Virus record (IMG/VR): IMGVR_UViG_3300043467_001216
DNA: 64,000 nt
Origin: a virus
Lineage: Duplodnaviria > Heunggongvirae > Uroviricota > Caudoviricetes
Reading direction: 5' to 3' (one strand)
A program made the translations under genes and the position numbers. This document shows positions 1-64,000 of the stretch, one piece after another. Numbering within the stretch: the first letter of the stretch is position 1; each line of letters starts with the position of its first letter. Under the pieces are notes generated by a model, which had not been told where the DNA came from, searched no databases, and worked only from the letters and a program-made list of their open reading frames with translations.

Positions 1-273
1 TCTTGGACATTCCCCATTATAAATTTTGATAGCCAAACCTTCTACGATTGCGGTTTTACCACAACCTGGTTCACCAATAACAATTGGGTTATTTTTCTTA
101 CGTCTTGATAATATTTGAGCAATACGGTTAATCTCACGTTCACGTCCAATAACAGGGTCAATTTTACCTTGTTCCGCTAGTTTAATTAAATCTTTACTAA
201 AATTATCTAATACAGGTGTTGAGGAATCAGCTGATTTTTTTCCTTTACCTTCGTTGTCTACAGATTCAATCAT
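1..273 (-). CDS. clpB: ClpB/ClpC-like AAA+ chaperone ATPase, 5' part (runs off the window; not in ORF track)
   Basis: Manual translation from ATG at 273: [91 protein letters not shown]. Has the classic Clp NBD1 motifs DPVIGR, RRxKNNP and Walker A GEPGxGKT. Confidence 0.92.
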
Positions 274-292
274 AATCTTTCTTTTTTAATTA

Positions 293-321
293 AGTATATG
301 ATAATTATATTTAAAACTCAA
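293..321 (-). promoter_or_regulatory. Host-sigma-like promoter for clpB (TTGAGT-N17-TATACT)
   Basis: Minus strand reads TTGAGT tttaaatataattatca TATACT about 20 nt upstream of the ATG. Confidence 0.5.
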
Positions 322-325
322 CGAA

Positions 326-332
326 TATTTAT
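326..332 (+). promoter_or_regulatory. Putative late promoter motif TATTTAT
   Basis: Same heptamer recurs upstream of about 19 gene starts in the window. Confidence 0.55.
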
Positions 333-347
333 ATTTAAAAACTCTAA

Positions 348-821
348 ATGAAAAAAGTCATTAAACTCACGGAAGGTGATTTAATTAAAATAGTTAAACG
401 AGTTATTAATGAAAATTTATTAATTACCGAGTCATTGTCTATTGAAATAGGTATTGACACTAATGAACTTAAATTTGCAACCCCTAATAGTAAAAATATA
501 TTAAACATATCTAAAAACACAAAATACTCAAAAAATAAACATAGTGTAATTTCGGTTACAAATAATAAAGGGGTTGTGAATGATTATTTGGTTTATTTGT
601 TAGGGAAACCATTTAATATTAATTTTATTAAACCTAGTGATAATAATGAAATATTAATTTCGTATTTTACAGGTGAAAGAGATGAGTTAACTAAAAAAGC
701 GAAAACTAAAAACAAACTTATCAAATTAGAAAAATTAAAAGATTACGTACAGGATTTATTAAAAGGTGAAAAAGAGATTTCAAATTTTTTTGACCCTGTG
801 AAATTAATTAAAGTAAACTAA
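348..821 (+). CDS. Hypothetical protein with N-terminal 'IKLTEGDLIKIVKRVINE' leader; probable internal head protein
   Basis: 157-aa ORF. Leader resembles the C-terminal 'IRLSENQLLKIIKEIIKE' of ORF 17435 and ends in I/L-x-E sites. Confidence 0.6.
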   Translation: MKKVIKLTEGDLIKIVKRVINENLLITESLSIEIGIDTNELKFATPNSKNILNISKNTKYSKNKHSVISVTNNKGVVNDYLVYLLGKPFNINFIKPSDNNEILISYFTGERDELTKKAKTKNKLIKLEKLKDYVQDLLKGEKEISNFFDPVKLIKVN

Positions 822-825
822 AATT

Positions 826-1068
826 ATGGCAATTACAAAAGAAGAAATAAAGGGGAGTAAAATTATTTGTGAAATTAAATCAAGTAATTTAAAAAAGTCG
901 GAATACGATACTGAATCTAAAACATTAATGGTGGAATTCAATAACGGTCATAAATACGAATACTATGACGTTCCCCATCAAGTATTTACCCAAATGAGAA
1001 TAAATGAATCTCAAGGTAAATTCTTTAGTACTAAGATATCAAAATCATACAAATACAAAAAAATATAA
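826..1068 (+). CDS. KTSC-domain protein
   Basis: SSNL..YD..TL.VEFNNG..YEY.DVP..VF....SQGKFF...I pattern typical of KTSC. Confidence 0.85.
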   Translation: MAITKEEIKGSKIICEIKSSNLKKSEYDTESKTLMVEFNNGHKYEYYDVPHQVFTQMRINESQGKFFSTKISKSYKYKKI

Positions 1069-1088
1069 GTATTTAGGTATTTATTATT

Positions 1089-2453
1089 ATGGATGATTTA
1101 AAGAGTATTCTAAAAAGTTTTAAAGTTCAAGGAAAATTAAATCCTAAGATTTGGAAAAAATCTGAAAGGACTATAGTTATGGATTCTAAAGTTAGAACTC
1201 GTTTATTAGAGATTGCCAACGATTTTATTGAATTTTTAAATCTTGATATTTTAATATCTGACATAGTAATGACAGGTTCATTAGCCAATTATAATTGGTC
1301 GAAATATTCCGATGTTGATATTCATATCTTAATTGATTTTAACCAATTTAGTGAAATTGAAAAACCTTTATATGAAGAACTATTTTATTTGAAAAAATCC
1401 TTATATAATGATAAACACGACTTGAAAATTTTTGGGTATGATGTTGAAAATTATGTTGAGGATGGGTCAACACAAAAAAATGTTAAAGGTATTGGGATTT
1501 ATTCATTATTAAATAATGAATGGTTATCAAAACCTAGTCGTGAACTAGTTGATATTAACTACGAACAAATTTCATCAAAAGTAAAACAATGGATGAAAAT
1601 TATTGACGGTATTGTTGATAATACTAAAGATGAAGATGTTGAAACCTCTAAAAATATCATTAAAAAATGTAATGAAAAATTAGGTAAGTATAGGGAGAGT
1701 GGATTACACGATGGTGGTGAGTATTCTGAAGAAAATTTGGTATTTAAAGTTTTAAGACGTAACGGTTATTTACAAAAAATAAGAAGTTTAAGTGACAAAA
1801 TAGTTGATAAAAAACTATCACTTAAAGAAAGTTTAAATAACGGTAGTAAGTTAGGACAGTTTACTATTATATCCGACAATACTTTAAAAGGTCATGGAGG
1901 TAGAAAATTAAAAAATTGGGAATCTGACAATGCTTGGGATTTAAAAGCACCTATTGGGACTTCTATTTATTCTTTTACAAATGGTATTGTAAGTCACATT
2001 AAACAATCATCACCTGGAAATCCAAAAATATTTGGTACACAAGTTAGTATAAAAGGCGTTAATGGTAATCCAAATATTTTTTACACCCACTTAGAAGGTG
2101 TAAAAATAAAAGTAGGTGATAAAGTGAAAGTTGGTGATTATATTGGTAAGATAACTAGATGGCCAGCAAGTCCATCAGGTAGTCACGTTCACATAGGTTT
2201 ACCGTATGGTAAAGATTTAGGTGAATTGGTAAGTCAAAATAAAATTAATATGAAGAAATTTGAGACCGGTTCTCACAACAATAATAAGGAAACTGATGAT
2301 ACCAAAGTTGATACCAAAATTGATAGTGATGATATCAAATCTAAAATTGACTCTGTTTTAGACTCAGGTAATACTGAAACATCAAAAATTCCTGATGAAC
2401 CTGAAGATTACGGTATGATGGGTCAATTATTAAAAATGGTAGGATTTAAATAA
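1089..2453 (+). CDS. Pol-beta-superfamily nucleotidyltransferase fused to an M23 metallopeptidase
   Basis: N-terminal GSLANYNWSKYSDVDIHI (GS...DxD). C-terminal M23 motifs: WDLKAPIGTSI, YTHL, VKVGDKVKVGDYIG, HVHIG. Confidence 0.8.
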   Translation: MDDLKSILKSFKVQGKLNPKIWKKSERTIVMDSKVRTRLLEIANDFIEFLNLDILISDIVMTGSLANYNWSKYSDVDIHILIDFNQFSEIEKPLYEELFYLKKSLYNDKHDLKIFGYDVENYVEDGSTQKNVKGIGIYSLLNNEWLSKPSRELVDINYEQISSKVKQWMKIIDGIVDNTKDEDVETSKNIIKKCNEKLGKYRESGLHDGGEYSEENLVFKVLRRNGYLQKIRSLSDKIVDKKLSLKESLNNGSKLGQFTIISDNTLKGHGGRKLKNWESDNAWDLKAPIGTSIYSFTNGIVSHIKQSSPGNPKIFGTQVSIKGVNGNPNIFYTHLEGVKIKVGDKVKVGDYIGKITRWPASPSGSHVHIGLPYGKDLGELVSQNKINMKKFETGSHNNNKETDDTKVDTKIDSDDIKSKIDSVLDSGNTETSKIPDEPEDYGMMGQLLKMVGFK

Positions 2454-2519
2454 AAAAAAGACATTTTTTTTTATCTATATATTTATAAATAAAAATAACT
2501 TAATAACTAAAATTATAAA

Positions 2520-3959
2520 ATGGGAAATTTAAGACCAATTGGTAGTGAAAAACTACAAGGAATGGATAAAATTAATCGTATTATTGAAATATCTCGTTAT
2601 AACGAAAATAGACCAAACCCTATTAACGAAGATAAATCAGTAGAATATACTAAAACATTAGCCGATGGTAAAACTTATCGTATTGATAAAGAAAAAAATG
2701 GTTATGTAATTAAAAAAACTATTTCGGAATCTACAAGTGAATTTGACTATGTTGAGCCGATGAAAAATAGAAAATATTATTCATCATATTCTCAAGCATT
2801 AAAACGATTAAATTTAATTGTTAAAGAAGTTAATACTAATTCAGGTTATTCTAATGGTATGTCACTTTTTAATGAGGATGAGAAAAAAGACACGACTAAA
2901 TACGTTTTAAGTGTTGGTGAAACAAACGAACAAGCGGCTCCCGCTCCTGCTCCCGCACCTGCTCCCGCTCCCGCTCCTGCACCCGCTCCTGACGCTACGG
3001 CAGCTCCCGCTCCCGAACCAACAGATGATTTAGGTTTGGATGGTGATATGGGTATGGAAGATGAGGAACAAGATGATGAACCAATCACATTAAAAGTTAT
3101 TCAAAAGTTAACAGGTAAATTAGCTCAGAAATTAAGAGGTTTTGAAGAAAACAATGAAGAACCTATGACATCTAAAGATATTAAATATGTAATTAATTCT
3201 GTATTATCAGCTGTTGATATTGAATCAATAGATGAAGAAGATAGAGAAGATATTATGAATAAGCTTGAAGGTGTTGAAGACGAAGAAGGTATGGGTGATG
3301 AAATGGGTGACGAAATGGGTGACGTAGAAGGTATGACACCTGAAGAACCAACAGGTGAAGTTGCTGAAGAATCTGAATTCAACTTTGGTGACGATGAATT
3401 TGATGTTGATTATGAAGATGATTATGGATTCATCGACGATTTTGATACGGACGCACCAACAAGAGAAAGAGAACGTATTAAAACACCTGAGAGAGAACGT
3501 GAAAGAGAACGTGAAAGAGAAACTGAAAAACCTATCAGAAGAGTTCCAAATCCTTACAAACCAGGTAAGAGAGAAGAAGAATTACCAAACCCTGAAGCTA
3601 GACGAGGTAGAAACACCCCTGAAGTTCACGGTGGAGGTGAGAGACAAAAACATTTTTATGAAGTAGGTATCGAAAATCGTAAAAGACCTTATGATGTTGA
3701 GGATTTAGAGATTAATGAATCTAAAGTTGATAAAGTACTATCTAAATATTTTATTAATGAAAATAAAACTAATACAAAAAAACCAGTCAATGAAAATTAC
3801 AGAAACTATTCAGTTAATGTAATTCAAGAAATGATGTCGGTTAAATTTAAGAAAAAATATCCAAACTCTAAATTTGTTGGTAAAACAAATAAAGATAATT
3901 TAGTTTTCGAACATAATAATAGAACAATACGTATTACACCTAAAGGTGATATTATATGA
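2520..3959 (+). CDS. Acidic low-complexity protein, probable prohead core/internal head protein
   Basis: 479 aa, D/E-rich, (AP)n and (RE)n tracts, many I/V-N-E sites, TATTTAT upstream, lies upstream of the terminase. Confidence 0.55.
   Translation: MGNLRPIGSEKLQGMDKINRIIEISRYNENRPNPINEDKSVEYTKTLADGKTYRIDKEKNGYVIKKTISESTSEFDYVEPMKNRKYYSSYSQALKRLNLIVKEVNTNSGYSNGMSLFNEDEKKDTTKYVLSVGETNEQAAPAPAPAPAPAPAPAPAPDATAAPAPEPTDDLGLDGDMGMEDEEQDDEPITLKVIQKLTGKLAQKLRGFEENNEEPMTSKDIKYVINSVLSAVDIESIDEEDREDIMNKLEGVEDEEGMGDEMGDEMGDVEGMTPEEPTGEVAEESEFNFGDDEFDVDYEDDYGFIDDFDTDAPTRERERIKTPERERERERERETEKPIRRVPNPYKPGKREEELPNPEARRGRNTPEVHGGGERQKHFYEVGIENRKRPYDVEDLEINESKVDKVLSKYFINENKTNTKKPVNENYRNYSVNVIQEMMSVKFKKKYPNSKFVGKTNKDNLVFEHNNRTIRITPKGDII
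2932..3016 (+). repeat. Coding (Ala-Pro)n tandem repeat
   Basis: gctcccgctcctgctcccgcacct... encodes APAPAPAP. Confidence 0.9.
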
Positions 3960-4366
3960 GTTATTTAATCTATGTTAATGAATTAGGTCCAAACTATAAA
4001 GGGGATAACACGTATGAGTTTATTTTCTCTAATAGTTTAGAAGATATTTGGGGGGACAGTTGGGAATCCAATCCTGCGAATGGATACCCTTCCCCACCTG
4101 ATTTAGAATTTATTAACAAGGTTGGGACTTTAAAGAGTAATGAAGTTACGTTATCCGTAATTCAAAAATCAGATTATTTCTCAATGACCGATTGTATGGA
4201 CGACGTAATATCGTTAGCTTGGGAAAATGAATTGGATGAAATTGATTTCACAATTAAAAAACGATTAGTTTTTAGATTTGGTGAAACTGAACAATCAGTA
4301 AAAAATAAATTATATGAACGAGATATCGTTTTAGAATTTGAAAAAAAAATAGTTTATGAAAATTAA
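3956..4366 (+). CDS. Hypothetical protein
   Basis: 136-aa ORF overlapping both neighbours (ATGA coupling). Confidence 0.7.
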   Translation: MSYLIYVNELGPNYKGDNTYEFIFSNSLEDIWGDSWESNPANGYPSPPDLEFINKVGTLKSNEVTLSVIQKSDYFSMTDCMDDVISLAWENELDEIDFTIKKRLVFRFGETEQSVKNKLYERDIVLEFEKKIVYEN

Positions 4367-5093
4367 CGATAAAATATTACGTTTAGTTAAACACGGTCTT
4401 AAAGCAACTAATCTAACTAAATTAAATGAATCACAAATTAATACATTGTATACTCGTTTAGTAGAACAAGTAACAAAAGTACAGGGTAAAACTCAATATA
4501 TGATTGGTAGTCAAGGTGGTAATATTCCCCCAAACACTAAAGGTTACGACATCAAACAAAATAACGATAAAACTGTTACTGCAATCCCAATAGATGAAAC
4601 TGAAGAAATAAATGAAAAATCAGTTTCTAAACAACAACAAAAATTGATGGGGTTAGCACTTTCTGTTAAGAAAGGTGATACACCAAAATCTAAAGTGTCT
4701 AAGTCAGTTAAAGATATGGCGAAAAAAATGTCTAAGTCGGATTTAGAAGACTTTGCATCCACAAAACATAAAGGTTTACCTAATAAAGTTGAGACTAACG
4801 AAGAAGAAAAATATGATTTAGGTGATGCGTTTGAAAAACACGCTGCTAATTATCTAACTAAAGTTGCTCAAAAAAGTGTACCTCGTATTGGTGAAATTGG
4901 TGAATCTCAATTAGAAAAAGAAATTACAAGAATAGTTGAAAAACATTTATCACCAAAGATGACTAAGAAAGATTTTATGAATATAATTGAAAACAATCTT
5001 ATTGTTGCAAGAGAATCTGAAATGAATGAAGAGTCGGAAGACGAAATGGGATTACCATCTTGGTTACGTTGGGAAAATATAACTAAAAAATAA
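4356..5093 (+). CDS. DUF3008-like domain-containing protein (probable head protein)
   Basis: SKQQQKLMGLALSVKKG...MAKKMSKSDLEDFASTKHKGLP matches the DUF3008 pattern and is flanked by INE/TNE sites. Confidence 0.65.
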   Translation: MKINDKILRLVKHGLKATNLTKLNESQINTLYTRLVEQVTKVQGKTQYMIGSQGGNIPPNTKGYDIKQNNDKTVTAIPIDETEEINEKSVSKQQQKLMGLALSVKKGDTPKSKVSKSVKDMAKKMSKSDLEDFASTKHKGLPNKVETNEEEKYDLGDAFEKHAANYLTKVAQKSVPRIGEIGESQLEKEITRIVEKHLSPKMTKKDFMNIIENNLIVARESEMNEESEDEMGLPSWLRWENITKK

Positions 5094-5114
5094 TTTTATC
5101 TAAAATAAGTAAAA

Positions 5115-6713
5115 ATGAGTTTAAACAATAAAGTAGAAAAAATATTAAAGATTAAAAATACTTTAGAAAAAAAATTGATGAATGAAGGTTTAACAAGGTC
5201 TGAAAAAACTATTTTAGATAAAGTTAGAATTCAATTAGTTGAAGCACCGATTGATTATACAGGTGCGGGTGGTGCTAGAATGTCACAACAATTACAATCT
5301 AAAATTGAAAGAGGACAAACCGATTTTAATGATTTAGGTATTAGTACTGAAACTATAGAATTTTTAGCGAGTAAAAGTTTTGTTGACTCAGTTAAAAAAC
5401 TACAAAAAGTATTAGGTGATAATTCACGAATTGCCGAGGGTGACCCACGTAGTGCATTTATGGCGTTAATGAATAATGCTATGTCATTAGGTGGTAGAAT
5501 ATCTTCGTTACAACAACGTAGTTCTAAACAAATCGAACAACTAGCGGCTAACTTAGTTCAACAATATTTTAATTTACCTGAAGACGCTATTAGATTAATT
5601 CCACATCTTACATCATTTGGACCACAACGTGCGTTACCAAATATGAGAACTTCACCTAAACAATTTTCTGAAGAAGATATTAAAAAAGCATTTAAAGATG
5701 CCGACAAACACAAAGAAGAATTAGAAAAATTTGCACAAGAGTTTGAAGAAATGGGTGTTGAATTTGACTATTCTAAAGGTGATGAAATTGTTACAAAAAA
5801 AATAGAACAAGAGGCTTTAAAAACATTTGAGGATGAAAAAGCTAAAAGAAGATTTATCAACTCAATTAACAAAGGTTTTGCGTTTAATTTAGGTGAGTTA
5901 TACGAAGAATTAAATGAATATGTTGATAAGATTAATCCTGAATTAAGTCAGTTATACGCTGCGTCACAAGCAATAATGGAACACCTATATTGGTTATATC
6001 CTGATTTACAACAAATGACGAGTGGTGGTGGAGGTCAATTGGCTCAACACGAAATCACTAAACCTGATGGTTCTAAAGAAAGTAGTAACGACGAAGAAGA
6101 AGGTGGTGAAGAAGGTTCTGATGATTTAAACTTTGAAACGGGTGATGAAGAAATCGGTAATGAAGAAGAGTCTGAACCACAAGGTCCTTACACAATTGAA
6201 GCTTACGCCCCAACATTACCATTATTAATTCACGAACTTTTATTAGGAGTTGCTAAGTATTTCAGTTGGTTAGGAGGTATCCAAGGGAAAGAAAAATCAG
6301 AATTAATTATTCAATCGACTGACACAATTGGTAATGAGGTATGGAACTCATATATGGGTAAAGTATTTTTCAAAGAATTGATGTTGAGATTTAAAGCGTT
6401 AAACGATGAATACGCATTACAAGACAAAAAAGTTCAAAATAGAATATTGTTATTCTTACAATTACATTTAGCAACTTTATCTAAAGAAGATTTAGAAACA
6501 TTACTAAATGGAATCCATAAACAAGATGAACGAGTAATTCAAATTATTAATGAACTAGTTGAAGGTGCTATGGAACAATATCAAGAAATACATAAAGATA
6601 TACCGGAACCAACTAAAAACTATGGTTCAGGTGTTGATTTAGGTGATGATGATGACACTGAAGATGATGATTTTGATTTTGGTGACGACGACGATGATGA
6701 CGATATCTATTAA
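5115..6713 (+). CDS. Hypothetical helical protein with acidic tracts
   Basis: 532-aa ORF with poly-Asp C-terminus, directly upstream of terL. Confidence 0.7.
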   Translation: MSLNNKVEKILKIKNTLEKKLMNEGLTRSEKTILDKVRIQLVEAPIDYTGAGGARMSQQLQSKIERGQTDFNDLGISTETIEFLASKSFVDSVKKLQKVLGDNSRIAEGDPRSAFMALMNNAMSLGGRISSLQQRSSKQIEQLAANLVQQYFNLPEDAIRLIPHLTSFGPQRALPNMRTSPKQFSEEDIKKAFKDADKHKEELEKFAQEFEEMGVEFDYSKGDEIVTKKIEQEALKTFEDEKAKRRFINSINKGFAFNLGELYEELNEYVDKINPELSQLYAASQAIMEHLYWLYPDLQQMTSGGGGQLAQHEITKPDGSKESSNDEEEGGEEGSDDLNFETGDEEIGNEEESEPQGPYTIEAYAPTLPLLIHELLLGVAKYFSWLGGIQGKEKSELIIQSTDTIGNEVWNSYMGKVFFKELMLRFKALNDEYALQDKKVQNRILLFLQLHLATLSKEDLETLLNGIHKQDERVIQIINELVEGAMEQYQEIHKDIPEPTKNYGSGVDLGDDDDTEDDDFDFGDDDDDDDIY

Positions 6714-6738
6714 GACACATACTAAATAAACGATAAAG

Positions 6739-6769
6739 ACCTCCAATTTTAATTAATTGGGGGTTTTTT
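6739..6769 (+). terminator. Intrinsic terminator
   Basis: acctccaatt / aattgggggt hairpin followed by a T-run. Confidence 0.7.
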
Positions 6770-6789
6770 GGTATTTATAAATAAAAACT

Positions 6790-8562
6790 ATGACTAAAGA
6801 ACAATTGTTGTTAGAATACGTTAAGTGTATGAAAGATACTCCATACGCATTAAACACGTATCTACAAACATACGACAACACAGTTTCAAAATACGTTCCG
6901 TTAGAATTATTCCCCGACCAAATAACATTATTACAGGATTACGAGAACTATAATGAAAATATTGCATTAAAATACCGTCAGGCGGGTGTATCGACAGTAA
7001 CATCAGCTTGGGTATCTAAAAAATTAGCATTTGCTAAAAAAGAAAAACCTGAAAAAATATTGATAATCGCCAACAAGTTGGATACCTCAATTGAGATGGC
7101 GAATAAAATTAGAGCCTTTGTGACACAATGGCCGAGTTGGGTTAACGTTCAAATTGACCCCAATAAAAAATCTACCAAACATTGGAAATTAAATAATGGT
7201 TGTGAGGTTAAGGCGGTTGCAACATCAAAGGATGCTTTACGTGGATTTACCCCAACAATATTAATATTTGATGAGGCCGCGTTTATCGAAGCTGACAGTG
7301 ATTTCTGGTCAGCGTGTATGGCATCCCTATCAACAGGGGGTAAAGTAATTGTAGTATCAACACCAAACGGTAATGACCCAATTTACTATGAGATTTACGA
7401 CCAAGCGTTACGTGGAATGAATGATTTCAAAATTACGGAAATGTATTGGTATCGTGACCCTCGTTATACTAAAGATTTATTCTTTGTAAAAACTGATGAC
7501 GCTATTCATTATTTATTAAACAAAGAAGAATACGGACCTGAGAAAATAATAAGTTGGGCGGACAAAGAATTTAAAGACAGAAACTTTGATGAAGCCAAAG
7601 AAATAATTAATAACGGATACAAACCTTGCTCTGATTGGTTTGAAAAAATGGTGAAGAAACTTAAATACGACAAACGTAAAGTTTCTCAAGAGTTAGAGTG
7701 TAACTTCCTTGGTTCAGGTGATAACGTATTCGATTCTAGGTTAATGCAAAAGATACGTGAAAATTATCTGTTAGAACCCCAAAATAAAATGTTAGGTAAT
7801 CAATTATGGATTTGGAAAGAACCGGTAATAGGTCACAAATACATTATGGGTGTCGATGTCAGTCGAGGTGATAGTGAGGATTTTAGTTCATTTCAAATTA
7901 TTGATTTTGATACTCGTGAACAAGTTGCGGAGTTTGTTGGTAAACTTCCTCCTGATACGATGGCCGAAATTTGTTTTAAATGGGCTAATATGTATTCGGC
8001 TTATATTGTAGTCGATATCACGGGTGGGATGGGTGTTTCTACCTCACGTAAACTTCAAGAGTTAGGATATAAAGATTTATATGTTGACGGTGAAGACGTT
8101 AACAACTCTTGGAAATATAATCCAAAATCAGCGGAAAAAATACCCGGTATTAACTTTAACAACAAACGTGTTCAAATTATTGCATCATATGAAGAGGCTA
8201 TGAGACACGATTTCCGTATTTACAGTCACCGTTTATACAATGAAATGGATACATTCATTTATATTAATGGTAGACCTGACCACCAAAAAGGGAGACACGA
8301 CGATTTACTTATGTCTATTGCTATGGCAACATACGTGGGTGAGACTTCGTTCAGTAAATTAAATAAAGTTACCGACCAGGCAAAGGCTATGATTGAGTCG
8401 TGGTCAGTCAATAATAACACATCAGTTGGTAAAGATATGGATTTTAACCCTGTTATTCCAAATTATAATGATATGATGGGTAAAACAAACTCCAATCAGA
8501 GTATTCAAAGAGATGAGTATATGAAGTATGGTTGGTTATTTGGAAATTACGGACAAAGATAA
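6790..8562 (+). CDS. terL: Terminase large subunit (T4 gp17-like)
   Basis: KYRQAGVST (Walker A), LIFDEAAF (Walker B), STPNG, nuclease motifs GVDVSRG and HDDLLMS. Confidence 0.95.
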   Translation: MTKEQLLLEYVKCMKDTPYALNTYLQTYDNTVSKYVPLELFPDQITLLQDYENYNENIALKYRQAGVSTVTSAWVSKKLAFAKKEKPEKILIIANKLDTSIEMANKIRAFVTQWPSWVNVQIDPNKKSTKHWKLNNGCEVKAVATSKDALRGFTPTILIFDEAAFIEADSDFWSACMASLSTGGKVIVVSTPNGNDPIYYEIYDQALRGMNDFKITEMYWYRDPRYTKDLFFVKTDDAIHYLLNKEEYGPEKIISWADKEFKDRNFDEAKEIINNGYKPCSDWFEKMVKKLKYDKRKVSQELECNFLGSGDNVFDSRLMQKIRENYLLEPQNKMLGNQLWIWKEPVIGHKYIMGVDVSRGDSEDFSSFQIIDFDTREQVAEFVGKLPPDTMAEICFKWANMYSAYIVVDITGGMGVSTSRKLQELGYKDLYVDGEDVNNSWKYNPKSAEKIPGINFNNKRVQIIASYEEAMRHDFRIYSHRLYNEMDTFIYINGRPDHQKGRHDDLLMSIAMATYVGETSFSKLNKVTDQAKAMIESWSVNNNTSVGKDMDFNPVIPNYNDMMGKTNSNQSIQRDEYMKYGWLFGNYGQR

Positions 8563-8600
8563 ACTATTTAAAAATTGATATTTATAATTAAAATTCTGAT

Positions 8601-10421
8601 ATGGAAAACAATAAAAATTTAACGGTTTGGCAACGATTATCTCACGCATTTGGACCAAATTCATTATTAAATCAAGACTACCCCACATATAAGTTCGATA
8701 AGAAGGAGTTACTTAAAACAACTTCAAAAGATGAATATGAAAAAGAAAAATTACAAGCTCAACAAACTTTTTATTTAACAAACCAATGGGCGAAAATTGA
8801 GAGTAATTTATATTCTCAAGCAATATATTATGAACCAACTCGTTTAGCATCATTCTACGATTATGAATCAATGGAATATACCCCTGAGATTTCAGCCGCG
8901 TTAGATATATACGGTGAAGAATCAACAACAGTAGACCAAAATGGTTTTATGTTACAAATTTATTCAGAATCAAAACGTATTAAATCGGTATTAACAGATT
9001 TGTTTAATAACAATTTGGATTTAAATACTAACTTACCTATGTGGGTTAGAAATACTTGTAAATACGGGGACAACTTTGTTTACCTAAAATTGGATTCTGA
9101 TAAAGGTGTTATTGGTTGTATGCAATTACCAAACATTGAAATTGAACGTCTAGAAAGAGGTATGGCAGCTAAAATTAACAATGTTGAAGAACCAGGTCAT
9201 AGTAAAGGATTAAGATTCCAATGGAAAGTTAAAGACATGGAATTTAACTCTTGGGAGATAGCTCACTTCCGTTTATTGGGGGATGATAGAAAATTACCAT
9301 ATGGGACATCTATGTTGGAGAAAGCCAGACGTATTTGGAAACAGTTATTACTATCTGAGGATGCAATGTTAATTTATAGAACCTCAAGAGCCCCTGAACG
9401 TAGGGTATTCAAAATTTTCGTAGGTAACATGGATGACAAAGATGTTGAACCATACGTACAACGTGTTGCAAACAAATTTAAACGTGACCAAATTGTTGAT
9501 AGTAAAACAGGTAACGTTGATTTAAGATATAATCAGATGGCGGTTGACCAAGATTATTTTATTCCTGTTCGTGACCCGGCAGCACCTAACCCAATTGAAA
9601 CACTAGCGGGAGCCGCTAACTTAGGTGAAATTGCCGATATCGAATACATCCAAAAGAAATTATTAACAGCACTACGTGTACCTAAAGCGTTCTTAGGTTT
9701 TGAAGAACCTGTGGGTGAAGGTAAGAACTTATCATTAATGGATATTCGTTTTGCTAGAACAATTAACCGAATACAAAAATGTATGATTGCCGAATTAAAT
9801 AAAATTGCGATTATTCATTTATTCCTTTTAGGGTTTGAAGACGAATTGTCTAACTTTACTTTATCATTGGCAAATCCATCAACACAGGCTGACTTATTAA
9901 AAGTTGAAGCATGGAAAGAAAAAGTCGCATTATATAAAGAGGCGGTAACCGCAGTTGAAGGTATAGCACCAACATCAGTAACTTGGGCTAAGAAACATAT
10001 TTTAGGTTTCTCAGATGAAGAAATCAAACTTGATTTACAACAACAACGTGTTGAGAAAGCGGTTGGTGCTGAATTAACAAATACAGCAACAATTATTACT
10101 CACACAGGTGTTTTCGACAATGTTGATAATCTATATGGTTCTAAATCAGGTGGAACACAAACTGCCGCCGCAGGGGCTACACCTCCACCTCCTCCGGGTG
10201 GTGATATGGGAGGTGATATGGGTATGCCATCCCCACCTCCAGGACCTGAACCAGGTGGTGATGCTGGTGTAACACCTGAGTCAGTTGAGAAGAGAGATAA
10301 TTTAAACATATTGTTAGAATCTGATAATATGTATGGTGAAGACGAGTACATTGATTTATCCAAAGGTAAAAATAATTTAGGTGAAATTGAGAATCGTTTG
10401 AATAAACTTTTAGGTGACTAA
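8601..10421 (+). CDS. Portal protein (T4 gp20-like)
   Basis: PEISAALDIY, EDAMLIYRTSRAPERRVFKI, DYFIPVR, DIEYIQKKLLTALRVP; Pro/Gly-rich C-terminal tail. Confidence 0.95.
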   Translation: MENNKNLTVWQRLSHAFGPNSLLNQDYPTYKFDKKELLKTTSKDEYEKEKLQAQQTFYLTNQWAKIESNLYSQAIYYEPTRLASFYDYESMEYTPEISAALDIYGEESTTVDQNGFMLQIYSESKRIKSVLTDLFNNNLDLNTNLPMWVRNTCKYGDNFVYLKLDSDKGVIGCMQLPNIEIERLERGMAAKINNVEEPGHSKGLRFQWKVKDMEFNSWEIAHFRLLGDDRKLPYGTSMLEKARRIWKQLLLSEDAMLIYRTSRAPERRVFKIFVGNMDDKDVEPYVQRVANKFKRDQIVDSKTGNVDLRYNQMAVDQDYFIPVRDPAAPNPIETLAGAANLGEIADIEYIQKKLLTALRVPKAFLGFEEPVGEGKNLSLMDIRFARTINRIQKCMIAELNKIAIIHLFLLGFEDELSNFTLSLANPSTQADLLKVEAWKEKVALYKEAVTAVEGIAPTSVTWAKKHILGFSDEEIKLDLQQQRVEKAVGAELTNTATIITHTGVFDNVDNLYGSKSGGTQTAAAGATPPPPPGGDMGGDMGMPSPPPGPEPGGDAGVTPESVEKRDNLNILLESDNMYGEDEYIDLSKGKNNLGEIENRLNKLLGD

Positions 10422-10444
10422 TATTTATATATAAAATATATAAA

Positions 10445-11164
10445 ATGAAATTTGGAATATTAAAATCAAAAATAGAAAATGTTTTATTAGAATCTTATAA
10501 AGATGGTTCATTTAAAAACGAACTTAAAACATTTAAAAAATTAGTGTTAGAAAATAAAAACATCAATAGACTATTCTACATATATGATGATTTAAGTTCT
10601 AATAAAGGTTTAACTAATGAAGTTGCCGGTGACTACATAAATGAAATGGTAACTCTTTACGAAAACACCATTAATAAAATTATTCCTACTGACTTGAAAA
10701 AAATTAAAGATTGGGTGAATAATTCTTCTGTGGTTAAAAATAACTACGAAGTTATTGATAACTTACTAAGTGGTGGAGTTTTAAACTTAGAGTCAAAAAT
10801 TAATAGTAAAAAAATTATTACTGAAACTATAACTAAAAAATCTGTAACTGAGAAAGAAGTTGTTAATGTTCCGTTGAGTACTATGGTAACAATGGCAAAC
10901 AAAACAATTAATAGTTATATTGATAGTTTAAATGAATCGGATAAAAAAGAATTTAACCAAATGTTATCTGTTGATGACTCTGAGTTAGAATCAAAGTATT
11001 CATCTATTAAAGAAAGTGTGGTTGAAAAATTACAAACGTTGTATAATCAAAACCACGATAGACCAACAAGAAACTCAATTAATGAGACAATTGAAAAGAT
11101 TTCATCTGAAAAATACGATAAATTAAATTACTATAAATTAAAAAGTTTACACGACAACCTTTAG
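10445..11164 (+). CDS. Hypothetical head-module protein
   Basis: 239 aa between portal and protease, several LxE/IxE sites, TATTTAT upstream. Confidence 0.65.
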   Translation: MKFGILKSKIENVLLESYKDGSFKNELKTFKKLVLENKNINRLFYIYDDLSSNKGLTNEVAGDYINEMVTLYENTINKIIPTDLKKIKDWVNNSSVVKNNYEVIDNLLSGGVLNLESKINSKKIITETITKKSVTEKEVVNVPLSTMVTMANKTINSYIDSLNESDKKEFNQMLSVDDSELESKYSSIKESVVEKLQTLYNQNHDRPTRNSINETIEKISSEKYDKLNYYKLKSLHDNL

Positions 11165-11355
11165 TCGTTATTTGATTTAAAGTTTTTCTGAACGTGTTTA
11201 GCCTTGCTAAGCACGTTTCTTTTTATTACAGAAGGTTTAACAAACACTTTACGGTTAACCAATTCAGACATTTGTCTTGTTTTAATTACTTTACTCTTAT
11301 ATTCTTTAAGGGCTTTTTCGATATTTTTATCTTTATTTACTTTTACTACAATCAT
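11161..11355 (-). CDS. rpsU: Ribosomal protein bS21 (phage-encoded)
   Basis: 64 aa, basic: NIEKALKEYKSK...LVNRKVFVKPSVIKR...KAKHVQ. Colinear with Bacteroidota bS21. Confidence 0.9.
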   Translation of the reverse strand: MIVVKVNKDKNIEKALKEYKSKVIKTRQMSELVNRKVFVKPSVIKRNVLSKAKHVQKNFKSNND

Positions 11356-11383
11356 ATTAAAAAAATGTGGATTTATTGTTTTT

Positions 11384-11412
11384 TTGACTATTAATGTAAA
11401 TATACTTACATT
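11384..11412 (+). promoter_or_regulatory. Host-sigma-like promoter TTGACT-N17-TACATT overlapping an AATGTAA-N6-TTACATT inverted repeat
   Basis: Seen in the divergent bS21 / ORF 11446 intergenic region. Confidence 0.45.
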
Positions 11413-11445
11413 TATTAAAAATAAACTGTTTCACGATGAAAAATA

Positions 11446-11919
11446 ATGAAAAAAGGGAAAACCTCCAAAATCCAAGGATTTAAAACTGCGAAAGTTTTAT
11501 TTGGTACAGTTGATTCTGTTAATCTAAAATCAATATATCTTAACATTCAAACTTGGGTAGAACCAAAAAAAGACGTAGAAAATTGGTCGAGAGTCGTCTT
11601 AAACTTGAGTAGGTCAATTAAACACTCAATTTACGATAAAGTAAAAAATTCATTTTTTGATGATAAATTCATAGTTGACTTAGATTTAAGGTCAAGCGGG
11701 TTATCACTAAATAAAAAATCATTTATGAATTTAGAAATTAATTTCTTCCTTAAAGATAATATCCCATTAACGTTTAAAGATACCGAAATTAAAGATTTCT
11801 TAAAAAATATCACAACTAAAATATTTCAAGATAATTTAAAAAATAACCAATATTTTAAGTTTTATCTTTCTAAAACAAATAAACCAATCAATAAAACTGT
11901 CAAAACCGAAAATATTTAA
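11446..11919 (+). CDS. Hypothetical protein
   Basis: 157-aa basic ORF. Confidence 0.7.
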   Translation: MKKGKTSKIQGFKTAKVLFGTVDSVNLKSIYLNIQTWVEPKKDVENWSRVVLNLSRSIKHSIYDKVKNSFFDDKFIVDLDLRSSGLSLNKKSFMNLEINFFLKDNIPLTFKDTEIKDFLKNITTKIFQDNLKNNQYFKFYLSKTNKPINKTVKTENI

Positions 11920-11940
11920 TATTTATTGTTAAACGAAACA

Positions 11941-12660
11941 ATGAATTTAAAAATATTAAAACCATATGAGTTGGGTAAAGGTATCTTAATCGAACAAGAT
12001 GCCGGATATATTTCCCCAACAACAGAACACAATAAATACATAATGGAGTCTACTAATTTTTTAGACCATTCAAAACCATTTGAATTTTATGCCGTTCTAC
12101 AAAAATACGACACACCAAATAGAAATGGTCGTGTGTATCCTGAAAAGATTTTAAAACGAGAATCTGAAAATTATAAAAAAATGATTGATAAGGGTGTTTC
12201 ATTATCAGAATTGAATCACCCCGAATCATCATTAATTGATTTAGACCGAGTATCTCACATCATCACTAAGATATGGTGGGAAGGTAATGTATTAATGGGT
12301 GTATTAAGATTACTTACAAGTCCAGGTTTCCACGAAAGAGGTATTGTATCAACTAAAGGTGATATGGCGGCAAACTACCTAAGACAAGGTGTTACGTTAG
12401 GTATATCGTCAAGAGGTGTTGGTTCACTTAAAAAAGTAGGAGAACAAAATGAAGTTCAAGATGATTTTGAGTTAATTTGTTTTGACTTAGTATCTTCACC
12501 ATCAACACCTGGAGCTTATTTATTCTTAGACCCAAATGATAGAATGAAATTTGATGAAAACATTGAAGAAGAAAAACAATCAAGACAAGAATTAAATGTT
12601 AAAGATAGTAAAGAAGTTGACCTTATGAATAAATTAAACGCATATTTGGGTAAGAGATAA
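11941..12660 (+). CDS. Prohead core protease (T4 gp21-like)
   Basis: NRNGRVY, ELNHP, GISSRGVGS, FDLVSSPSTPGAY. ATG at 11941 preferred over TTG at 11926 because a TATTTAT motif covers 11920-11926. Confidence 0.93.
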   Translation: MNLKILKPYELGKGILIEQDAGYISPTTEHNKYIMESTNFLDHSKPFEFYAVLQKYDTPNRNGRVYPEKILKRESENYKKMIDKGVSLSELNHPESSLIDLDRVSHIITKIWWEGNVLMGVLRLLTSPGFHERGIVSTKGDMAANYLRQGVTLGISSRGVGSLKKVGEQNEVQDDFELICFDLVSSPSTPGAYLFLDPNDRMKFDENIEEEKQSRQELNVKDSKEVDLMNKLNAYLGKR

Positions 12661-12722
12661 TTTTCACTTGACTTATTGAAAATATTGAACGATTATTTGG
12701 TAAATAGAAAAATTAATTTAAT

Positions 12723-12938
12723 ATGGAACAAGGAGAAAAGTATTTTGTGGCAAAAATTAGTTCTGATTTATTAGACACTGAATCAGGAAAAGTTAAAAAA
12801 ATGAGAGAAGAAAAATTAGTTCTTGGTTATACACCAACTGACGTTGAAGCCAAAGTCACTAAACTTTACGAAAACTATACTATGGATTGGAGAATCACAG
12901 GGATAGTTGAGAGTAAAATAGATGAAGTTATCGAATAA
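12723..12938 (+). CDS. DUF4494-like small protein
   Basis: F..KI.....E.GKVKK..E..LV....T..EA pattern resembles Bacteroidota DUF4494. Confidence 0.5.
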   Translation: MEQGEKYFVAKISSDLLDTESGKVKKMREEKLVLGYTPTDVEAKVTKLYENYTMDWRITGIVESKIDEVIE

Positions 12939-12963
12939 TTTAACTTAAAAATAATACCATTTT

Positions 12964-12997
12964 AAAAGGGGGAGACATTAGTCTTCCCTTTTTTTTT
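12964..12997 (+). terminator. Intrinsic terminator
   Basis: aaaagggggagac-atta-gtcttcccttttttttt. Confidence 0.85.
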
Positions 12998-13105
12998 CAC
13001 TAAAAATTCATTAATAGTTAATTTATTTTACATTGTCAATCTTAAAAATTAGTTTTTTTTAAATTTCTTAATATTTATTTAGAAATAAATGAAACATTTT
13101 TTTAA

Positions 13106-14584
13106 ATGGCAAAAGAAAAAACATTAGTTGAAGAGACTTTTATCCAAATGAAGAATTTGGAAGAAGCCGTTGCACAAAACGCAAAGGGAATACTTGCATC
13201 TACAATGAAGCAAGAAATCAAAGACTTAGTAAAAGAATCTCTATTCGAACAAGAAGAAGATGAGGTTGAAATGGATGCTGATGTGGAAGATTCTGAAATG
13301 GAATTGGACGCAGACGTTGATAATCTTGAAGGTGATGAAGACCTAAGTATGGGTGATGACGAATTTTCTATGGACGACGAAGAAATGGACGACGAAGAAC
13401 CAATTGATTTGACAGGTGACGATGTTACTGACGAAGAGGTTCTAAAAGTATTCCAATTGATGGGTCCTGAAGATGAAGTTATTGTAACTAAAAATACTGA
13501 CGGTAACATTAACTTAAAAGATACAAAAACAAGTAAAGAGTATATGATTGTACAAGAATCGGAAGAAGAATTCGAAAATGAAGAAATGTTCGAATGGGAA
13601 GATTTAGACGAAGAAGAATTTGATGAGGATGAATTAAGTCCTGACGATATTTTCGAAACTGATGATTACGATGGTTTAGCTGAAGAAGATGATGATTTAG
13701 AATCTGAGGTTGACAAAGTATTTAATGATGTTTTCGAACAATCATCTGCTGACCAATGGGAAAATGAAGAAATAGATGAAGACGATAGTTTAATGTATGA
13801 ACTTGAATTAGATGATACTGACGTACCTATGGATGAATTAGAGGAAGATGAATATATGGTTGACGAAATGGATGACTTATATGAATCTAAATCATTCAAA
13901 GCTAAAGGTAAAGGTCTTGGTTCACCTAACAAATTTAAGTATTCTTCAAAACCTAACCAAGAAGGTGGGTTTAAAACTGTTAAGAAATCACCTAACAAAA
14001 CTATGGGTACAGGAAAAGCTAAATTTACTTACAAAGATGGTGAAAATTTAGATGGTGAGTTTAAAATAAATCCTAAGAAAAAAGTTGAGGCTAATGAAGC
14101 GTCAAGAACATTAGGTGCTGGAAAAAGATTTGGTAAAAATAGTTTAGACAAACCTAAAGCAGCTCCAAGACATCTAAGAAAAGAATCTGTTGATGGTGAG
14201 TTAAATTTATTGAGAGAAAAGAATAACGAATACAGAAACGCATTAAACGTATTTAGAGATAAGTTGAATGAAGTTGCGGTGTTTAACTCAAACTTAGCAT
14301 ATGCTACTCGTTTGTTTACTGAACATACAACAACTAAACAAGAAAAAATCAACATATTACAACGTTTTGATTCTGTTGAAACTATTAAAGAATCTAAAAA
14401 CTTATATCAAACAATAAAACAAGAATTAAATAAAGATAATTCTTCAAAACCAATTAACGAATCAATTGAGAGAAATTTTGACAATTCACCTTCTACAGGG
14501 TCAGCAATTAACTTAATTGAATCAAAAACTTATGAAAATCCACAATTCTTACGAATGAGAGATTTGATGAGTAAACTTAAATAA
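13106..14584 (+). CDS. Prohead scaffold/core protein (gp22-like)
   Basis: Very acidic, with a C-terminal coiled coil (LNEVAVFNSNLAYATRLF), immediately upstream of the MCP. Confidence 0.8.
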   Translation: MAKEKTLVEETFIQMKNLEEAVAQNAKGILASTMKQEIKDLVKESLFEQEEDEVEMDADVEDSEMELDADVDNLEGDEDLSMGDDEFSMDDEEMDDEEPIDLTGDDVTDEEVLKVFQLMGPEDEVIVTKNTDGNINLKDTKTSKEYMIVQESEEEFENEEMFEWEDLDEEEFDEDELSPDDIFETDDYDGLAEEDDDLESEVDKVFNDVFEQSSADQWENEEIDEDDSLMYELELDDTDVPMDELEEDEYMVDEMDDLYESKSFKAKGKGLGSPNKFKYSSKPNQEGGFKTVKKSPNKTMGTGKAKFTYKDGENLDGEFKINPKKKVEANEASRTLGAGKRFGKNSLDKPKAAPRHLRKESVDGELNLLREKNNEYRNALNVFRDKLNEVAVFNSNLAYATRLFTEHTTTKQEKINILQRFDSVETIKESKNLYQTIKQELNKDNSSKPINESIERNFDNSPSTGSAINLIESKTYENPQFLRMRDLMSKLK

Positions 14585-14616
14585 AAAATAAACTAAAAAC
14601 AAATAAAAAAAAAACA

Positions 14617-16428
14617 ATGGGTGCATTATTAGAATCAGGTCTTGTTGGTAACATCGGATTAAAACATTTAAAAGTTATCAAAGAAGACACTATTAATAAA
14701 TGGGATAAATTAGGTTTCCTAGACGATTTAAAAGGACACTTAAAAGAAAACGTAGCTCAATTATATGAAAACCAAGCGTCTTTCTTAATTAATGAGGCTA
14801 CTGCAGAAGGTTCAAACGGAGCGTTTGAAACTGTAGTTTTCCCAATCGTAAGACGTGTGTTCTCTAAATTATTAGCGAACGACATCGTATCAGTACAAGC
14901 AATGAACTTACCAATCGGTAAATTGTTCTACTTCGTACCTAAAATCCAAGGATATAACACAAACAACGAACATTTCGCTCCTGTAGGTGCTCCTAACGGT
15001 GCTAACGTTGGTGATGGTTATGGTGCTGGTAGTACTTATGCTAACCAAAACTTGTATGACTTATTCTACGAAGGTTCTGAACCAGGATTAAATCCAGCAG
15101 GTTTATTCGACTATTCTAAAGGACAATTCACAGCAGTAACTGCGTCAACAAGAGTTCAAGTTTGGAATGGTTCTAATTTAGTTGATGAAACAACAGAATT
15201 AGATGGTGAAACTGTAAGAAAAGTTATCATCAAAGTTTCAGGTTTCTCTAACGTTGGTGCTGGTAAATTAATCGGTCCTGATGGACAAGAAATGGATACT
15301 GAAACTTTCTTATCTGATTTAGTTGTAACTAAAGGTGCTGGTTTATCAATTACCGCAACTTCAGCTTGTGAAGTAGCGTCTAACACACCATTATTGTTTA
15401 GAGTTGTGACTCAACAATACGGTAAAGGAATCGTTCAATACGGTGAAAGAAGAAACACTACATTTGGTGCCGCTCAATCAAACACAGGTGGTGGTTCGTT
15501 CCAAGATATTTGTGATGCTGAAGGTTTCATCTATTTAGAAGTTGATTTATCTTGTCCGGCTTGTGTTGGATGTGGTGCTGACACTTTAGATGGTTATACA
15601 GGTACAACAATTACATCAGCAGGAACTGAAAACTCTTTCGTGGCAATTTACAAAAGATATAAAGAATTAGAATTCGAAGACAAAATTGGTGAGGTTTCTT
15701 TCGATTTAGAATCAGTAACTGTTTCTGTAACTGAAAGAAAATTAAGAGCACAATGGTCTCCTGAATTAGCTCAAGACGTTGCTGCTTTCCATAACATTGA
15801 TGCTGAAGCTGAATTAACAGCTTTATTGTCAGAACAAGTTGCGGCTGAAATCGACCGTGAAATTTTACGTGACTTACGTAAAGGGGCGGCTTGGAACCTA
15901 CGTTGGGATTACAACGGATGGAGAAGAATTAACGGTTTAACTACATCTTATACTCAAAAAGATTGGAACCAAACGTTGATTACTGCGATTAACCAATTAT
16001 CAGCACAAATTCACAAATCAACATTAAGAGGTGGGGCTAACTGGATTGTTGTTTCTTCTGAAGTTTCAGCTATCTTTGACGATTTAGAATACTTCCACGT
16101 ATCTAACGCGTCTCCTGAGCAAGACCAATACAATATGGGTATTGAAAGAGTTGGTACATTAGCTGGTCGTTACCAAGTTTACCGTGACCCTTACTTCCCA
16201 CCAAACACAGTATTGTTGGGTCATAAAGGAACGTCATTGTTAGACACAGGTTACATCTACGCACCGTATGTACCTCTACAATTAACTCCAACAATGTATA
16301 ACCCATTCAACTTTACACCTATCAAAGGTATAATGACGAGATACGCTAAGAAAATGGTTAACAACCGTTTCTACGCGAGAATCACAGTTGATGGTGTTCG
16401 TACATTTGACTTGAGAGAATTGAGATAA
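14617..16428 (+). CDS. Major capsid protein (T4 gp23-like)
   Basis: VSVQAMNLPIG, RKLRAQWSPELAQD, AEAELTALLSEQVAAEIDREI, YAPYVPL, FTPIKGIMTRYA. Confidence 0.97.
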   Translation: MGALLESGLVGNIGLKHLKVIKEDTINKWDKLGFLDDLKGHLKENVAQLYENQASFLINEATAEGSNGAFETVVFPIVRRVFSKLLANDIVSVQAMNLPIGKLFYFVPKIQGYNTNNEHFAPVGAPNGANVGDGYGAGSTYANQNLYDLFYEGSEPGLNPAGLFDYSKGQFTAVTASTRVQVWNGSNLVDETTELDGETVRKVIIKVSGFSNVGAGKLIGPDGQEMDTETFLSDLVVTKGAGLSITATSACEVASNTPLLFRVVTQQYGKGIVQYGERRNTTFGAAQSNTGGGSFQDICDAEGFIYLEVDLSCPACVGCGADTLDGYTGTTITSAGTENSFVAIYKRYKELEFEDKIGEVSFDLESVTVSVTERKLRAQWSPELAQDVAAFHNIDAEAELTALLSEQVAAEIDREILRDLRKGAAWNLRWDYNGWRRINGLTTSYTQKDWNQTLITAINQLSAQIHKSTLRGGANWIVVSSEVSAIFDDLEYFHVSNASPEQDQYNMGIERVGTLAGRYQVYRDPYFPPNTVLLGHKGTSLLDTGYIYAPYVPLQLTPTMYNPFNFTPIKGIMTRYAKKMVNNRFYARITVDGVRTFDLRELR

Positions 16429-16446
16429 TCAATAATTTCATAATAT

Positions 16447-16474
16447 AAAAAGGGACTTTAATAGTCCCTTTTTT
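16447..16474 (+). terminator. Intrinsic terminator after MCP
   Basis: aaaaagggact-ttaat-agtccctttttt. Confidence 0.85.
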
Positions 16475-16504
16475 ATTTTAACGATATTTATAAATAAAAA
16501 AAAT

Positions 16505-17185
16505 ATGAGAAATTTTAACATCACCGATGAAGAAAGACAATCTATATTAAGATTACACGAAACTTCAACAAAAAAACAATATTTAAATGTTATTTCAGAA
16601 CAAACAGGTACTGCACTTGATAGTTTAGGTAAATTACCGACAAGTACAATTCAAGCACCTCAATCTAAAGTTCCGGCAACACAACAACCAACAACTAATG
16701 CAACTTTAAAAGATGTTCAGTCTTTGCTAATCACTTTAGGGTACAAAATTAGTAAAGATGGTACTGTTGATGGTAAATTAGGTCCATTAACATTAAACGC
16801 ACTAATGACAGCATTAAAATCTGCAACACCAAATGCTGCACCAAATACAACACCAAAAGACGGTCAAACACCGGGTGGCGTTAATGTTGTTGACGAATTA
16901 ATGAAAATCCCTGAAGTTAAAGCAATAGCTGATAAATTAAAAGCTGCAAATATTGATTTATCAAAAATGACGCCAGAACAAATACTTCCAAAAGTTCAAG
17001 AATTGGCTGGTGATATTTTAAAAGCTAACCCAAATTTAATAAATACGGTTAAAACTCAGATTGAGACTTTAATGAATATTAAATTACCTGACTTAACAAA
17101 TGTATCTGCAAGTACACCGGGTAACGCACCTGTTGTTGATGCTAACCAAGAACAAAAAGGTCGTGACGTTCTTTCAAAATTTTAA
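16505..17185 (+). CDS. Peptidoglycan-binding-domain protein with N-terminal leader
   Basis: LKDVQSLLITLGY...VDGKLGPLTLNAL matches PG_binding_1; leader ITDEERQSILRLHE...VISE. Confidence 0.7.
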   Translation: MRNFNITDEERQSILRLHETSTKKQYLNVISEQTGTALDSLGKLPTSTIQAPQSKVPATQQPTTNATLKDVQSLLITLGYKISKDGTVDGKLGPLTLNALMTALKSATPNAAPNTTPKDGQTPGGVNVVDELMKIPEVKAIADKLKAANIDLSKMTPEQILPKVQELAGDILKANPNLINTVKTQIETLMNIKLPDLTNVSASTPGNAPVVDANQEQKGRDVLSKF

Positions 17186-17415
17186 TTAGAATCTGATGAG
17201 GTTGTTTCGGTATTATTCAATACACGAATTGATTTAGAAAGGACTTCAGATTCACCCAATGAATACATCCCATTATGATAGGCTAAATTAACTGCGTGTG
17301 TTAAATAATATATCGCAGTTTCTTTAGTCATAGTGTTTAATAACACATCAATGTGGGTCTCATCCATCAAAGGTATCACATTAAATAATTTACCATATAT
17401 TTCTTGTTCTTCCAT
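17182..17415 (-). CDS. Hypothetical protein
   Basis: 77-aa ORF convergent with 16505. Confidence 0.6.
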   Translation of the reverse strand: MEEQEIYGKLFNVIPLMDETHIDVLLNTMTKETAIYYLTHAVNLAYHNGMYSLGESEVLSKSIRVLNNTETTSSDSN

Positions 17416-17434
17416 AATTTAATATTTATATATA

Positions 17435-17863
17435 ATGAATAGTAAAAAAAAACATATAAGTGAAGCAACTTCTGATAGTTCAGGTGGTAGGGGTTCGTAT
17501 ATCGCACCTTTACAATTGGGGTTGAGACCATTTAAAAAAAATACACTAGCCCCATTTACTGATGAAATATCTGATTATGATAGTCCATTATTACAATACG
17601 ATAGTTATGATGGTAAAATGGATTTGAGAAGGTCTCAAATAAAAAAGATTGAGTCACAAGCAAAGAAAGTTACCGACTACATTAAGAAACATCCTGAATC
17701 AACATTTAGTGATGAAGATGGTAATGTTATTAATCAATACCCTAAAGGTAAAAATAAAAAAGGTATCGTACCTATTAAAGAAAATTACAATAAAAAAATA
17801 ATCAGATTAAGTGAAAATCAATTATTAAAGATTATTAAGGAAATTATTAAAGAGATAATATAA
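17435..17863 (+). CDS. Hypothetical protein with C-terminal 'IRLSENQLLKIIKEII' motif
   Basis: 142 aa, TATTTAT at 17423. Confidence 0.65.
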   Translation: MNSKKKHISEATSDSSGGRGSYIAPLQLGLRPFKKNTLAPFTDEISDYDSPLLQYDSYDGKMDLRRSQIKKIESQAKKVTDYIKKHPESTFSDEDGNVINQYPKGKNKKGIVPIKENYNKKIIRLSENQLLKIIKEIIKEII

Positions 17864-17892
17864 AAAAACCCCATCTAAACAGTGGGGTTTTT
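17862..17892. terminator. Bidirectional intrinsic terminator
   Basis: aaaaaaacccca-tctaaacag-tggggttttt between convergent genes. Confidence 0.8.
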
Positions 17893-17894
17893 AA

Positions 17895-18308
17895 TTATAT
17901 CTTCTCAGAAATTTTATGTAGTATTGTTGATAATGACACCATAATTTGAGACATCATTTCGTTTTCAAACTCATTTCTAATTTCTTCCGTTTTATTATCG
18001 TACATATGTACCATTCTATCAAAATCTCTTTGATTTAAAATAACGTCATAATGATATATGTGATTTGTTATAGTAATTTTTTTATCATCTAATATTATAA
18101 AGACTTTTAACACTTCATTTTTAATATAACGTTTTCCTGACAGTGGAGCTATTAAAAACTTAGAGTGTGGGTTGTTTATCATCTTATAACAGATAGACTT
18201 ACAAATCCTCTCATTTTGTGTATTTTCGAGGGTTTGATTAGATGAGTACCTAATATGTCTTAGGTATTTCGCATACAATCGTTTAATAAATCGTTTAATG
18301 TAGTTCAT
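17895..18308 (-). CDS. Hypothetical protein
   Basis: 137-aa ORF. Confidence 0.7.
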   Translation of the reverse strand: MNYIKRFIKRLYAKYLRHIRYSSNQTLENTQNERICKSICYKMINNPHSKFLIAPLSGKRYIKNEVLKVFIILDDKKITITNHIYHYDVILNQRDFDRMVHMYDNKTEEIRNEFENEMMSQIMVSLSTILHKISEKI

Positions 18309-18329
18309 AATAGTATCTTTTATATACTA

Positions 18330-18360
18330 CAAACATAACGTTTTTTCAGATACAATTCAA
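18330..18360 (-). promoter_or_regulatory. Bacteroidota-type promoter (TTGAAT-N17-TATGTTTG, i.e. TAnnTTTG)
   Basis: Exact TAnnTTTG element with an upstream TTG on the minus strand, ahead of ORF 18308. Confidence 0.5.
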
Positions 18361-18396
18361 TAAAGTTAATCGAGAAAAAGTTGTTAAATTGTTAAC

Positions 18397-18425
18397 AAAA
18401 AAAGGGAGTTGTTAATAACTCCCTT
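18397..18425 (-). terminator. Intrinsic terminator (minus strand)
   Basis: aagggagtt-gttaat-aactccctt with an A-run on the left. Confidence 0.8.
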
Positions 18426-18448
18426 ATAATTAAATAATACAATTTTTA

Positions 18449-18616
18449 TTATGCGTTTAATCCGTTTTGACCACCTAACTCAATCATATTTAATTGAGTG
18501 ACAGTATTTCCTGATATACCATTATACACAGGATGTGGTGGTGTTATAGTTGCGGTATTACCACTACAATTAACTATACACACAATATTTTCAGTATTTG
18601 CACTTAAATTCGCCAT
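18449..18616 (-). CDS. Small 55-aa protein (missed by ORF track)
   Basis: MANLSANTENIVCIVNCSGNTATITPPHPVYNGISGNTVTQLNMIELGGQNGLNA*, with its own TATTTAT motif (18633-18639) and a downstream terminator. Confidence 0.75.
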   Translation of the reverse strand: MANLSANTENIVCIVNCSGNTATITPPHPVYNGISGNTVTQLNMIELGGQNGLNA

Positions 18617-18644
18617 TTTAATGTTTTTTATTATAAATATTAGT

Positions 18645-20093
18645 TTATTCTAAATATTTTATGTTAACTATCTGAAATTTGATTTGTTTTTTGTAAGTGT
18701 TTATTTCACCACTACTAATAACTTTCATATCAACATAATATTCGTTAGGTATTTTATCTCTAGTGTCGAATATAAAAAAATACTCATTAGGTGTTCGGTT
18801 AATTTTAGTCCAATCTTGAACCTCAACTTCGGTTTGACCTTCTCTCACATATATTCTATAATAAGCATCGACTTTTTGTAATAATTTTTGTTTTGTGAAC
18901 GCTTGTTTAATTATTACCCCCACTTTACGAATATCCGTGTTATAAATTTTTTCGTCTTGTTTTAAACCATAAAAATCAAATCCATATAATTTTGGGTCTG
19001 CGGATGAGGTTGAACCTATTTGAATTGAATTTTTAGTTGGATAAATTGTAAACTCATTTTGGATATCTAATATCGGGAATCCATTTAGATATAAACCACT
19101 CCATTTATCAAAAAACGTACAAGGTGTTTTATAACCAATTAAAGGCGGTATTGTAACTTCATATATCCCTTTAGTTTTTTTACACGTAGAAAGTGATGTT
19201 AAACCAGGTATAGGAGTGCCTGTTGAGTCACTAATAGTAACTGAGGGGTTAGAATCCAAGTTAGCTGGATTTCCATCGTCATATACATATAAATATAATT
19301 TGTTAGTTTTACCCAACGTGAATAAATTTCTATCATCTTCAATTAAATCATCATATGATGTCTCTAAGTAAGGTTCATAAAATGTTTGGGTATGTCTAGT
19401 GAAGAATTGAACTTCATAGTTTTCAGTCAAACCTGTTAGATTTTCTAATTGAGGTTTAAAAGCAATTCCCCAACCTGAAACGTTAGTTAAAGTCCCATCA
19501 AGAATTGAGTTTATTTCATTTGACATATCAAATGCAATGTTTTCATTTCCAAATTCGAAATGTTGAACATCAAGGATTGTTAAATCCGAATAATTAACAA
19601 CACCTGTACCTTTATTATTATAAATCCCTTGTTGACTCCAATTATCTAATGTTGTTCTTTGAAACCAATTTGTTGGTCTTATCGAATAATTTTTATCGTT
19701 AGCAATTTCATAGATTAAATCTGCGAAATCATAACCAACACCTTCATCCCAAAGTTGTGGTGATGGTATTCTAAATAACACTAAATCAAACGATGTTGCT
19801 CTTTGTCTACCTTGAGATGTACTTGTATTTAAGTAATCATTAAATGTTGAAGTATTAATCATTCTTAACGTGTGGGTTATATTACCACATTGGTCTGAAA
19901 TTGTACCATCTTGGTATTTTTCGATTAGTAAATCTAAGTCAAGGTCGAAAATAAAACGACTAAAACCATACGGATATTGTGTGTTTATTACTGACCCATA
20001 AAATAGTTCGGTAACAGGGTTTCTACCTGTATTCGTATAACTATTTGATATGATGGTGTTGTTCTTACTAAAATATGAATTATTTATTGACAT
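18645..20093 (-). CDS. Putative virion structural protein
   Basis: 482 aa, beta-rich, late motif upstream, next to the spike-like gene. Confidence 0.5.
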   Translation of the reverse strand: MSINNSYFSKNNTIISNSYTNTGRNPVTELFYGSVINTQYPYGFSRFIFDLDLDLLIEKYQDGTISDQCGNITHTLRMINTSTFNDYLNTSTSQGRQRATSFDLVLFRIPSPQLWDEGVGYDFADLIYEIANDKNYSIRPTNWFQRTTLDNWSQQGIYNNKGTGVVNYSDLTILDVQHFEFGNENIAFDMSNEINSILDGTLTNVSGWGIAFKPQLENLTGLTENYEVQFFTRHTQTFYEPYLETSYDDLIEDDRNLFTLGKTNKLYLYVYDDGNPANLDSNPSVTISDSTGTPIPGLTSLSTCKKTKGIYEVTIPPLIGYKTPCTFFDKWSGLYLNGFPILDIQNEFTIYPTKNSIQIGSTSSADPKLYGFDFYGLKQDEKIYNTDIRKVGVIIKQAFTKQKLLQKVDAYYRIYVREGQTEVEVQDWTKINRTPNEYFFIFDTRDKIPNEYYVDMKVISSGEINTYKKQIKFQIVNIKYLE

Positions 20094-20114
20094 CTTATCT
20101 TTTACATATAAATA

Positions 20115-21743
20115 TCAATTTAATCTAATATTTTGATTAAGAACTTGATTTTCTGCGTCAGCAAGTATTTGAAATATCTCATCAATAGATTGTCCACTAC
20201 CTGATGATATTGGAACAGGGGGTAATGTTGAGATTGAATGAACGTGTCCTGCTAAGAATTCCACAATTTTTGTTAACAATTCCATCAACTTATCACCCCT
20301 TACCATAGGGTAAGTTTTGGAGTTAATACTATCTTTAGTTCCCGATTTACCTAATCCACCCACAAACATATCTTGTGGGATACCGTATAAAGTATTGGAT
20401 AATGATATCTTACCATTAGGTCCATCTGAGTCGTGAGAAAGTAAATATAATTTTTGAGCACCTAAAGTTGCGTATGTAACATCTTCAGTTTGACTAAATT
20501 TAAAAAGATTAACAACTTCAAATAATGGTTTTATTGGTGGGGTTACAATTGGTGTTCCATCTTTAACACCATAGACAGTAAAAAACCCTCGTTTTGTACT
20601 TAAAAATCCTGGTGTTATACCGGCCATAAATTTGGTATAGTTAGTAACAACTGTCGAATCAGTTTTAAGTCCATTAATGTCAAGAGTGTTATTCGGGTTT
20701 TGAAAAGATTTAAATTTTTGAGATTCCCGAAAAGTTGTCTTTGATGGGGTTACAATTAAAGGGAATGTAGTTTCGGGAGCAGCATTTTTTTTGTTATTTA
20801 CCGGTAATTTATAATTGGTAAATTCATTAATAACACCTTTAATAAAATCATTAATTAAACTAATCGTTTCTTGATATGTTTTACCAACAAACCTTACAGT
20901 TTCTATTGGTCCTGAATAATCAACACCATTTGATAACGTCAAAATACTATCAATGGTAAAATTAAATGTGTTAACATTTTTTGATGGTTTAACGTTATAT
21001 AATCCCACATCACCTGTGAATGAATCTTGTTCATTATCTAAATTTAGAATATTCCAAATAATCGCTTTTTTAACAACTTGAACTTCAGTTTTCACCCTAC
21101 CCTGTGTTTCACTAGGTAGTTGAATTTTCTTCTGCTCAAATCTACTTAATTGTAAAAAAGCCCGATTAGGATTACCGACAGGTAAAACATTTGGGTTTAA
21201 ATTTTTAACTTTTCCAGCACGTAATAAAACTTCATTATCTTTTAATATTAAATCAGAAGTTCCTCTACCCAACATCGCATTATCTTCAGGTTGTGGGAAT
21301 ATACCTTCACTTTCCTTTTTACGATATTCATTCTTATTATCCTTTAAAGATAATGTTTGTTTAATACGGTCACCCCAAGACAAAAACTTTTTACTCCCAA
21401 CATAATTTTCAAATGTTGAAGCCATTGGTGATGACAATACACCCGGAATATAAAATTGGTTTTGAGTTGGGAAATCTTTATTCTGATAAATAATATGAAC
21501 GTACTCATTAGGTTTAGGGTTTACACTTATAAAAAACGGTAATAAAGGTAAATGTAAAATTGGGTCTTTTGAAGTCCAAGGGTCAATTTCTTCATTCCAA
21601 TCGGTAATAGCACGAATCATATCTTCATATTTTTTACCTTCAGGTAAAACTCTAAGTCTACCCAAAACCATTGGGTCATCGTTTTTGTAAACAAACCCAG
21701 GGAACATTATTTGATTTTGTGATGAATTATTTTCTGACCCCAT
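20115..21743 (-). CDS. Baseplate hub/central spike protein (gp5/VgrG-like OB fold)
   Basis: N-terminal DDPMVLGRLRV...PKPNEYVHIIY; C-terminal RGDKLMELL...AGHVH (HxH tip). Confidence 0.65.
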   Translation of the reverse strand: MGSENNSSQNQIMFPGFVYKNDDPMVLGRLRVLPEGKKYEDMIRAITDWNEEIDPWTSKDPILHLPLLPFFISVNPKPNEYVHIIYQNKDFPTQNQFYIPGVLSSPMASTFENYVGSKKFLSWGDRIKQTLSLKDNKNEYRKKESEGIFPQPEDNAMLGRGTSDLILKDNEVLLRAGKVKNLNPNVLPVGNPNRAFLQLSRFEQKKIQLPSETQGRVKTEVQVVKKAIIWNILNLDNEQDSFTGDVGLYNVKPSKNVNTFNFTIDSILTLSNGVDYSGPIETVRFVGKTYQETISLINDFIKGVINEFTNYKLPVNNKKNAAPETTFPLIVTPSKTTFRESQKFKSFQNPNNTLDINGLKTDSTVVTNYTKFMAGITPGFLSTKRGFFTVYGVKDGTPIVTPPIKPLFEVVNLFKFSQTEDVTYATLGAQKLYLLSHDSDGPNGKISLSNTLYGIPQDMFVGGLGKSGTKDSINSKTYPMVRGDKLMELLTKIVEFLAGHVHSISTLPPVPISSGSGQSIDEIFQILADAENQVLNQNIRLN

Positions 21744-21945
21744 TTCTTGTGTTATATTCTTTTAATATTTTATTATAAGTCTCTTCTAAACTATCCAAAT
21801 GATAAGTTAATTTTATAATATCATTTTTAACTGTTTCAAAATCTTTTTGAATTACATCCATAGCCATTTGTAAATCACTATTAGACGAATTTGAGGGGTT
21901 ATTTATAACATCAATTGTTTTTTTTGCAACATCTTCTTTAGTCAT
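21727..21945 (-). CDS. Small coiled-coil hypothetical protein
   Basis: 72-aa ORF in operon. Confidence 0.65.
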   Translation of the reverse strand: MTKEDVAKKTIDVINNPSNSSNSDLQMAMDVIQKDFETVKNDIIKLTYHLDSLEETYNKILKEYNTRNGVRK

Positions 21946-21953
21946 AATTTTGT

Positions 21954-23885
21954 TTACATTGAAAGTCCATACCCTGCCGAAGGTATTGTAAATCCAGCCG
22001 GTGTCATCGTTAATGGTGGTATCGCCACTTGTATTTTTGAGTTTGACATTTCAGAACCTTGTCCTTTTATTGACGAATACATACTCAACACTGTTAAATT
22101 AGGACTACCATCCGGCATAGGGCCAGTTGGTATACCCACTTTTTGTAACTCCTGAATTGTATTAATAAATGCTCTAGTTTCTGAGAACCCATCTAATAAT
22201 TGGGCGGCAAACAATAGTGGTAATGGAATATCATTTTGTGCGGATAACCCTCCCCAAGACGAAGTGGCTATCTTGAGTAACCATAATATTTCATCAACCA
22301 CACTTTTACATTCTCTCCAATCACTAATAAACTGACCAATAGTTATTAATAACTGAATCAATTTTAAAATTAGAGTAATTTTTTTAGATGCTTTTTCTTT
22401 TGCTAAATCAACTAAAATTGATTGTATTAAATTACGAATATCTTTTTTAATTTCTTTAAATAATTCTTTAATAAAAATTCCGGCAATTTTAGATACAACA
22501 TTTTTAAAAAATGTGGAAAATCTTTTAACAAAATCTGAAAAAGATTTAATTGATTCTAAAATTGTGTTACCTAACGCTTTTAACATTACGGCTAACGGTA
22601 ATAAAATTTTGGGTGAGAATAAAGATATTGCCAATCCCATTATCATATTTTTTATGAAGTTCAAATCTAATTCGGCTTTTAAACTACCGTCAAGAGCAAA
22701 CCCATTCCAATCAGGGTTATTTACAATATCGTCAGTCAGTTTATCCGCAGCATCAATTTGTTTATCCTCATCCTCAATAAATGTGATATTATCTAACGCT
22801 TCAAAGATTGTATTAGTATCTAATGGTAATGCAACATTATTACAGGTTACAAATTTAACTACACCATTCTTAATATTACTAACTCTTTCTTCTATCTTAC
22901 GTAAATCCATACTATTTAATTCGTAAAATGAATTATCAGTATCGTCAATTTCAGATAATTTAGCAACACCACTAACATCAATAGTTTTTCTATTGTCAAA
23001 ACAGATACCTAAGATTCTTTGAATTATAGCCATTACTTTACTAACATCTTCAACTTGTTTAAGACCAACATCCCCTTGAATTGAGATTGCACCTAACAAA
23101 CATTCTAAAATCCACGCTAATGTTGAATTAAAATCAACAACTTTAATTGTTTTATAATAATCTTGAATAAATTCTCCGACATTATTTAAACGGTTCAACG
23201 TAACCCTTTGTTGTAAAGTTACTTTATAAAAACTACCTGTTTCACCCAAATCATTTACTTCAGTATACTCAATGTCAAATAATGGTTGACCTGACCTACC
23301 CATATATAATGAACCCCCATTATCTGTTGAATATGGGTCGTTACTTTGGATACGTTGGTATAATTGTTTATTCATTGGATATGGATACGATTGTGTTGCA
23401 CTTAATGGTTGTTTTTCATACAACGCTTTACCCGGACTTGTTTGATAATCTTTTCTTAATAATTTACCTAAGTCAATTGAACTAACTTTAATATATAACA
23501 CTTGTGGTGAGAACGCTTGTTGTTGGTCACAACCAACAACCGATAAACATTCCGCCATTAATATGTTAGCAATTTTTGGCTCCACTTTACGTAGAGTCCT
23601 CATTAAAAGTCTTTTTAAATATTTTGTGGTACTACCACCTTTACCCGAAAGAACTTTTTTAATATCAAGCAATTGTTCGAATTGATTTTTTAATTCTTTT
23701 TGATACTTTTTAGCATTCGCCTTTAAATCATTGATTTTTTGTTCCGCTAAATCTTTACGTTCATCAAATGAATTACCCGCACTTTTCTTTAAGGAATCAT
23801 ATTGACTTTTTAAATCAGTATACGCTTTAGCCGAATTAATTTTATCTTTAACTTCTTTATAACTACTATCTAAATCTAACCCCAT
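21954..23885 (-). CDS. Hypothetical protein (possibly baseplate/tail associated)
   Basis: 643-aa ORF co-oriented upstream of the spike gene. Confidence 0.6.
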   Translation of the reverse strand: MGLDLDSSYKEVKDKINSAKAYTDLKSQYDSLKKSAGNSFDERKDLAEQKINDLKANAKKYQKELKNQFEQLLDIKKVLSGKGGSTTKYLKRLLMRTLRKVEPKIANILMAECLSVVGCDQQQAFSPQVLYIKVSSIDLGKLLRKDYQTSPGKALYEKQPLSATQSYPYPMNKQLYQRIQSNDPYSTDNGGSLYMGRSGQPLFDIEYTEVNDLGETGSFYKVTLQQRVTLNRLNNVGEFIQDYYKTIKVVDFNSTLAWILECLLGAISIQGDVGLKQVEDVSKVMAIIQRILGICFDNRKTIDVSGVAKLSEIDDTDNSFYELNSMDLRKIEERVSNIKNGVVKFVTCNNVALPLDTNTIFEALDNITFIEDEDKQIDAADKLTDDIVNNPDWNGFALDGSLKAELDLNFIKNMIMGLAISLFSPKILLPLAVMLKALGNTILESIKSFSDFVKRFSTFFKNVVSKIAGIFIKELFKEIKKDIRNLIQSILVDLAKEKASKKITLILKLIQLLITIGQFISDWRECKSVVDEILWLLKIATSSWGGLSAQNDIPLPLLFAAQLLDGFSETRAFINTIQELQKVGIPTGPMPDGSPNLTVLSMYSSIKGQGSEMSNSKIQVAIPPLTMTPAGFTIPSAGYGLSM

Positions 23886-23886
23886 A

Positions 23887-24264
23887 TTATTTTAATTTAT
23901 AAGAACCCTTTGATGTGTCAGTATCTTTATCAATCAAACTTTTAATAACATCATCATCTAAATCAATATCTGATAGTGTAAAATTGTCATTGTTTGTTGT
24001 TGTATTAGTTTTTTCCCAAATACTTGATTGTAATTTAGATAGAGAAAGTTTTTTCTCGACACATTCATTTATGATTTTTTGTTGTTTTTCAATAATAGGA
24101 CCAATCAAAGTCATATCCTCAACCTCCTTCATTAAGGACAACATTTTATTTTGTATTCTGATTGCAGTATTTCTTTGTTCCACAAGTTCATTGTAGATTT
24201 CTTGCATTAACGATAAGATAGATTCTTTAGTTAAATTAATTTCTTTTTTTGCCGGTCTTCCCAT
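23887..24264 (-). CDS. Hypothetical coiled-coil protein
   Basis: 125 aa, TATTTAT upstream (24271-24277). Confidence 0.65.
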   Translation of the reverse strand: MGRPAKKEINLTKESILSLMQEIYNELVEQRNTAIRIQNKMLSLMKEVEDMTLIGPIIEKQQKIINECVEKKLSLSKLQSSIWEKTNTTTNNDNFTLSDIDLDDDVIKSLIDKDTDTSKGSYKLK

Positions 24265-24278
24265 AATAACATAAATAC

Positions 24279-25025
24279 TTATTTAACCATTTTCTGTATT
24301 AAGCAATAATATATGTTCTTGAACTTTTTCATAGAACTTCTTATTTCTTTTGTTGATAAATTTGTCATCTCTCTTAACGATAGTAACACAATATTTTTAT
24401 TAAATTTATTGTTATCATTACCGATAAAAACTTCATTATAATTATCAAATAAATCATATAGTGCGTGTCCTAATTTAATTTCATTTTCAGATAAATTAGG
24501 TGACTTTAAAAATTCGTCTAACTCAATTAAAAATTGATTTATTATTGTTGTGGCATCAATCACATCACTTTCAATATGATACGCAAAATCATTACTATTT
24601 TCTAAATCATACGATATATCTTCATATGAAATTTTTCGATTAGTCTCTTTTTGGTCTTTAATTATTTGACCCATCAAATAATTTTTACAGATAGTTCCAA
24701 AATAAGAATATGCCTTCTTTTCTTTTGAAGGTTTGAACTTATCTATTTTGGTCATTAAAAAGGAGTGTGTGTCTATATGTATTTCATAGAAATCCATATC
24801 TTTTCTATATAATTTATATCTTCGAATAATTGAAGATATCATCTTATCTAAAGGTTTACGTAAAAAGTCATTGTAAATTTTATTCTTTTCTTCAAATGAA
24901 GAAGCGGTTAAATAATTTATAACCGCTAACTCCTCTCTAACATCAAAATAATTTTCTTGTGTTGGTTTTCTACCTTTCTTTTTTAACTCCGTACTTGTTT
25001 CATTTACTACTTCATTAGTACTCAT
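24279..25025 (-). CDS. Phage sigma factor, T4 gp55-like (late transcription)
   Basis: Sigma region-2-like KIDKFKPSKEKKAYSYFGTICKNYLMGQIIKDQKE, comparable to the gp55 'KFDPEK..AF.YFT.I' pattern. Confidence 0.7.
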   Translation of the reverse strand: MSTNEVVNETSTELKKKGRKPTQENYFDVREELAVINYLTASSFEEKNKIYNDFLRKPLDKMISSIIRRYKLYRKDMDFYEIHIDTHSFLMTKIDKFKPSKEKKAYSYFGTICKNYLMGQIIKDQKETNRKISYEDISYDLENSNDFAYHIESDVIDATTIINQFLIELDEFLKSPNLSENEIKLGHALYDLFDNYNEVFIGNDNNKFNKNIVLLSLREMTNLSTKEIRSSMKKFKNIYYCLIQKMVK

Positions 25026-25828
25026 TAAATTTCTTGGGGTTCATATTTTATGGCTCTGTCATTAATGAAGAAATATTCTTTCTTAGCCGAATCAACCCAA
25101 AAACTAACCTCATCATCAGTTAACACATTCTCACCATTTTTGTAATTCCAAAAGATAGACCCCTCACGTAAATTTGTGTGTTTGTATCCTATTCTTGGAA
25201 TTGACATAATTTTAACTGAGTTATATGTCATACGTAAGAAAAATTCATAACCAAACGTTAATTTGATTGAAGGTTTAATTAAACCAAAATCAAGAAATTT
25301 ATCTTTTTTAATAACAATACCTGATGGTTGAAAGTTCTGATATGACTGTAACGTTTCGTTAGTTAATACTCCCATTTCACTACTGAAGTTAGCTGCAAAT
25401 GTTGCCTCATTTGTAAACCCCGCAAATATTTCTTTATCTGTAGTATCAACAACTATTGGTAAAAACGCATCATACTCAGGATATGATTCAACATATTTTG
25501 CAACATTTTTAAACCAAATTGATGAATACTCATCATCAAATTCGAATAAAGAAACCCATTTAGAATTTGCTGAACGAGCACCGTAGTTAATTTGTGATGC
25601 GTAATTGGGTTCTTTAGTCCATTCTACTTTCTCAACTTTAATATCACCAAAATCAAATGAGTTTAAATATTCAACTAATGACGTTTCATTTGTATGAACT
25701 ATAATCAATTCATTGATTCCTAATTTTTGATTTTTAATTGATTGAATTGCCTTATTAAAGTATTCATCAAAATTAAGATTTTTTGACGATTTAATAGGTA
25801 AGATTACTGATACATCAAATTTTTCCAT
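25025..25828 (-). CDS. Glycosyltransferase family 2
   Basis: VSVILPI, INYGAR, LFEFDD (DxD-like). Confidence 0.8.
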   Translation of the reverse strand: MEKFDVSVILPIKSSKNLNFDEYFNKAIQSIKNQKLGINELIIVHTNETSLVEYLNSFDFGDIKVEKVEWTKEPNYASQINYGARSANSKWVSLFEFDDEYSSIWFKNVAKYVESYPEYDAFLPIVVDTTDKEIFAGFTNEATFAANFSSEMGVLTNETLQSYQNFQPSGIVIKKDKFLDFGLIKPSIKLTFGYEFFLRMTYNSVKIMSIPRIGYKHTNLREGSIFWNYKNGENVLTDDEVSFWVDSAKKEYFFINDRAIKYEPQEI

Positions 25829-25829
25829 A

Positions 25830-26891
25830 TTATTCTTCTATTGTTTGTAGTTTAGAGATTTGGTCTTCAAATGATTTTAATCTAATAGAAAAATATTCAT
25901 CAAATAAAGAAACCGATTGTTTATTAAAATCTTCTTTAGATTGTAAAGAATTAACTGTTTCATTCATATTAGTGAATAATTCATCACTAATGTTGTCTTC
26001 TAACCAATTTTGTAAATGGTCAGCAATTACATCAACTAAATGTGTTTTATTGTTAACCCAAATACCGTTATTTTCATTAATCCACGATGGTAATATATTA
26101 GGTACTAAACCAATTACAGGAACATTTGACTTCAATGATTCTAGTGGATATGTGCCATATGAACTTGTTTCATCAATCCAAACAGAAACAAACCCTTCAC
26201 TTAATTTCTCAGCAAATTCATCTTTAGATAAACCTCTTAAATCTCGTAATGTTATCCATCTATATTGTGGATATTTAACATAAAATGTTTTAATTAAATT
26301 AACAGTATCTCTTTGGTCTCTAGAATGAACCGATACAATTGGTTTTGCCGGTAATGAATTAGGTTTAAATTCATCAGAAATAAATGGTTTTAAAATATCA
26401 AAAGAAACATTTTTCATAATTTGTTGAATGTATTCTTTTTGTTCTTCTGACGTAGTAATACATTTTAAAAACCCAAATTGAGCCCAAGTCTCACCTGGTT
26501 TTAAAGTTTCTAAGATATTATCATACGCTTGTGATAATACAATTTTACCGCATGGTAATTGTTTAATTTGTTCCATAACAAAACCAAATAATTCAGGAAC
26601 CACAATGAAATCATCAGGTGCGACTTGTAAAGTACCACCTTCAATTGGTTGATGAGGTAATGATTCATACTTATTACCTAACCAAGATGATACACCTAAA
26701 TAATCCGATTTTTCGTGTAAAATAACGGGGTTGTAATCATTTTCTTGTAATGCTAAAGCAAAATTATATATGTACTCAACAGATGCTTTAGCATTTCCTT
26801 TAGTGTCTTGTACAATAAAATAAATTTTAGATGTTTTGTTTTTTAAGTTTTCAATAGATTGTTCGACCTTTGAAATTTGTTCTTGATTCAT
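25830..26891 (-). CDS. GT-B fold glycosyltransferase-like protein
   Basis: DFIVVPE; VWIDETSSYGTYPLESLKSNVPVIG (GT4-like E-x7-E region). Confidence 0.7.
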   Translation of the reverse strand: MNQEQISKVEQSIENLKNKTSKIYFIVQDTKGNAKASVEYIYNFALALQENDYNPVILHEKSDYLGVSSWLGNKYESLPHQPIEGGTLQVAPDDFIVVPELFGFVMEQIKQLPCGKIVLSQAYDNILETLKPGETWAQFGFLKCITTSEEQKEYIQQIMKNVSFDILKPFISDEFKPNSLPAKPIVSVHSRDQRDTVNLIKTFYVKYPQYRWITLRDLRGLSKDEFAEKLSEGFVSVWIDETSSYGTYPLESLKSNVPVIGLVPNILPSWINENNGIWVNNKTHLVDVIADHLQNWLEDNISDELFTNMNETVNSLQSKEDFNKQSVSLFDEYFSIRLKSFEDQISKLQTIEE

Positions 26892-26892
26892 A

Positions 26893-27153
26893 CTAGTACT
26901 TATTTATTATTTTTTTATTTATTAGCGTATTAAACGCGAGTTTAAAAGGGATAGATAATTCAGAACTTTTAGCTCCTAATGTTTCGTCAACCTCATCACT
27001 TTCTGTCACAAGAATTTCAACCATAGTTTTATACATTTCATATTTAACTAAGTTAACTTGTGTTTCACCTGTTGACGATGATTTTTCAATGTTAACACAT
27101 TCTTCCAATCTGTCAACATCTAAATAATAATGTTCATTTAATACTTTTAACAT
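26893..27153 (-). CDS. Hypothetical protein
   Basis: 86-aa ORF in operon. Confidence 0.65.
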   Translation of the reverse strand: MLKVLNEHYYLDVDRLEECVNIEKSSSTGETQVNLVKYEMYKTMVEILVTESDEVDETLGAKSSELSIPFKLAFNTLINKKIINKY

Positions 27154-27764
27154 TTTAATAGTTGTTTTAATTTATCATCAAACTCGTTTAATGTTTTAAC
27201 GGTATGTTCACAATCAACATTTTTGTTATATTCTGTCTCATACTTAACCACAATCTTATCTGAAGGTTTATCTAATAATAATATAGGATTAGACGTAAGT
27301 AAAACATCTATCTCATCCCACATTGAATTTATTGTTATATTACTATAGAATTTTATTTTTTCAATCTGACAAATAAACTTAGATAGGAAAAATAGTGTTG
27401 CCGGTTTTGATTTACCAATTTCATCAGAAACAATAACTAAATCATTATTGTCCCGATATGTTAAATATAAATTGTGTAAATCATTAAATGTTGAATATTC
27501 AGTAGATTGTGCATGTCCAAAAATTTCCATAGCAAATTCTTCATACAAAAAAGAATAAAGTTCTTCATCGTTTTTAAATTTAAAATGTTCTTTTAACTCT
27601 AACGAAGTTACCGGTAAATTCATTTCATATTCGAAACTTTCATCATCGTCAATACCGTCGGTTTTTGATAAATAATATTTCTCATAGGTTTGTTCTATTT
27701 TACCAATGGTATTTCTTAAAACACCATTAATATCAAATCCGATTCTAAATTTTGGCTTTTCCAT
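27147..27764 (-). CDS. HAD-superfamily 5'(3')-nucleotidase-like protein (degenerate DxD)
   Basis: RIGFDINGVLRN motif I variant. Confidence 0.55.
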   Translation of the reverse strand: MEKPKFRIGFDINGVLRNTIGKIEQTYEKYYLSKTDGIDDDESFEYEMNLPVTSLELKEHFKFKNDEELYSFLYEEFAMEIFGHAQSTEYSTFNDLHNLYLTYRDNNDLVIVSDEIGKSKPATLFFLSKFICQIEKIKFYSNITINSMWDEIDVLLTSNPILLLDKPSDKIVVKYETEYNKNVDCEHTVKTLNEFDDKLKQLLKC

Positions 27765-27803
27765 AATACCAATATATTTAGAATATTAAATTTGTAAACA
27801 ATA

Positions 27804-28577
27804 TTATAATTTACCTTTATTTTCTTCGTAATCGTCGAATTTTTGTTCGATGATTTTTATAATCTTGTTTCTTACAATTTCATCAGGATTATTTAATGAA
27901 ACACAACCAAACTCAGACTCGTCTTCAAACATTTTATAGACAATTTCTAATGAAGATTCTTTTTTATTTCTGATGTCTTTTTGTTTTGTATCACCAAGAA
28001 TTACCATTTTAGAATTATCACCAATTCTAGTTAGTAATGTCTTCATATTTTCTAATGTTATATTTTGACACTCATCCGCAATGATAATTGAATTATCAAT
28101 TGAACGTCCCCTAATAAAAGCTAATGGTTGTATTTTTATAATACCGGATTCCCTTAACTTATTAGTAATTTCTTCACCAACAATTTTCTCAAAGTTATCA
28201 ATAAATGAAATCATAAATGGTTCTAACTTTTCTTTAATATCACCGGGTAAGAAACCTGTTTCTTCACCTTTTAATTGTGTTACTGACTTAACTAAAATGA
28301 TTTGTTTAAATTCGTGATTTTTAACCATTTTAAGAGCTTCAGCACACGCTAAGAAAGTCTTACCCGTTCCAGGTAAACCTGAGACGATTGTAATTTCTTT
28401 TTCCTTAATAGTTTTGATTAATTTTTTTTGAGTCTCGTTTTTACATTGGACTCTCACACTGATGTGGTCTAAAAGTTTAGCAGTATCAAATTCTTTTTTA
28501 TCAACTACTAAAACTTTTGTTGGTAATTTCTCAACCTCAGATGTTGGGGTTGTAATTGGTTTTCTACCTCTACCCAT
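27804..28577 (-). CDS. phoH: PhoH-like ATPase
   Basis: GLPGTGKTFLA, GFLPGDIKEK, LAFIRGRS, IADECQN, LTRIG, GDTKQKD. Confidence 0.95.
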   Translation of the reverse strand: MGRGRKPITTPTSEVEKLPTKVLVVDKKEFDTAKLLDHISVRVQCKNETQKKLIKTIKEKEITIVSGLPGTGKTFLACAEALKMVKNHEFKQIILVKSVTQLKGEETGFLPGDIKEKLEPFMISFIDNFEKIVGEEITNKLRESGIIKIQPLAFIRGRSIDNSIIIADECQNITLENMKTLLTRIGDNSKMVILGDTKQKDIRNKKESSLEIVYKMFEDESEFGCVSLNNPDEIVRNKIIKIIEQKFDDYEENKGKL

Positions 28578-28661
28578 ATAATTTTTTTTTATAACAATAA
28601 ATAGTTAATATATTAAAAATACAATAACTATTTAAATTCATCAATTTTTGATTCTTATTTA

Positions 28662-30176
28662 TTATTGTACAACGTCAATAAATTGTTTAAAATATTTATT
28701 GTTTTTATAAATAAAAGGTAATAACGTATTATTTAAGTCTTTACCCATAGTTTCATTATGATTACTTAATTCTTTTCTTGTCTGACTTTCGTAATGATAT
28801 GCAACTAAAGAACCGTCAAAAACATTTTCAAAACCTAAAATTATTAATTTTAAATTTAATTCAACGTCTTCAAAACAATTATTATAATCTTCATTAAACA
28901 TTCCGGCATTTATAAATGATTTTCTTCTAACACCCAATAATGCACCTGTTGACCCGATACCGTTTTTATTACTAATTGTGTAATTAAAATAATTACCTAA
29001 CCCATAATGTGTTAAACCTAAGCTATTATTTTTTTGATTGAAAAATATTCTTACACCGTCGTGTTGTACTGTATTATCCTCAAAATGTAATCGACAACCA
29101 ATTGTACCGGTTTTAAGTTTTTCTTTAAACGTTTTTAACATACCATAAACAACATTATTTAATAATTTGATATCGTTGTTACAAAACAATAAAAACTCAT
29201 ATTCATCACCAATATGATTTTTAACCACTTCATTATTAATTTTGGCAAAATTATAATAATCAAACTCAAGTAATTTGATGTTACCCATATTTAAAATATT
29301 ATTTCTAATCCAATCTTTTTCTTCGTTAGTTGACCCTGTGTCAGCAATGTAGATATCAAATAAGTCAGAATTACAATACTGATAAAAAGAATTAACACAA
29401 TTAAGTAACATATCAACTTTACCTTTTGTTGGTATAATAACCGCCATTTTACCAATATTTTTTAATGGTTTTTCATTAATTGTTGGTACGAAAATAGTTT
29501 CAGGTTTTAATTCTAAGGGTAGGTTTTTACCATATTTTTTAAGGAATAATTCTTTTGATTGAAAAAATTCTTGATTTGGTTGACCGACTGATTGATGTGT
29601 TATTTCAAAGGACGATGTGACACCAATTTTAACACCTGACAAATAATTTGGTAAACAAAATAAATGGTCGTAGAAATGAAATCTACCAATTGATTCATCG
29701 AATTGATGTTTAATTTTTGTTTTATCAAACGATATAAATAAACCATCAATAGTTACTACTGGAATTAAAAATGGTAATTTTGGAGAGTATTTACTTAACC
29801 ATTTTTTAGACCCATCAGGGTGATGATAAACTTGACCGACCATTGTTTGATTCATCCTTTCCCAATAAACACCTGACTCAGGAAAATAACAACTACCCGC
29901 CTTACCAATAATCCCATAATCGGGATTACTATTGAAATCCTCTAATAATTTTTTACCCCAATTTTTCTCAAGTTTAATGTCATTATGACAACAAACGATA
30001 ATATTATTTTCCGAGATTTCTAACCCTAAATTATAAACTGTCGACAATGAATATTCATTTCGATTTTCGACTTCTAAAATCTGAGGATTTTTAACACCGA
30101 TAGATTCTAAAATATGTTTTTTAAATTTTTTATTATACTCAGAGTCTTTGTGAGTTGAATATATAACAGTTATCAT
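28662..30176 (-). CDS. Two-domain glycosyltransferase (GT-A + GT2)
   Basis: N-domain CHNDI, VVTIDGLF, FHFYD; C-domain VIIPTK, IADTGS, FCNNDI, FEDVELNL, HYESQTR. Confidence 0.85.
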   Translation of the reverse strand: MITVIYSTHKDSEYNKKFKKHILESIGVKNPQILEVENRNEYSLSTVYNLGLEISENNIIVCCHNDIKLEKNWGKKLLEDFNSNPDYGIIGKAGSCYFPESGVYWERMNQTMVGQVYHHPDGSKKWLSKYSPKLPFLIPVVTIDGLFISFDKTKIKHQFDESIGRFHFYDHLFCLPNYLSGVKIGVTSSFEITHQSVGQPNQEFFQSKELFLKKYGKNLPLELKPETIFVPTINEKPLKNIGKMAVIIPTKGKVDMLLNCVNSFYQYCNSDLFDIYIADTGSTNEEKDWIRNNILNMGNIKLLEFDYYNFAKINNEVVKNHIGDEYEFLLFCNNDIKLLNNVVYGMLKTFKEKLKTGTIGCRLHFEDNTVQHDGVRIFFNQKNNSLGLTHYGLGNYFNYTISNKNGIGSTGALLGVRRKSFINAGMFNEDYNNCFEDVELNLKLIILGFENVFDGSLVAYHYESQTRKELSNHNETMGKDLNNTLLPFIYKNNKYFKQFIDVVQ

Positions 30177-30832
30177 ATTTTTTTAATTATAAATAAATTA
30201 CTACTTTTTAAATAAGGACAATTTGTTTTTTGTATTAAATCATATTGAATACTACCTATTATTTTATATTCATTTGGATTTAAATTTCTAACAATATCAT
30301 TAACCGCCCCGAAGACTTGAGGACAATACACATTATCCATATAATCATCAAAAACAATATAACCATTTTTTTTAACAATTTTTTCATAATTATTAAAATC
30401 ATTAATAACGTAACTCTCACTATGGTCTCCGTCAATATATAAGATATCAACATTATTTACCTTCTCATTAACTAATTTAACAATTTCATCATTTGCCGAA
30501 TCCCCTTCAATATGTTCATAAACACAATCATTATGTTTAAATCTATTAACATTATTTATTGGGACTTCTTTATTGATTGAGTCTCCGTTATCTAAACTAT
30601 ACGACTTTTTAACTTTAGGGTTACTTGACATTAATGACGCCGAAGCACCTGCATATGAACCAATTTCAAAGTATGTTACATCATCATGTTCAATTGAATT
30701 ACAGATGTCATATAATATATGGTTATGATTATGTAGTTGGTGAGCTCCAATATTATTAACAATATTATTTAATATATTTATTGATTCTTCAGTAATTTGA
30801 AACTCAAGTTCGTTTAATGTTTTATTCATCAT
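30173..30832 (-). CDS. Class I SAM-dependent methyltransferase (Methyltransf_24-like), copy B
   Basis: FEIGSYAGAS, DILYIDGDHS, GYIVFDDY. Confidence 0.85.
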   Translation of the reverse strand: MMNKTLNELEFQITEESINILNNIVNNIGAHQLHNHNHILYDICNSIEHDDVTYFEIGSYAGASASLMSSNPKVKKSYSLDNGDSINKEVPINNVNRFKHNDCVYEHIEGDSANDEIVKLVNEKVNNVDILYIDGDHSESYVINDFNNYEKIVKKNGYIVFDDYMDNVYCPQVFGAVNDIVRNLNPNEYKIIGSIQYDLIQKTNCPYLKSSNLFIIKKI

Positions 30833-30848
30833 TTTTATTTAAGGGTTA

Positions 30849-31508
30849 TTATATTTTTTGAATTATAAATTCATTACTACTTTTTAAATAAGGACAATTT
30901 GTTTTTTGTATTAAATCATATTGAATACTACCTATTATCTTATATTCATCGGGATTTAATCCTCTAACAATGTCATTAACCGCACCAAAAACTTCTGGAC
31001 TATACACTTCATCCATATAATCATCAAAAACAATGTAACCATTTTTTTTAACAATTTTTTCATAATTATTAAAATCATTAATTACCGCATTTCTACTATG
31101 GTCACCATCAATAAATAAAATATCGACATTATTTACCTTTTCACTCACTAATTTAACAATTTCATTATTGGTCGAGTCACCTTCAATATATTCATACACA
31201 CAATCATTATGTTTAAATCTATTAACATTATTTATTGGTATTTGTTTATTAATTGGAACACCAATATCTAAACTATATGACTTTTTAACTTTAGGGTTAC
31301 TTGACATTAATGATGCCGAACCACCACCATACGCACCAATTTCAAAGTATGTTACATCATCATGTTCAATTGAATTACAGATGTCATATAAAATATGATA
31401 ATGGTTATGGAATGTTTTACCGTCCATTGTTGAGATAATCTCGTTTAAATTATTTATTGATTCTTCAGTAATTTGAAACTCAAGTTCGTTTAATGTTTTA
31501 TTCATCAT
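30849..31508 (-). CDS. Class I SAM-dependent methyltransferase (Methyltransf_24-like), copy A
   Basis: FEIGAYGGGS, DILFIDGDHS, GYIVFDDY; tandem paralog of 30173..30832. Confidence 0.85.
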   Translation of the reverse strand: MMNKTLNELEFQITEESINNLNEIISTMDGKTFHNHYHILYDICNSIEHDDVTYFEIGAYGGGSASLMSSNPKVKKSYSLDIGVPINKQIPINNVNRFKHNDCVYEYIEGDSTNNEIVKLVSEKVNNVDILFIDGDHSRNAVINDFNNYEKIVKKNGYIVFDDYMDEVYSPEVFGAVNDIVRGLNPDEYKIIGSIQYDLIQKTNCPYLKSSNEFIIQKI

Positions 31509-31526
31509 TTTTATTTTTATTTTTAT

Positions 31527-32231
31527 TTAAGGTTTATGATACCCCTCTTCATCATGTCGACATGTTAATTTATTAATAAAGATACTCTTTAAATTTGACG
31601 ATTGTATCACCATTCGACATCTTTCCCATAAATCCGCATCAGCTGGTAACCCAACAAAGTTATTTAATTCAAATAAATCACGATATCTAAGAGGTATTGT
31701 TTTAAAATTCATACAAACTGAAGAATGTATTAATCCCGCATTTTTGGGGAGAAATTCGTGATATAGTTCAGAACTTTCAATGTTTGGTAAATACGAATGT
31801 TCATACGTTGATTTAGTACAAATCCAATCAGCATTTGTTTCTTCAATACATTTATTAATCTCAAATAAATGATTTGATAACCACCAATCATCGTGGTCTA
31901 AATGACAAATGTATTCATAACCATCGTTTAATGCTGCCTCAACCCCAATATTAGTTGCGTTTATACCCCCATATGACCATAATGCCCATTTATTATCAAT
32001 GTATTTATCTCTTTCTTTTGCATATGGTAAGTTTTTAAAAAATAATCTATCTGAATCGTAAGTTGAAACCAAATCAATAAGTTCAGGTTCATTTTCATAT
32101 TTATCACCAATTAAATATATTTTAAAATCTTGGTGTGTTTGATTAAACACCGAATCTAACGCTGTTTTTAAAAATGATATTGATTTTCCATCACTTCTAT
32201 AATAGGTTGGTATGTTGATAGCTAATTTCAT
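31527..32231 (-). CDS. Glycosyltransferase family 2
   Basis: INIPTY, ALDSVFNQT, ICHLDHDD, ADADLW. Confidence 0.85.
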   Translation of the reverse strand: MKLAINIPTYYRSDGKSISFLKTALDSVFNQTHQDFKIYLIGDKYENEPELIDLVSTYDSDRLFFKNLPYAKERDKYIDNKWALWSYGGINATNIGVEAALNDGYEYICHLDHDDWWLSNHLFEINKCIEETNADWICTKSTYEHSYLPNIESSELYHEFLPKNAGLIHSSVCMNFKTIPLRYRDLFELNNFVGLPADADLWERCRMVIQSSNLKSIFINKLTCRHDEEGYHKP

Positions 32232-32235
32232 ATTT

Positions 32236-32796
32236 TTATTTTTTAATATAATTTAAAAAATCATTTTCTAATTTTATCAGGTTTTTATTTCTATTTTTAA
32301 TTTCTTTTGCGGGAACACCAGCAACAATTTTTAATTCATCAACATCTTTATTAATTAAAGATAAAGCACCCACAGAACTATAATCATTTATTTTAACATT
32401 AGGTAATACTATTGTACCTGACCCAATAATTACATGTTTACCAATATACACATCACCTGATATCACATTAGTAAATTTTTTATCTATAGTTGGGTTTGTC
32501 AAATAATTACCACTATAATCGTCGGTCGAACTATAAATCGAAACTCTGGATGATAGACCTGAAAAATCATTCATAATGACACCCCCATTACCAATTATCG
32601 AACAAAACACCGCAATATGGATGTTGTTTCCTAATTTAATACCACCTTCACCTGCACTAATAACACAAAAATCATCAATCCTAACGTTATCGCCAATTTC
32701 AATATTTTTAGCATTATAAATAGTTGATTTGTCTGAGATTAGAACATTTTTACCAACGTTCTTAAACCCAATTGATTCCACATCTTTAATAAACAT
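32236..32796 (-). CDS. Hexapeptide-repeat sugar O/N-acetyltransferase
   Basis: IEIGDNVRIDDF, IGKHVIIGSGTIVLPNV, AGVPAKEIK. Confidence 0.9.
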   Translation of the reverse strand: MFIKDVESIGFKNVGKNVLISDKSTIYNAKNIEIGDNVRIDDFCVISAGEGGIKLGNNIHIAVFCSIIGNGGVIMNDFSGLSSRVSIYSSTDDYSGNYLTNPTIDKKFTNVISGDVYIGKHVIIGSGTIVLPNVKINDYSSVGALSLINKDVDELKIVAGVPAKEIKNRNKNLIKLENDFLNYIKK

Positions 32797-32798
32797 AA

Positions 32799-33665
32799 TT
32801 AATTAGTTTTATTTCTTAGTATATTACCCTTAATTATTGGAACATGATTTTCATCAACATCAATTCTAGTTACGGTTAATTTTAAGTCACCATTTATTTT
32901 GTCATTACATAAATCAATCAAACTCCTTTTTCTAGAAATTAAAAAACGTAACGATATTCTTTCTTTACTATTTTTAGTTGGTTGTGTCCCATGTAATAAA
33001 CACGAATGCCAAAAATAACACGTACCTACATCACCTGTTAAAACCAATTCTTCAGTTATTTGAGTCCCATTATATATGTAACTTTTATTATCTTCCGATG
33101 TTAAATCGTGTGGAAATGTGTGACATCCTTGGATATGGGTTTTAGGTAAAATGTATAATGGTGCGTCATTTTCACTAACATCATCTAAATAAACATAAAG
33201 TGTGATAAAATCAGTAACTCTATCTTTATAATCTATAATGTCTTGATGGTAATCAATACCGTGAAAATAGGTTATATCTCTATATTCAGGTTTTATAAAA
33301 GCACCTAAATTAGGGATTGCATTCATATGTATTTCTTCTTTAACATATTCAGGTAACCACGATTCAGGTACACCACAAATAACTTTAGGAAACATCATTT
33401 CAAAACCGTCACCTAAAACTTCAGTTATTTCATCTTTTATTTCATCAATAATTAAGTCAATATTTAATTTCTCAGTTAAATTCCTACCAGGTTTTGGATT
33501 TGTCCCCCATCTAACTGTTTGGTTATTAAACTCAGACTCATCTAAAAATAAATTAGGTCCGAAAATCCTATTATTTTTAATAATACTTAAAGACTCTTCG
33601 CATAATTCTTTTGAAATATTTTTTAATTTAAAAAATCCGTTTTCGATAAAAAATTCAGTATTCAT
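32799..33665 (-). CDS. PhyH-family 2OG-Fe(II) dioxygenase
   Basis: YHQD...YVYLDDV....APL.ILPKTH...LLHGT...RISL. Confidence 0.85.
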   Translation of the reverse strand: MNTEFFIENGFFKLKNISKELCEESLSIIKNNRIFGPNLFLDESEFNNQTVRWGTNPKPGRNLTEKLNIDLIIDEIKDEITEVLGDGFEMMFPKVICGVPESWLPEYVKEEIHMNAIPNLGAFIKPEYRDITYFHGIDYHQDIIDYKDRVTDFITLYVYLDDVSENDAPLYILPKTHIQGCHTFPHDLTSEDNKSYIYNGTQITEELVLTGDVGTCYFWHSCLLHGTQPTKNSKERISLRFLISRKRSLIDLCNDKINGDLKLTVTRIDVDENHVPIIKGNILRNKTN

Positions 33666-33666
33666 T
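33633..33666. repeat. 34-bp direct repeat, copy 1 (second copy 34857-34890)
   Basis: aaatccgttttcgataaaaaattcagtattcatt is identical at both sites. Confidence 0.95.
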
Positions 33667-33693
33667 TTATTTATTTATTTATTTATTTATTTA
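33666..33693. repeat. (TTTA)7 microsatellite
   Basis: Seven perfect tetramers abutting the dioxygenase start codon. Confidence 0.9.
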
Positions 33694-33714
33694 TTCCTTT
33701 ATATTAAAACAACA

Positions 33715-34839
33715 TTACCGGTGTAACATTTTATTGTTTATGAAATTAAAAATTTTTTCTTGATTATTATCGTAATCAAAATAGTCTTTAAAATAATCTT
33801 GACATTGATTTGATTTCTTGTTTAAGATTTCAACATCTTCAAATAATAATTTTATAATAGGTATTGAATCTTTATAATCATTTACTATGTAAAATTCATC
33901 ATCAGTTAATGGTTTATATTCGTTTTTTATATTATCAGGGTCAGTAGTTATTAACACACACCCTCTAATTACCGAATCTAAACCTAATGGCCACCCATTA
34001 AATGCTTCTTTTGTTGATAAATTAATATAAATATCAACATTTTTCTCATAAAAATCAAGCAGAGAAATATAATCCATTGGACCATAAGTTGAGTTGTTAT
34101 TACCTATAGTGATAAATCTAACATTATCATTAGGATATAATGATGAATATTCTGAAGATAATAAATGGTACTCAGTTAAACCCTTTTCATTCGCCGGACC
34201 CATACTTGAAAAACAAACAGTGAAGTCTCGGTTATCCCTATTTTTAGATTTGACAAATTTTTCATTTTTACCCATTAATGGGGCAGTCCAAGCATTAATA
34301 AAATTAGTATGGTTATTTAATTCTATTTTTTTAGTTGTTACTGGATGTGTTGAAATTAAATTAACGTCATTAGGTAATCGAGTAACGTCACCAAAAAATC
34401 CCCCACCTGGATATAAATGAATAAATTGTTTATTTATATCATAATTAAACACTTGATTAAAACGGTCATAACACATCAAAAATATATGATAAATAAAATC
34501 ATAAGAACTCAAATCAAAAACATTTTTTTTCGTTATCAAATATGAAAAACCATTATTTGTATTATACTGAGTACCATCCAGATTTGAGTTCCACATATTT
34601 ATAAAGTTATATTTATTATCAAAAATAAGAATATTATAATCTTGCAATAAGCCATCTGAGTTAATAAATTCCCAATCAAAATCGAAGGTAATACCCGCGT
34701 AACTGTTTACTTTACTAACTAAAATGTCAACATCATATTCTTGAATAAAATTTTTTATTTCTACGTTCCTCCATATAGAATATCTGTTTGGGAATAAAAT
34801 ATCAACAATTAATCCTCTATAATTTTTACTCATTTTCAT
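33715..34839 (-). CDS. Putative GT-B glycosyltransferase
   Basis: EKGLTEY, VDIYINLS..EAFNGWPLGLDSVIRGCVLITTD. Confidence 0.6.
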   Translation of the reverse strand: MKMSKNYRGLIVDILFPNRYSIWRNVEIKNFIQEYDVDILVSKVNSYAGITFDFDWEFINSDGLLQDYNILIFDNKYNFINMWNSNLDGTQYNTNNGFSYLITKKNVFDLSSYDFIYHIFLMCYDRFNQVFNYDINKQFIHLYPGGGFFGDVTRLPNDVNLISTHPVTTKKIELNNHTNFINAWTAPLMGKNEKFVKSKNRDNRDFTVCFSSMGPANEKGLTEYHLLSSEYSSLYPNDNVRFITIGNNNSTYGPMDYISLLDFYEKNVDIYINLSTKEAFNGWPLGLDSVIRGCVLITTDPDNIKNEYKPLTDDEFYIVNDYKDSIPIIKLLFEDVEILNKKSNQCQDYFKDYFDYDNNQEKIFNFINNKMLHR

Positions 34840-34856
34840 ATATTTTAAATTTAAAC

Positions 34857-34890
34857 AAATCCGTTTTCGATAAAAAATTCAGTATTCATT
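34857..34890. repeat. 34-bp direct repeat, copy 2: orphan 5' end of the dioxygenase gene (MNTEFFIENGFV*)
   Basis: Identical to 33633-33666. Confidence 0.95.
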
Positions 34891-34895
34891 ATATT

Positions 34896-35606
34896 TTATT
34901 TATTTTTATATGTTAAAACAATATATTCTGACACTTCATTATGTGTCCACAAATTATGAGCCCGATTTAATTTAAAGTTATGATACTCATTATCAACCTG
35001 ATATAAATCCCAAGTTAAGTGTTTAACGTTATTTTTTTTTGTTGCAACCCATTTTAAATCTTTACTTCTCATTTCTGAACACATTAATGAATCTAAAAAT
35101 TTTATGTTTTTTATTATTTTATAATTTTTTTGCTTAATTGTTATAAAATGAACACCGGTGTTTGTGTTTATATAATCTTCGTGTATTGATATTGGTGCTG
35201 GAATCCAACCATTAGAACCTGGAACATTCGGTAAGTTATCCAAACATAATGAGGACGCACAAACACCAACATCTTCATAATCCAAAATTAAATAAATTTC
35301 ATCTAATAATAGTTTAGAATTTGTAACAAGTAAATCACAATCAGAAAATGTTATATATTCGTAGGTTTCAAACAAATTCTCATAATCTTTTTTAATAATA
35401 TCAACTGAGTTGTTGGTGATATTTTTTTCAAAACGAATGTGCCCTATAAGGTTTTGTTTTTTAAAATACGATTCAATCTTATCTGAGTTTTCTGAGAAAT
35501 TCTCAACGATAAAAAAGTCCAAAGGTAAATTTTTTACCGATTCAAAACACTCAACTATATGTTCAAAATTATTGTAACATATAAATACACAAATATGTTT
35601 ATTCAC
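34896..35606 (-). CDS. Putative GT-A glycosyltransferase
   Basis: FIVENFS, ITFSDCDL (DxD), HLTW. Likely start is GTG at 35606 overlapping the DegT stop, not 35681. Confidence 0.6.
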   Translation of the reverse strand: MNKHICVFICYNNFEHIVECFESVKNLPLDFFIVENFSENSDKIESYFKKQNLIGHIRFEKNITNNSVDIIKKDYENLFETYEYITFSDCDLLVTNSKLLLDEIYLILDYEDVGVCASSLCLDNLPNVPGSNGWIPAPISIHEDYINTNTGVHFITIKQKNYKIIKNIKFLDSLMCSEMRSKDLKWVATKKNNVKHLTWDLYQVDNEYHNFKLNRAHNLWTHNEVSEYIVLTYKNK

Positions 35607-36231
35607 CAATGTATATTTTAAATTTAGACAAATCCGGATATGGTAATTCCAAATCCTCATTATGTTTAGGTGTACCATCAAAGTTGTAAAATTGTTTCAT
35701 AAGTAAAACTCCTCTGGCCGCTAACTCAGGCATCATATAAAAATTCCAACCAATCATGTCAAAATGGTCATCGTGATAAGAACATTCTCTTCTCCCACTA
35801 TATCTAGCCCGTTTAAACCACAAATAAGCGTCATAATCATCAGTTAGTATTGCACCACCCTTTGATAATTTAAAGTGTTTATATGGACCCGTGAATGAAA
35901 TACACATATGGGTATTTGGTTTATACATATTATGGGTAAAGGATAATGCCGAATCCCAAACTTTTGTAGGACTTAATTGATACGAACCCTTTAATGTTTT
36001 ACCTTCAACTTGTTTAAATTTAACCTTACCACCAGCGTGAATTATCTCACAAGGAACTGAAGGATAAGTACGACAAGGTATTTCAATTTCAAGACCTTTT
36101 ACTTTTTCATACATTAACGATAAAAACAAGGCGTTACTTTGATTATCAACTGTAACAACATAAGGTGCTCCCGTGTAGTCGGAAAGGTCTTTTTCAAAAT
36201 CTTCGGTTATTTTATAAATCCCGTTTGACAT
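35599..36231 (-). CDS. DegT/DnrJ/EryC1/StrS-family sugar aminotransferase (compact)
   Basis: NALFLSL, TYPSVP..IIHAGG, WDSA, SFTGPYKHFKLSKGGAILTDD, GWNFYM. Confidence 0.85.
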   Translation of the reverse strand: MSNGIYKITEDFEKDLSDYTGAPYVVTVDNQSNALFLSLMYEKVKGLEIEIPCRTYPSVPCEIIHAGGKVKFKQVEGKTLKGSYQLSPTKVWDSALSFTHNMYKPNTHMCISFTGPYKHFKLSKGGAILTDDYDAYLWFKRARYSGRRECSYHDDHFDMIGWNFYMMPELAARGVLLMKQFYNFDGTPKHNEDLELPYPDLSKFKIYIGE

Positions 36232-36374
36232 ATGTTTAATTTATATTAAATAGTTTATTATTTTCATCATTTATCTCACTTAAAATTGTATTAAAATTTT
36301 TTGACATTTCAAAATAAAAAGGGGTTGCCAAATCTTTAAGTTGATGAATATCTATAATTTCAGTTTCGGTTGGT

Positions 36375-36980
36375 TTAGATACCCGTTGAACCGAATCCAT
36401 TTTCTCCTCGTTCTTTTTCGTTTATTTTTGTTTTCTTAACTAAATTAACCCATTTCCCATTAACAACAGGACATAAAACTGCTTGACCTACTTTCATCCC
36501 TTTAGGTATTGTTACTGTGTAATTATTTGTGTTAAATACAATTACTTGAACTTCTCCAACATATCCATTATCAACCGTTCCTGGTGAATTTAAAACCATT
36601 AACCCTTGTTTAAGGGCCAATCCACTTTTTGACCTAACTTGTATTTCATAACCGTCTTTAATGTCAAAAGACAAACCCGTTGGTACTAATACTCTACCAA
36701 ATGCCGGAATTTCCAAATCAGTTGTTGAGTGTAAATCAAAACCAGAATCACTGTCGTAATTGTATTTAGGTTCTACCGCATCAGTATGTGAAACCGTATA
36801 TCCAAGTTCGAGTTTAGGTTGATAATTATTAAAACTTGTTTCAAGTTCTTTTAAATCAACACCCATTTTAGATAACTCAGAATTAATATCTAATTCTTCA
36901 GAATCACTAAATTCATTCCCTAATAATTTTTTAATTTCATCATCAGATAAAAAACTATTTAAATTTCCGTTAAAATCCAC
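36375..36980 (-). CDS. dut: Trimeric dUTPase
   Basis: DSGFDL, RSKSGLA, NSPGTVDNGYVGE, ERGENGFGSTG. Confidence 0.95.
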   Translation of the reverse strand: MDFNGNLNSFLSDDEIKKLLGNEFSDSEELDINSELSKMGVDLKELETSFNNYQPKLELGYTVSHTDAVEPKYNYDSDSGFDLHSTTDLEIPAFGRVLVPTGLSFDIKDGYEIQVRSKSGLALKQGLMVLNSPGTVDNGYVGEVQVIVFNTNNYTVTIPKGMKVGQAVLCPVVNGKWVNLVKKTKINEKERGENGFGSTGI

Positions 36981-37711
36981 TATTCTAATTCTTTTAATTT
37001 TATAATTATATCAATTAATACTCTAACATCACGTTCACAGTATTCGGTGATTTCTTTTAATTTACCATCATTCCAATATGCCGTGTGTACTTTATCACCC
37101 GTAATCTCACCTTCTTTTGGTGAAGGAACACCTAATGAAGTACAAAGTAAATCTAACGAACCTATCGCACTATAAGCACCATATTGCCAAACATCCTTAG
37201 TATCAATGGCCTTAACCTCCCAAGGTTTAGTATCATATGACGGTAACATTGATGAAGGTGCTATCCCATTGATTATCATTCGTTTAGCCAACATTGGAAT
37301 ATCAAAATTCTTTAGATTGTGACCACAAATGTGAAAATCCAATTTATAACATTTATCTAACACTTTTTTACAATTACGTAATAATTCTTTTTCATCATCC
37401 CCCGAAAATGATTGTGATTTAACATCACCATTGTCAGTAACAAACTGAACATTTACACAAACAATTTTTGCAAACTCAGGAACTAATGCGGTTCTTCTAC
37501 TAAAAACCTCATTAATCCTTTTAGTTCGTTCATCAATATTGTTTGGAGGATTAATATGGTCTTCAGGAAATCTTTTCTGAAACCAATCGTAATACTTCAT
37601 AAATTGATTTGCCAATTCAGGTCTTTTTTCAAGACAAGTATCATAATCTTTTTCAATCCCAACAGTCTCAATGTCAAGAAATAAAATTTTTGTTAAAGGT
37701 ATTTTTATCAT
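36980..37711 (-). CDS. PolB-related 3'-5' exonuclease (DEDD)
   Basis: FLDIETV, GHNLKNFDIP, YCERDV. Confidence 0.88.
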   Translation of the reverse strand: MIKIPLTKILFLDIETVGIEKDYDTCLEKRPELANQFMKYYDWFQKRFPEDHINPPNNIDERTKRINEVFSRRTALVPEFAKIVCVNVQFVTDNGDVKSQSFSGDDEKELLRNCKKVLDKCYKLDFHICGHNLKNFDIPMLAKRMIINGIAPSSMLPSYDTKPWEVKAIDTKDVWQYGAYSAIGSLDLLCTSLGVPSPKEGEITGDKVHTAYWNDGKLKEITEYCERDVRVLIDIIIKLKELE

Positions 37712-37713
37712 TT

Positions 37714-38931
37714 TTATTTAATTAACGATTTGTAAAATTCCGCCCTATCCTTAGTCACTTTATTTAAATCATATGTATCTTTCACCGTTTCATACAAACG
37801 ATTACCCATATCCTCAATTAAGTTAGGGTTTTGAACTAATTTTTTTGTAAACTTAGCCCAATCACTATGGTTATTATGTTCATTCACTAATAAAGCATTT
37901 CCATCAACAAAGTTACCATTATTTAATGAATGTTTCAAGTCAATTGTGTATGGACCAACATTAGAAGCTATTAAAGCTTTTTTATAAAATCCCGCTTCAA
38001 TAACTTTAAGTTGTGACTTCATTCTATTAAAGATGTGATTTTTAATAGGTGCTAAAGATATGTCAAATTTAGAATAATTAATAGCATATGTATTAACAGG
38101 TAAAGTCCAAACACGTCGATACGGTAAATCTTGAAAATTTTCATAATCACCCTCCTTGAAGGTATTTAAAAATTTTAAGTATTCCTCGTCAATTATTTTA
38201 TAGTTGTTTGTAAAAATTTTCTCATATTGAACCCAAACGGTTTCTTCAGGTTTAATCGGTCTTTGTTTTTGCTCTCCTGTTTCTCTATTAAGTTCAGTCA
38301 CAGTTCCTCGTGTATCAAATCCACAAATAACGTATTGAACGTCGTCTTTAAGAGATGCGTTTTTATTAACCATACCATCTAATAATTTTAAATCGTGTAG
38401 ATGTGAAGAACCACCTAACCAACCAATTCTAATTCTATCTGATTTAGGTGTTGGTTCATTGAACTGTGGTTCTTTAGGGTTAATAGCGTTAGGGAAAACA
38501 ACTACGTTTTTGTTAAATTTTTTAATTTCTTCAGCAAACACTATTGTTGTGGTTGTCACATAATCAGCAACTTTTAAGTTAGCTACTATTTTTTCGTGTA
38601 ATTTATTAGCTAATATAATACTATGTATTGGGTGTTCTTTTGTTGGTAACCAATAGTCGTCGATATCAACGATAACAACAATCCCCATTGATTGTAAATT
38701 TTTAATTATCAAAGGCGATGAATCATAATCATGCCCGATATTTCTGTGAACGTGAACTATTTGATAATTTTTCCAATAGTTTAAATCATTAATTTTTGGG
38801 TTATAATCAATATCAACGTGAAAATCTTCACCATACATATCTTGCAAAAACGTGTGAGGGTCAACTGAACGGAATTTACCAACACCTGTTGTATCGGATG
38901 GGAGAACTAATACCTTAATTTTTTCTTTCAT
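37714..38931 (-). CDS. GT-B (GT4-like) glycosyltransferase
   Basis: DIDDYW, IGWLGGSSHLHDL, DISLAPI..HIFNRMKSQLKVIEAG..LIASNVGPY. Confidence 0.85.
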   Translation of the reverse strand: MKEKIKVLVLPSDTTGVGKFRSVDPHTFLQDMYGEDFHVDIDYNPKINDLNYWKNYQIVHVHRNIGHDYDSSPLIIKNLQSMGIVVIVDIDDYWLPTKEHPIHSIILANKLHEKIVANLKVADYVTTTTIVFAEEIKKFNKNVVVFPNAINPKEPQFNEPTPKSDRIRIGWLGGSSHLHDLKLLDGMVNKNASLKDDVQYVICGFDTRGTVTELNRETGEQKQRPIKPEETVWVQYEKIFTNNYKIIDEEYLKFLNTFKEGDYENFQDLPYRRVWTLPVNTYAINYSKFDISLAPIKNHIFNRMKSQLKVIEAGFYKKALIASNVGPYTIDLKHSLNNGNFVDGNALLVNEHNNHSDWAKFTKKLVQNPNLIEDMGNRLYETVKDTYDLNKVTKDRAEFYKSLIK

Positions 38932-38992
38932 AAATTTAATTTAATTATCCAAAATAATAATCATTAAATTTGTTAGAATAAAGATATCACAT

Positions 38993-39021
38993 AAAAAAAC
39001 CCTCACTTTTCAGTGAGGGTT
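38993..39021 (-). terminator. Intrinsic terminator (minus strand)
   Basis: aaccctcact-tttc-agtgagggtt with an A-run on the left. Confidence 0.85.
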
Positions 39022-39027
39022 GTTAAG

Positions 39028-39675
39028 TTATTTTACTTTTTTAATTTTGGTTACCTTACCTTCAAATACGTGAGAACCAACTCTAAATGTGAAGACATCG
39101 TTAGCCTTGGAAACTGATTCGGTAATTAAACCATTTTCAGATAATACTTCTCTAACCGCCTCTCTAATCATTGTTTTTAAATCACCTGTAGGTTGGGTAT
39201 ATTGTTCCTGAACGGGTCTTCGTTGTGGTTGTTGTTCTCCTTTAGCATTTGTACCCATTAAACGAGACGCTTTCTCAACCAATTCATTTGAAATTTGAGC
39301 CCCACCTGATAATGGATTGTCAGGTTGATGTATTGGATGTTCAATCATTAATTGTTTAATTGCATCAGGTAATTTTGATGACATAATTCTTTCACTAGGT
39401 GCTGGTGAATATGTTTTAGTTAAGTTTTTTTCGTTCATCGCACTCTCAGATAACAATGGGTAATCAATATCATCATTTTGTATATGTCCCATAGTCATTG
39501 ACTCATTCATATATTCCTGTGGGATATTATAAGTCGCATTAGGTTGATTGTAAGTATCAACTCTTGGTGTTTCATTAATTGTTGTTGGTAAACCACCACG
39601 ACCAATCTCATTATGTTTATTCATAATTTTTTTGGCGTTAACCAACTTCATCATTAAATCATTTTCATTTGTCAT
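39028..39675 (-). CDS. Hypothetical protein, probable internal head protein
   Basis: Multiple INE/MNE/LSE/ITE sites; LKTMIREAVREVLSE. Confidence 0.6.
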   Translation of the reverse strand: MTNENDLMMKLVNAKKIMNKHNEIGRGGLPTTINETPRVDTYNQPNATYNIPQEYMNESMTMGHIQNDDIDYPLLSESAMNEKNLTKTYSPAPSERIMSSKLPDAIKQLMIEHPIHQPDNPLSGGAQISNELVEKASRLMGTNAKGEQQPQRRPVQEQYTQPTGDLKTMIREAVREVLSENGLITESVSKANDVFTFRVGSHVFEGKVTKIKKVK

Positions 39676-39685
39676 ATTTTAAAAA

Positions 39686-40093
39686 TTAAACATTTTCATT
39701 ATTAGGGTTATTATCAAAAATTGCGTTAATTATAACTCTCGTCATACTTTTATCACCTCTAGGGTTATAACCAGGTCTCATTTCATTAAAATCCTCACCC
39801 GTTGGTTTAAATGAAAGTATCTTATCAATTCTAAAAATTCTCCATCCCGGTAATGGTTGTTCTCCTTTGTATCCTGTATGTGAAGCACCTTCATAATCCC
39901 AAGCCCTTAATATTGGGTTATCAGCCTTACTATATCCAAAACAAACAGGTTCAATCTCACGTAATCCTCGACCACCAGGTTCATCACCATCATAGTAAAT
40001 CACTATCTTCTTTCTTTTCTTAATAGCATCAACTATCGAGTCAACTGACGCCACTTCTAAAATAAGAGATTTAAATGTATTGTAAAGTTTCAT
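39686..40093 (-). CDS. Stand-alone WYL-domain protein
   Basis: IVIYY.G.....REIEPVCFG....LRAW...WRIFRIDKI; short leader MKLYNTFKSLILE. Confidence 0.75.
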   Translation of the reverse strand: MKLYNTFKSLILEVASVDSIVDAIKKRKKIVIYYDGDEPGGRGLREIEPVCFGYSKADNPILRAWDYEGASHTGYKGEQPLPGWRIFRIDKILSFKPTGEDFNEMRPGYNPRGDKSMTRVIINAIFDNNPNNENV

Positions 40094-40389
40094 TACGCAC
40101 TTGGTGTTGTATATGGTGATACAGATTTATAAAAGTTTAATTTTATTTCATTTTTACGTTCAACAATGTCAAGTAAAGTACCTGCCGATTCATTATGAAC
40201 ATCTAAATCACCACCTGTACCTCTACCTCTAGCATCACCATCAGCTAACGCATCAGGATTAACTGCCGAATATAAGTTACCTGTTTGGTTATAATCATTT
40301 TTAGGGATTAATCTTTTTCTTTCTGTTTCTGCAATTTCTGACAATCTATTTTTAGGTTGTTCAAAATTTAATGGTTCGTTTGATGGCAT
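40093..40389 (-). CDS. Hypothetical protein
   Basis: 98-aa ORF in operon. Confidence 0.65.
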   Translation of the reverse strand: MPSNEPLNFEQPKNRLSEIAETERKRLIPKNDYNQTGNLYSAVNPDALADGDARGRGTGGDLDVHNESAGTLLDIVERKNEIKLNFYKSVSPYTTPSA

Positions 40390-40390
40390 A

Positions 40391-40861
40391 TTAAATTATT
40401 TTTTTTATTAAATCGTTTATTCTACGTAAACTTTCTGTTACGGCTAAATCATATTTTTCAAGATTTGAGTGATGGTCTTTACTTGGTCTATTTTGATTAA
40501 CAACGTTGTTTTTTTCGTGAGGAGCAATAAATTGGTTATCCAACCCTATTGATTTAATTTCTTTAGAACGATGAACGTCACCTCTCATAGATGTTAAAGT
40601 ATTGTTAACCCAATTTTTCACATAATCACCACCATTTAAAATAAAAGGTAAATCATTTTGATGTCCATTAAAGTTATCAAACCAATTCTTCATTCTTTTT
40701 AATTGTTGGTAAGAAATATTACCTTTATCCCTCAATTCTTTATTTCGTCTAAAACCTTCAGTTGAATCGTCAGCCCCAATAGCCGAGTTAAAACATTCAT
40801 CTAAATATTTAAGAACGTCTTCAGGTAAATTAACAGTATTTCCGTATAAATCTTTATTCAT
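40391..40861 (-). CDS. Hypothetical protein
   Basis: 156 aa; C-terminal VTESLRRINDLIKKII. Confidence 0.65.
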   Translation of the reverse strand: MNKDLYGNTVNLPEDVLKYLDECFNSAIGADDSTEGFRRNKELRDKGNISYQQLKRMKNWFDNFNGHQNDLPFILNGGDYVKNWVNNTLTSMRGDVHRSKEIKSIGLDNQFIAPHEKNNVVNQNRPSKDHHSNLEKYDLAVTESLRRINDLIKKII

Positions 40862-41684
40862 TAGATTTTAAAATTTTAATTAATTCACTAACACTAATAC
40901 CTTCTTTGTCGGCAATTTTTTTAATGGTTTGTAAATTTTTTGCTAATATTTTACTAACCGGATTTGATTTTGAGATAACATCAGAATCCGATTTATTTTT
41001 TTTAGTTAAGATATCTTCAACCATTTTAACCATTTTCTGTCTTTGTTCTTCATCAAGTTGGTCTTTCTCAACTAAACGTTGTTTTAGGAAATTACCTTTT
41101 CTTTTAATTTTAGGTAATTTACCAAATTGTTTAGCCCTTTCCTCAGCATTTTCAACACCCATCTTTTTCAAAGTTTTTACGGTGTTTTTATAATCCATAT
41201 CTTCAGTTTCCTCATATCCAAACGCGTCTGAGTAATCAACTTCTGACATAACATTATCACTATCTTCAACACTTTCACCATAATAAACACGATAACCTCG
41301 TAACACAGGATTACCCGCTTGTCTAGTCATAGCAATCGTTTGGTCCATAGTTTTATGAGGAGTTAATGTTTGATTTAAATTAGGTATTCTAGATGATAAC
41401 ATAGTACCATCAGAATCAACTAATTCATCAATTTCACCTGATGGTTTTTTAGTTAATTCTTTTTTAATATCACTTTTGCTATATTTCTTTTTACTTTTTA
41501 AAATTTTTCTTAAAGAGTCAACAACTTTTTTAGCATCGTTCTTTTTAAAAGATTGTTTTTCAAAATCTTTTTTAGATTCATTTAAAGTCTCACCTGTTGA
41601 ATAATATAGTGTAATATTCTCACTTCCCTCCTTTAAATAGAAGTAACAATTATTACCAAAATATCCAGTATTATACTTAATCAT
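40854..41684 (-). CDS. Hypothetical protein
   Basis: Start revised to ATG 41684 (MIKYNTG...) because the track's extension overlaps the divergent promoters and gene 41739. Confidence 0.65.
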   Translation of the reverse strand: MIKYNTGYFGNNCYFYLKEGSENITLYYSTGETLNESKKDFEKQSFKKNDAKKVVDSLRKILKSKKKYSKSDIKKELTKKPSGEIDELVDSDGTMLSSRIPNLNQTLTPHKTMDQTIAMTRQAGNPVLRGYRVYYGESVEDSDNVMSEVDYSDAFGYEETEDMDYKNTVKTLKKMGVENAEERAKQFGKLPKIKRKGNFLKQRLVEKDQLDEEQRQKMVKMVEDILTKKNKSDSDVISKSNPVSKILAKNLQTIKKIADKEGISVSELIKILKSNE

Positions 41685-41698
41685 CTTCTTTTTTATTA

Positions 41699-41725
41699 AT
41701 AAATACCACGATATAGAGTATTTAT
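41699..41725. promoter_or_regulatory. Back-to-back divergent TATTTAT motifs
   Basis: ATAAATAC-cacgatataga-GTATTTAT between divergent genes. Confidence 0.65.
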
Positions 41726-41738
41726 CATAAAAAAGATT

Positions 41739-44700
41739 GTGAGTCAAAATATTTATCAATATCAAAATTCAAGTGTGGGTTTAAAACTTAGTTTGGACTC
41801 ATACGATATGTCTTTATCATCAGATGAGAGAGACTTCAATCAAGAAGTTGTGTATTCACCTTATTTAATCGCTCAAACATACGGTAATAGATTACCAATA
41901 TATTTTGATATCAATAATACATTAACCGCCCAAAATTTAGTATTATCATATAAAAACTATAATTTTAATAACGTTTTTGTATCTCAAAATTTTAAAATAA
42001 ATGATTCAGAGGATTTAAGTTGTTTCACAGCAAAAACATCTTGTGATATTGGTTTAACAGGAACTGATAACGGTTTAGTTACCGGTATGACCGCACAAAC
42101 AATAACATTTACAAATGGTTTAGTTAATGATTCAGATAAGTTCAATCGTTTAATTTTTGATAGACGATTCAAAATGTTTCAAGTTACAGGGTATACCAAT
42201 ACACCTAATTTTAGATTTTCAGGTTTTGAAGACAATATTTTATATGAAGTTGTAAGTAAAAACAGTCCGTATATTGGTAGATATCACGAATTATATGGTG
42301 GTTTTTATCAAGGTTTCTATAAATTATTTGGGTACGATTATGATATTTTTCCTGAAAGAATGAATAAGGGATGGTCAGTTGAAATGCTATTGAAGCCAAG
42401 ATTGGTTGATGAATACTCACCTGGTCCGGGTGAAACCACATTAAACGAAATTTACCCAAACAACAAAGACACATTTTTCTATTTTGGAGCAAGAGCCGAA
42501 AACAAATATTACCATCACGCTGATGGTTCACCAAGTTCATTAACAGGTTATACTAGAATCACAAAACCTTTAGTTAGTCTTGAGACTTGTGCTTGTTGTA
42601 ATACAGGTGTAACTAATAGTGACTGTATTTATGTTTACCCTCCAAGGTCAAATGATGGTAAACACGACTCACATAAAAATTACGGATGTAATGTATGTGG
42701 TTGTGATACAAAAACTAATGGTGGTAATTGTTCAGGATGTGGTTGTCCACCTGAAGAATATGAAAGTTGTGGATGGGAATGTAAAACACATAGTTGTGGA
42801 ACAGGTACAACCTCATCAATACAGAGTACTTGTGAAAGTAACCCATTAGATGACTCAATGTCAAATGCGTTATCATTTAAACTTTCGGGTGACCCAAAAA
42901 ATCCAAGTATTTGTGTTAGAATATTAAGAATTACCGGTGATTGTGAAACTAGCGGGTCTTGTACCACAACAGGGATTACGTACACCACAGGATACACAGT
43001 TGACGAACATTGTACTTTACCAATTTACCCTAGATGTCAAATTGAAAACCCCGCGTGGTTAGAAGAAGAACATTGGTTTCAATTTAATGCTGTATGGGAA
43101 CGTTATACTTGGTTGGATGATTGTGATTTAAAATATAGAGGTGGATTAGACGATATTACCGAAAAATTATATTTAGAATCGTTAGCGAATAATTCACAGA
43201 TATTAATAACCCCATTTTATAACCACGAAGGTGCTACACCAGCTAAAACAATTGATTTAGTTAAGTTAAATGAAAAATGGTTAATTAATAAAAAATATCG
43301 AAATGGTCGTTTAAAAATTTACATAAATGGTAAATTGTTTCAAACGTTTGAGAATATTGAAGAATTAATACCAAGAGCTTTACCAACTGAAAAAGAAAAA
43401 CAAGTTGGTGTACCATTTAATATTTCTTGGGGTGGGGGAACTCAAGGTTTAAGAGAACATCTAATCCCAAAACAAGTACCTGTTTGTGACATTGTTGGTG
43501 GTGTGTTAATTAATGTTGTTTTGACTTCTGAAATTTTACCGGGTTCAATAAAAATTACTTACACGTTAACATCATCATCAATACTTAACGAAGATTTAAC
43601 TGTTGATTTTAAACACATATTAGATGTTAAAACAGGTAACCCAATTGAAATAATCACGGGTGTAACAATTAACTCAGGTCAAACTACGGGAACAACACTT
43701 GTTAGTTTACCCGATGATTATAATAACTTGAATGGTATAACAACATTTACCTCTGTTGATGCAACAAACCCAACACTATCTAAATGTTGTAACATTAACG
43801 CTAACCCACCAATATTTGCAACACCAACACCAACACCAACTAATACTCAAACCCCAACAAATACTCAAACACCAACTAATACTCAAACCCCAACAAATAC
43901 AGTTACTCAAACTAAAACACCGACTCAGACAATAACACCAACTAATACTAATACTCAAACCATCACCCCAACAAATACTGAAACACCAACACCAACACCT
44001 ACAAATACAATAACACCTACAAATACAATAACCCCAACAAATACTGAAACACCAACACCAACACCAACTAACACAATTACACCAACTAACACAATTACAC
44101 CAACTAACACAATTACACCAACTAACACAATTACACCAACAAATACCGAAACACCAACACCAACTCCGACTAATACAATAACCTCAACAAATACCCCAAC
44201 ACCAACTAATACAATAACACCAAGTTCAACATTAGGAATAACACAAAGTGGATTAATTTTAGATTGGGATATTCAAAATACGTTATCTTATAATGGGTCG
44301 GGGTCTGTTATAACTGATTTGGAAGGTAACTCTAATGGTGTTATAACAGGAACTATTACTTATAGTAGTGGAAGTCCTAATTATTTAACTATTGAAGGTT
44401 CAACAACCGAATATATAAGAACCGGAGGTCTTAATGCGTATCTATCACCTGTTAACACAGGTGAAGTAATGTCATTATTTATGTGGGTTTACCCAATAAC
44501 TAATGGTATTTTATTATGTGAACAAGGAACTACAACACCTGATTCATCTTGGTTTGATGCTCAAATACAACGAAATTCAAGTGGTAATTTCTTATTTGCA
44601 ATTTGGCCATATGTTATAAACGGAACCGCACTGATTACTTCACCTAGTATATACCCATTAAATAATTGGTACTATGTCGGTTGGACATATAATGGAACAA

Positions 44701-44960
44701 CATTAACAGCGTACGTTAACGGTTCATCAGTTGGTACTTACACAGTGAATAGAGAAACACCATATAACAGTAATGGTTTAAATATGTATTATTACTTAGG
44801 ATATCCAACGTCAACTAACTTGGTTACAACACCTGGCGGTATAGGTCAAGGACCCGCATCAACGTTTAGATTTGGAGGATTTAATGTTTATAACAGGGGA
44901 ATCAATTCATCTGAAGTAACCCAAAACTATAATAGTAGTAAATCTAATTATGGTTTATAA
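41739..44960 (+). CDS. Large virion fibre-like protein: interrupted LamG, Cys-rich region, Thr/Pro stalk, C-terminal LamG lectin
   Basis: WSVEMLLKP / LKIYINGK (LamG strands); CxCC/CxxCxC clusters; TP repeat 43820-44225; C-terminal WYYVGWTYNG..LTAYVNG..FNVYNRGINSSEVTQNY. Confidence 0.7.
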   Translation: MSQNIYQYQNSSVGLKLSLDSYDMSLSSDERDFNQEVVYSPYLIAQTYGNRLPIYFDINNTLTAQNLVLSYKNYNFNNVFVSQNFKINDSEDLSCFTAKTSCDIGLTGTDNGLVTGMTAQTITFTNGLVNDSDKFNRLIFDRRFKMFQVTGYTNTPNFRFSGFEDNILYEVVSKNSPYIGRYHELYGGFYQGFYKLFGYDYDIFPERMNKGWSVEMLLKPRLVDEYSPGPGETTLNEIYPNNKDTFFYFGARAENKYYHHADGSPSSLTGYTRITKPLVSLETCACCNTGVTNSDCIYVYPPRSNDGKHDSHKNYGCNVCGCDTKTNGGNCSGCGCPPEEYESCGWECKTHSCGTGTTSSIQSTCESNPLDDSMSNALSFKLSGDPKNPSICVRILRITGDCETSGSCTTTGITYTTGYTVDEHCTLPIYPRCQIENPAWLEEEHWFQFNAVWERYTWLDDCDLKYRGGLDDITEKLYLESLANNSQILITPFYNHEGATPAKTIDLVKLNEKWLINKKYRNGRLKIYINGKLFQTFENIEELIPRALPTEKEKQVGVPFNISWGGGTQGLREHLIPKQVPVCDIVGGVLINVVLTSEILPGSIKITYTLTSSSILNEDLTVDFKHILDVKTGNPIEIITGVTINSGQTTGTTLVSLPDDYNNLNGITTFTSVDATNPTLSKCCNINANPPIFATPTPTPTNTQTPTNTQTPTNTQTPTNTVTQTKTPTQTITPTNTNTQTITPTNTETPTPTPTNTITPTNTITPTNTETPTPTPTNTITPTNTITPTNTITPTNTITPTNTETPTPTPTNTITSTNTPTPTNTITPSSTLGITQSGLILDWDIQNTLSYNGSGSVITDLEGNSNGVITGTITYSSGSPNYLTIEGSTTEYIRTGGLNAYLSPVNTGEVMSLFMWVYPITNGILLCEQGTTTPDSSWFDAQIQRNSSGNFLFAIWPYVINGTALITSPSIYPLNNWYYVGWTYNGTTLTAYVNGSSVGTYTVNRETPYNSNGLNMYYYLGYPTSTNLVTTPGGIGQGPASTFRFGGFNVYNRGINSSEVTQNYNSSKSNYGL

Positions 44961-44982
44961 ACATATTTATAATTAAAAAGTA

Positions 44983-46371
44983 ATGGCATCAACAGTAGTT
45001 ATAGGAACTAGAAATTATAGTGGTGAAACTGCCGAAATTACATTTTACCCAGAAACAGGCGGTACAATAAATGTTGGAATACAAGTTGTTCCTTACAATT
45101 ATACAACTGATTATTTTTTTGGTAAGTATGAATTATTTTTTTCAGCTTATAATTTCACTTGTGACTTTACCATTTCATCATCTAACCCTATACCCTCACC
45201 TCAAACAATAACGGCAACAACCGTTGAATATGATTTATTTCAAAGGTATACTCAAGACCCTGAGAATTTTTCAGATATGGATTTAAGTCCAACCACATTT
45301 AGTGGTTTAAATACTAATATATTAATTAACAAATATTTTGCAGGTTCTTTTGAAGGTGCAATATCTCAATTTAGATTTTACACATCACCCCTATCCGCAC
45401 CTGAAGTTAAACACAATTTTAGTTTATTGAAGAACCCATTTATAATGTTCAATCCTGATTGTCCTGATTGTTCTACAGACAGTTGTGCTATTAATGATTT
45501 TACATATGTAATTAATAACACACAAGAATTAGAACCACCGTTAGAAATTAAGCCGGATGTTTCACTATTAGGTAGAATGTATATCCCTGATATTAGAGAT
45601 AAAAATTACCTAATTAAGGATAACTATGATTATCTACTTAGTATTGTTCGTGCTAGACCTATTGTTAATAAATATAAAATAACACCAACACCAAGTAAAA
45701 GTAGACCAATATTACCAACACCAACACCAACAAGAACACCAACAAGAACACCAACAAAATCTAAACCGGTATTAGTTACGCCAACACCATCAAAAACACC
45801 TGTTTATCAATTTAAGTATTGGGACTCAGATGGTTGGTGGGGTAATCAACGTAATTTACCTCATTGTGTTGGTTATTCTTGGGCTCATTGGGTTGAAGAT
45901 GGTCCTGTAGGTCACGAAGGTACTCCACCAATAATTTCACCTGTTACAATCTATAACGAAGCTCAAAAAATTGATGAATGGCCGGGAGAAAATTATGCAG
46001 GTACATCAGTTAGAGCAGGTGCAAAATATTTACAATCTAAAAACGTAATTAAATCATACTATTGGGGTTACGACTTAAACACGTTAATTAATTCAGTGTT
46101 TGAATTAGGCCCTGTAGTTGTTGGTACTTATTGGTATTCAGGAATGTTTTACCCTAACTCAAACGGGTTAATTAGAGTGACAGGTGGTATTGTCGGAGGA
46201 CACGCATATTTAATAAATGGTGTTGATAAAGAAAAAAAACTTTTTAGAATAAAAAATAGCTGGGGACAAACTTGGGGTAAACAAGGACACGCATTTATCT
46301 CATTCAATGATATGTCAAGATTAATATCAATGAATGGTGAAGTTTGTTTAGCAATCGAAAATAATTTTTAA
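44983..46371 (+). CDS. Modular protein: N-module, LamG C-terminal fragment, TP linker and papain-like (C1) cysteine peptidase
   Basis: NQRNLPHCVGYSW (Q, C), GGHAYLING (H), KNSWGQTWGKQG (N). Confidence 0.85.
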   Translation: MASTVVIGTRNYSGETAEITFYPETGGTINVGIQVVPYNYTTDYFFGKYELFFSAYNFTCDFTISSSNPIPSPQTITATTVEYDLFQRYTQDPENFSDMDLSPTTFSGLNTNILINKYFAGSFEGAISQFRFYTSPLSAPEVKHNFSLLKNPFIMFNPDCPDCSTDSCAINDFTYVINNTQELEPPLEIKPDVSLLGRMYIPDIRDKNYLIKDNYDYLLSIVRARPIVNKYKITPTPSKSRPILPTPTPTRTPTRTPTKSKPVLVTPTPSKTPVYQFKYWDSDGWWGNQRNLPHCVGYSWAHWVEDGPVGHEGTPPIISPVTIYNEAQKIDEWPGENYAGTSVRAGAKYLQSKNVIKSYYWGYDLNTLINSVFELGPVVVGTYWYSGMFYPNSNGLIRVTGGIVGGHAYLINGVDKEKKLFRIKNSWGQTWGKQGHAFISFNDMSRLISMNGEVCLAIENNF

Positions 46372-46375
46372 TTAG

Positions 46376-47542
46376 ATGAGTAATACAATAGTAATATCAA
46401 GTGTTAATTATGACGGTGAGTCAGCTAATATATTATTTAAACCCGACAATGATAATGTCACTATAAATTTAAATAAAGAATTCGGTCAAATTATATTACC
46501 ATATACGTTTGACCCCTCAACTTTAATACCCCCTCGTGATGTATTTGGAACGTACACAATATTAGTTGATAATTCAAAATGTCCTAATTTTATGAACGTT
46601 GTTAGACCAACACCAACACAAACGCCAACTAAAACAATTACACCTACAGTAACTAAAACCCCTACTAAAACTCCAACTCCAACTATAACACCCAACCCTT
46701 GTTTAATTTCTCCAACACCAACATCAACAGTAACTCCAACAGTAACCCCAACATTAACTAAAACCCCAACTCCAACATTAACTAAAACCCCAACTCCAAC
46801 ATTAACACCGTTATCTTGTTTTCAAAAATATAATAATTGGTGGAATACACATTCATTTTTATCATATTCATCAATTACTAATTATTATACTTATTCATAC
46901 TTACCTAGCTCAACGTTTATTAGTACAGGAGGATTATCAATGTTTAATGTCGGTAATACCATTTTATTTAGTAACCCATTTCCAAAAGTCTATGGAACTG
47001 TTGGTACTGATTTTTTAATTAGTAAACCAAATATTTGGCCTCAAATAACATTAATTAATTTAGGTACAACCATTAGTCCACATTCAATATCGGAAATTGG
47101 TTTACCGTCGATTATTTCAGGTAATGACCCAACTTATGGACCATACACTATTACTCGTGAGGTTACATTAACCGAAGGAACTTATAGTTGTAATAACATC
47201 ACTGGTAGTTGGTATCGTTATAGTAATATCGGTGTTAACCCTATATTTTTATCAGGACAAACACCTTGCCCATCAATCGAATATGTTTGGTTTACTGTTG
47301 AATCAACCGATTGGAATACAGTCATTTCTAGTGTTTCCGATAATAGAGGTAGCGTATCAAATCCAAATCAATTAGATTCGACCGTAACAGTCATAGGTGA
47401 AAATGGATTTATTGGTATGATATTATTATCAAAATATAACCCATCGTTACCGTCGACAATAATACCTAATAATCAAATTACAACATTTTTACAAAACACA
47501 ATATGTGAAATGTTTAACAGTGTTAATTGTGTTGATTTTTAA
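46376..47542 (+). CDS. N-module, Thr/Pro stalk and C-terminal beta-rich domain
   Basis: N-terminus homologous to that of 44983; TP repeat 46607-46810. Confidence 0.7.
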   Translation: MSNTIVISSVNYDGESANILFKPDNDNVTINLNKEFGQIILPYTFDPSTLIPPRDVFGTYTILVDNSKCPNFMNVVRPTPTQTPTKTITPTVTKTPTKTPTPTITPNPCLISPTPTSTVTPTVTPTLTKTPTPTLTKTPTPTLTPLSCFQKYNNWWNTHSFLSYSSITNYYTYSYLPSSTFISTGGLSMFNVGNTILFSNPFPKVYGTVGTDFLISKPNIWPQITLINLGTTISPHSISEIGLPSIISGNDPTYGPYTITREVTLTEGTYSCNNITGSWYRYSNIGVNPIFLSGQTPCPSIEYVWFTVESTDWNTVISSVSDNRGSVSNPNQLDSTVTVIGENGFIGMILLSKYNPSLPSTIIPNNQITTFLQNTICEMFNSVNCVDF

Positions 47543-47623
47543 TATTTAAGAATTTTAAAAAAAACTTATTATTTTAATAATAAAAATGTTAAAATATCAA
47601 CTTTTTAGGTATTTATTTTTTAA

Positions 47624-50600
47624 ATGAGTGTAATATATATAACAAGTTTAACAGGTCATTCACCTTACGACATAACAATCTGTGATTTAACTAGAACATA
47701 CTGTGAAGTTGTCTTAACAGGTGTCGTTTCGGTCCCCCCTGTATTGGAGATACCCGCGTTTGAACCTATTGAAGGTGAACCGTTATCTGAAGTCTTAGTT
47801 ATTGTTACCGATTCAACAGGTTGTGAAGAATTCTTATACTTATCTTGTGAACCAACACCAACCCCAACACCTACTAATACGGTCACACCAACAGTAACCC
47901 CAACACCTAATAAGTGTAAGTGTTACACAATTATTAACCCAACGAATGACCCATTACCATTTCAAATAACTTTATGTGATGGTAATACATTAATTACTGA
48001 TATTGACGGGGATACCACATTATATTATTGTGGTTATGATGTTGTCGTTGAGTCACCTGTGTATATTTTAACACCTAAATTTGGTTGTGATGTCAACGGA
48101 TGCCCTGAACCATACCCAACGTCAACTCCAACACCAACAGTCACACCTACTTTACCACCAGTTATTGGTAACTTTAGAAGTTGTTGTGATTCATCTTATG
48201 AATTTAGAATATCAAACATTCCTGGGTCGTACTCACCATTAAATGGTACTTATTTTATTTCAAATACAAACTTTGAAGGATGTGCTCAATATATTGGGAG
48301 TACAACCTCACCGATAATATTCCAACACCAATTTATGGGTCAATCAACTAATTGTTATGATTGTCAAATTGAAAACCCATCTTATTTGTGTTTAACCCCA
48401 ACCCCAACCCCGACAGTTACCACCACTAATACTGTCACCCCGACGGTGACTCCAACAAATACCGAAACACCAACTCAAACACCTACAAACACTAATACTC
48501 AAACACCAACTGTTACCGAAACACCAACTCAAACACCAACTGTTACCGAAACACCAACTCAAACGCCAACTGTTACCGAAACACCAACTCAAACTGTAAC
48601 CCCAACTGTTACCGAAACACCAACGCAAACTATAACACAAACTGTTACACCAACAAATACAATAACAAGAACACAAACACCGACTAACACAAGAACTCAA
48701 ACACCGACTAACACAAGAACTCAAACACCAACAAATACTAACACACAAACCAAAACACAAACTCCAACTAACACTAACACACAAACTCCAACTAATACTG
48801 AAACCCCTACTAACACACCAACCAACACAAATACACCAACAAATACTATTACACCTACTAACACAAGAACACAAACACAAACGCCAACTAATACTATAAC
48901 TCAAACACAAACCCCGACAAATACTAGAACACAAACACCAACAAATACAAGAACACAAACACCAACAAACACAATAACATCAACACAAACACCAACAAAC
49001 ACAATAACATCAACCAACACACCAACTAATACAAGAACACAAACTCCAACAAAAACACAAACACAAACACCAACAAATACTCGTACACAAACACCAACAA
49101 ACACAATAACACAAACACCAACAAATACTCGTACACAAACACCAACTAATACTCGTACACAAACACCTACAAAAACACAAACACCAACTAATACTATAAC
49201 TCAAACAAAGACACAAACACCAACTAATACTATAACTCAAACACAAACACCTACTAATACTATCACACAAACCCCAACAAATACTAACACACAGACACCG
49301 ACTAACACACAGACCCCAACTAATACTAACACACAGACCCCAACTAACACTATTACTCAAACTCCAACTAATACTATCACACAAACAAACACTCAAACAC
49401 AGACAAGAACTCAAACCCCAACAAATACTAATACGAGTACACCAACAAACACAATAACACAAACACAGACAAGAACTCAAACCCCAACAAATACAAGAAC
49501 TCAAACCCCAACAAATACAATAACAAGAACACAAACAAGAACACAAACCCCAACAAATACGCCAACAAAAACACAAACACCCACAGTAACCATAACACCA
49601 ACTAACACAAGAACTCAAACACAAACACCAACAAATACTATAACCCAAACACCAACAAATACCACAACAAACACCCCAACCACAACTCAAACACCAACAC
49701 CAACAACACCATATGATTTATTTATCGTTGAAAGTTGTTGTAATAATACAACAGGGTTTATGGAATTACCAATTAGTTTCACACCAACTTTTTTCCCAAG
49801 TTTTTCATCATTTGTTGTTTCAGATACTAATGGATTTTGTTATAAAATCATATCATCAGGTCCTGGTGGTGAAACACCTGACTTATTTTGGAATGGTAAT
49901 TATAACGACGTATACGTTGACACGGGTAACGGATGTGTGAATTGTATTTTAGTTCACCCTTGTCCTACCGCAACACCTACACCAACAAGAACACAAACAC
50001 CGACTAACACTAAAACACCGACTAACACTAAAACACCAACCCAAACCCCAACTAACACTAAAACCCAAACACAAACACCAACTAACACAAGAACACAAAC
50101 ACCAACAAATACTAGAACACAGACTCCAACCCCAACATTGCCACCATTAATTTGTTTTAGATACACAAATAACATAACATCAGGTCAAATTCTGTACAAT
50201 ACAACTGCCGGAGGTTTTATCTATGGTAAACCTTACTATGGTATTATAGATTCATTTACCGTTATTGGTTATGTTTGGTTTGACCCTACATTACAAATTT
50301 GGAAATATTCAGAATCAATTGGTAGTGGGATAATATTCAGTATTTTAAATTTAGATAGTGAATATCCGGTAAGTAATTCTTTACATAATTGGACAGGTTC
50401 ATTTGACGGTAATTCTATGTTATCCTCCAACATTGGTATTTGTTCCACACCAACACCAACACCAACAAATACTAAAACACCAACTAATACTCAAACACAA
50501 ACCCCAACTAATACTCAAACACAAACCCCAACTAACACACCAACTAACACACAAACTAACACACAAACTAACACTCCCACAAATACTATCACTCAAACAC

Positions 50601-53600
50601 CAACCAAAACTGTAACACCGACTAACACTCGTACACAAACACCGACTAACACTCGTACACAAACATCAACTAACACATCAACACCAACCAAAACAGTCAC
50701 ACCAACAAATACTATCACATCAACACCAACTAACACCCAAACACCAACAAACACAATAACACAAACACCAACTAACACTGTAACACAAACTAACACATCA
50801 ACACCAACTAACACTATTACCCAAACCCCAACAAATACCATTACCCAAACCCCAACAAATACTATCACTCAGACACCTACACAAACTAAAACCCAAACAC
50901 AGACAAGAACACAAACTCCAACTAACACTGTTACACCAACAAATACTAGAACACAGACTCCAACCAACACAATTACACAGACACCAACCAAAACTCAGAC
51001 ACAGACTCCAACAAATACTAGAACACAGACTCCAACAAATACTAGAACACAGACACCAACCAACACAATTACACAGACACCAACCAACACAATTACACAA
51101 ACTCAAACAATTACTCAAACACCAACTAACACTCAAACTCAGACTCCAACAAACACACCAACCAACACAAATACGTCAACGGTAACAAGAACTTCAAATG
51201 TTACCCAAACACCAACCAAAAGTCCAGGTGCAACACCCGCCTCAACTCAAACCCAAACACCAACAAATACGATAACCCCAACAAATACGATAACCCCAAC
51301 AAATACACCGACAAGAACTGTTACACCAACAAATACTAGAACTCAAACACCAACAAATACTAGAACTCAAACACCAACAAATACTATTACTCAAACACCA
51401 ACAAATACTAGAACACAAACACCAACAAATACTAGAACACAAACACCAACAAACACAATCACACAAACCCCAACAAACACAATCACACAAACACCGACTA
51501 ACACAGTTACACCAACAAACACAGTTACACCAACAAACACAATTACACAAACCCCAACAAATACTAACACTCAAACACCAACCAAAACTTCCACACCAAC
51601 AAACACAATTACTTCAACACAAACACAAACAAGAACTCAAACCCCAACTAACACTAATACGCCAACAAATACTCGTACACAAACACCAACTAACACAATT
51701 ACACAAACACCAACAAGAACACAAACACCAACAAATACAATTACACAAACCCCAACAAAAACCATTACTCAAACACCTACTAATACAATAACACAAACAC
51801 AAACTCCTACTAACACTATTACACAAACACCTACTAATACAAGAACACAAACACCAACAAAAACAGTTACCCCAACAAAAACAGTTACCCCAACTAATAC
51901 AATAACCCAAACACCGACTAACACAAGAACTCAAACAAACACACCAACACAAACCCCAACTAACACAAGAACTCAAACAAACACACCAACACCTACAACG
52001 ACACAAACCCCAACCCCAACAAATGCTTGTTATCCAGGAGCTGATTATATTGTTTTGGTTTATAATTTCCCTCCGGGGTCAGGTTTTGGTTTAAATACTG
52101 AGACAACATTAATAAACCCATTAACCCAAGGTCCTTTAGGTTATTGTGTTACAGGTTCTCAACCTTCAGGTATTTATGGTGGTCCATATTTATTTTGGGG
52201 TGGTGATAATACTAACTCACAAGGTTCTGAGTCAATTTATGTTAGCGTTACTTCTTTAAAAACAGCATACCCCACACTATCATCAATACAATTAACCTCT
52301 AAAGCAAATTGGTTAACATCATTCACTACAGGAGCGTTAAACATTACTATGTACGCTTATTCTGGAGGTACTATGATTAGTAACACCAATTTTGGTTTCA
52401 TAAATGTTGGTGGTGTTTTATTAGCTCAAAGAAATTTCCCACAATCAACAATCACAGGTTTAAACTGTCCTAATAATCAGTGCGTTGGAACATTCACATA
52501 TGACATTTCCAGCGGATGTTTTAGTAAAATACCTTGTATTGAACCAACGTCAACCCCTACCCAAACATCAACTCCAACTAACACTCAAACACAAACTAAC
52601 ACACAAACTAATACCCCAACTAATACCACAACTCAAACCCAAACCCCAACAAACACAAGAACACAAACCCAAACCCCAACAAACACAAGAACACAAACAC
52701 AAACACCGACTAACACAAGAACACAAACACCGACTAACACAAGAACACAAACACCAACTAAAACTGTAACGCCAACAAATACTATAACTAATACTAGTAC
52801 ACCAACAAATACTATCACACAAACACCTACTAATACAAAAACCCCAACTAATACTATAACTAAAACTAACACTAGTACACCAACAAATACTATTACTCAA
52901 ACCCCAACAAACACTAACACACAAACCCCAACAAACACAAGAACACAAACACAAACCCCAACAAATACAAGAACACAAACACAAACCCCAACAAATACAA
53001 GAACACAAACCCCAACAAATACAAGAACACAAACCCCAACAAATACAAGAACACAAACTTCAACTAATACACCTACACAAACTAAAACCCAAACACAAAC
53101 TCCAACAACACCTTATTCAATCTTTAAAGTTTCAAGTTGTTGTTTTTCATCTCCGGTTACTTACTATATGTCGTTACCAACTATATTTCAACCTATCATA
53201 GGACCTCCTGGTGGTAATAGTTACTCATATTCAGTTGTTGACACAACCGGTCAGTGTTTTGTTGTTAATGAATTAATAACTTCACCATTACCCCCTAACA
53301 AATTTTGGAATGGTAACTACGGTCAAGTGTATGAGGGTATTAACACCAACCCTTGTATTCAATGTAACACTTTCAATCCGTGTCCAACACCAACTCCAAC
53401 ACCAACAGTAACATCAACACCTACTAACACTGTTACCTCAACAGTAACATCAACACCTACTAACACTGTTACAAATACACCAACTAGAACTGTCACACCA
53501 ACTAGAACTATAACACCAACTAGAACACAAACACCAACAAGAACACAAACACCAACTAACACTATAACACAAACACAAACACCAACAAATACAATAACAA

Positions 53601-56600
53601 GGACAAAAACACCTACTAACACAAATACCCCGACAAGAACTCAAACACCAACCAATACCCCAACAAGAACAGTCACACCAACAAATACAATAACAAGGAC
53701 AAAAACACCTACTAACACAAATACCCCGACAAGAACTCAAACACCAACCAATACCCCAACAAGAACAGTCACACCAACAAGAACAGTCACACCAACAAAC
53801 ACAATAACAAGAACAGTTACACCAACCAATACAATAACAAGGACCCAAACACCAACTAACACAAGAACACAAACGCCAACAAACACAATTACAAGAACAC
53901 AAACGCCAACAAATACAATTACAAGAACTAAAACTCCAACAAATACATCAACACCATCACCAACACCACCAATAGAATGTCATTGTTTTAACGCCACAAA
54001 TACACCTTCAGGTATAATAATACCGTCTTTAGGTAACGCCTCACCTTACCCAATAACGTTTAACGTATCTGGTTTAGATTCACCTGTAACTAGAATTGAA
54101 GTTAGAATTAGTGGTTACTCACACGCAGACTCTAGTGATGTCGCAATGATTTTAAAATCACCAAACGGTAACACCGCTTTGTTAACAGGTAGACAAGGAA
54201 CATCAATCCAACCTGTTAATAATGTTAATACAATTTTAACTGACTATTCACCAACATTATGGGATGGTTATAGTTCAGGTACTTACACTAACGACACTTA
54301 CGTGTATAAATCAATTGCGTGGAACACCTCAGGTTTACCTGATTATACCGCAACTCAAAATGGTAATAGTTTAACAACATTTATCGGAACCTCAGCTGCT
54401 AACGCAAATGGTACTTGGGAATTATATATTCAAGATTTTGGTATAAATGGGGGTGGTAATATTTTAGGTATCATTATATGTATTTGTGATTATACTATCC
54501 TACCATCTCAAACCCCAACTCAAACCCCAACACCAACTAATACCATTACAAGAACTCAAACACCAACAAATACAATTACAAGAACTCAAACTCCAACAAA
54601 TACAATTACAAGGACTCAAACGCCAACAAATACAATTACAAGAACTCAAACGCCAACAAATACTTCAACACCAACTAACACACCAACAAGAACGGTTACA
54701 CCAACTAATACAATTACAAGAACTCAAACCCCAACAAATACAAGAACTCAAACCCCAACAAATACACCAACAAGAACTCAAACCCCAACAAATACTCGTA
54801 CCCAAACTCCAACAAGAACACAAACCCCAACAAACACAATAACAAGAACACAAACACAAACTCCAACAAGAACACAAACCCCAACAAACACAATAACAAG
54901 AACACAAACTCCAACAATTACACAACCACCATTAATTTGTTTCACAGTTTCAACAGGTTTTGTAACTTGGACTTCTAACGTAAGTTCTTTAGGATTTTTT
55001 AATGGTTACCCTTATTATCCAATTTATGACTCAAATTCAATTTTAATAGGGTATGTTTACCTCTCACCAGGTGCGGAGGAATGGTTTTTCTCCTCATTAT
55101 TAAACGGTGGTGAAACCTATTCAGTTCTTACAGGTGGTATCGGAACACCACAATACCCAATAAATAACACTCCTTTTTTATGGACTGTTGAGGGGGGTAT
55201 TTATTATATTACTCAGTCAACATTAGGTGTTTGTCCGACACCAACACCAACACCTACAAATACCACAACACCTACAAATACCACAACTAAAACCCAAACA
55301 CCAACAAGAACTCAAACCCGAACCCAAACACCAACAAGAACCCAAACCCAAACACCAACAAGAACCCAAACCCAAACACCAACAACCCCATATTCATTAT
55401 TTCAAATTCAAAGTTGTTGTAATTCATCATTACATTTAATGTCATTACCAACAATTTACACACCATATTATGACAACCAACAATTTTTAACAATAACTTG
55501 GTCAGTTATTGCAACCGATGGTCTTTGTTATAAAATACTTGGAGTGTCAACTGGCACACCAAATAAGATATGGAATAACGCCACACCAACACAAAATCTA
55601 CCTTGGGCTCCTGACCCTTGTACATTATGTGTACCATCAAATGTTTGTCCAACATTAACACCAACACAAACACCAACACAAACACCAACTAAAACCCCAA
55701 CACCAACAAATACAATAACAAGAACTCAAACCCCAACAAATACAATAACAAGAACTCAAACCCCAACAAGAACGGTTACACCAACAAATACAATAACAAG
55801 AACTCAAACCCCAAGTGTAACAAAAACCCCAACAAACACAATAACAAGAACTCAAACACCAACAAGAACGGTTACACCAACTAACACAATAACAAGAACT
55901 CAAACACCAACCCCAACAAAAACACCTACAAGAACACAAACCCCAAGTGTAACAAAAACCCCAACAAACACAATAACAAGAACACAAACAAAAACCCCAA
56001 CTAGAACCCAAACACCAACAAACACAAGAACACAAACGCCAACTAGAACTCAAACACAAACCCCAACAACACCATACACATTATTCAACGTTATTAGTTG
56101 TTGTGATTTGGTAACTCTTCACAAAATGTTACTACCAACAATTTACACACCAAGTCAATTCCCGTATTTTACTTATGTAGTTAAAGATACATTAGGACAA
56201 TGTTATCAAATTTTTGAATCAACGACAGGTGTTGCAAATAAAATATGGAATGGTGCACAACCCGCTTATGACCCAATTGGTGAACAATGCGGTATCTGTT
56301 TACAAACAAATCCTTGTCCGACACAAACACCAACACAGACAAGAACACAAACCCCAACAAAAACACCTACAAGAACACAAACCCCAAGTGTGACAAAAAC
56401 ACCTACACAAACGCCAAGTGTGACAAAAACCGCAACAAATACACCAAGTGTAACAAAAACACCTACAAGAACACAAACACCAACAAAAACGCTAACTCAA
56501 ACACCAACAAAAACACCAGTACCTCGTCTATGTTCTATGAGTGGTTATGTTTATGAAATATCTTGTTCTTCATTATATTGTGTTGTACCTTGTTGTAGTT

Positions 56601-59011
56601 TAAATCGTGTTTATCCTGAGTCAAATTGTGTTTTACCTTCAACCTGTAATGACCCATCATATATGGTCAGTATACCAAATATTGATATAAACTTTTTAGA
56701 TGACAGTTTCTTTCAGATTACTACCTCAGACCTTGAATGTTTTGATTGTGATAGTAATTGGACTGACGTTGATGAGAACATCGCCATTAACAGAAATGAA
56801 TTTTTACAAAAGTATCTTCAAAATTTAGATTATAGATATAATGGTTGGACTACAGATGTTAACTCATTAACTTCTTATTACCAATTTTTTGGTAGTAATA
56901 GTTCCAAATTTTCCAGAACTAAACTTAGATTAGTTAATTATAAGTGGTATAGACCGTTAAATTATTATGAATCTTGGACCACACCAACTTTTTGTACAAC
57001 ATCACTATCAACAATATTTGGACCAATAACAGGTTTTACTTATTTACCACCAATTAACAACATATCATTAGCACCAACACCTAGTGTTAATGGTCGTTTA
57101 ATTGTAACAACAGGAGCAACACAATCAACTTATTTTTGGAATCCAACAACTAATACTTGGACTGACATTAACAATACTAGTTGTGTTGCACAAAGTATAA
57201 ACCAATTATTACTTGTTATGAACCAAATTAGGAATATATCAAGTAGTAAAAAAAGCACATTATTATTAGGAAATTCCGTTTTTACCAAAATAGGATTATA
57301 TTTACCAGCATTTCAATTTTTTAAATATAGAAATTATACATTACCATCAGGTCCATTAAGTTTAAGTGAGACCGAAAACATTGTTACAGAACCAATAATT
57401 GAACAAATAACCGAACCATTACAAATAAGTTGTTTAGCCAATAGTTATGTTATGGTATTACCTGAATCATTACCAAGCAATACGGTTGTTAAAGATAATA
57501 ATGGTTTATGTTATAGAACAATACAAGAAAACCCGATAAATAGCCCTTACATAGGACCAATGTTATATCAAAGTGGTTCTACAACATTTGTTGATTGTCA
57601 AAACTGTAGTAACTCAATTACAGTTCAAATATTAGCACAAACTGATTTACCTTTATACGCCAATTGTGACATAGTTACCTCAACAAGTATGGTATATCGT
57701 GTTAATAACGGACCTTGGGTTACTTTATCTTCAGTAGTTGACGCTACCGGTACGACATACACAGTCTTAAATTCTATAACAGTTGGTGTAGGTGTTACTA
57801 TTGATGTCTATTTTCCAGGAATCAAATGGGGTGTCGGATATTTATCAGGTGATTATACATCAAGATGTGATAACCAATATTACACATATTCAGTTTCTAG
57901 CTTAGCTAATGGTGTGATATATTTTAATTTAAAAAGTCAGGTAACAGTACTACCTGTACCGCCATTTATTCAATATCAATGTGGATTTGAACCTTGCCCC
58001 TCATTTACAATTCCCAATCCTTGGAGATGGACATGGTATGATTCATTTACCGAAGATAATATCTTCACAATGTCAGAATCACCTGGTGTTTGGAATGGTA
58101 GAAGATATTATGAAGTACCTAATAATAATTATACTTCAACAGTTTCTTATGTTTGGTATGATACCCCAACAACAAATTGGTATAATTCATCTGTGTTAGG
58201 TTCAGGTACTTTATATTCTTATTTAGAGAGTTCATCGCCTACACAACCAATCAGTGGACCATTTAATCAATGGGTTGATTTATCAAGTGGACCATATATT
58301 ATGATTAGTTCAGAACCTCAATACCCAATTGAAGTGTCGGGTCTTGTAGTATGGTTAGATGCTGGTTCTGATTTATCTTGGCCTAGTTTGGGAACTGCGT
58401 GGAACGATATTACGGATAATAATAATAACTCAACATTTTACCAATCATTAGTACCAACAAATGCCGCAACGGTTTTTTCATCAGATAAAATGGGTAATTT
58501 TAGTTTTAATGGTAGTAATCAAAAATTCGCAATTCCTAACACATCAACATTATCAGCAATTACTAACACAGTATCAGTTGAGGTTTGGTTGAAACCAACA
58601 TTATTTGCCAATCGAGAAATTTTCAGTAAAGGTAGTAATGATGGGATAAGAATGAGAATTGACCCAACAGGTCACTTATGGATGTTGGGAGCAAATGCAC
58701 CTGGAATTGGTTTTGGCACATACACAAGTACAGGAACAACAACATTAAACCAATGGAATCAAGTTGTTGGTGTATGGACATCAACAGGTTTCTACACATA
58801 TATTAACGGTGTTGATTCAGGATATGATTTAAACTTGTCATTATTAATACAAGACTATAACTTACCACTTGATATTGGTTGTTTTACAGGTGACAATTCT
58901 AACTTCCACTATCAAGGTTATATGTCAATATTTAGAATATATAATAGAGCGTTAACTTCCGATGAGGTATTGTCTAATTTTAACAGTCAAAAAGATAGAT
59001 TTGGTTTATAA
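47624..59011 (+). CDS. Giant 3,795-aa mucin-like Thr/Pro-repeat protein with interspersed Cys-rich modules, a proprotein-convertase P-like domain and a C-terminal LamG
   Basis: Single open frame with about 1,800 aa of T-x-T-x repeats. Six SCC..C..CxxC modules; P-domain-like [27 protein letters not shown] (about 53975-54490); Lam[32 protein letters not shown]. Confidence 0.85.
48395..56520 (+). repeat. Degenerate 18/24-nt coding tandem repeats (TPTNTI / TQTPTNTR) in about nine blocks
   Basis: A/C-rich, G-poor acaccaacaaatac units; largest blocks about 48395-49710 and 50446-52022. Confidence 0.95.
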
Positions 59012-59063
59012 TTAAATCTTTATTTATATAATAATAAACTTATTTTTTAAAAAAAAATGAAGT

Positions 59064-60311
59064 ATGAAAATTTTTGTGCAAATTGCATCGTATAGAGACC
59101 CTGAATTGGAGAACACAATTAAAAGCATGATTGAGAATGCTAAAAAACCTAACAATCTTAGAATTGGTGTTTGTAGACAATACCACCCTGAAGATGGTTT
59201 TGATACCTTAAATGAATTTAGAAAAGATAAAAAATTTAGAATATTAGATGTTTTATATAACGAATCTAAAGGTGTTTGTTGGGCTAGAAATCAAGTACAA
59301 CAATTATATGGTGGTGAGGAATACACACTTCAGATAGATTCACATATGAGATTTGAAAAAAATTGGGATGATGAATTTATTAAAATGGTTAAACAATTAC
59401 AGAAAAAAGGATTTAAAAAACCTTTATTAACGGGGTATGTATCATCATTTAACCCTGAAAATGACCCGGCTGAAAGAATTAAAGAACCTTGGAGAATGGT
59501 GTTTGACCGTTTTATCCCCGAAGGTGCGGTATTCTTTTTACCTGAAACAATACCAGGTTGGGAACAATTAAAAGAACCTGTAACATCAAGATTTTACTCA
59601 GCTCACTTTGCCTTTACTGTAGGTCAATTTAGTACTGAGGTACAACACGACCCTGAATTTTATTTTCACGGAGAAGAGATTTCAATCGCCGCTAGAGCTT
59701 ATACTCACGGATATGATTTGTTCCACCCACATAAAACATTGATTTGGCACGAATACACAAGAAAAGGTAGAACAAAACAATGGGATGATGATAAAGAATG
59801 GGTAATGAGAAATAATGTGTCACATAGTAAAAACAGAAAATTGTTTGGTATGGATGGCGAATTATCTGATGTTGATTTTGGTATTTACGGTTTTGGTACT
59901 GAGAGAACACTTAAAGAATATGAAATTTACTCAGGTTTAAGATTTTCAAGACGTGCGGTTCAACAATACACGTTAGATAAAAACTACCCACCAAATCCAT
60001 TTATATTTGAAACCGAAGAGGAATGGGAAGATAGTTTTGCTACAATATTTAAACATTGTATTGATGTTGGTTATGACTCAGTACCTGAAACAGATTATGA
60101 ATTTTGGGTAGTTGCTTTCCACGATGAAAATGATGAAACAATTCATAGACAAGATGCTGATATTAACGAAATTAATCGTATGAAAAATGACCCTGACGGA
60201 TATTGTAAAGTATGGAGAGAATTTCAAACAACACATAAACCAAAGTATTGGGTTGTTTGGCCGTACTCGACATCTAAAGGATGGGGTGATAGATTAACAG
60301 GTAGTTTATAA
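59064..60311 (+). CDS. GT60-like polypeptide/hydroxyproline alpha-GlcNAc-transferase (Skp1 Gnt1 / 'GlcNAc' family)
   Basis: IFVQIASYRDPEL, GVCWAR, YTLQIDSHMRF..NWD, FHGEEISIAARAYTHGYDLFHP...WHEY. Confidence 0.85.
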   Translation: MKIFVQIASYRDPELENTIKSMIENAKKPNNLRIGVCRQYHPEDGFDTLNEFRKDKKFRILDVLYNESKGVCWARNQVQQLYGGEEYTLQIDSHMRFEKNWDDEFIKMVKQLQKKGFKKPLLTGYVSSFNPENDPAERIKEPWRMVFDRFIPEGAVFFLPETIPGWEQLKEPVTSRFYSAHFAFTVGQFSTEVQHDPEFYFHGEEISIAARAYTHGYDLFHPHKTLIWHEYTRKGRTKQWDDDKEWVMRNNVSHSKNRKLFGMDGELSDVDFGIYGFGTERTLKEYEIYSGLRFSRRAVQQYTLDKNYPPNPFIFETEEEWEDSFATIFKHCIDVGYDSVPETDYEFWVVAFHDENDETIHRQDADINEINRMKNDPDGYCKVWREFQTTHKPKYWVVWPYSTSKGWGDRLTGSL

Positions 60312-60325
60312 AAATATTAAATAAA

Positions 60326-61105
60326 GTGAATGTTATAGCATCAAAAATATTTGGAGGTCTAGGTAACACAATGTTTCAAATAGCAACAGGATATTCAAAA
60401 TCATTAGATGAAAATTCTGATTTTATTGTTGATATTACGGAACTTTATAATAATCATCACCCGATATCCAAATATGTTAACAATATCTTCCAAAGAATAA
60501 AATTATCATATAACAAAATACATTATGATGTATATAATGTTCCACATTTTCATTATTGTGAATTACCTAATTTTGATAGAAACATTAAATTATCAGGATA
60601 TTTCCAAAGTGATAAATATTTTAAGAAAAACCGAGAAAAAATATTAGAGATTTTCGAGTGTAATAACGAAATTAAAGAAAAATTGTTAATTAAATATAAT
60701 GATATTTTAAAAACTAAAACTTGTTCAGTTCATATTCGAAGAGGTGATTATCTTCATTTAAATAATTACCACCCTGTTTTATCTTTTGATTTTTATGAAG
60801 AATCTTATAATATTATTGGTGAGGATTCGACATATCTTATATTTTCAGATGATATTGAATTTTGTAAAACCAACTTTGACTTCATTAAAAATAAAATTTA
60901 TATTGAAGGTTTAGAAGATTATGAAGAATTATACTTAATGTCATTTTGTGATAACAATGTAATTGCTAATAGTAGTTTTAGTTGGTGGGGTGCTTGGTTA
61001 AATAAAAAAGAAAATATCGTTATCTCCCCCCGTAAATGGTTTGGTCCGTCTTATAGTTCATACATAACAGACGACCTTTATCCTGATAATTGGTTAATAA
61101 TATAA
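60326..61105 (+). CDS. GT11 alpha-1,2-fucosyltransferase
   Basis: GGLGNTMFQ, GYFQSDKYF, VHIRRGDY, IFSDDI, IANSSFSWWGAWL. Confidence 0.92.
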   Translation: MNVIASKIFGGLGNTMFQIATGYSKSLDENSDFIVDITELYNNHHPISKYVNNIFQRIKLSYNKIHYDVYNVPHFHYCELPNFDRNIKLSGYFQSDKYFKKNREKILEIFECNNEIKEKLLIKYNDILKTKTCSVHIRRGDYLHLNNYHPVLSFDFYEESYNIIGEDSTYLIFSDDIEFCKTNFDFIKNKIYIEGLEDYEELYLMSFCDNNVIANSSFSWWGAWLNKKENIVISPRKWFGPSYSSYITDDLYPDNWLII

Positions 61106-61118
61106 AAACACACATAAT

Positions 61119-61853
61119 ATGAACTTAAATGAAATACCAAAATTTGTCCTAAACTTAGAAAAAAGAACCGATAGATTAGAACATATTAAACAGGAAATGT
61201 CGTACATTGGGTGGGACTATGAATTATTTAAAGCGATTGACACAGGGTGTCATGTAGGATGTACATTATCTCATGTTGCCATTATTGATTTAGCGATTGA
61301 AAGAGATTATGAATACGTTATGGTAATTGAAGATGATTGCTCATTTTTACCTAACGCTAAATCATTTATAAAACAATTAAATGTTGTTTTAGAAAATACC
61401 GAATTTGGGATTCTAAATTTATCCCCAACACATAATCGACCTGTTGAAATTAGTGTGAAAGATAAAATGTTAATAGATATTACTAATTATCCACCAAAAG
61501 AAGAAATACATAGGGGTGTTTATGCGACAAATATGATTGTATATCATAAATCAATATATGAGAATGTTAAGGGAATTATAACTGAAAATTTACATGGTTA
61601 TTACCCAATTGATGAGTATATTTATCTTAAAGTATTACCAATCAAACAAAGTTATTGCCCAATATTACCAATAGCCCCTCAAAAAAGTGATTTCTCAGAT
61701 GTTACCCAAGGTAATTATAGTAATTTTTATCTACAAACATACAATTGGAACTTATATTCCCCATATAAAATAGATTCAGAATTTTTAAATTACGAATCTA
61801 ATCAACAAATAAAAAAGAATAATATACATAAAGAATTTAATTATGTCAGTTAA
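61119..61853 (+). CDS. GT25-family glycosyltransferase
   Basis: VLNLEKRTDR, GCTLSH, VIEDD, PIDEY. Confidence 0.85.
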   Translation: MNLNEIPKFVLNLEKRTDRLEHIKQEMSYIGWDYELFKAIDTGCHVGCTLSHVAIIDLAIERDYEYVMVIEDDCSFLPNAKSFIKQLNVVLENTEFGILNLSPTHNRPVEISVKDKMLIDITNYPPKEEIHRGVYATNMIVYHKSIYENVKGIITENLHGYYPIDEYIYLKVLPIKQSYCPILPIAPQKSDFSDVTQGNYSNFYLQTYNWNLYSPYKIDSEFLNYESNQQIKKNNIHKEFNYVS

Positions 61854-62727
61854 AATTATAACATCAATTTATAGTGATTTATTTAGAACTAAATTTGGTG
61901 GTAGACCAAGTAGAGGTGGCCATTATAGATGGAGTTTATTATCATTATTAAAAATGTCTGATGCCGATTTCATTTGTTACACGTCGGAACGAGAAATTGA
62001 AGGATTAGAAACTTTTTTCTATGTTGAAAACAACGTAGATAGGGATAAATTAAAATTAGTAACATACGATTTAGAAAATCATTATTTTTTAGAATTATTT
62101 AAAAAATACAAAAACTATGATGCGTGTGATAAAAATGGTAGTGATAGATGTATCGAAATCCAATATATGAAATTTATATGGTTTAAAAACGAGGACATGT
62201 CATATGACCATTATTTTTGGTTTGATGCCGGTTTATCTCATTGTGGATTAATACCTAATAAACATTTATCAAAAACAGGAATTCATAATAGTCAATATTA
62301 TTCAAGTGATTTGTTTAATAATAACTTTTTAAGTAATTTAATATCTAAAAGTGAAGATAAATTCACTATTGTTAGTAAAGAAAACGACAGGAATTATTGG
62401 TCGGGTACTGTTAACCCAAAACATTTTATTAATGGTTATGATAGAAGTAGACACGTAATTGGTGGTTTTTTTGGTGGTAAAAAAGAGTTATGGGTTAATG
62501 TGTTAGAATTATTTGAAAAGTATGTTAATGAGGTAACCGAATCGGATAATTACCTATATCACGAAGAAGATATTATGACATTAATGTTTAGAAATCATCC
62601 TGACTTATTTTTAAGTTATGAGTTTGACACTTGGTGGCATGAAGATGAAAGAATTGCCGGTCTTGTGATGGATGAACACTTAAAAATTAATAAAAGTTTT
62701 TATAAAATTTTAGAAGAATTAAATTAA
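61843..62727 (+). CDS. HtrL/YibB-like glycosyltransferase
   Basis: MKFIW, YFWFDAGLSH, VIGGFFGG, HEEDIM. Confidence 0.65.
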   Translation: MSVKIITSIYSDLFRTKFGGRPSRGGHYRWSLLSLLKMSDADFICYTSEREIEGLETFFYVENNVDRDKLKLVTYDLENHYFLELFKKYKNYDACDKNGSDRCIEIQYMKFIWFKNEDMSYDHYFWFDAGLSHCGLIPNKHLSKTGIHNSQYYSSDLFNNNFLSNLISKSEDKFTIVSKENDRNYWSGTVNPKHFINGYDRSRHVIGGFFGGKKELWVNVLELFEKYVNEVTESDNYLYHEEDIMTLMFRNHPDLFLSYEFDTWWHEDERIAGLVMDEHLKINKSFYKILEELN

Positions 62728-62728
62728 T

Positions 62729-64000
62729 ATGGAAAAACTAACAATCGTTACAGGTTTATGGGATATTGGTAGAGAACATTTAAATAATGATTGGTCTCGT
62801 AACTATAAACATTATTTAGATAAACTATCTGATTTATTAAAGATTGATGTTAACTTAATCATTTTTGGTGATGAGAACCTTCAACAGTTTGTCAATAAAA
62901 ACAGAGAAAATAGTAACACTCAATTTATTTTACGTAACACAGATTGGTTTAAAAACAATGATTATTACGATAAAATACAAAAAATAAGAAATAACCCTGA
63001 GTGGTCTAATCAAGTAAGTTGGTTAAAAGATTCTACACAATCCAAATTAGAGTTATATAATCCATTGGTGATGAGTAAAATGTTTTTACTTAATGACGCC
63101 AGAATTATGGATAAATTTAATTCTGATTATTTATTTTGGTTAGATGCCGGTATCACTAATACAGTTCATCCTGGATATTTTACTCACGATAAAGTATTAG
63201 AAAAATTACCTAAGTATTTAAAAAAATTCACATTTGTTGCGTTTCCGTATGACGCTGAAACAGAAATTCACGGATTTAATTATTCTGAAATTAACAAATA
63301 CGCAGGGAACAAAGTTGAGATAGTTGGTAGAGGTGGTTTTTTCGGTGGTCATAAAGACACAATATCAAATATCAATGGTGTTTATTATTCATTATTAAAT
63401 GAAACATTAAATAATGATTTGATGGGTACTGAAGAAAGTTTATTTTCAATTCTATTGTATAAACACCCTGAATTAACAAGCTTTTTTGAAATTGAAAAAA
63501 ATGGTTTAATAGGTACGTTTTTTGAAAATCTAAAGAATGATAATTTAGAATTAAAACAAACAGTTCAAGTAATTTCTAACTTATCAAATAGTGTAACACC
63601 TTCAATATCACCAATTACATATCAAACTGTAGTTAATGATAAGGTTGGTTTATACGTTATCGGATTTAATAGTCCAAATCAATTACAAACATTAATTGAT
63701 TCTATGTTAGAGTATGATAAAGATTTTATTGACAAACCAAGAAAAATATTATTAGATAACTCAACTGATTTAACAACAACACCTATTTATAGTGAGTTGT
63801 GTTCTAAATATGGTTTTGAACACATTAAAAAAGATAATTTAGGAATCTGTGGTGGTAGACAATGGATTGCCGAACATTTTGAAAAATCTGATTTAGAATA
63901 TATGTTCTTTTTTGAAGATGATATGTTCTTCTACCCTAAAAAAGGTGAAGTGTGTAGAAACGGGTTTAATCGTATGGTTGATAACCTATATGAGAAATCA
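62729..64000 (+). CDS. HtrL/YibB-like GT fused to a GT2-like domain (partial, runs off the window; not in ORF track)
   Basis: MEKLTIVTGLWDIGR...YNPLVMSKMFLL...YLFWLDAG...RGGFFGG...GTEESLF, then LLDNST...NLGICGGRQ...FFEDD. Confidence 0.8.
   Translation, partial: MEKLTIVTGLWDIGREHLNNDWSRNYKHYLDKLSDLLKIDVNLIIFGDENLQQFVNKNRENSNTQFILRNTDWFKNNDYYDKIQKIRNNPEWSNQVSWLKDSTQSKLELYNPLVMSKMFLLNDARIMDKFNSDYLFWLDAGITNTVHPGYFTHDKVLEKLPKYLKKFTFVAFPYDAETEIHGFNYSEINKYAGNKVEIVGRGGFFGGHKDTISNINGVYYSLLNETLNNDLMGTEESLFSILLYKHPELTSFFEIEKNGLIGTFFENLKNDNLELKQTVQVISNLSNSVTPSISPITYQTVVNDKVGLYVIGFNSPNQLQTLIDSMLEYDKDFIDKPRKILLDNSTDLTTTPIYSELCSKYGFEHIKKDNLGICGGRQWIAEHFEKSDLEYMFFFEDDMFFYPKKGEVCRNGFNRMVDNLYEKS

Follow-up and report, generated by a model that had tools for sequence, protein, structure and literature searches.

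A giant Thr-rich protein and its neighbours

An uninterrupted open reading frame on the + strand (47624..59011) encodes a 3,795-aa beads-on-a-string protein in the window analysed here, a 64,000-nt stretch of viral DNA. Thr and Pro make up 29.3% (1,111 residues) and 10.6% (403 residues) of the protein, respectively, and its 11 Thr-rich tracts total 1,853 residues with 911 Thr (49%) and 267 Pro (14%), in agreement with the ∼1,800 repeat residues and ∼900 Thr given by a first-pass annotation of this DNA. The repeats, which that annotation described as Thr/Pro, are indeed Thr-rich and contain Pro but are strictly of the form (T-X)n, 97% of tract Thr having another Thr at i+2 and X including P (267), Q (195), N (182), R (94) and I (66). 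TRTQTPTN is the most frequent 8-mer in the tracts (45 copies) and PTVT, also said to occur, was counted 10 times.

The protein further contains conserved N-terminal Cys-containing domains (residues 1-256), an ∼85-aa Cys module in at least four copies (697-781, 1828-1915, 2588-2672 and 2817-2899), an ∼100-aa module in three copies (843-942, 2436-2534 and about 3473-3563), two unique globular inserts (1468-1641 and 2119-2294) and an 830-aa C-terminal region terminating in Laminin_G_3. The latter is the sole Pfam match; the Cys modules match nothing, no module matches a family of known location and no homology to the mucin domains VWD, C8, TIL, CK or SEA was detected with Pfam. The long Pro/Thr/Ser-rich tandem repeats characteristic of mucins are present, and 'mucin', the word used in that annotation, is an analogy and not a family membership because only Laminin_G_3 is found by Pfam and the Cys modules are unmatched. 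The giant reading frame is not an assembly artefact, as the identical downstream GT60 glycosyltransferase is encoded behind the 3,795-aa ORF in 13 contigs and behind an ORF of 3,827 aa in one more, the gene thus being seen again in at least 14 assemblies; the two forms differ solely by in-frame indels within tracts.

Three neighbouring + strand genes also encode tracts. A 1,073-aa modular protein (41739..44960), whose gene has an upstream TATTTAT, combines a Laminin_G_3 (ConA-like) domain (PF13385, E=2.7e-9) with a (T-X)n tract of 138 residues, at 672-809 in the form that starts with ATG. The adjacent 462-aa protein (44983..46371) has a C-terminal papain-like (C1) peptidase (PF00112, E=6e-6; phrog_16701 'peptidase', E=1e-49) connected to its N-terminal part by a 16-residue (T-X)n linker, and shares an N-terminal motif with a 388-aa protein of unknown family (46376..47542; phrog_15511, unknown function) that has two tracts, 62 residues together. 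At least 10 tract-bearing ORFs occur in the record, a 173.7-kb IMG/VR contig that is ∼59% complete, and five of the 10 flank the glycosyltransferase operon, on both sides. Sequence prediction detected no signal peptide or transmembrane segment in any of the proteins, whether operon enzymes or putative substrates such as the giant protein, and all are predicted to be soluble.

The replicon is a large, freshwater phage with a T4-type large terminase, TerL (PF03237, E=2.8e-13), and, by profile search, a gp20 portal (PF07230, E=1.7e-75) and a gp23-type capsid protein (PF07068, E=2.5e-73); a contractile sheath is matched by PF04984 and PF17482. Judged by these capsid, portal, terminase and sheath markers it is a T4-like (Straboviridae-type) myophage, and the source replicon is classed as a T4-like jumbo phage, the capsid protein of which is at most 39-42% identical to that of any cultured phage.

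The GT60 enzyme

The gene following the giant ORF (59064..60311, + strand) encodes a 415-aa glycosyltransferase, and its expected assignment to GT60 proved right in a profile search (PF11397, E=5.3e-70, 237 bits against a cut-off of 21; phrog_24687, E=1.9e-164). D92, H94, E205 (GEE motif) and H229 are invariant in 62 sequences sharing 36-96% identity. A DxH metal-binding motif, replacing DxD, together with a C-terminal His constitutes the GT27/GT60 signature (PMC7185993), and this DxH...H arrangement is found in the phage enzyme. In Foldseek searches with the AF2 model (pLDDT 95.8, pTM 0.91), PDB ranks 1 to ∼38 are all ppGalNAc-transferases (E 2.6e-10 to 1e-8), the matches including ppGalNAc-T1/2/4/10/12, PGANT9 and TgGalNAc-T3; the predicted structure is a GT-A fold closest to the GT27 polypeptide transferases. 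The enzyme is 75-95% identical across the 80 closest viral loci.

Protist GT60 enzymes modify Thr/Pro-rich repeats. To our knowledge, the family has no characterised member from bacteria or viruses, and acceptor and donor are extrapolated from the eukaryotic members. We propose that the phage GT60 is an initiating polypeptide Thr-O-glycosyltransferase. It resembles the protist enzymes (Dictyostelium Gnt1/Gnt2, Trypanosoma cruzi OGNT) in its PF11397 membership, DxH...H signature and GT-A fold near GT27, and the Thr or Hyp acceptors in Thr/Pro-rich repeats of those enzymes resemble the tracts next to the phage gene; Gnt1 is soluble, as predicted for the phage enzyme. The phage GT60 differs in belonging to a bacteriophage, with relatives in many bacteria, in having ∼100 extra C-terminal beta-rich residues and in being paired with a two-domain HtrL-like transferase, while no prolyl hydroxylase partner was seen.

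A variable cassette between conserved transferases

All five same-strand genes that had been reported directly after the giant gene, encoding GT60, GT11, GT25 and two HtrL-like proteins, were found. GT60 is followed on the + strand by a 259-aa GT11-family protein (60326..61105; PF01531, E=1.1e-22, 81 bits against a cut-off of 23.9) and a 244-aa GT25-family protein (61119..61853; PF01755, E=1.4e-15, 58 bits against 24). The next gene (61843..62727, + strand) encodes a 294-aa HtrL-like single-domain protein that has no Pfam match; hhalign gives 95.6% against the alignment of the last operon protein, HtrL571, the 294-aa protein being a paralogue of the N-terminal half of HtrL571, and its Atlas features point to HtrL_YibB clusters. 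HtrL571 itself (571 aa, + strand) starts at 62729, runs to the end of the window at 64000 and ends beyond it at 64444 (L006:820-2535). PF09612 matches residues 4-251 only (E about 5e-16 to 1.3e-15), whereas the model (pLDDT 88.8) contains two GT-A domains, residues 1-280 and 305-571, and the top Foldseek matches are two-domain glycosyltransferases, namely Mimivirus R699, LARGE1, LH3, K4CP and COLGALT1. HtrL571 scores 64 bits against the YibB equivalog NCBIfam TIGR02192, below the cut-off of 264.9, and YibB, an E. coli waa-locus protein, lacks the second GT-A domain; by these comparisons HtrL571 has an HtrL-like domain without being an orthologue of YibB.

GT60 and HtrL571 are conserved partners, present in 80/80 and 77/80 relatives, respectively; HtrL571 is also found in the Xanthomonas jumbo phage XacN1 and in phage RAS14 and adjoins GT60 in about 35/80 bacterial loci. 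Between the two genes, relatives contain 299 ORFs in 106 clusters, a cassette rich in GT25, GT10, GT2, GT34, PLOD-GT, GT7, methyltransferases, DegT, acetyltransferases and a carbamoyltransferase, with the 294-aa protein in 17/80. On gene content, the conserved GT60 and HtrL571 bracket a hypervariable glycan cassette, which is new here and is an architecture typical of glycan systems. GT11 is the family of alpha-1,2-fucosyltransferases. A GT11 homologue was detected in none of the 80 closest related viral loci and GT25 in eight. The Fuc-Gal-GlcNAc glycan put forward in the first-pass annotation is not upheld, being strain-specific at best given the absence of GT11 from the relatives and the hypervariability of the intervening genes; as the cassette varies among close relatives, the glycan would vary from strain to strain. 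A second large sugar-tailoring cluster is located at 25025-36231.

GT25, GT11 and HtrL_YibB are best known from LPS/O-antigen loci (Pfam descriptions), superinfection exclusion was suggested for cyanophage glycosyltransferase clusters, and a jumbo-phage review takes similar clusters as surface-polysaccharide modification (PMC7824862). These points, and the presence of the second cluster, favour a glycan assembled on a non-protein acceptor, either a small molecule or, in superinfection exclusion, the host's LPS, capsule or envelope polysaccharide. We regard this as improbable, since no enzyme of the operon has a transmembrane segment, no flippase, polymerase or polyprenyl-phosphate transferase (Wzx, Wzy and polyprenyl-phosphate families) is found among the leading cassette families, the GT60 family is known only with polypeptide acceptors, with fold neighbours that are all polypeptide transferases, and the virions of XacN1 display PAS-stained glycoprotein bands (PMC5852040).

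Association of Thr-rich tracts with GT60

Pro-containing (T-X)≥8 tracts within 10 kb were scored in the phage clade at GT60 loci of at least 15 kb. Tracts are near GT60 in 49/57 related loci compared to 4/27 capsid-gene-anchored loci of the same clade (Fisher p=3e-10), and near a second GT60 paralogue (40% identical) at another fibre locus in 45/58 (p=5e-8 against the same capsid loci), p-values that overstate independence because the counted loci are phylogenetically related. Matches to a (T-X)8 DNA pattern number 1,170 in the present record, 122 in XacN1 and three in RAS14, and 127, 81 and 122 in three sister-clade GT60-positive contigs, with none in one further GT60-positive contig, 54% complete; none were found in five GT60-negative T4-like/jumbo phages (1.9 Mb total). 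Tracts are thus present in 6/7 GT60-positive phage records and 0/5 GT60-negative ones. These comparisons support the predicted co-occurrence of GT60 with TP-repeat genes, but it is not universal: ∼25 sister-clade loci (GT60 60-68% identical) have no tract within 10 kb; one sister subclade has tracts elsewhere in the genome. The association is also directional. In an arbitrary set of 80 viral loci that carry (T-X)10 tracts, GT60 was present in the short flanks of only three. Since GT60 is missing from the vicinity of most Thr/Pro tracts of viral contigs, GT60 points to tracts, whereas tracts do not point to GT60.

The ORF preceding GT60 in relatives varies in length between 162 and 3,795 aa and in Thr content between 8% and 40%. 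The giant gene, presented in the first-pass annotation as GT60's own substrate, is adjacent and tract-rich, but with such variation upstream, and with the other tract ORFs of the record, it is by this genomic measure not the sole or obligate substrate of the system. We propose that the giant protein is the main O-glycosylation substrate and fibre.

XacN1 and bacterial relatives

XacN1, like Xoo-sp13 and Stenotrophomonas RAS14/CM1, has orthologues of GT60 and of the 294-aa and 571-aa proteins (in XacN1 47%, 28% (ORF332) and 41% identical, respectively). As in the present phage, (T-X)n tracts occur in several large proteins and a papain-family gene is close to one, ORF382 being two genes from tract-bearing ORF384; ORF174 and ORF180 bear tracts as well. 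XacN1 differs in its unrelated lineage, 50% GC genome, carbamoyltransferase-containing cassette and tracts that are far from the operon, 50-140 kb from GT60; its giant ORF325 (3,313 aa), near GT60, is not Thr-rich (8.9% T).

Its GT60/HtrL module is near DNA polymerase and RNase H, and the operon of the present T4-like phage adjoins DNA polymerase B, which counts against a role in protein glycosylation. Such positions would suit transferases that hypermodify phage DNA (hydroxymethyl-pyrimidine glycosylation, as in T-even and 5mYOX/TET systems), and the HtrL571 C-domain weakly matches a PHROG beta-glucosyl-HMC alpha-glucosyltransferase (E=6e-4). DNA as target is nevertheless very improbable. A thymidylate-synthase-like hydroxymethylase, TET/JBP and C5-methyltransferase (PF00303, PF12851, PF00145) were not found in the 173-kb record, which is 59% complete and was searched for PF12851 without a positive control, nor was the hydroxymethyl-pyrimidine pathway that defines phage DNA glycosylation systems. 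Thymidylate synthase of complete relatives passes the NCBIfam equivalog cut-offs (338 bits against 325, 315 against 108), XacN1 DNA was cut and mapped with BssHII, NaeI and SpeI and sequenced by PacBio (PMC5852040), and GT60 has a polypeptide-transferase fold and signature.

Three Burkholderiales genomes of 6-8 Mb each were searched with the tract pattern. A single (TP)46-57 tract accounts for 50/54, 54/54 and 43/55 matches in Ralstonia sp. 25C, an Achromobacter MAG and Paraburkholderia ferrariae, respectively, and forms the C-terminal tail of a VgrG spike 1-4 kb from GT60; the Ralstonia GT60 is inside a T6SS gene cluster, the only one of the three clusters annotated. In other phyla GT60 and HtrL adjoin small Thr/Pro-rich proteins or a PqqD domain that is fused to a Thr/Pro tail and lies 61 nt before GT60. 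Overall, no qualifying tract occurs within 10 kb of GT60 in 67/80 bacterial loci.

These data bear on whether GT60 and its partners glycosylate other proteins (capsid, tail or host), the tracts being plain flexible linkers found near the operon only because both occupy a hypervariable accessory/fibre region. The gene preceding GT60 varies greatly and in some relatives is short and Thr-poor, the sister subclade and XacN1 retain GT60/HtrL without adjacent tracts, and Thr/Pro linkers are common in viral contigs with no GT60 nearby. Still, we consider other targets unlikely given that characterised GT60/GT27 enzymes act on Thr/Pro-rich repeats (PMC7185993), that tracts occur in 6/7 GT60-positive records and in 0/5 controls, that the second paralogue is again among tract genes and that the sole long (TP)n tract of each of the three Burkholderiales genomes adjoins GT60.

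A putative cytoplasmic O-glycosylation system

The association of Thr-rich tracts with GT60 is seen at two phage loci and again in XacN1, which represents a second phage lineage, and in bacteria. Combined with the established gene content, families, catalytic signature, fold and conservation, and with the absence of membrane and lipid-carrier features, this suggests, with a probability of about 0.58, a phage-encoded cytoplasmic mucin-type O-glycosylation system, as first put forward from the annotation, though with neither the specific glycan nor the sole substrate named there. We infer its acceptor, sugars, virion location and function as follows. Late in infection the phage would produce soluble modular proteins in which (Thr-X)n tracts string globular modules together. 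The extreme case is the 3,795-aa protein, and the set as a whole includes Cys modules, ConA-like/LamG lectin domains and a papain-like peptidase. GT60, a sister of the animal ppGalNAc-transferases in a family with the protist polypeptide alpha-GlcNAc-transferases, would initiate the glycan on tract Thr hydroxyls by transfer from a UDP-sugar, the initial residue most likely being a HexNAc. Conserved HtrL571 and strain-variable transferases, here GT11, GT25 and the HtrL-like paralogue, would extend it. The resulting linker or fibre may be coated with glycans, stiffened and resistant to proteases, and is probably exposed on the virion with lectin-like domains at its far end.

Animal mucin-type O-glycosylation (GT27 acting on PTS repeats) is similar in that GT27 enzymes are the nearest solved folds (Foldseek E ∼1e-10), the candidate substrate is a very long Thr-rich repeat protein punctuated by Cys-containing modules, and initiation followed by variable extension is proposed. 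The phage system differs in its transferase family, in having no detected ricin-type lectin domain and no secretory pathway, in Cys modules that match no mucin domain and in strict T-X alternation with Pro at 29% of X. Mycobacteriophage capsid and tail-tube subunits are O-glycosylated at their C-termini (Freeman et al. 2023, cited in PMC12619734); there, too, phage-encoded transferases lie beside structural genes, and the virion glycans are O-linked, as proposed here, but neither a GT60 nor a giant repeat protein is known from that system. Giant viruses (Mimivirus fibril glycans, with R699/L230, and chlorovirus capsid glycans) encode host-independent cytoplasmic glycosylation of virion surface proteins, in clusters that, as here, vary between lineages, and R699 is the best structural match of HtrL571; they differ in eukaryotic hosts and in initiating enzymes and acceptors, and a GT60-initiated Thr-repeat system is not known from them. 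In bacterial and fungal cellulases, (PT)n-type linkers connect catalytic and binding modules, and their glycosylation extends the linker and shields it from proteases, a role we propose for the shorter phage tracts such as that of the 462-aa protein. Cellulases, however, are cellular enzymes that are secreted and receive their glycans from host pathways, and their linkers span tens, not hundreds, of residues.

A promoter-like motif

A + strand TATTTAT, said to precede both the giant gene and the GT60 gene, does occur at 47610..47616, 14 nt before the giant gene ATG, and at 59021..59027, 43 nt before the GT60 ATG. Across the whole window the motif shows only a modest excess, with 76 copies where 54.5 ± 8.5 are expected. 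Its positional signal is real, 43/146 genes having the motif within 60 nt upstream on the coding strand compared to ∼3.6 expected, with a peak at -21 to -30. Terminase (TerL), portal and tail sheath are among these genes. The giant gene and GT60 share this late-type promoter-like motif with structural genes, which favours the glycosylation system proposed above.

Results and Discussion

Structure and recurrence of the giant tract protein

A giant protein with roughly 1,800 Thr/Pro repeat residues, approximately 900 of them Thr, was described in the first-pass annotation, a description borne out by the 3,795-codon ORF at 47624-59011 (+), which is open throughout. Delimiting tracts by local Thr+Pro content yields 11 tracts totalling 1,853 residues, of which 911 are Thr and 267 Pro. 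Stretched out completely at 0.25–0.35 nm per residue, these tracts would reach roughly 460–650 nm. Alternation is strict, as 97% of tract Thr have Thr at i+2, the intervening residue being Pro, Gln, Asn, Arg or Ile; such tracts are denoted (T-X)n. Globular parts between the tracts comprise a ∼85-aa Cys-containing module in at least four copies, a ∼100-aa module in three copies and two unique inserts, and the 830-aa C-terminal region carries a Laminin_G_3 (ConA-like) domain at its end. This domain was the only Pfam match obtained with pieces of the protein, the whole protein matching no family, probably owing to the composition filter. A proprotein-convertase P-domain suspected at residues 2119-2294 was dropped, the Pfam match being absent. 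An Atlas look-up of the N-terminal 256 residues returned solely viral hypothetical clusters with low recognition.

An identical GT60 gene is found behind the 3,795-aa ORF on 13 independent contigs, and a fourteenth contig has it behind a 3,827-aa version; only in-frame indels inside tracts distinguish the longer form from the shorter, with no substitutions. Since the same arrangement recurs on independent contigs, the giant gene is not an assembly artefact. Across relatives, the ORF upstream of GT60 differs widely in length (162 to 3,795 aa) and in Thr content (8–40%), with a homologous N-terminal domain in 47 of the 80 closest viral loci. By analogy, a constant N-terminus combined with a variable distal part suggests the usual pattern of phage fibres.

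The phage's own record encodes 10 tract-bearing ORFs, five of which are distributed to either side of the glycosyltransferase operon and a further three of which belong to a second fibre-like locus. The latter (genome 148977-157233, beyond the window) encodes an 879-aa protein of which 79% is (T-X)n tract and whose N-terminal domain is shared with the giant protein (35% identity), and additionally a 375-aa tract protein. In relatives, the equivalent region contains a second GT60 paralogue (∼40% identical) beside a LamG-like protein.

Sequence and predicted fold of the transferases

The annotated series of GT60, GT11, GT25 and two HtrL-like genes downstream of the giant gene was confirmed by Pfam and hhalign. 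GT60 (59064-60311, +) matches the expected PF11397 profile with E=5e-70 and is directly followed, on the same strand as the giant gene, by GT11 and then GT25. The fourth gene encodes a 294-aa HtrL-like protein which has no Pfam match, its assignment coming from a 95.6% hhalign probability to the N-terminal domain of the last product, HtrL571, a 571-aa HtrL_YibB-domain protein whose gene extends 444 bases beyond the window. D92, H94, E205 and H229 of GT60 are invariant in an alignment of 62 relatives sharing 36–96% identity. DxH in place of DxD characterises GT27 and GT60, two sister families united by polypeptide Ser/Thr O-glycosylation (PMC7185993). At the sequence level, GT60 had no meaningful match among PDB chains (T7 RNA polymerase, E about 0.07), so a fold search was required. 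The AlphaFold model (pLDDT 95.8) has as its ∼38 best solved-structure matches exclusively polypeptide GalNAc-transferases.

The HtrL571 model consists of two GT-A domains separated by a disordered linker, with W137-x-D139 invariant in the first domain and E396-D397-D398 in the second. Its best structural matches are the two-domain proteins Mimivirus R699, LARGE1, collagen LH3, COLGALT1 and the chondroitin and heparosan polymerases, a likeness confined to the level of fold since TM-scores are low as a result of differing domain orientations. Neither a signal peptide nor a membrane segment was detected in any transferase or tract protein of the set analysed. That the operon modifies envelope glycans of the host is rather improbable, as the membrane segments expected of such a system are missing from the enzymes and lipid-carrier components from the leading families of the cassette.

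A promoter-like motif precedes the giant and GT60 genes

The motif TATTTAT, previously noted before both the giant gene and GT60, is indeed located 14 and 43 nt upstream, respectively (window 47610 and 59021). It occurs on the coding strand within 60 nt upstream of 43 of 146 genes, against ∼3.6 expected, lies 10–45 nt upstream of genes with a peak at -21 to -30, and also precedes the terminase, portal and sheath genes; further examples lie at window 6772 and 8579. Read on the opposite strand, TATTTAT corresponds to most of the T4 late-promoter TATAAATA. The motif may serve as a late promoter in this clade, and its distribution suggests that the giant gene and GT60 would be co-expressed with structural genes, presumably with late timing.

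A conserved pair brackets a hypervariable cassette

Conservation was scored in the 80 closest viral loci. GT60 is present in 80/80 and HtrL571 in 77/80, and a small tract-bearing gene follows HtrL571 in 70/80; the intervening genes of our strain are far rarer, the 294-aa gene being found in 17, GT25 in eight and GT11 in none. GT60-to-HtrL571 spacing varies from 2.2 to 11 kb among relatives, and over the 80 loci the interval contains 299 ORFs in 106 sequence clusters. Prominent among these ORFs are transferases of the GT25, GT10, GT2, GT34, PLOD-type and GT7 families, together with FkbM/CmcI methyltransferases, DegT aminotransferases, acetyltransferases, a UDP-GlcNAc 2-epimerase and a carbamoyltransferase. 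The layout is that of a glycan locus in which the initiation step is conserved and elaboration varies. The bracketing of a hypervariable glycan cassette by conserved GT60 and HtrL571 is a new observation. The Fuc-Gal-GlcNAc structure proposed earlier is rejected as a general glycan, GT11 and GT25 being poorly conserved, and could hold for this strain only.

A second glycan cluster occupies window 25025-36231 (-), with GT2 genes at 25025-25828, 28662-30176 (a double GT2) and 31527-32231, weak matches to GT2 at 34896-35681 and to GT1 at 25830-26891, two CmcI-type methyltransferases, a hexapeptide acetyltransferase, a PhyH dioxygenase and a short DegT fragment at 35599-36231. PhoH and a dUTPase/dCTP-deaminase-like gene are scattered within it. 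This cluster may supply or tailor sugars for the glycans of the operon.

Association of GT60 with tracts in phages

Pro-containing (T-X)≥8 tracts within 10 kb of an anchor gene were counted in this clade. Tracts are found near GT60 in 49 of 57 long loci and near the 40%-identical paralogue of the relatives' second fibre locus in 45 of 58, whereas only 4 of 27 capsid loci have one. Fisher tests against the capsid anchor give p = 3e-10 for GT60 and 5e-8 for the paralogue, values that are optimistic as the loci are related. In whole GT60-positive records, the (T-X)8 DNA pattern matches 1,170 times in our phage's own record, 122 times in XacN1 and three times in RAS14, and not once in any of five GT60-negative large phages (1.9 Mb). 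The original observation is correct and is more than chance.

The predicted co-occurrence held in one direction only. In a sister subclade (GT60 60–68% identical), no tract lies within 10 kb of GT60, and three of four searchable records contain 81–127 (T-X)8 pattern matches elsewhere in the record. A reverse (T-X)10 scan of IMG/VR detected GT60 in the short flanks of only 3 of 80 tract loci among the matches listed; tracts do not, therefore, predict GT60. Many of these matches are trivial microsatellites, and Thr/Pro tracts are common across viral contigs. The main competing explanation is that other proteins are glycosylated by the system and the tracts are bare linkers, a reading we consider doubtful. 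The evidence best supports a phage-encoded system of mucin-type O-glycosylation in which GT60 carries out initiation, with a probability of roughly 0.6. The mucin-type interpretation of the first-pass annotation is retained in this respect, its single substrate and fixed glycan being replaced. The substrate class would comprise all (T-X)n linkers rather than one gene, the glycan would be strain-variable and the core partner of GT60 would be the conserved two-domain HtrL-like transferase.

Two contigs were considered separately. L173, regarded initially as an independent phage lineage, was rejected as such, its capsid being 78% identical to that of our phage and the contig thus belonging to the same clade with a second GT60 paralogue. 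In L463 (MAG 'Planctomycetaceae TMED10', 35% GC), Cys-rich Thr/Pro-tract proteins lie on both sides of GT60, one of them with the C-terminal domain of a crAss-type muzzle protein (E=1e-19). L463 probably derives from a phage and reached the MAG through binning, and it has tail-located tract proteins beside GT60.

XacN1 and the DNA alternative

Xanthomonas phage XacN1 encodes counterparts of GT60 (47% identity), the 294-aa protein (28%) and HtrL571 (41%), and tracts are present in its ORF384 (2,823 aa), ORF174 and ORF180. XacN1 virions display at least two Schiff-stained glycoprotein bands, reported at the level of bands, which the authors credit to phage transferases (PMC5852040). As virion proteomics of this cultured relative are already deposited (PXD008065), the hypothesis is directly testable. 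The transferases might instead glycosylate phage DNA, which is highly improbable: no hydroxymethylase, TET or C5-methylase was detected in our 59%-complete record, complete relatives possess a bona fide thymidylate synthase and XacN1 DNA can be cut by restriction enzymes, its genome having been mapped with BssHII, NaeI and SpeI (PMC5852040).

We found no literature linking GT60 to phages. To our knowledge, few cases of phage-encoded virion-protein glycosylation exist, chiefly in mycobacteriophages together with the PAS-positive bands of XacN1, and we know of none tied to an enzyme family of defined peptide acceptor. Mucin-type pathways are thought to be limited to eukaryotes and some bacteria. 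If GT60 glycosylates the tracts, such a pathway would run in the bacterial cytoplasm under phage control, and the common, so far unexplained Thr/Pro tracts in large proteins of huge phages would have an explanation. The variable cassette would then represent a new axis of phage surface diversity affecting host range, immune recognition and particle stability, and the enzymes would be candidates for producing mucin-like glycoproteins in E. coli.

GT60 loci in bacteria

The genome collection contains at least 567 stretches with a GT60 relative, frequently adjoining an HtrL571 homologue; among the 80 best bacterial loci, 13 have a tract no more than 10 kb from GT60. Genome-wide (T-X)8 matches are concentrated inside one (TP)46-57 tract in Ralstonia sp. 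25C (50/54), an Achromobacter MAG (54/54) and Paraburkholderia ferrariae (43/55). In each case the tract forms the C-terminal tail of a VgrG spike (Phage_GPD, Phage_base_V, Gp5_trimer_C) encoded 1–4 kb from GT60. The gene order in Ralstonia sp. 25C (chromosome 1,082,153-1,103,367) is TssF-TssG-TssA-fimbrial/MrkD-like-GT60, converging on VgrG-TssM. L504, L518 and L465 are listed with this Ralstonia locus (L495) for GT60 within a type VI secretion (T6SS) context. These arrangements suggest that T6SS spikes are O-glycosylated in such bacteria, for which we know of no prior description.

The module is common to phages and bacteria, in the latter beside (TP)n-tailed T6SS spikes; if GT60 glycosylates the tracts, the same logic would cover these spikes. 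It is possible, if tentative, that GT60 and HtrL571 act together as a mucin-type O-glycosylation module of general occurrence in prokaryotes and viruses, which clothes (Thr-X)n/(TP)n tracts of extracellular injection machinery (phage fibres and the VgrG spikes of T6SS) in a dense brush of glycans. In this freshwater clade, the cassette would then confer a strain-specific 'glycotype', amounting to a viral glycocalyx that evolves under diversifying selection and would serve host adhesion or evasion of host or grazer recognition.

Elsewhere, a Gemmatimonadaceae locus encodes a PqqD domain with a fused Thr/Pro tail that ends 61 nt before GT60, and in three other phyla a small Thr/Pro-rich protein occurs at a fixed ∼2.5 kb upstream of the HtrL-GT60 pair. 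These small proteins (L472, L477, L499) have an RRxLLQxLG N-terminus and a Thr/Pro-rich tail. Peptide-modification contexts were also observed: a JGI contig (L216) has the order HtrL-GT60-PqqD-ScmC-GT60, and in GCA_012927205.1 (L215) GT60 occurs with a radical SAM protein, a C39-peptidase ABC exporter and a 62-aa ORF with a repeated CTCNNGSNY motif.

Among bacteria, the GT60-HtrL pairs closest to that of the phage come from MAGs of Bacteroidota (Saprospirales), with 60–70% and 45–59% identity (Saprospiraceae L446 and L443-L445; Lewinellaceae L448, a 611-kb contig of 62% GC). Mis-binned phage was considered for Bacteroidota MAG contigs with GT60 60–82% identical and rejected, as sufficiently long flanks share only the GT60-HtrL pair; from their flanks these contigs look bacterial. 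The pairs hint weakly at gene exchange with Bacteroidota or at a host among them.

The replicon and its clade

The window corresponds to bases 17091-81090 of a 173,656-bp IMG/VR viral record with an estimated completeness of 59%; complete genomes of relatives are ∼322 kb. The record encodes a T4-type large terminase, gp20 portal and gp23 capsid, with tail sheath, a gp13-like neck protein and family-B DNA polymerase downstream of the window. Capsid identity to any cultured phage is at most about 40%, the best being Flavobacterium phage immuto and Microcystis phage Mel-JY01. The clade is one of freshwater jumbo phages abundant in metagenomes: related capsids are present on at least 597 viral contigs and related GT60 genes on at least 397 from IMG/VR, and public data include over 7,000 related proteins. 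It might correspond to the published 'moraphage' lineage, for which four core GT orthogroups are described (PMC12619734).

Thymidylate synthase ORFs of two complete relatives (G003 and G002) are 423–434 aa with the family match in two stretches, suggesting an insertion of ∼40–100 residues, and in a third (G001) the match is spread over two frames (229 + 281 aa). Two fusions were also noted: a 454-aa protein combining a nucleotidyltransferase domain with an M23 peptidase (window 1089-2453), and a 519-aa protein beyond the window (L006:8738-10297, -) whose N-terminal half is a complete Fe/Mn superoxide dismutase.

Follow-up and report, generated by a model that had tools for sequence, protein, structure and literature searches.

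Modular architecture of the giant Thr-linker protein

The 3,795-residue protein encoded upstream of a GT60-type glycosyltransferase gene in an uncultured, T4-like myophage is, on balance and with somewhat better than even confidence, a long modular fiber (adhesin) on the surface of the virion, in which the alternating Thr-X linkers would be O-glycosylated by the predicted GT60 enzyme. The features identified are listed in Table 1, where the coordinates are those of the window, i.e., the whole stretch of 64,000 nucleotides analyzed. The phage carries genes for the terminase, the portal, a T4-type major head protein, the sheath, the tube, and the baseplate; the gene of the giant protein is located next to accessory glycan genes, in neither the head nor the tail gene block. 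The protein and the enzymes are made in the host cytoplasm, since neither has a signal peptide or a membrane segment: the giant protein lacks transmembrane-like segments (maximum Kyte-Doolittle value 1.48 over 19 residues) and signal-peptide-like features at its N-terminus, and no membrane segment was found in the GT60 enzyme (maximum hydropathy 0.88). A search of the literature yielded no paper on this protein.

Table 1. Features of the giant protein and of the neighboring sugar genes in the window.
Feature	Coordinates	Strand	Evidence or remarks
Modular Thr-linker protein	47624..59011	+	Single uninterrupted ORF, 3,795 aa, holds all nine modules
N1, ~75-aa N-terminal domain, four invariant Cys	47624..47848	+	14-sequence alignment
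N2, second Cys-containing N-terminal module	47897..48130	+	42% identical counterpart in L005
A1, diverged "A1-type" subfamily	48143..48403	+	Leave-out profile E 3.3e-4; orthologues L005, L015, L028, L082-L085
Tract 1, 434 aa	48404..49705	+	Degenerate tandem DNA repeats, periods multiples of 6
A2	49706..49978	+	BLASTP + profile; AlphaFold2 pLDDT 90.1
Tract 2, 50 aa	49979..50128	+	Segmentation + composition
B1	50129..50458	+	BLASTP, profile; AlphaFold2 pLDDT 89.9
Tracts 3 + 4, 248 + 256 aa	50459..52018	+	Parted by a 16-aa irregular stretch, 51203-51250
Module C, 180 aa, single copy	52019..52558	+	phrog_24956 (unknown function) 1.2e-18; 74% identical counterpart in L002
Tract 5, 182 aa	52559..53104	+	Segmentation + composition
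A3	53105..53398	+	BLASTP + profile
Tract 6, 184 aa	53399..53950	+	Segmentation + composition
Proprotein-convertase P-domain-like module	53951..54523	+	PF01483 3.5e-5, 24.2 bits vs cut-off 21
Tract 7, 130 aa	54524..54913	+	Segmentation + composition
B2	54914..55246	+	BLASTP + profile
Tract 8, 45 aa	55247..55381	+	Segmentation + composition
A4	55382..55663	+	BLASTP + profile
Tract 9, 136 aa	55664..56071	+	Segmentation + composition
A5	56072..56326	+	BLASTP + profile
Tract 10, 58 aa, less regular	56333..56506	+	Segmentation + composition
C-terminal linker-free block, parts D + E (Cys-rich start)	56507..57403	+	56-57% identical counterpart in L002
A6, degenerate, embedded not linker-flanked, without second and sixth conserved Cys	about 57404..57643	+	BLASTP, profile, orthologue
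B3, embedded, without terminal Cys pair	about 58004..58318	+	B1+B2 profile; Cys census
C-terminal Laminin_G_3 (concanavalin-like)	58508..58969	+	PF13385 5e-19, 69.4 bits vs cut-off 27.6, positions 1-150 of 151
GT60-type glycosyltransferase (PF11397), soluble	59064..60311	+	5.3e-70, 237.1 bits vs cut-off 21, positions 94-350 of 352
GT11-family (fucosyltransferase family) gene	60326..61105	+	PF01531 1.1e-22
GT25-family gene	61119..61853	+	PF01755 1.4e-15
HtrL_YibB-family gene, 571 aa, extends beyond window end	62729..64000	+	PF09612 5e-16 and 1.3e-15

The first-pass annotation had placed six copies of a Cys module A and three copies of a module B in this region, and segmentation recovered all nine within about 30 nt of those places. 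To assess the significance of the repeats, the protein was divided into 17 pieces, which were compared pairwise by BLASTP. The copies of module A align significantly with each other, A1 and A6 more weakly: A2 to A5 matched one another at E values of 1e-11 to 1.6e-20 (35-47% identity), while A2 matched A6 at 5.8e-5 and A1 matched A5 at just 0.045. A profile built from A2-A5 only and searched against 683 sequences from the genome of the phage itself found A1 at 3.3e-4 and A6 at 0.028, the next unrelated piece scoring 0.077, as well as a seventh module A copy in a second gene (E 1.1e-9). A6, already described as degenerate in the first-pass annotation, is weak on its own score, and its assignment draws support from an orthologous copy in a related phage and from the retention of four of the six Cys columns. 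The three copies of module B are also related: B1 matched B2 at 5e-15 and B3 at 1.5e-6 in the pairwise comparison, and the B1+B2 profile found B3 clearly in the phage's genome (2e-8; next match 0.52).

Neither module falls into a known domain family in the Pfam and PHROGs searches. No Pfam-A family was obtained with A2-A5 or with the piece bearing A1 (hmmscan, E<=1), B1 and B2 gave merely sub-threshold unrelated matches (0.25 and 0.12), and PHROGs gave no match to either module. The A profile matched 28 of 1,835,955,588 representative proteins at E<=1e-3, and the 12 of these that were inspected are all Thr/Pro-linker or tandem-A modular proteins; the B profile matched five proteins. One relative of module B, P0034, also has precomputed SprB-repeat and Por_Secre_tail annotations (PF13573, PF18962).

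Both modules can be modeled with confidence (pLDDT 90.1 for A and 89.9 for B). The fold predicted for module A is a small six-Cys beta-barrel plus a helix, and that predicted for module B is a meander beta-barrel of about 100 residues, two of the five module B models being poor (pLDDT 65.8 and 55.4). The similarities to solved folds are weak: the best Foldseek E values were 2.1 for module A and 0.36 for module B. Module A was compared with small SH3/Tudor-like beta-barrels, and its best VIA matches were Rrp44 and a Tudor domain (Z 3.3 at best, rmsd 3.5-3.8, 52-64 residues aligned; weak). Module B was compared with the class of eight-stranded meander beta-barrels (lipocalin/avidin/HtaA-CR-like), its best VIA match being a de novo beta-barrel (Z 5.4, rmsd 4.0, 88 aligned), and HtaA CR scored Z 5.2 (rmsd 3.3, 87 aligned). 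Modules A and B are previously undescribed families without any convincing match to a solved fold. As regards the other parts of the protein, N2 had no match in Pfam or PHROGs, parts D and E had no Pfam match beyond a sub-threshold Kelch_6 (0.27), and the P-domain match is marginal, covering just profile positions 10-65 of 86.

Thr-X tracts and the adjoining GT60 gene

The "TP tracts" previously noted are real, but they consist more exactly of ten strict period-2 (Thr-X)n linkers, unlike the irregular PTS regions of animal mucins. Together they comprise 1,723 residues, 863 of which (50.1%) are Thr, and 855 of these 863 have another Thr at +/-2. The main X residues are P (229), Q (189), N (177), R (94), I (64), V (39), K (35), and S (25). 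The tracts are basic (129 K+R vs 6 D+E) and nearly Ser-free (25 Ser vs 863 Thr), and the composition count found no Cys in any of the ten. These linkers would serve as extended spacers, and at approximately 0.3 nm per residue their full extension can be roughly estimated at 0.5 µm.

In the GT60 enzyme, the D92-S-H94 motif, which we take to be the GT-A metal-binding catalytic motif of this family (D-x-H/D-x-D type), is invariant in 71 of the 71 homologues aligned. The enzyme has 399 relatives in IMG/VR and no sequence match among solved structures. GT60/PF11397 enzymes add GlcNAc to the Thr residues of protist mucins, as the Trypanosoma cruzi enzyme does, and the acceptor of the characterized members is Thr or hydroxyproline in a polypeptide (PMC3769586). 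The phage gene product is a candidate for a polypeptide O-GlcNAc transferase that initiates the glycan. The phage has at least ten other genes related to sugars. The soluble GT60 enzyme would probably place HexNAc on the linker Thr residues in the host cytoplasm, and the GT11, GT25, and other phage transferases would probably extend the glycan; this would yield a hydrated thread resembling a mucin and resistant to proteases.

The gene located just upstream of GT60 carries a T/S/P tract of at least 40 aa in 56 of 79 related loci, vs 85 of the 891 other genes there; with unique sequences, the figures are 42/61 vs 56/670 elsewhere (odds ratio 24), the 79 loci coming from related phages and not being independent. 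When the search was started from an N1 protein, GT60 was found nearby in 20 of 22 loci. The strong enrichment of tract genes upstream of GT60 argues against a virion fiber in which the tracts are unglycosylated linkers, flexible or extended, comparable to the PT linkers between bacterial enzyme domains, in which case the GT60, GT11, and GT25 enzymes would act on host envelope glycans, on another phage protein (N1, for instance), or on DNA. The specificity of the characterized GT60 enzymes for polypeptide Thr or hydroxyproline also tells against such a spacer, as does the composition of the tracts, since a passive spacer has no need of 50% Thr and hardly any Ser. To these points can be added the virions of the Xanthomonas phage XacN1, in which at least two glycoproteins are reported (PMC5852040). 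XacN1 is the closest cultured carrier of the glycosyltransferase (47% identity), but the PT linkers of the giant ORF325 close by are short and only two in number, which weighs against glycosylated tracts.

We nevertheless consider that an unglycosylated spacer, although unlikely, has to be taken seriously. In six loci from related phages (L093, L096, L098, and L100-L102), the ORF preceding GT60 is tract-free and consists of N1 only (68-74 aa), so that what is conserved may be the association of GT60 with N1, or mere synteny, and not its association with a tract. Less than 40 aa of tract is present in the gene preceding GT60 in 23 of the 79 loci; two other Thr-linker proteins of this genome are encoded some 73-80 kb away from the GT60 gene; and the many GT2, methyltransferase, and aminotransferase genes present at 24-39 kb in the window resemble polysaccharide-type machinery.

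Conservation of the cysteine residues

For the Cys residues of the modules, the first-pass annotation had left the choice between metal binding and disulfide formation after lysis; the pairwise losses observed among 154 unique module A domains favor the latter and speak against a four-Cys metal site. All six Cys are kept in 114 of these domains, and the losses occur in fixed pairs: Cys2 with Cys6 in eight domains, Cys1 with Cys4 in eight, and Cys3 with Cys5 in two, while one further domain retains Cys3 and Cys5 alone. The loss of a fixed pair with the other four residues kept is expected of independent disulfides and not of a four-ligand metal site, and this co-loss favors three putative disulfides, with the pairing Cys1-Cys4, Cys2-Cys6, and Cys3-Cys5. 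In the 21 unique module B domains, both terminal Cys are present in 12, neither is present in six, which are the domains of the embedded B3 type, and one alone is present in none.

It is improbable that modules A and N1 and their relatives are Zn (or Fe-S) knuckles folding in the reducing cytoplasm without any disulfides. The synthesis of the protein in the cytoplasm, without a signal peptide, would suit such knuckles, as would the C-x-x-C pair and the adjacent C-C pair of module A. Against them, the alignments show no conserved column of His or Asp ligands accompanying the module Cys; the Cys of module A disappear in twos, following three fixed pairings, while the other four stay; and the only two conserved Cys of module B, one at each end, occur together or not at all. 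The fact that no phage thiol oxidase, thioredoxin, or Dsb was found in the genome scan has been counted in favor of metal binding as regards the thiol oxidase, and it also fits oxidation after lysis. With disulfides, the module Cys would oxidize after lysis, and a module B flanked by linkers would have its N-terminus joined to its C-terminus by a single bond. Tension along the thread would then bypass the fold of the beads, because the bonds join the ends of each bead.

N-terminal and C-terminal domains

The N1 domain also starts a second Thr-linker protein of this genome. When N1 self-association was modeled, the score was 0.57 vs 0.01 for the best control, at least 89% of the contacts agreeing between runs, with a partner pLDDT of at least 69; among proteins of known structure, 20 of the 30 solved as pairs of one chain attained this mark, as did one of the 23 solved as single chains. 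These counts hold only roughly, because two copies and separate alignments were used in the calibration. The interface in the trimer model is an asymmetric edge-strand pairing, a product that models often give. N1 is a candidate virion anchor or oligomerization domain, which would hold the protein on the particle or bundle several chains.

At the other end, the LamG domain matches phrog_8510, "virion structural protein" (1.4e-15), and shares 29-31% identity with the C-terminal ends of S-PM2 p176, also annotated as a "virion structural protein," and of a "structural protein" from a Flavobacterium phage. This domain is probably a distal binding tip. Modules A, B, and C and the P-domain would be globular beads strung between the linkers, and the beads and the lectin-type tip would bind multivalently to surfaces of the host or the environment. 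A free mucin-like polymer, released at lysis or shed, which would serve as a decoy, promote aggregation or form a matrix, or coat lysing or neighboring cells, would accord with the position of the gene among accessory glycan genes and outside the head and tail blocks, with a size and composition unusual for a fiber, and with the modeled N1 self-association, which could also drive polymerization. This reading is very doubtful, given that the LamG domain is common to proteins annotated as virion structural and that several different tract proteins retain the small N1 domain at their N-terminus, as an attachment module would be expected to be.

Comparison with known systems

The analogy with animal gel-forming mucins, proposed in the first-pass annotation, holds for the beads-on-a-string layout: long Thr/Pro-rich tracts are broken by small repeated Cys-rich domains. 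It is stronger than could be known at that stage, because the next gene belongs to GT60/PF11397. In both cases the same genome encodes a GT-A family HexNAc-transferase (here a candidate) dedicated to starting glycans on polypeptides. The gel-forming part is not supported, as no VWD, CK, or other mucin polymerization domain was found: Pfam gave neither VWD nor CK in the N-terminal 260 aa or in the C-terminal 834 aa, the latter holding Laminin_G_3 only. No mucin domain, including CysD (Mucin2_WxxW), was matched in Pfam-A at E<=1. The relation to CysD had been presented as analogy and not homology, which agrees with the lack of any sequence relation to animal CysD in the Pfam search. Unlike those of the animal proteins, the tracts are strict period-2 Thr-X, basic, and almost Ser-free, and the phage protein is made in the bacterial cytoplasm and not in the secretory pathway.

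With the protist GT60 systems (T. cruzi TcOGNT, Dictyostelium Gnt2, and Gnt1/Skp1), the phage shares a PF11397 enzyme (237 bits). Gnt1, which acts on Skp1, is cytoplasmic and soluble, as the phage enzyme is predicted to be. The differences are that the enzyme is phage-encoded, without a membrane anchor, and that the predicted extension enzymes are of the GT11, GT25, and HtrL-like types. The candidate acceptor is Thr-rich, as are the T. cruzi mucins (PMC3769586).

Virus-encoded glycosylation, described for the capsid of the chlorovirus PBCV-1 (cited in PMC5852040), likewise involves the virus's own glycosyltransferases and its own structural proteins modified in the host cytoplasm, as proposed here. 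The substrates in PBCV-1, mimivirus, and mycobacteriophages differ in being proteins of the capsid or the fibrils whose Thr-X tracts are short or absent. Virus-encoded glycosylation concerns the fibrils in mimivirus and the C-terminal tails of the capsid and tail-tube proteins in mycobacteriophages. To our knowledge, none of these three has been reported to have a GT60 initiator or kilobase-scale alternating-Thr linkers carrying Cys-clamped beads. Among cultured phages, the closest counterparts of the GT60 gene are XacN1 ORF334 and its relatives in Xoo-sp13, Stenotrophomonas CM1, and RAS14 (45-48% identity over at least 98% of the length), whereas no N1, A, or B modules occur in the XacN1 stretches examined, and the downstream genes differ (a carbamoyl transferase, for example).

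In bacterial multidomain glycoside hydrolases and Bacteroidota surface adhesins, each domain likewise has Cys-Pro at its end, after which comes a PT-rich linker. Typical bacterial PT linkers are far shorter, whereas those described here are strict Thr-X linkers of tens to hundreds of residues in a phage protein.

Organization of the giant protein

The first-pass annotation had placed nine cysteine modules (six copies of A and three of B) along Thr-rich tracts, and all nine positions were matched by the segmentation on Thr density of a single ORF of 3,795 aa. An assembly artefact or a non-coding repeat can be dismissed here, since the frame is open over 11.4 kb and the order of the modules and the C-terminus are kept in the independent contigs L002, L003, and L005 of related phages, where module identity ranges from 26 to 85%. 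In the closest relative, L002, the orthologous ORF (1-9945) carries modules showing only 54-85% identity, while the adjacent GT60 (PF11397) enzyme is 95% identical, and module B precedes the P-domain instead of following it as in the giant protein. The fibre gene therefore outpaces the enzyme in divergence and shuffles its modules. Three genes lie just upstream, and the 462-aa protein encoded by one of them ends in a papain-like Peptidase_C1 domain (phrog_16701 'peptidase', 1.3e-49).

Domains, genes, and related proteins (window coordinates unless a locus, the genome, or aa numbering is indicated)
Feature	Position	Strand	Remarks
Giant ORF	47624-59011	+	3,795 aa
N1	aa 1-75		Thr-density segmentation
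N2	aa 92-169		Thr-density segmentation
A1	aa 174-260		Thr-density segmentation; tract after
A2	aa 695-785		Thr-density segmentation; tract after
B1	aa 836-945		Thr-density segmentation; two tracts after
C	aa 1466-1645		Thr-density segmentation; tract after
A3	aa 1828-1925		Thr-density segmentation; tract after
P-domain	aa 2110-2300		Thr-density segmentation; tract after
B2	aa 2431-2541		Thr-density segmentation; tract after
A4	aa 2587-2680		Thr-density segmentation; tract after
A5	aa 2817-2901		Thr-density segmentation; short tract after
Linker-free C-terminal block	after the short tract following A5		Thr-density segmentation; 834 aa
A6	aa ~3261-3340		inside linker-free block
B3	aa ~3461-3565		inside linker-free block
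Laminin_G_3			C-terminal end of linker-free block
Upstream proteins	41739-47542	+	1,073 aa with Laminin_G_3 domain, 462 aa, 388 aa
GT60 gene	59064-60311	+
GT11 gene	60326-61105
GT25 gene	61119-61853
Second Thr-linker protein	L001:6978-9617 (genome 148977-151616)	-	879 aa; N1, ~600-aa Thr-X tract, one module A, more tract, tail
Third Thr-linker protein	L001:14107-15234 (genome 156106-157233)	-	375 aa; Cys-rich N-terminal B-like variant, PT linkers
N1 alone	L093, L096, L098, L100-L102		68-74-aa ORF
N1 with short acidic Phe/Asp/Gly-rich tail	L089-L092, L094, L095, L097
N1 with Thr/Pro tract only	L099, L103
Sugar-modification island	24279-38931	-
GT2 genes	25025-25828, 28662-30176, 31527-32231	-	sugar island
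Two CmcI-like methyltransferases	30173-31508	-	sugar island
Hexapeptide acyltransferase	32236-32796	-	sugar island
PhyH-like dioxygenase	32799-33665	-	sugar island
DegT-like fragment	35599-36231	-	sugar island
PHROG glycosyltransferase	37714-38931	-	sugar island
ClpB/ClpA-type chaperone	genome 15312-17363 (L113)	-	end overlaps window 1-273
SprB-repeat protein	genome 140103-142247 (L118)	+	714 aa
Small ORF beside SprB-repeat gene	L001:2333-2701	+
Superoxide dismutase fusion	L105:6738-8297	-	519 aa
NAGPA-type and SLOG genes	L104:1717-2424, L104:2494-3677	-, +
Two RNA ligases	L104:5376-8416

Repeats, distribution, and models of modules A and B

When 17 pieces of the giant protein were compared by BLASTP, A2-A5 matched each other at 1e-11 to 1.6e-20, B1 matched B2 (5e-15) and B3 (1.5e-6), and A2 matched A6 (5.8e-5), the best match of A1 being only at 0.045. 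A profile based on A2-A5 only, run against 683 sequences of the same genome, retrieved A1 at 3.3e-4 and A6 at 0.028; since the best unrelated piece scored 0.077, A6 is marginal in this test. The same profile detected a seventh copy (1.1e-9) in the 879-aa protein, and a B1+B2 profile retrieved B3 (2e-8), with the next match at 0.52. The modules proposed in the first-pass annotation thus align significantly with each other in the case of A2-A5 and B1-B3, A1 being diverged and A6 marginal. A1 represents a subtype whose orthologues are clearly recognisable in other phages, and the orthologue of A6 in L002 shows an equally reduced cysteine pattern.

The earlier question whether A or B belongs to a well-known domain family was answered in the negative in both Pfam (at E≤1) and PHROGs. 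N1 and N2 likewise had no match in either database, and the P-domain had none in PHROGs and a marginal one to Pfam P_proprotein (24.2 bits, cut-off 21). The Laminin_G_3 match is solid (5e-19); this end of the protein also matched phrog_8510 'virion structural protein', and module C matched a PHROG of unknown function. Having no Pfam or PHROGs entry, A, B, and N1 are candidates for family definition. Among 1,835,955,588 representative proteins, the seven-copy A profile matched 28 at E≤1e-3 (six at ≤1e-10), and the 12 of these that were examined were all modular, with A spaced by PT/Thr-X linkers or in tandem and with varied end domains. The B profile gave five matches over longer proteins. Iterated searches over all the fetched sequences yielded 154 unique A and 21 unique B domains; the ESM Atlas clusters nearest to B are unnamed and serve as leads only.

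The AlphaFold2 model of A (22-sequence alignment; pLDDT 90.1, pTM 0.79) consists of five strands and a C-terminal helix, and that of B (13-sequence alignment; pLDDT 89.9, pTM 0.82) is a nine-strand meander; two of the five models of B were of poor quality (pLDDT 65.8 and 55.4). No Foldseek match in the PDB was obtained at E≤0.001, the best E-values being 2.1 (A) and 0.36 (B), and the best Z-scores in an exhaustive VIA alignment (3.3 for A and 5.4 for B) were both under the background level stated for the tool. The top VIA matches of B were de novo beta-barrels and HtaA CR domains. Since the matches of both methods stay within background, we treat A and B, as modelled, as domain families with no recognised relative, which is a weaker statement than a proven new fold.

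Conserved cysteines

Module A has six conserved cysteines, all of which are kept in 114 of the 154 unique copies. Paired losses affect Cys2 and Cys6 in eight copies, Cys1 and Cys4 in eight, and Cys3 and Cys5 in two, and one copy retains only Cys3 and Cys5; the copies being mutually related, these counts are not independent events. The other patterns (8, 5, and 4 copies, and others) involve the domain ends and may be truncations. Metal binding and disulfide formation had both been proposed in the first-pass annotation. The paired losses match what would be expected of three independent disulfides (1-4, 2-6, and 3-5), whereas a four-ligand metal site predicts otherwise, so that the cysteine patterns favour disulfides over such a site. 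In module B, one cysteine is present near each end in 12 of the 21 unique copies and neither in six, while none has a single one; the remaining three, of the N-terminal variant, show another pattern, and here too the copies are related rather than independent. The B copies lacking the end cysteines (B3 type) and A6, which lacks Cys2 and Cys6, are those embedded in the linker-free C-terminal block, whereas the beads flanked by linkers keep these residues. This suggests that end-to-end disulfides might be a simple route to a tension-proof bead on a thread. Signal peptides and membrane segments are absent from the giant protein and from the GT60 enzyme, and no Erv, thioredoxin, or Dsb family member was found among the 146 called genes (Pfam E≤1e-4 or E≤0.01-1); oxidation of the module cysteines after lysis would therefore be the simplest route.

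Thr-X tracts and related Thr-linker proteins

The ten tracts comprise 1,723 aa, 863 of which are Thr (50.1%); nearly all of these Thr (855) are preceded or followed by another at a distance of two residues, and directly adjacent Thr-Thr pairs number only 15. The alternate position is occupied mainly by P (229), Q (189), N (177), R (94), I (64), V (39), K (35), and S (25). The tracts contain 129 K+R residues versus six D+E, and no Cys. Ice-binding T-x-T arrays and cross-beta polar zippers were set aside, since a Pro occurs every few residues (229 in all). The tract DNA is built of degenerate tandem repeats, whose periods are all multiples of six (61-100% matches), and this periodicity accounts for its extreme C and A skew and for spurious reverse-strand ORFs. 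Eight such ORFs of 110-226 aa, all with a TTG start (48392-56059, minus strand), were rejected as by-products of the low-complexity repeats.

The same genome encodes two other Thr-linker proteins. The tail of the 879-aa one consists of short hydrophobic/acidic repeats. P0033 (630 aa), a relative of the 375-aa one, contains a standard module B as well.

The N1 domain

N1, with four invariant cysteines, also opens the 879-aa protein (BLASTP 2e-5). An IMG/VR search starting from an N1-bearing relative yielded 22 loci, with GT60 within the flank in 20 of them. Besides the three forms listed in the table, N1 occurs with tracts and modules. The nearest ESM Atlas clusters, which are leads only, comprise viral proteins without a name, 74-108 aa long. 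A short C-terminal motif, in which a hydrophobic stretch and then acidic-Gly residues recur two to three times, was observed after N1 or after the last tract, in the ORFs starting near 6001 in the seven loci with the acidic-tailed form and at the C-terminus of the 879-aa protein; it may serve as a second element for attachment or trimerisation.

The model of a three-copy N1 complex passed the mark used (score 0.57 versus 0.01 for the best control; contact agreement between runs at least 89%, partner pLDDT at least 69). Of 30 proteins solved as one-chain pairs, 20 reached this mark, as did one of 23 solved as single chains; these counts come from a calibration with two copies and with its own alignments, and hold only roughly. 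The model supports, rather than demonstrates, self-association of N1. N1 can be read as a constant attachment or bundling module, the rest of the protein being a variable payload.

Glycosylation genes

Downstream of the giant ORF are, in order, a PF11397 'GlcNAc' gene (CAZy GT60; 5.3e-70), GT11, GT25, an unassigned gene, and an HtrL_YibB gene. The GT60 enzyme, a soluble protein, has a D-S-H motif shared without exception by the 71 homologues aligned, and gave no sequence match among solved structures. IMG/VR contains 399 relatives, the best 80 of which show 74-95% identity. A T/S/P tract of at least 40 aa is present in the gene upstream of GT60 at 56 of the 79 loci where this gene is visible, versus 85 of 891 other genes there; among unique sequences the figures are 42/61 and 56/670 (odds ratio 24, a statistic that ignores phylogeny). 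In PMC3769586, the GT60 enzyme of T. cruzi is described as adding alpha-GlcNAc onto Thr of mucins and as similar to Gnt2 of Dictyostelium.

Several observations speak against the tracts being the substrate of GT60: genes consisting of N1 only also precede it, 23 of the 79 loci have no sizeable tract upstream, and the two other Thr-linker proteins of the genome are encoded far from it. The cultured Xanthomonas jumbo phage XacN1 has a glycosyltransferase 47% identical to the present GT60, but its giant ORF325 carries two short PT linkers only, which speaks against its being an equivalent giant substrate. At least two virion glycoproteins are reported in XacN1 and attributed to phage glycosyltransferases (PMC5852040).

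A sugar-modification island is also present in the window. The PhyH-like dioxygenase was the only candidate when a prolyl hydroxylase was sought in the 146 called genes (Pfam E≤1e-4 or E≤0.01-1), and no clear one was found.

A possible phage mucin

Taken together, these features might correspond to mucins of its own in a freshwater-type T4-like phage clade, anchored by N1, glycosylated by GT60, beaded with A and B, and forming a virion glycocalyx, although we regard this combined interpretation as unlikely. Half-micrometre threads would be attached via N1, and their alternating Thr residues would receive sugars in the bacterial cytoplasm through a pathway initiated by the phage GT60. GT25 and GT11 would extend the sugar to a Fuc-Gal-GlcNAc-type chain resembling the Skp1 glycan core of protists. 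Disulfide-clamped binding beads, belonging to two fold families that lack a solved relative, would be set along the thread, and the self-made glycocalyx would determine how the virion adheres and diffuses and how well it resists proteases and grazers.

Glycosylation of virions by virus-encoded enzymes is in itself already known, and to our knowledge few cases have been recorded so far in phages. No description of a phage mucin-like fibre or of a phage PF11397 gene was found in the literature. The present analysis contributes the statistics on the modules together with their rarity, their models, and their lack of fold matches, as well as the cysteine-pairing pattern, N1 with its stand-alone forms, and the strict Thr-X periodicity. 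If the mucin interpretation were correct, this would be a wholly phage-encoded mucin-type O-glycosylation, taking place in the bacterial cytoplasm and acting on a substrate that offers hundreds of possible sites. Such fibres could govern the sticking of abundant uncultured phages to hosts, particles, or mucus, and a soluble GT60 together with its Thr-X acceptor would offer a compact means of producing mucin-like glycopolymers in bacteria.

Phage genome and host

The window corresponds to bases 17091-81090 of a 173,656-bp contig (G+C 31%), which, judging from its genes, is a T4-like myophage. The contig carries the large terminase, portal, prohead protease, and T4-type major head protein genes, and, outside the window, those of the sheath, tube, gp25/J-type protein, T4 baseplate, gp32, a RecA-like protein, RNR, and DNA polymerase B. 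The records nearest to the major head protein, those of uncultured huge phages, Flavobacterium phage immuto, and Microcystis phage Mel-JY01, share only 34-42% identity with it.

SprB repeats are a typical feature of the gliding adhesins of Bacteroidota. The contig encodes an SprB-repeat protein (PF13573, 1.5e-25), one relative of module B is annotated with SprB and Por_Secre_tail, and the N1 pattern had a single match among representative genomes, on a 3.8-kb Bacteroidetes MAG contig (L120). These are weak hints as to the host, and the MAG contig is too little for naming it. The small ORF neighbouring the SprB-repeat gene resembles one such repeat with a poly-Thr stretch after it.

The double AAA+ chaperone (683 aa; AAA_2 2.5e-67, ClpB_D2-small 3e-22) could conceivably help in handling giant repetitive proteins. 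In the superoxide dismutase fusion in L105, the first half contains a complete Fe/Mn enzyme (Sod_Fe_N and Sod_Fe_C), and the C-terminal half has no assignment. In L104, a protein with an NAGPA-type phosphodiester glycosidase domain is encoded beside proteins with YspA-type SLOG and cREC_REC domains, and the two RNA ligases lie near these genes.
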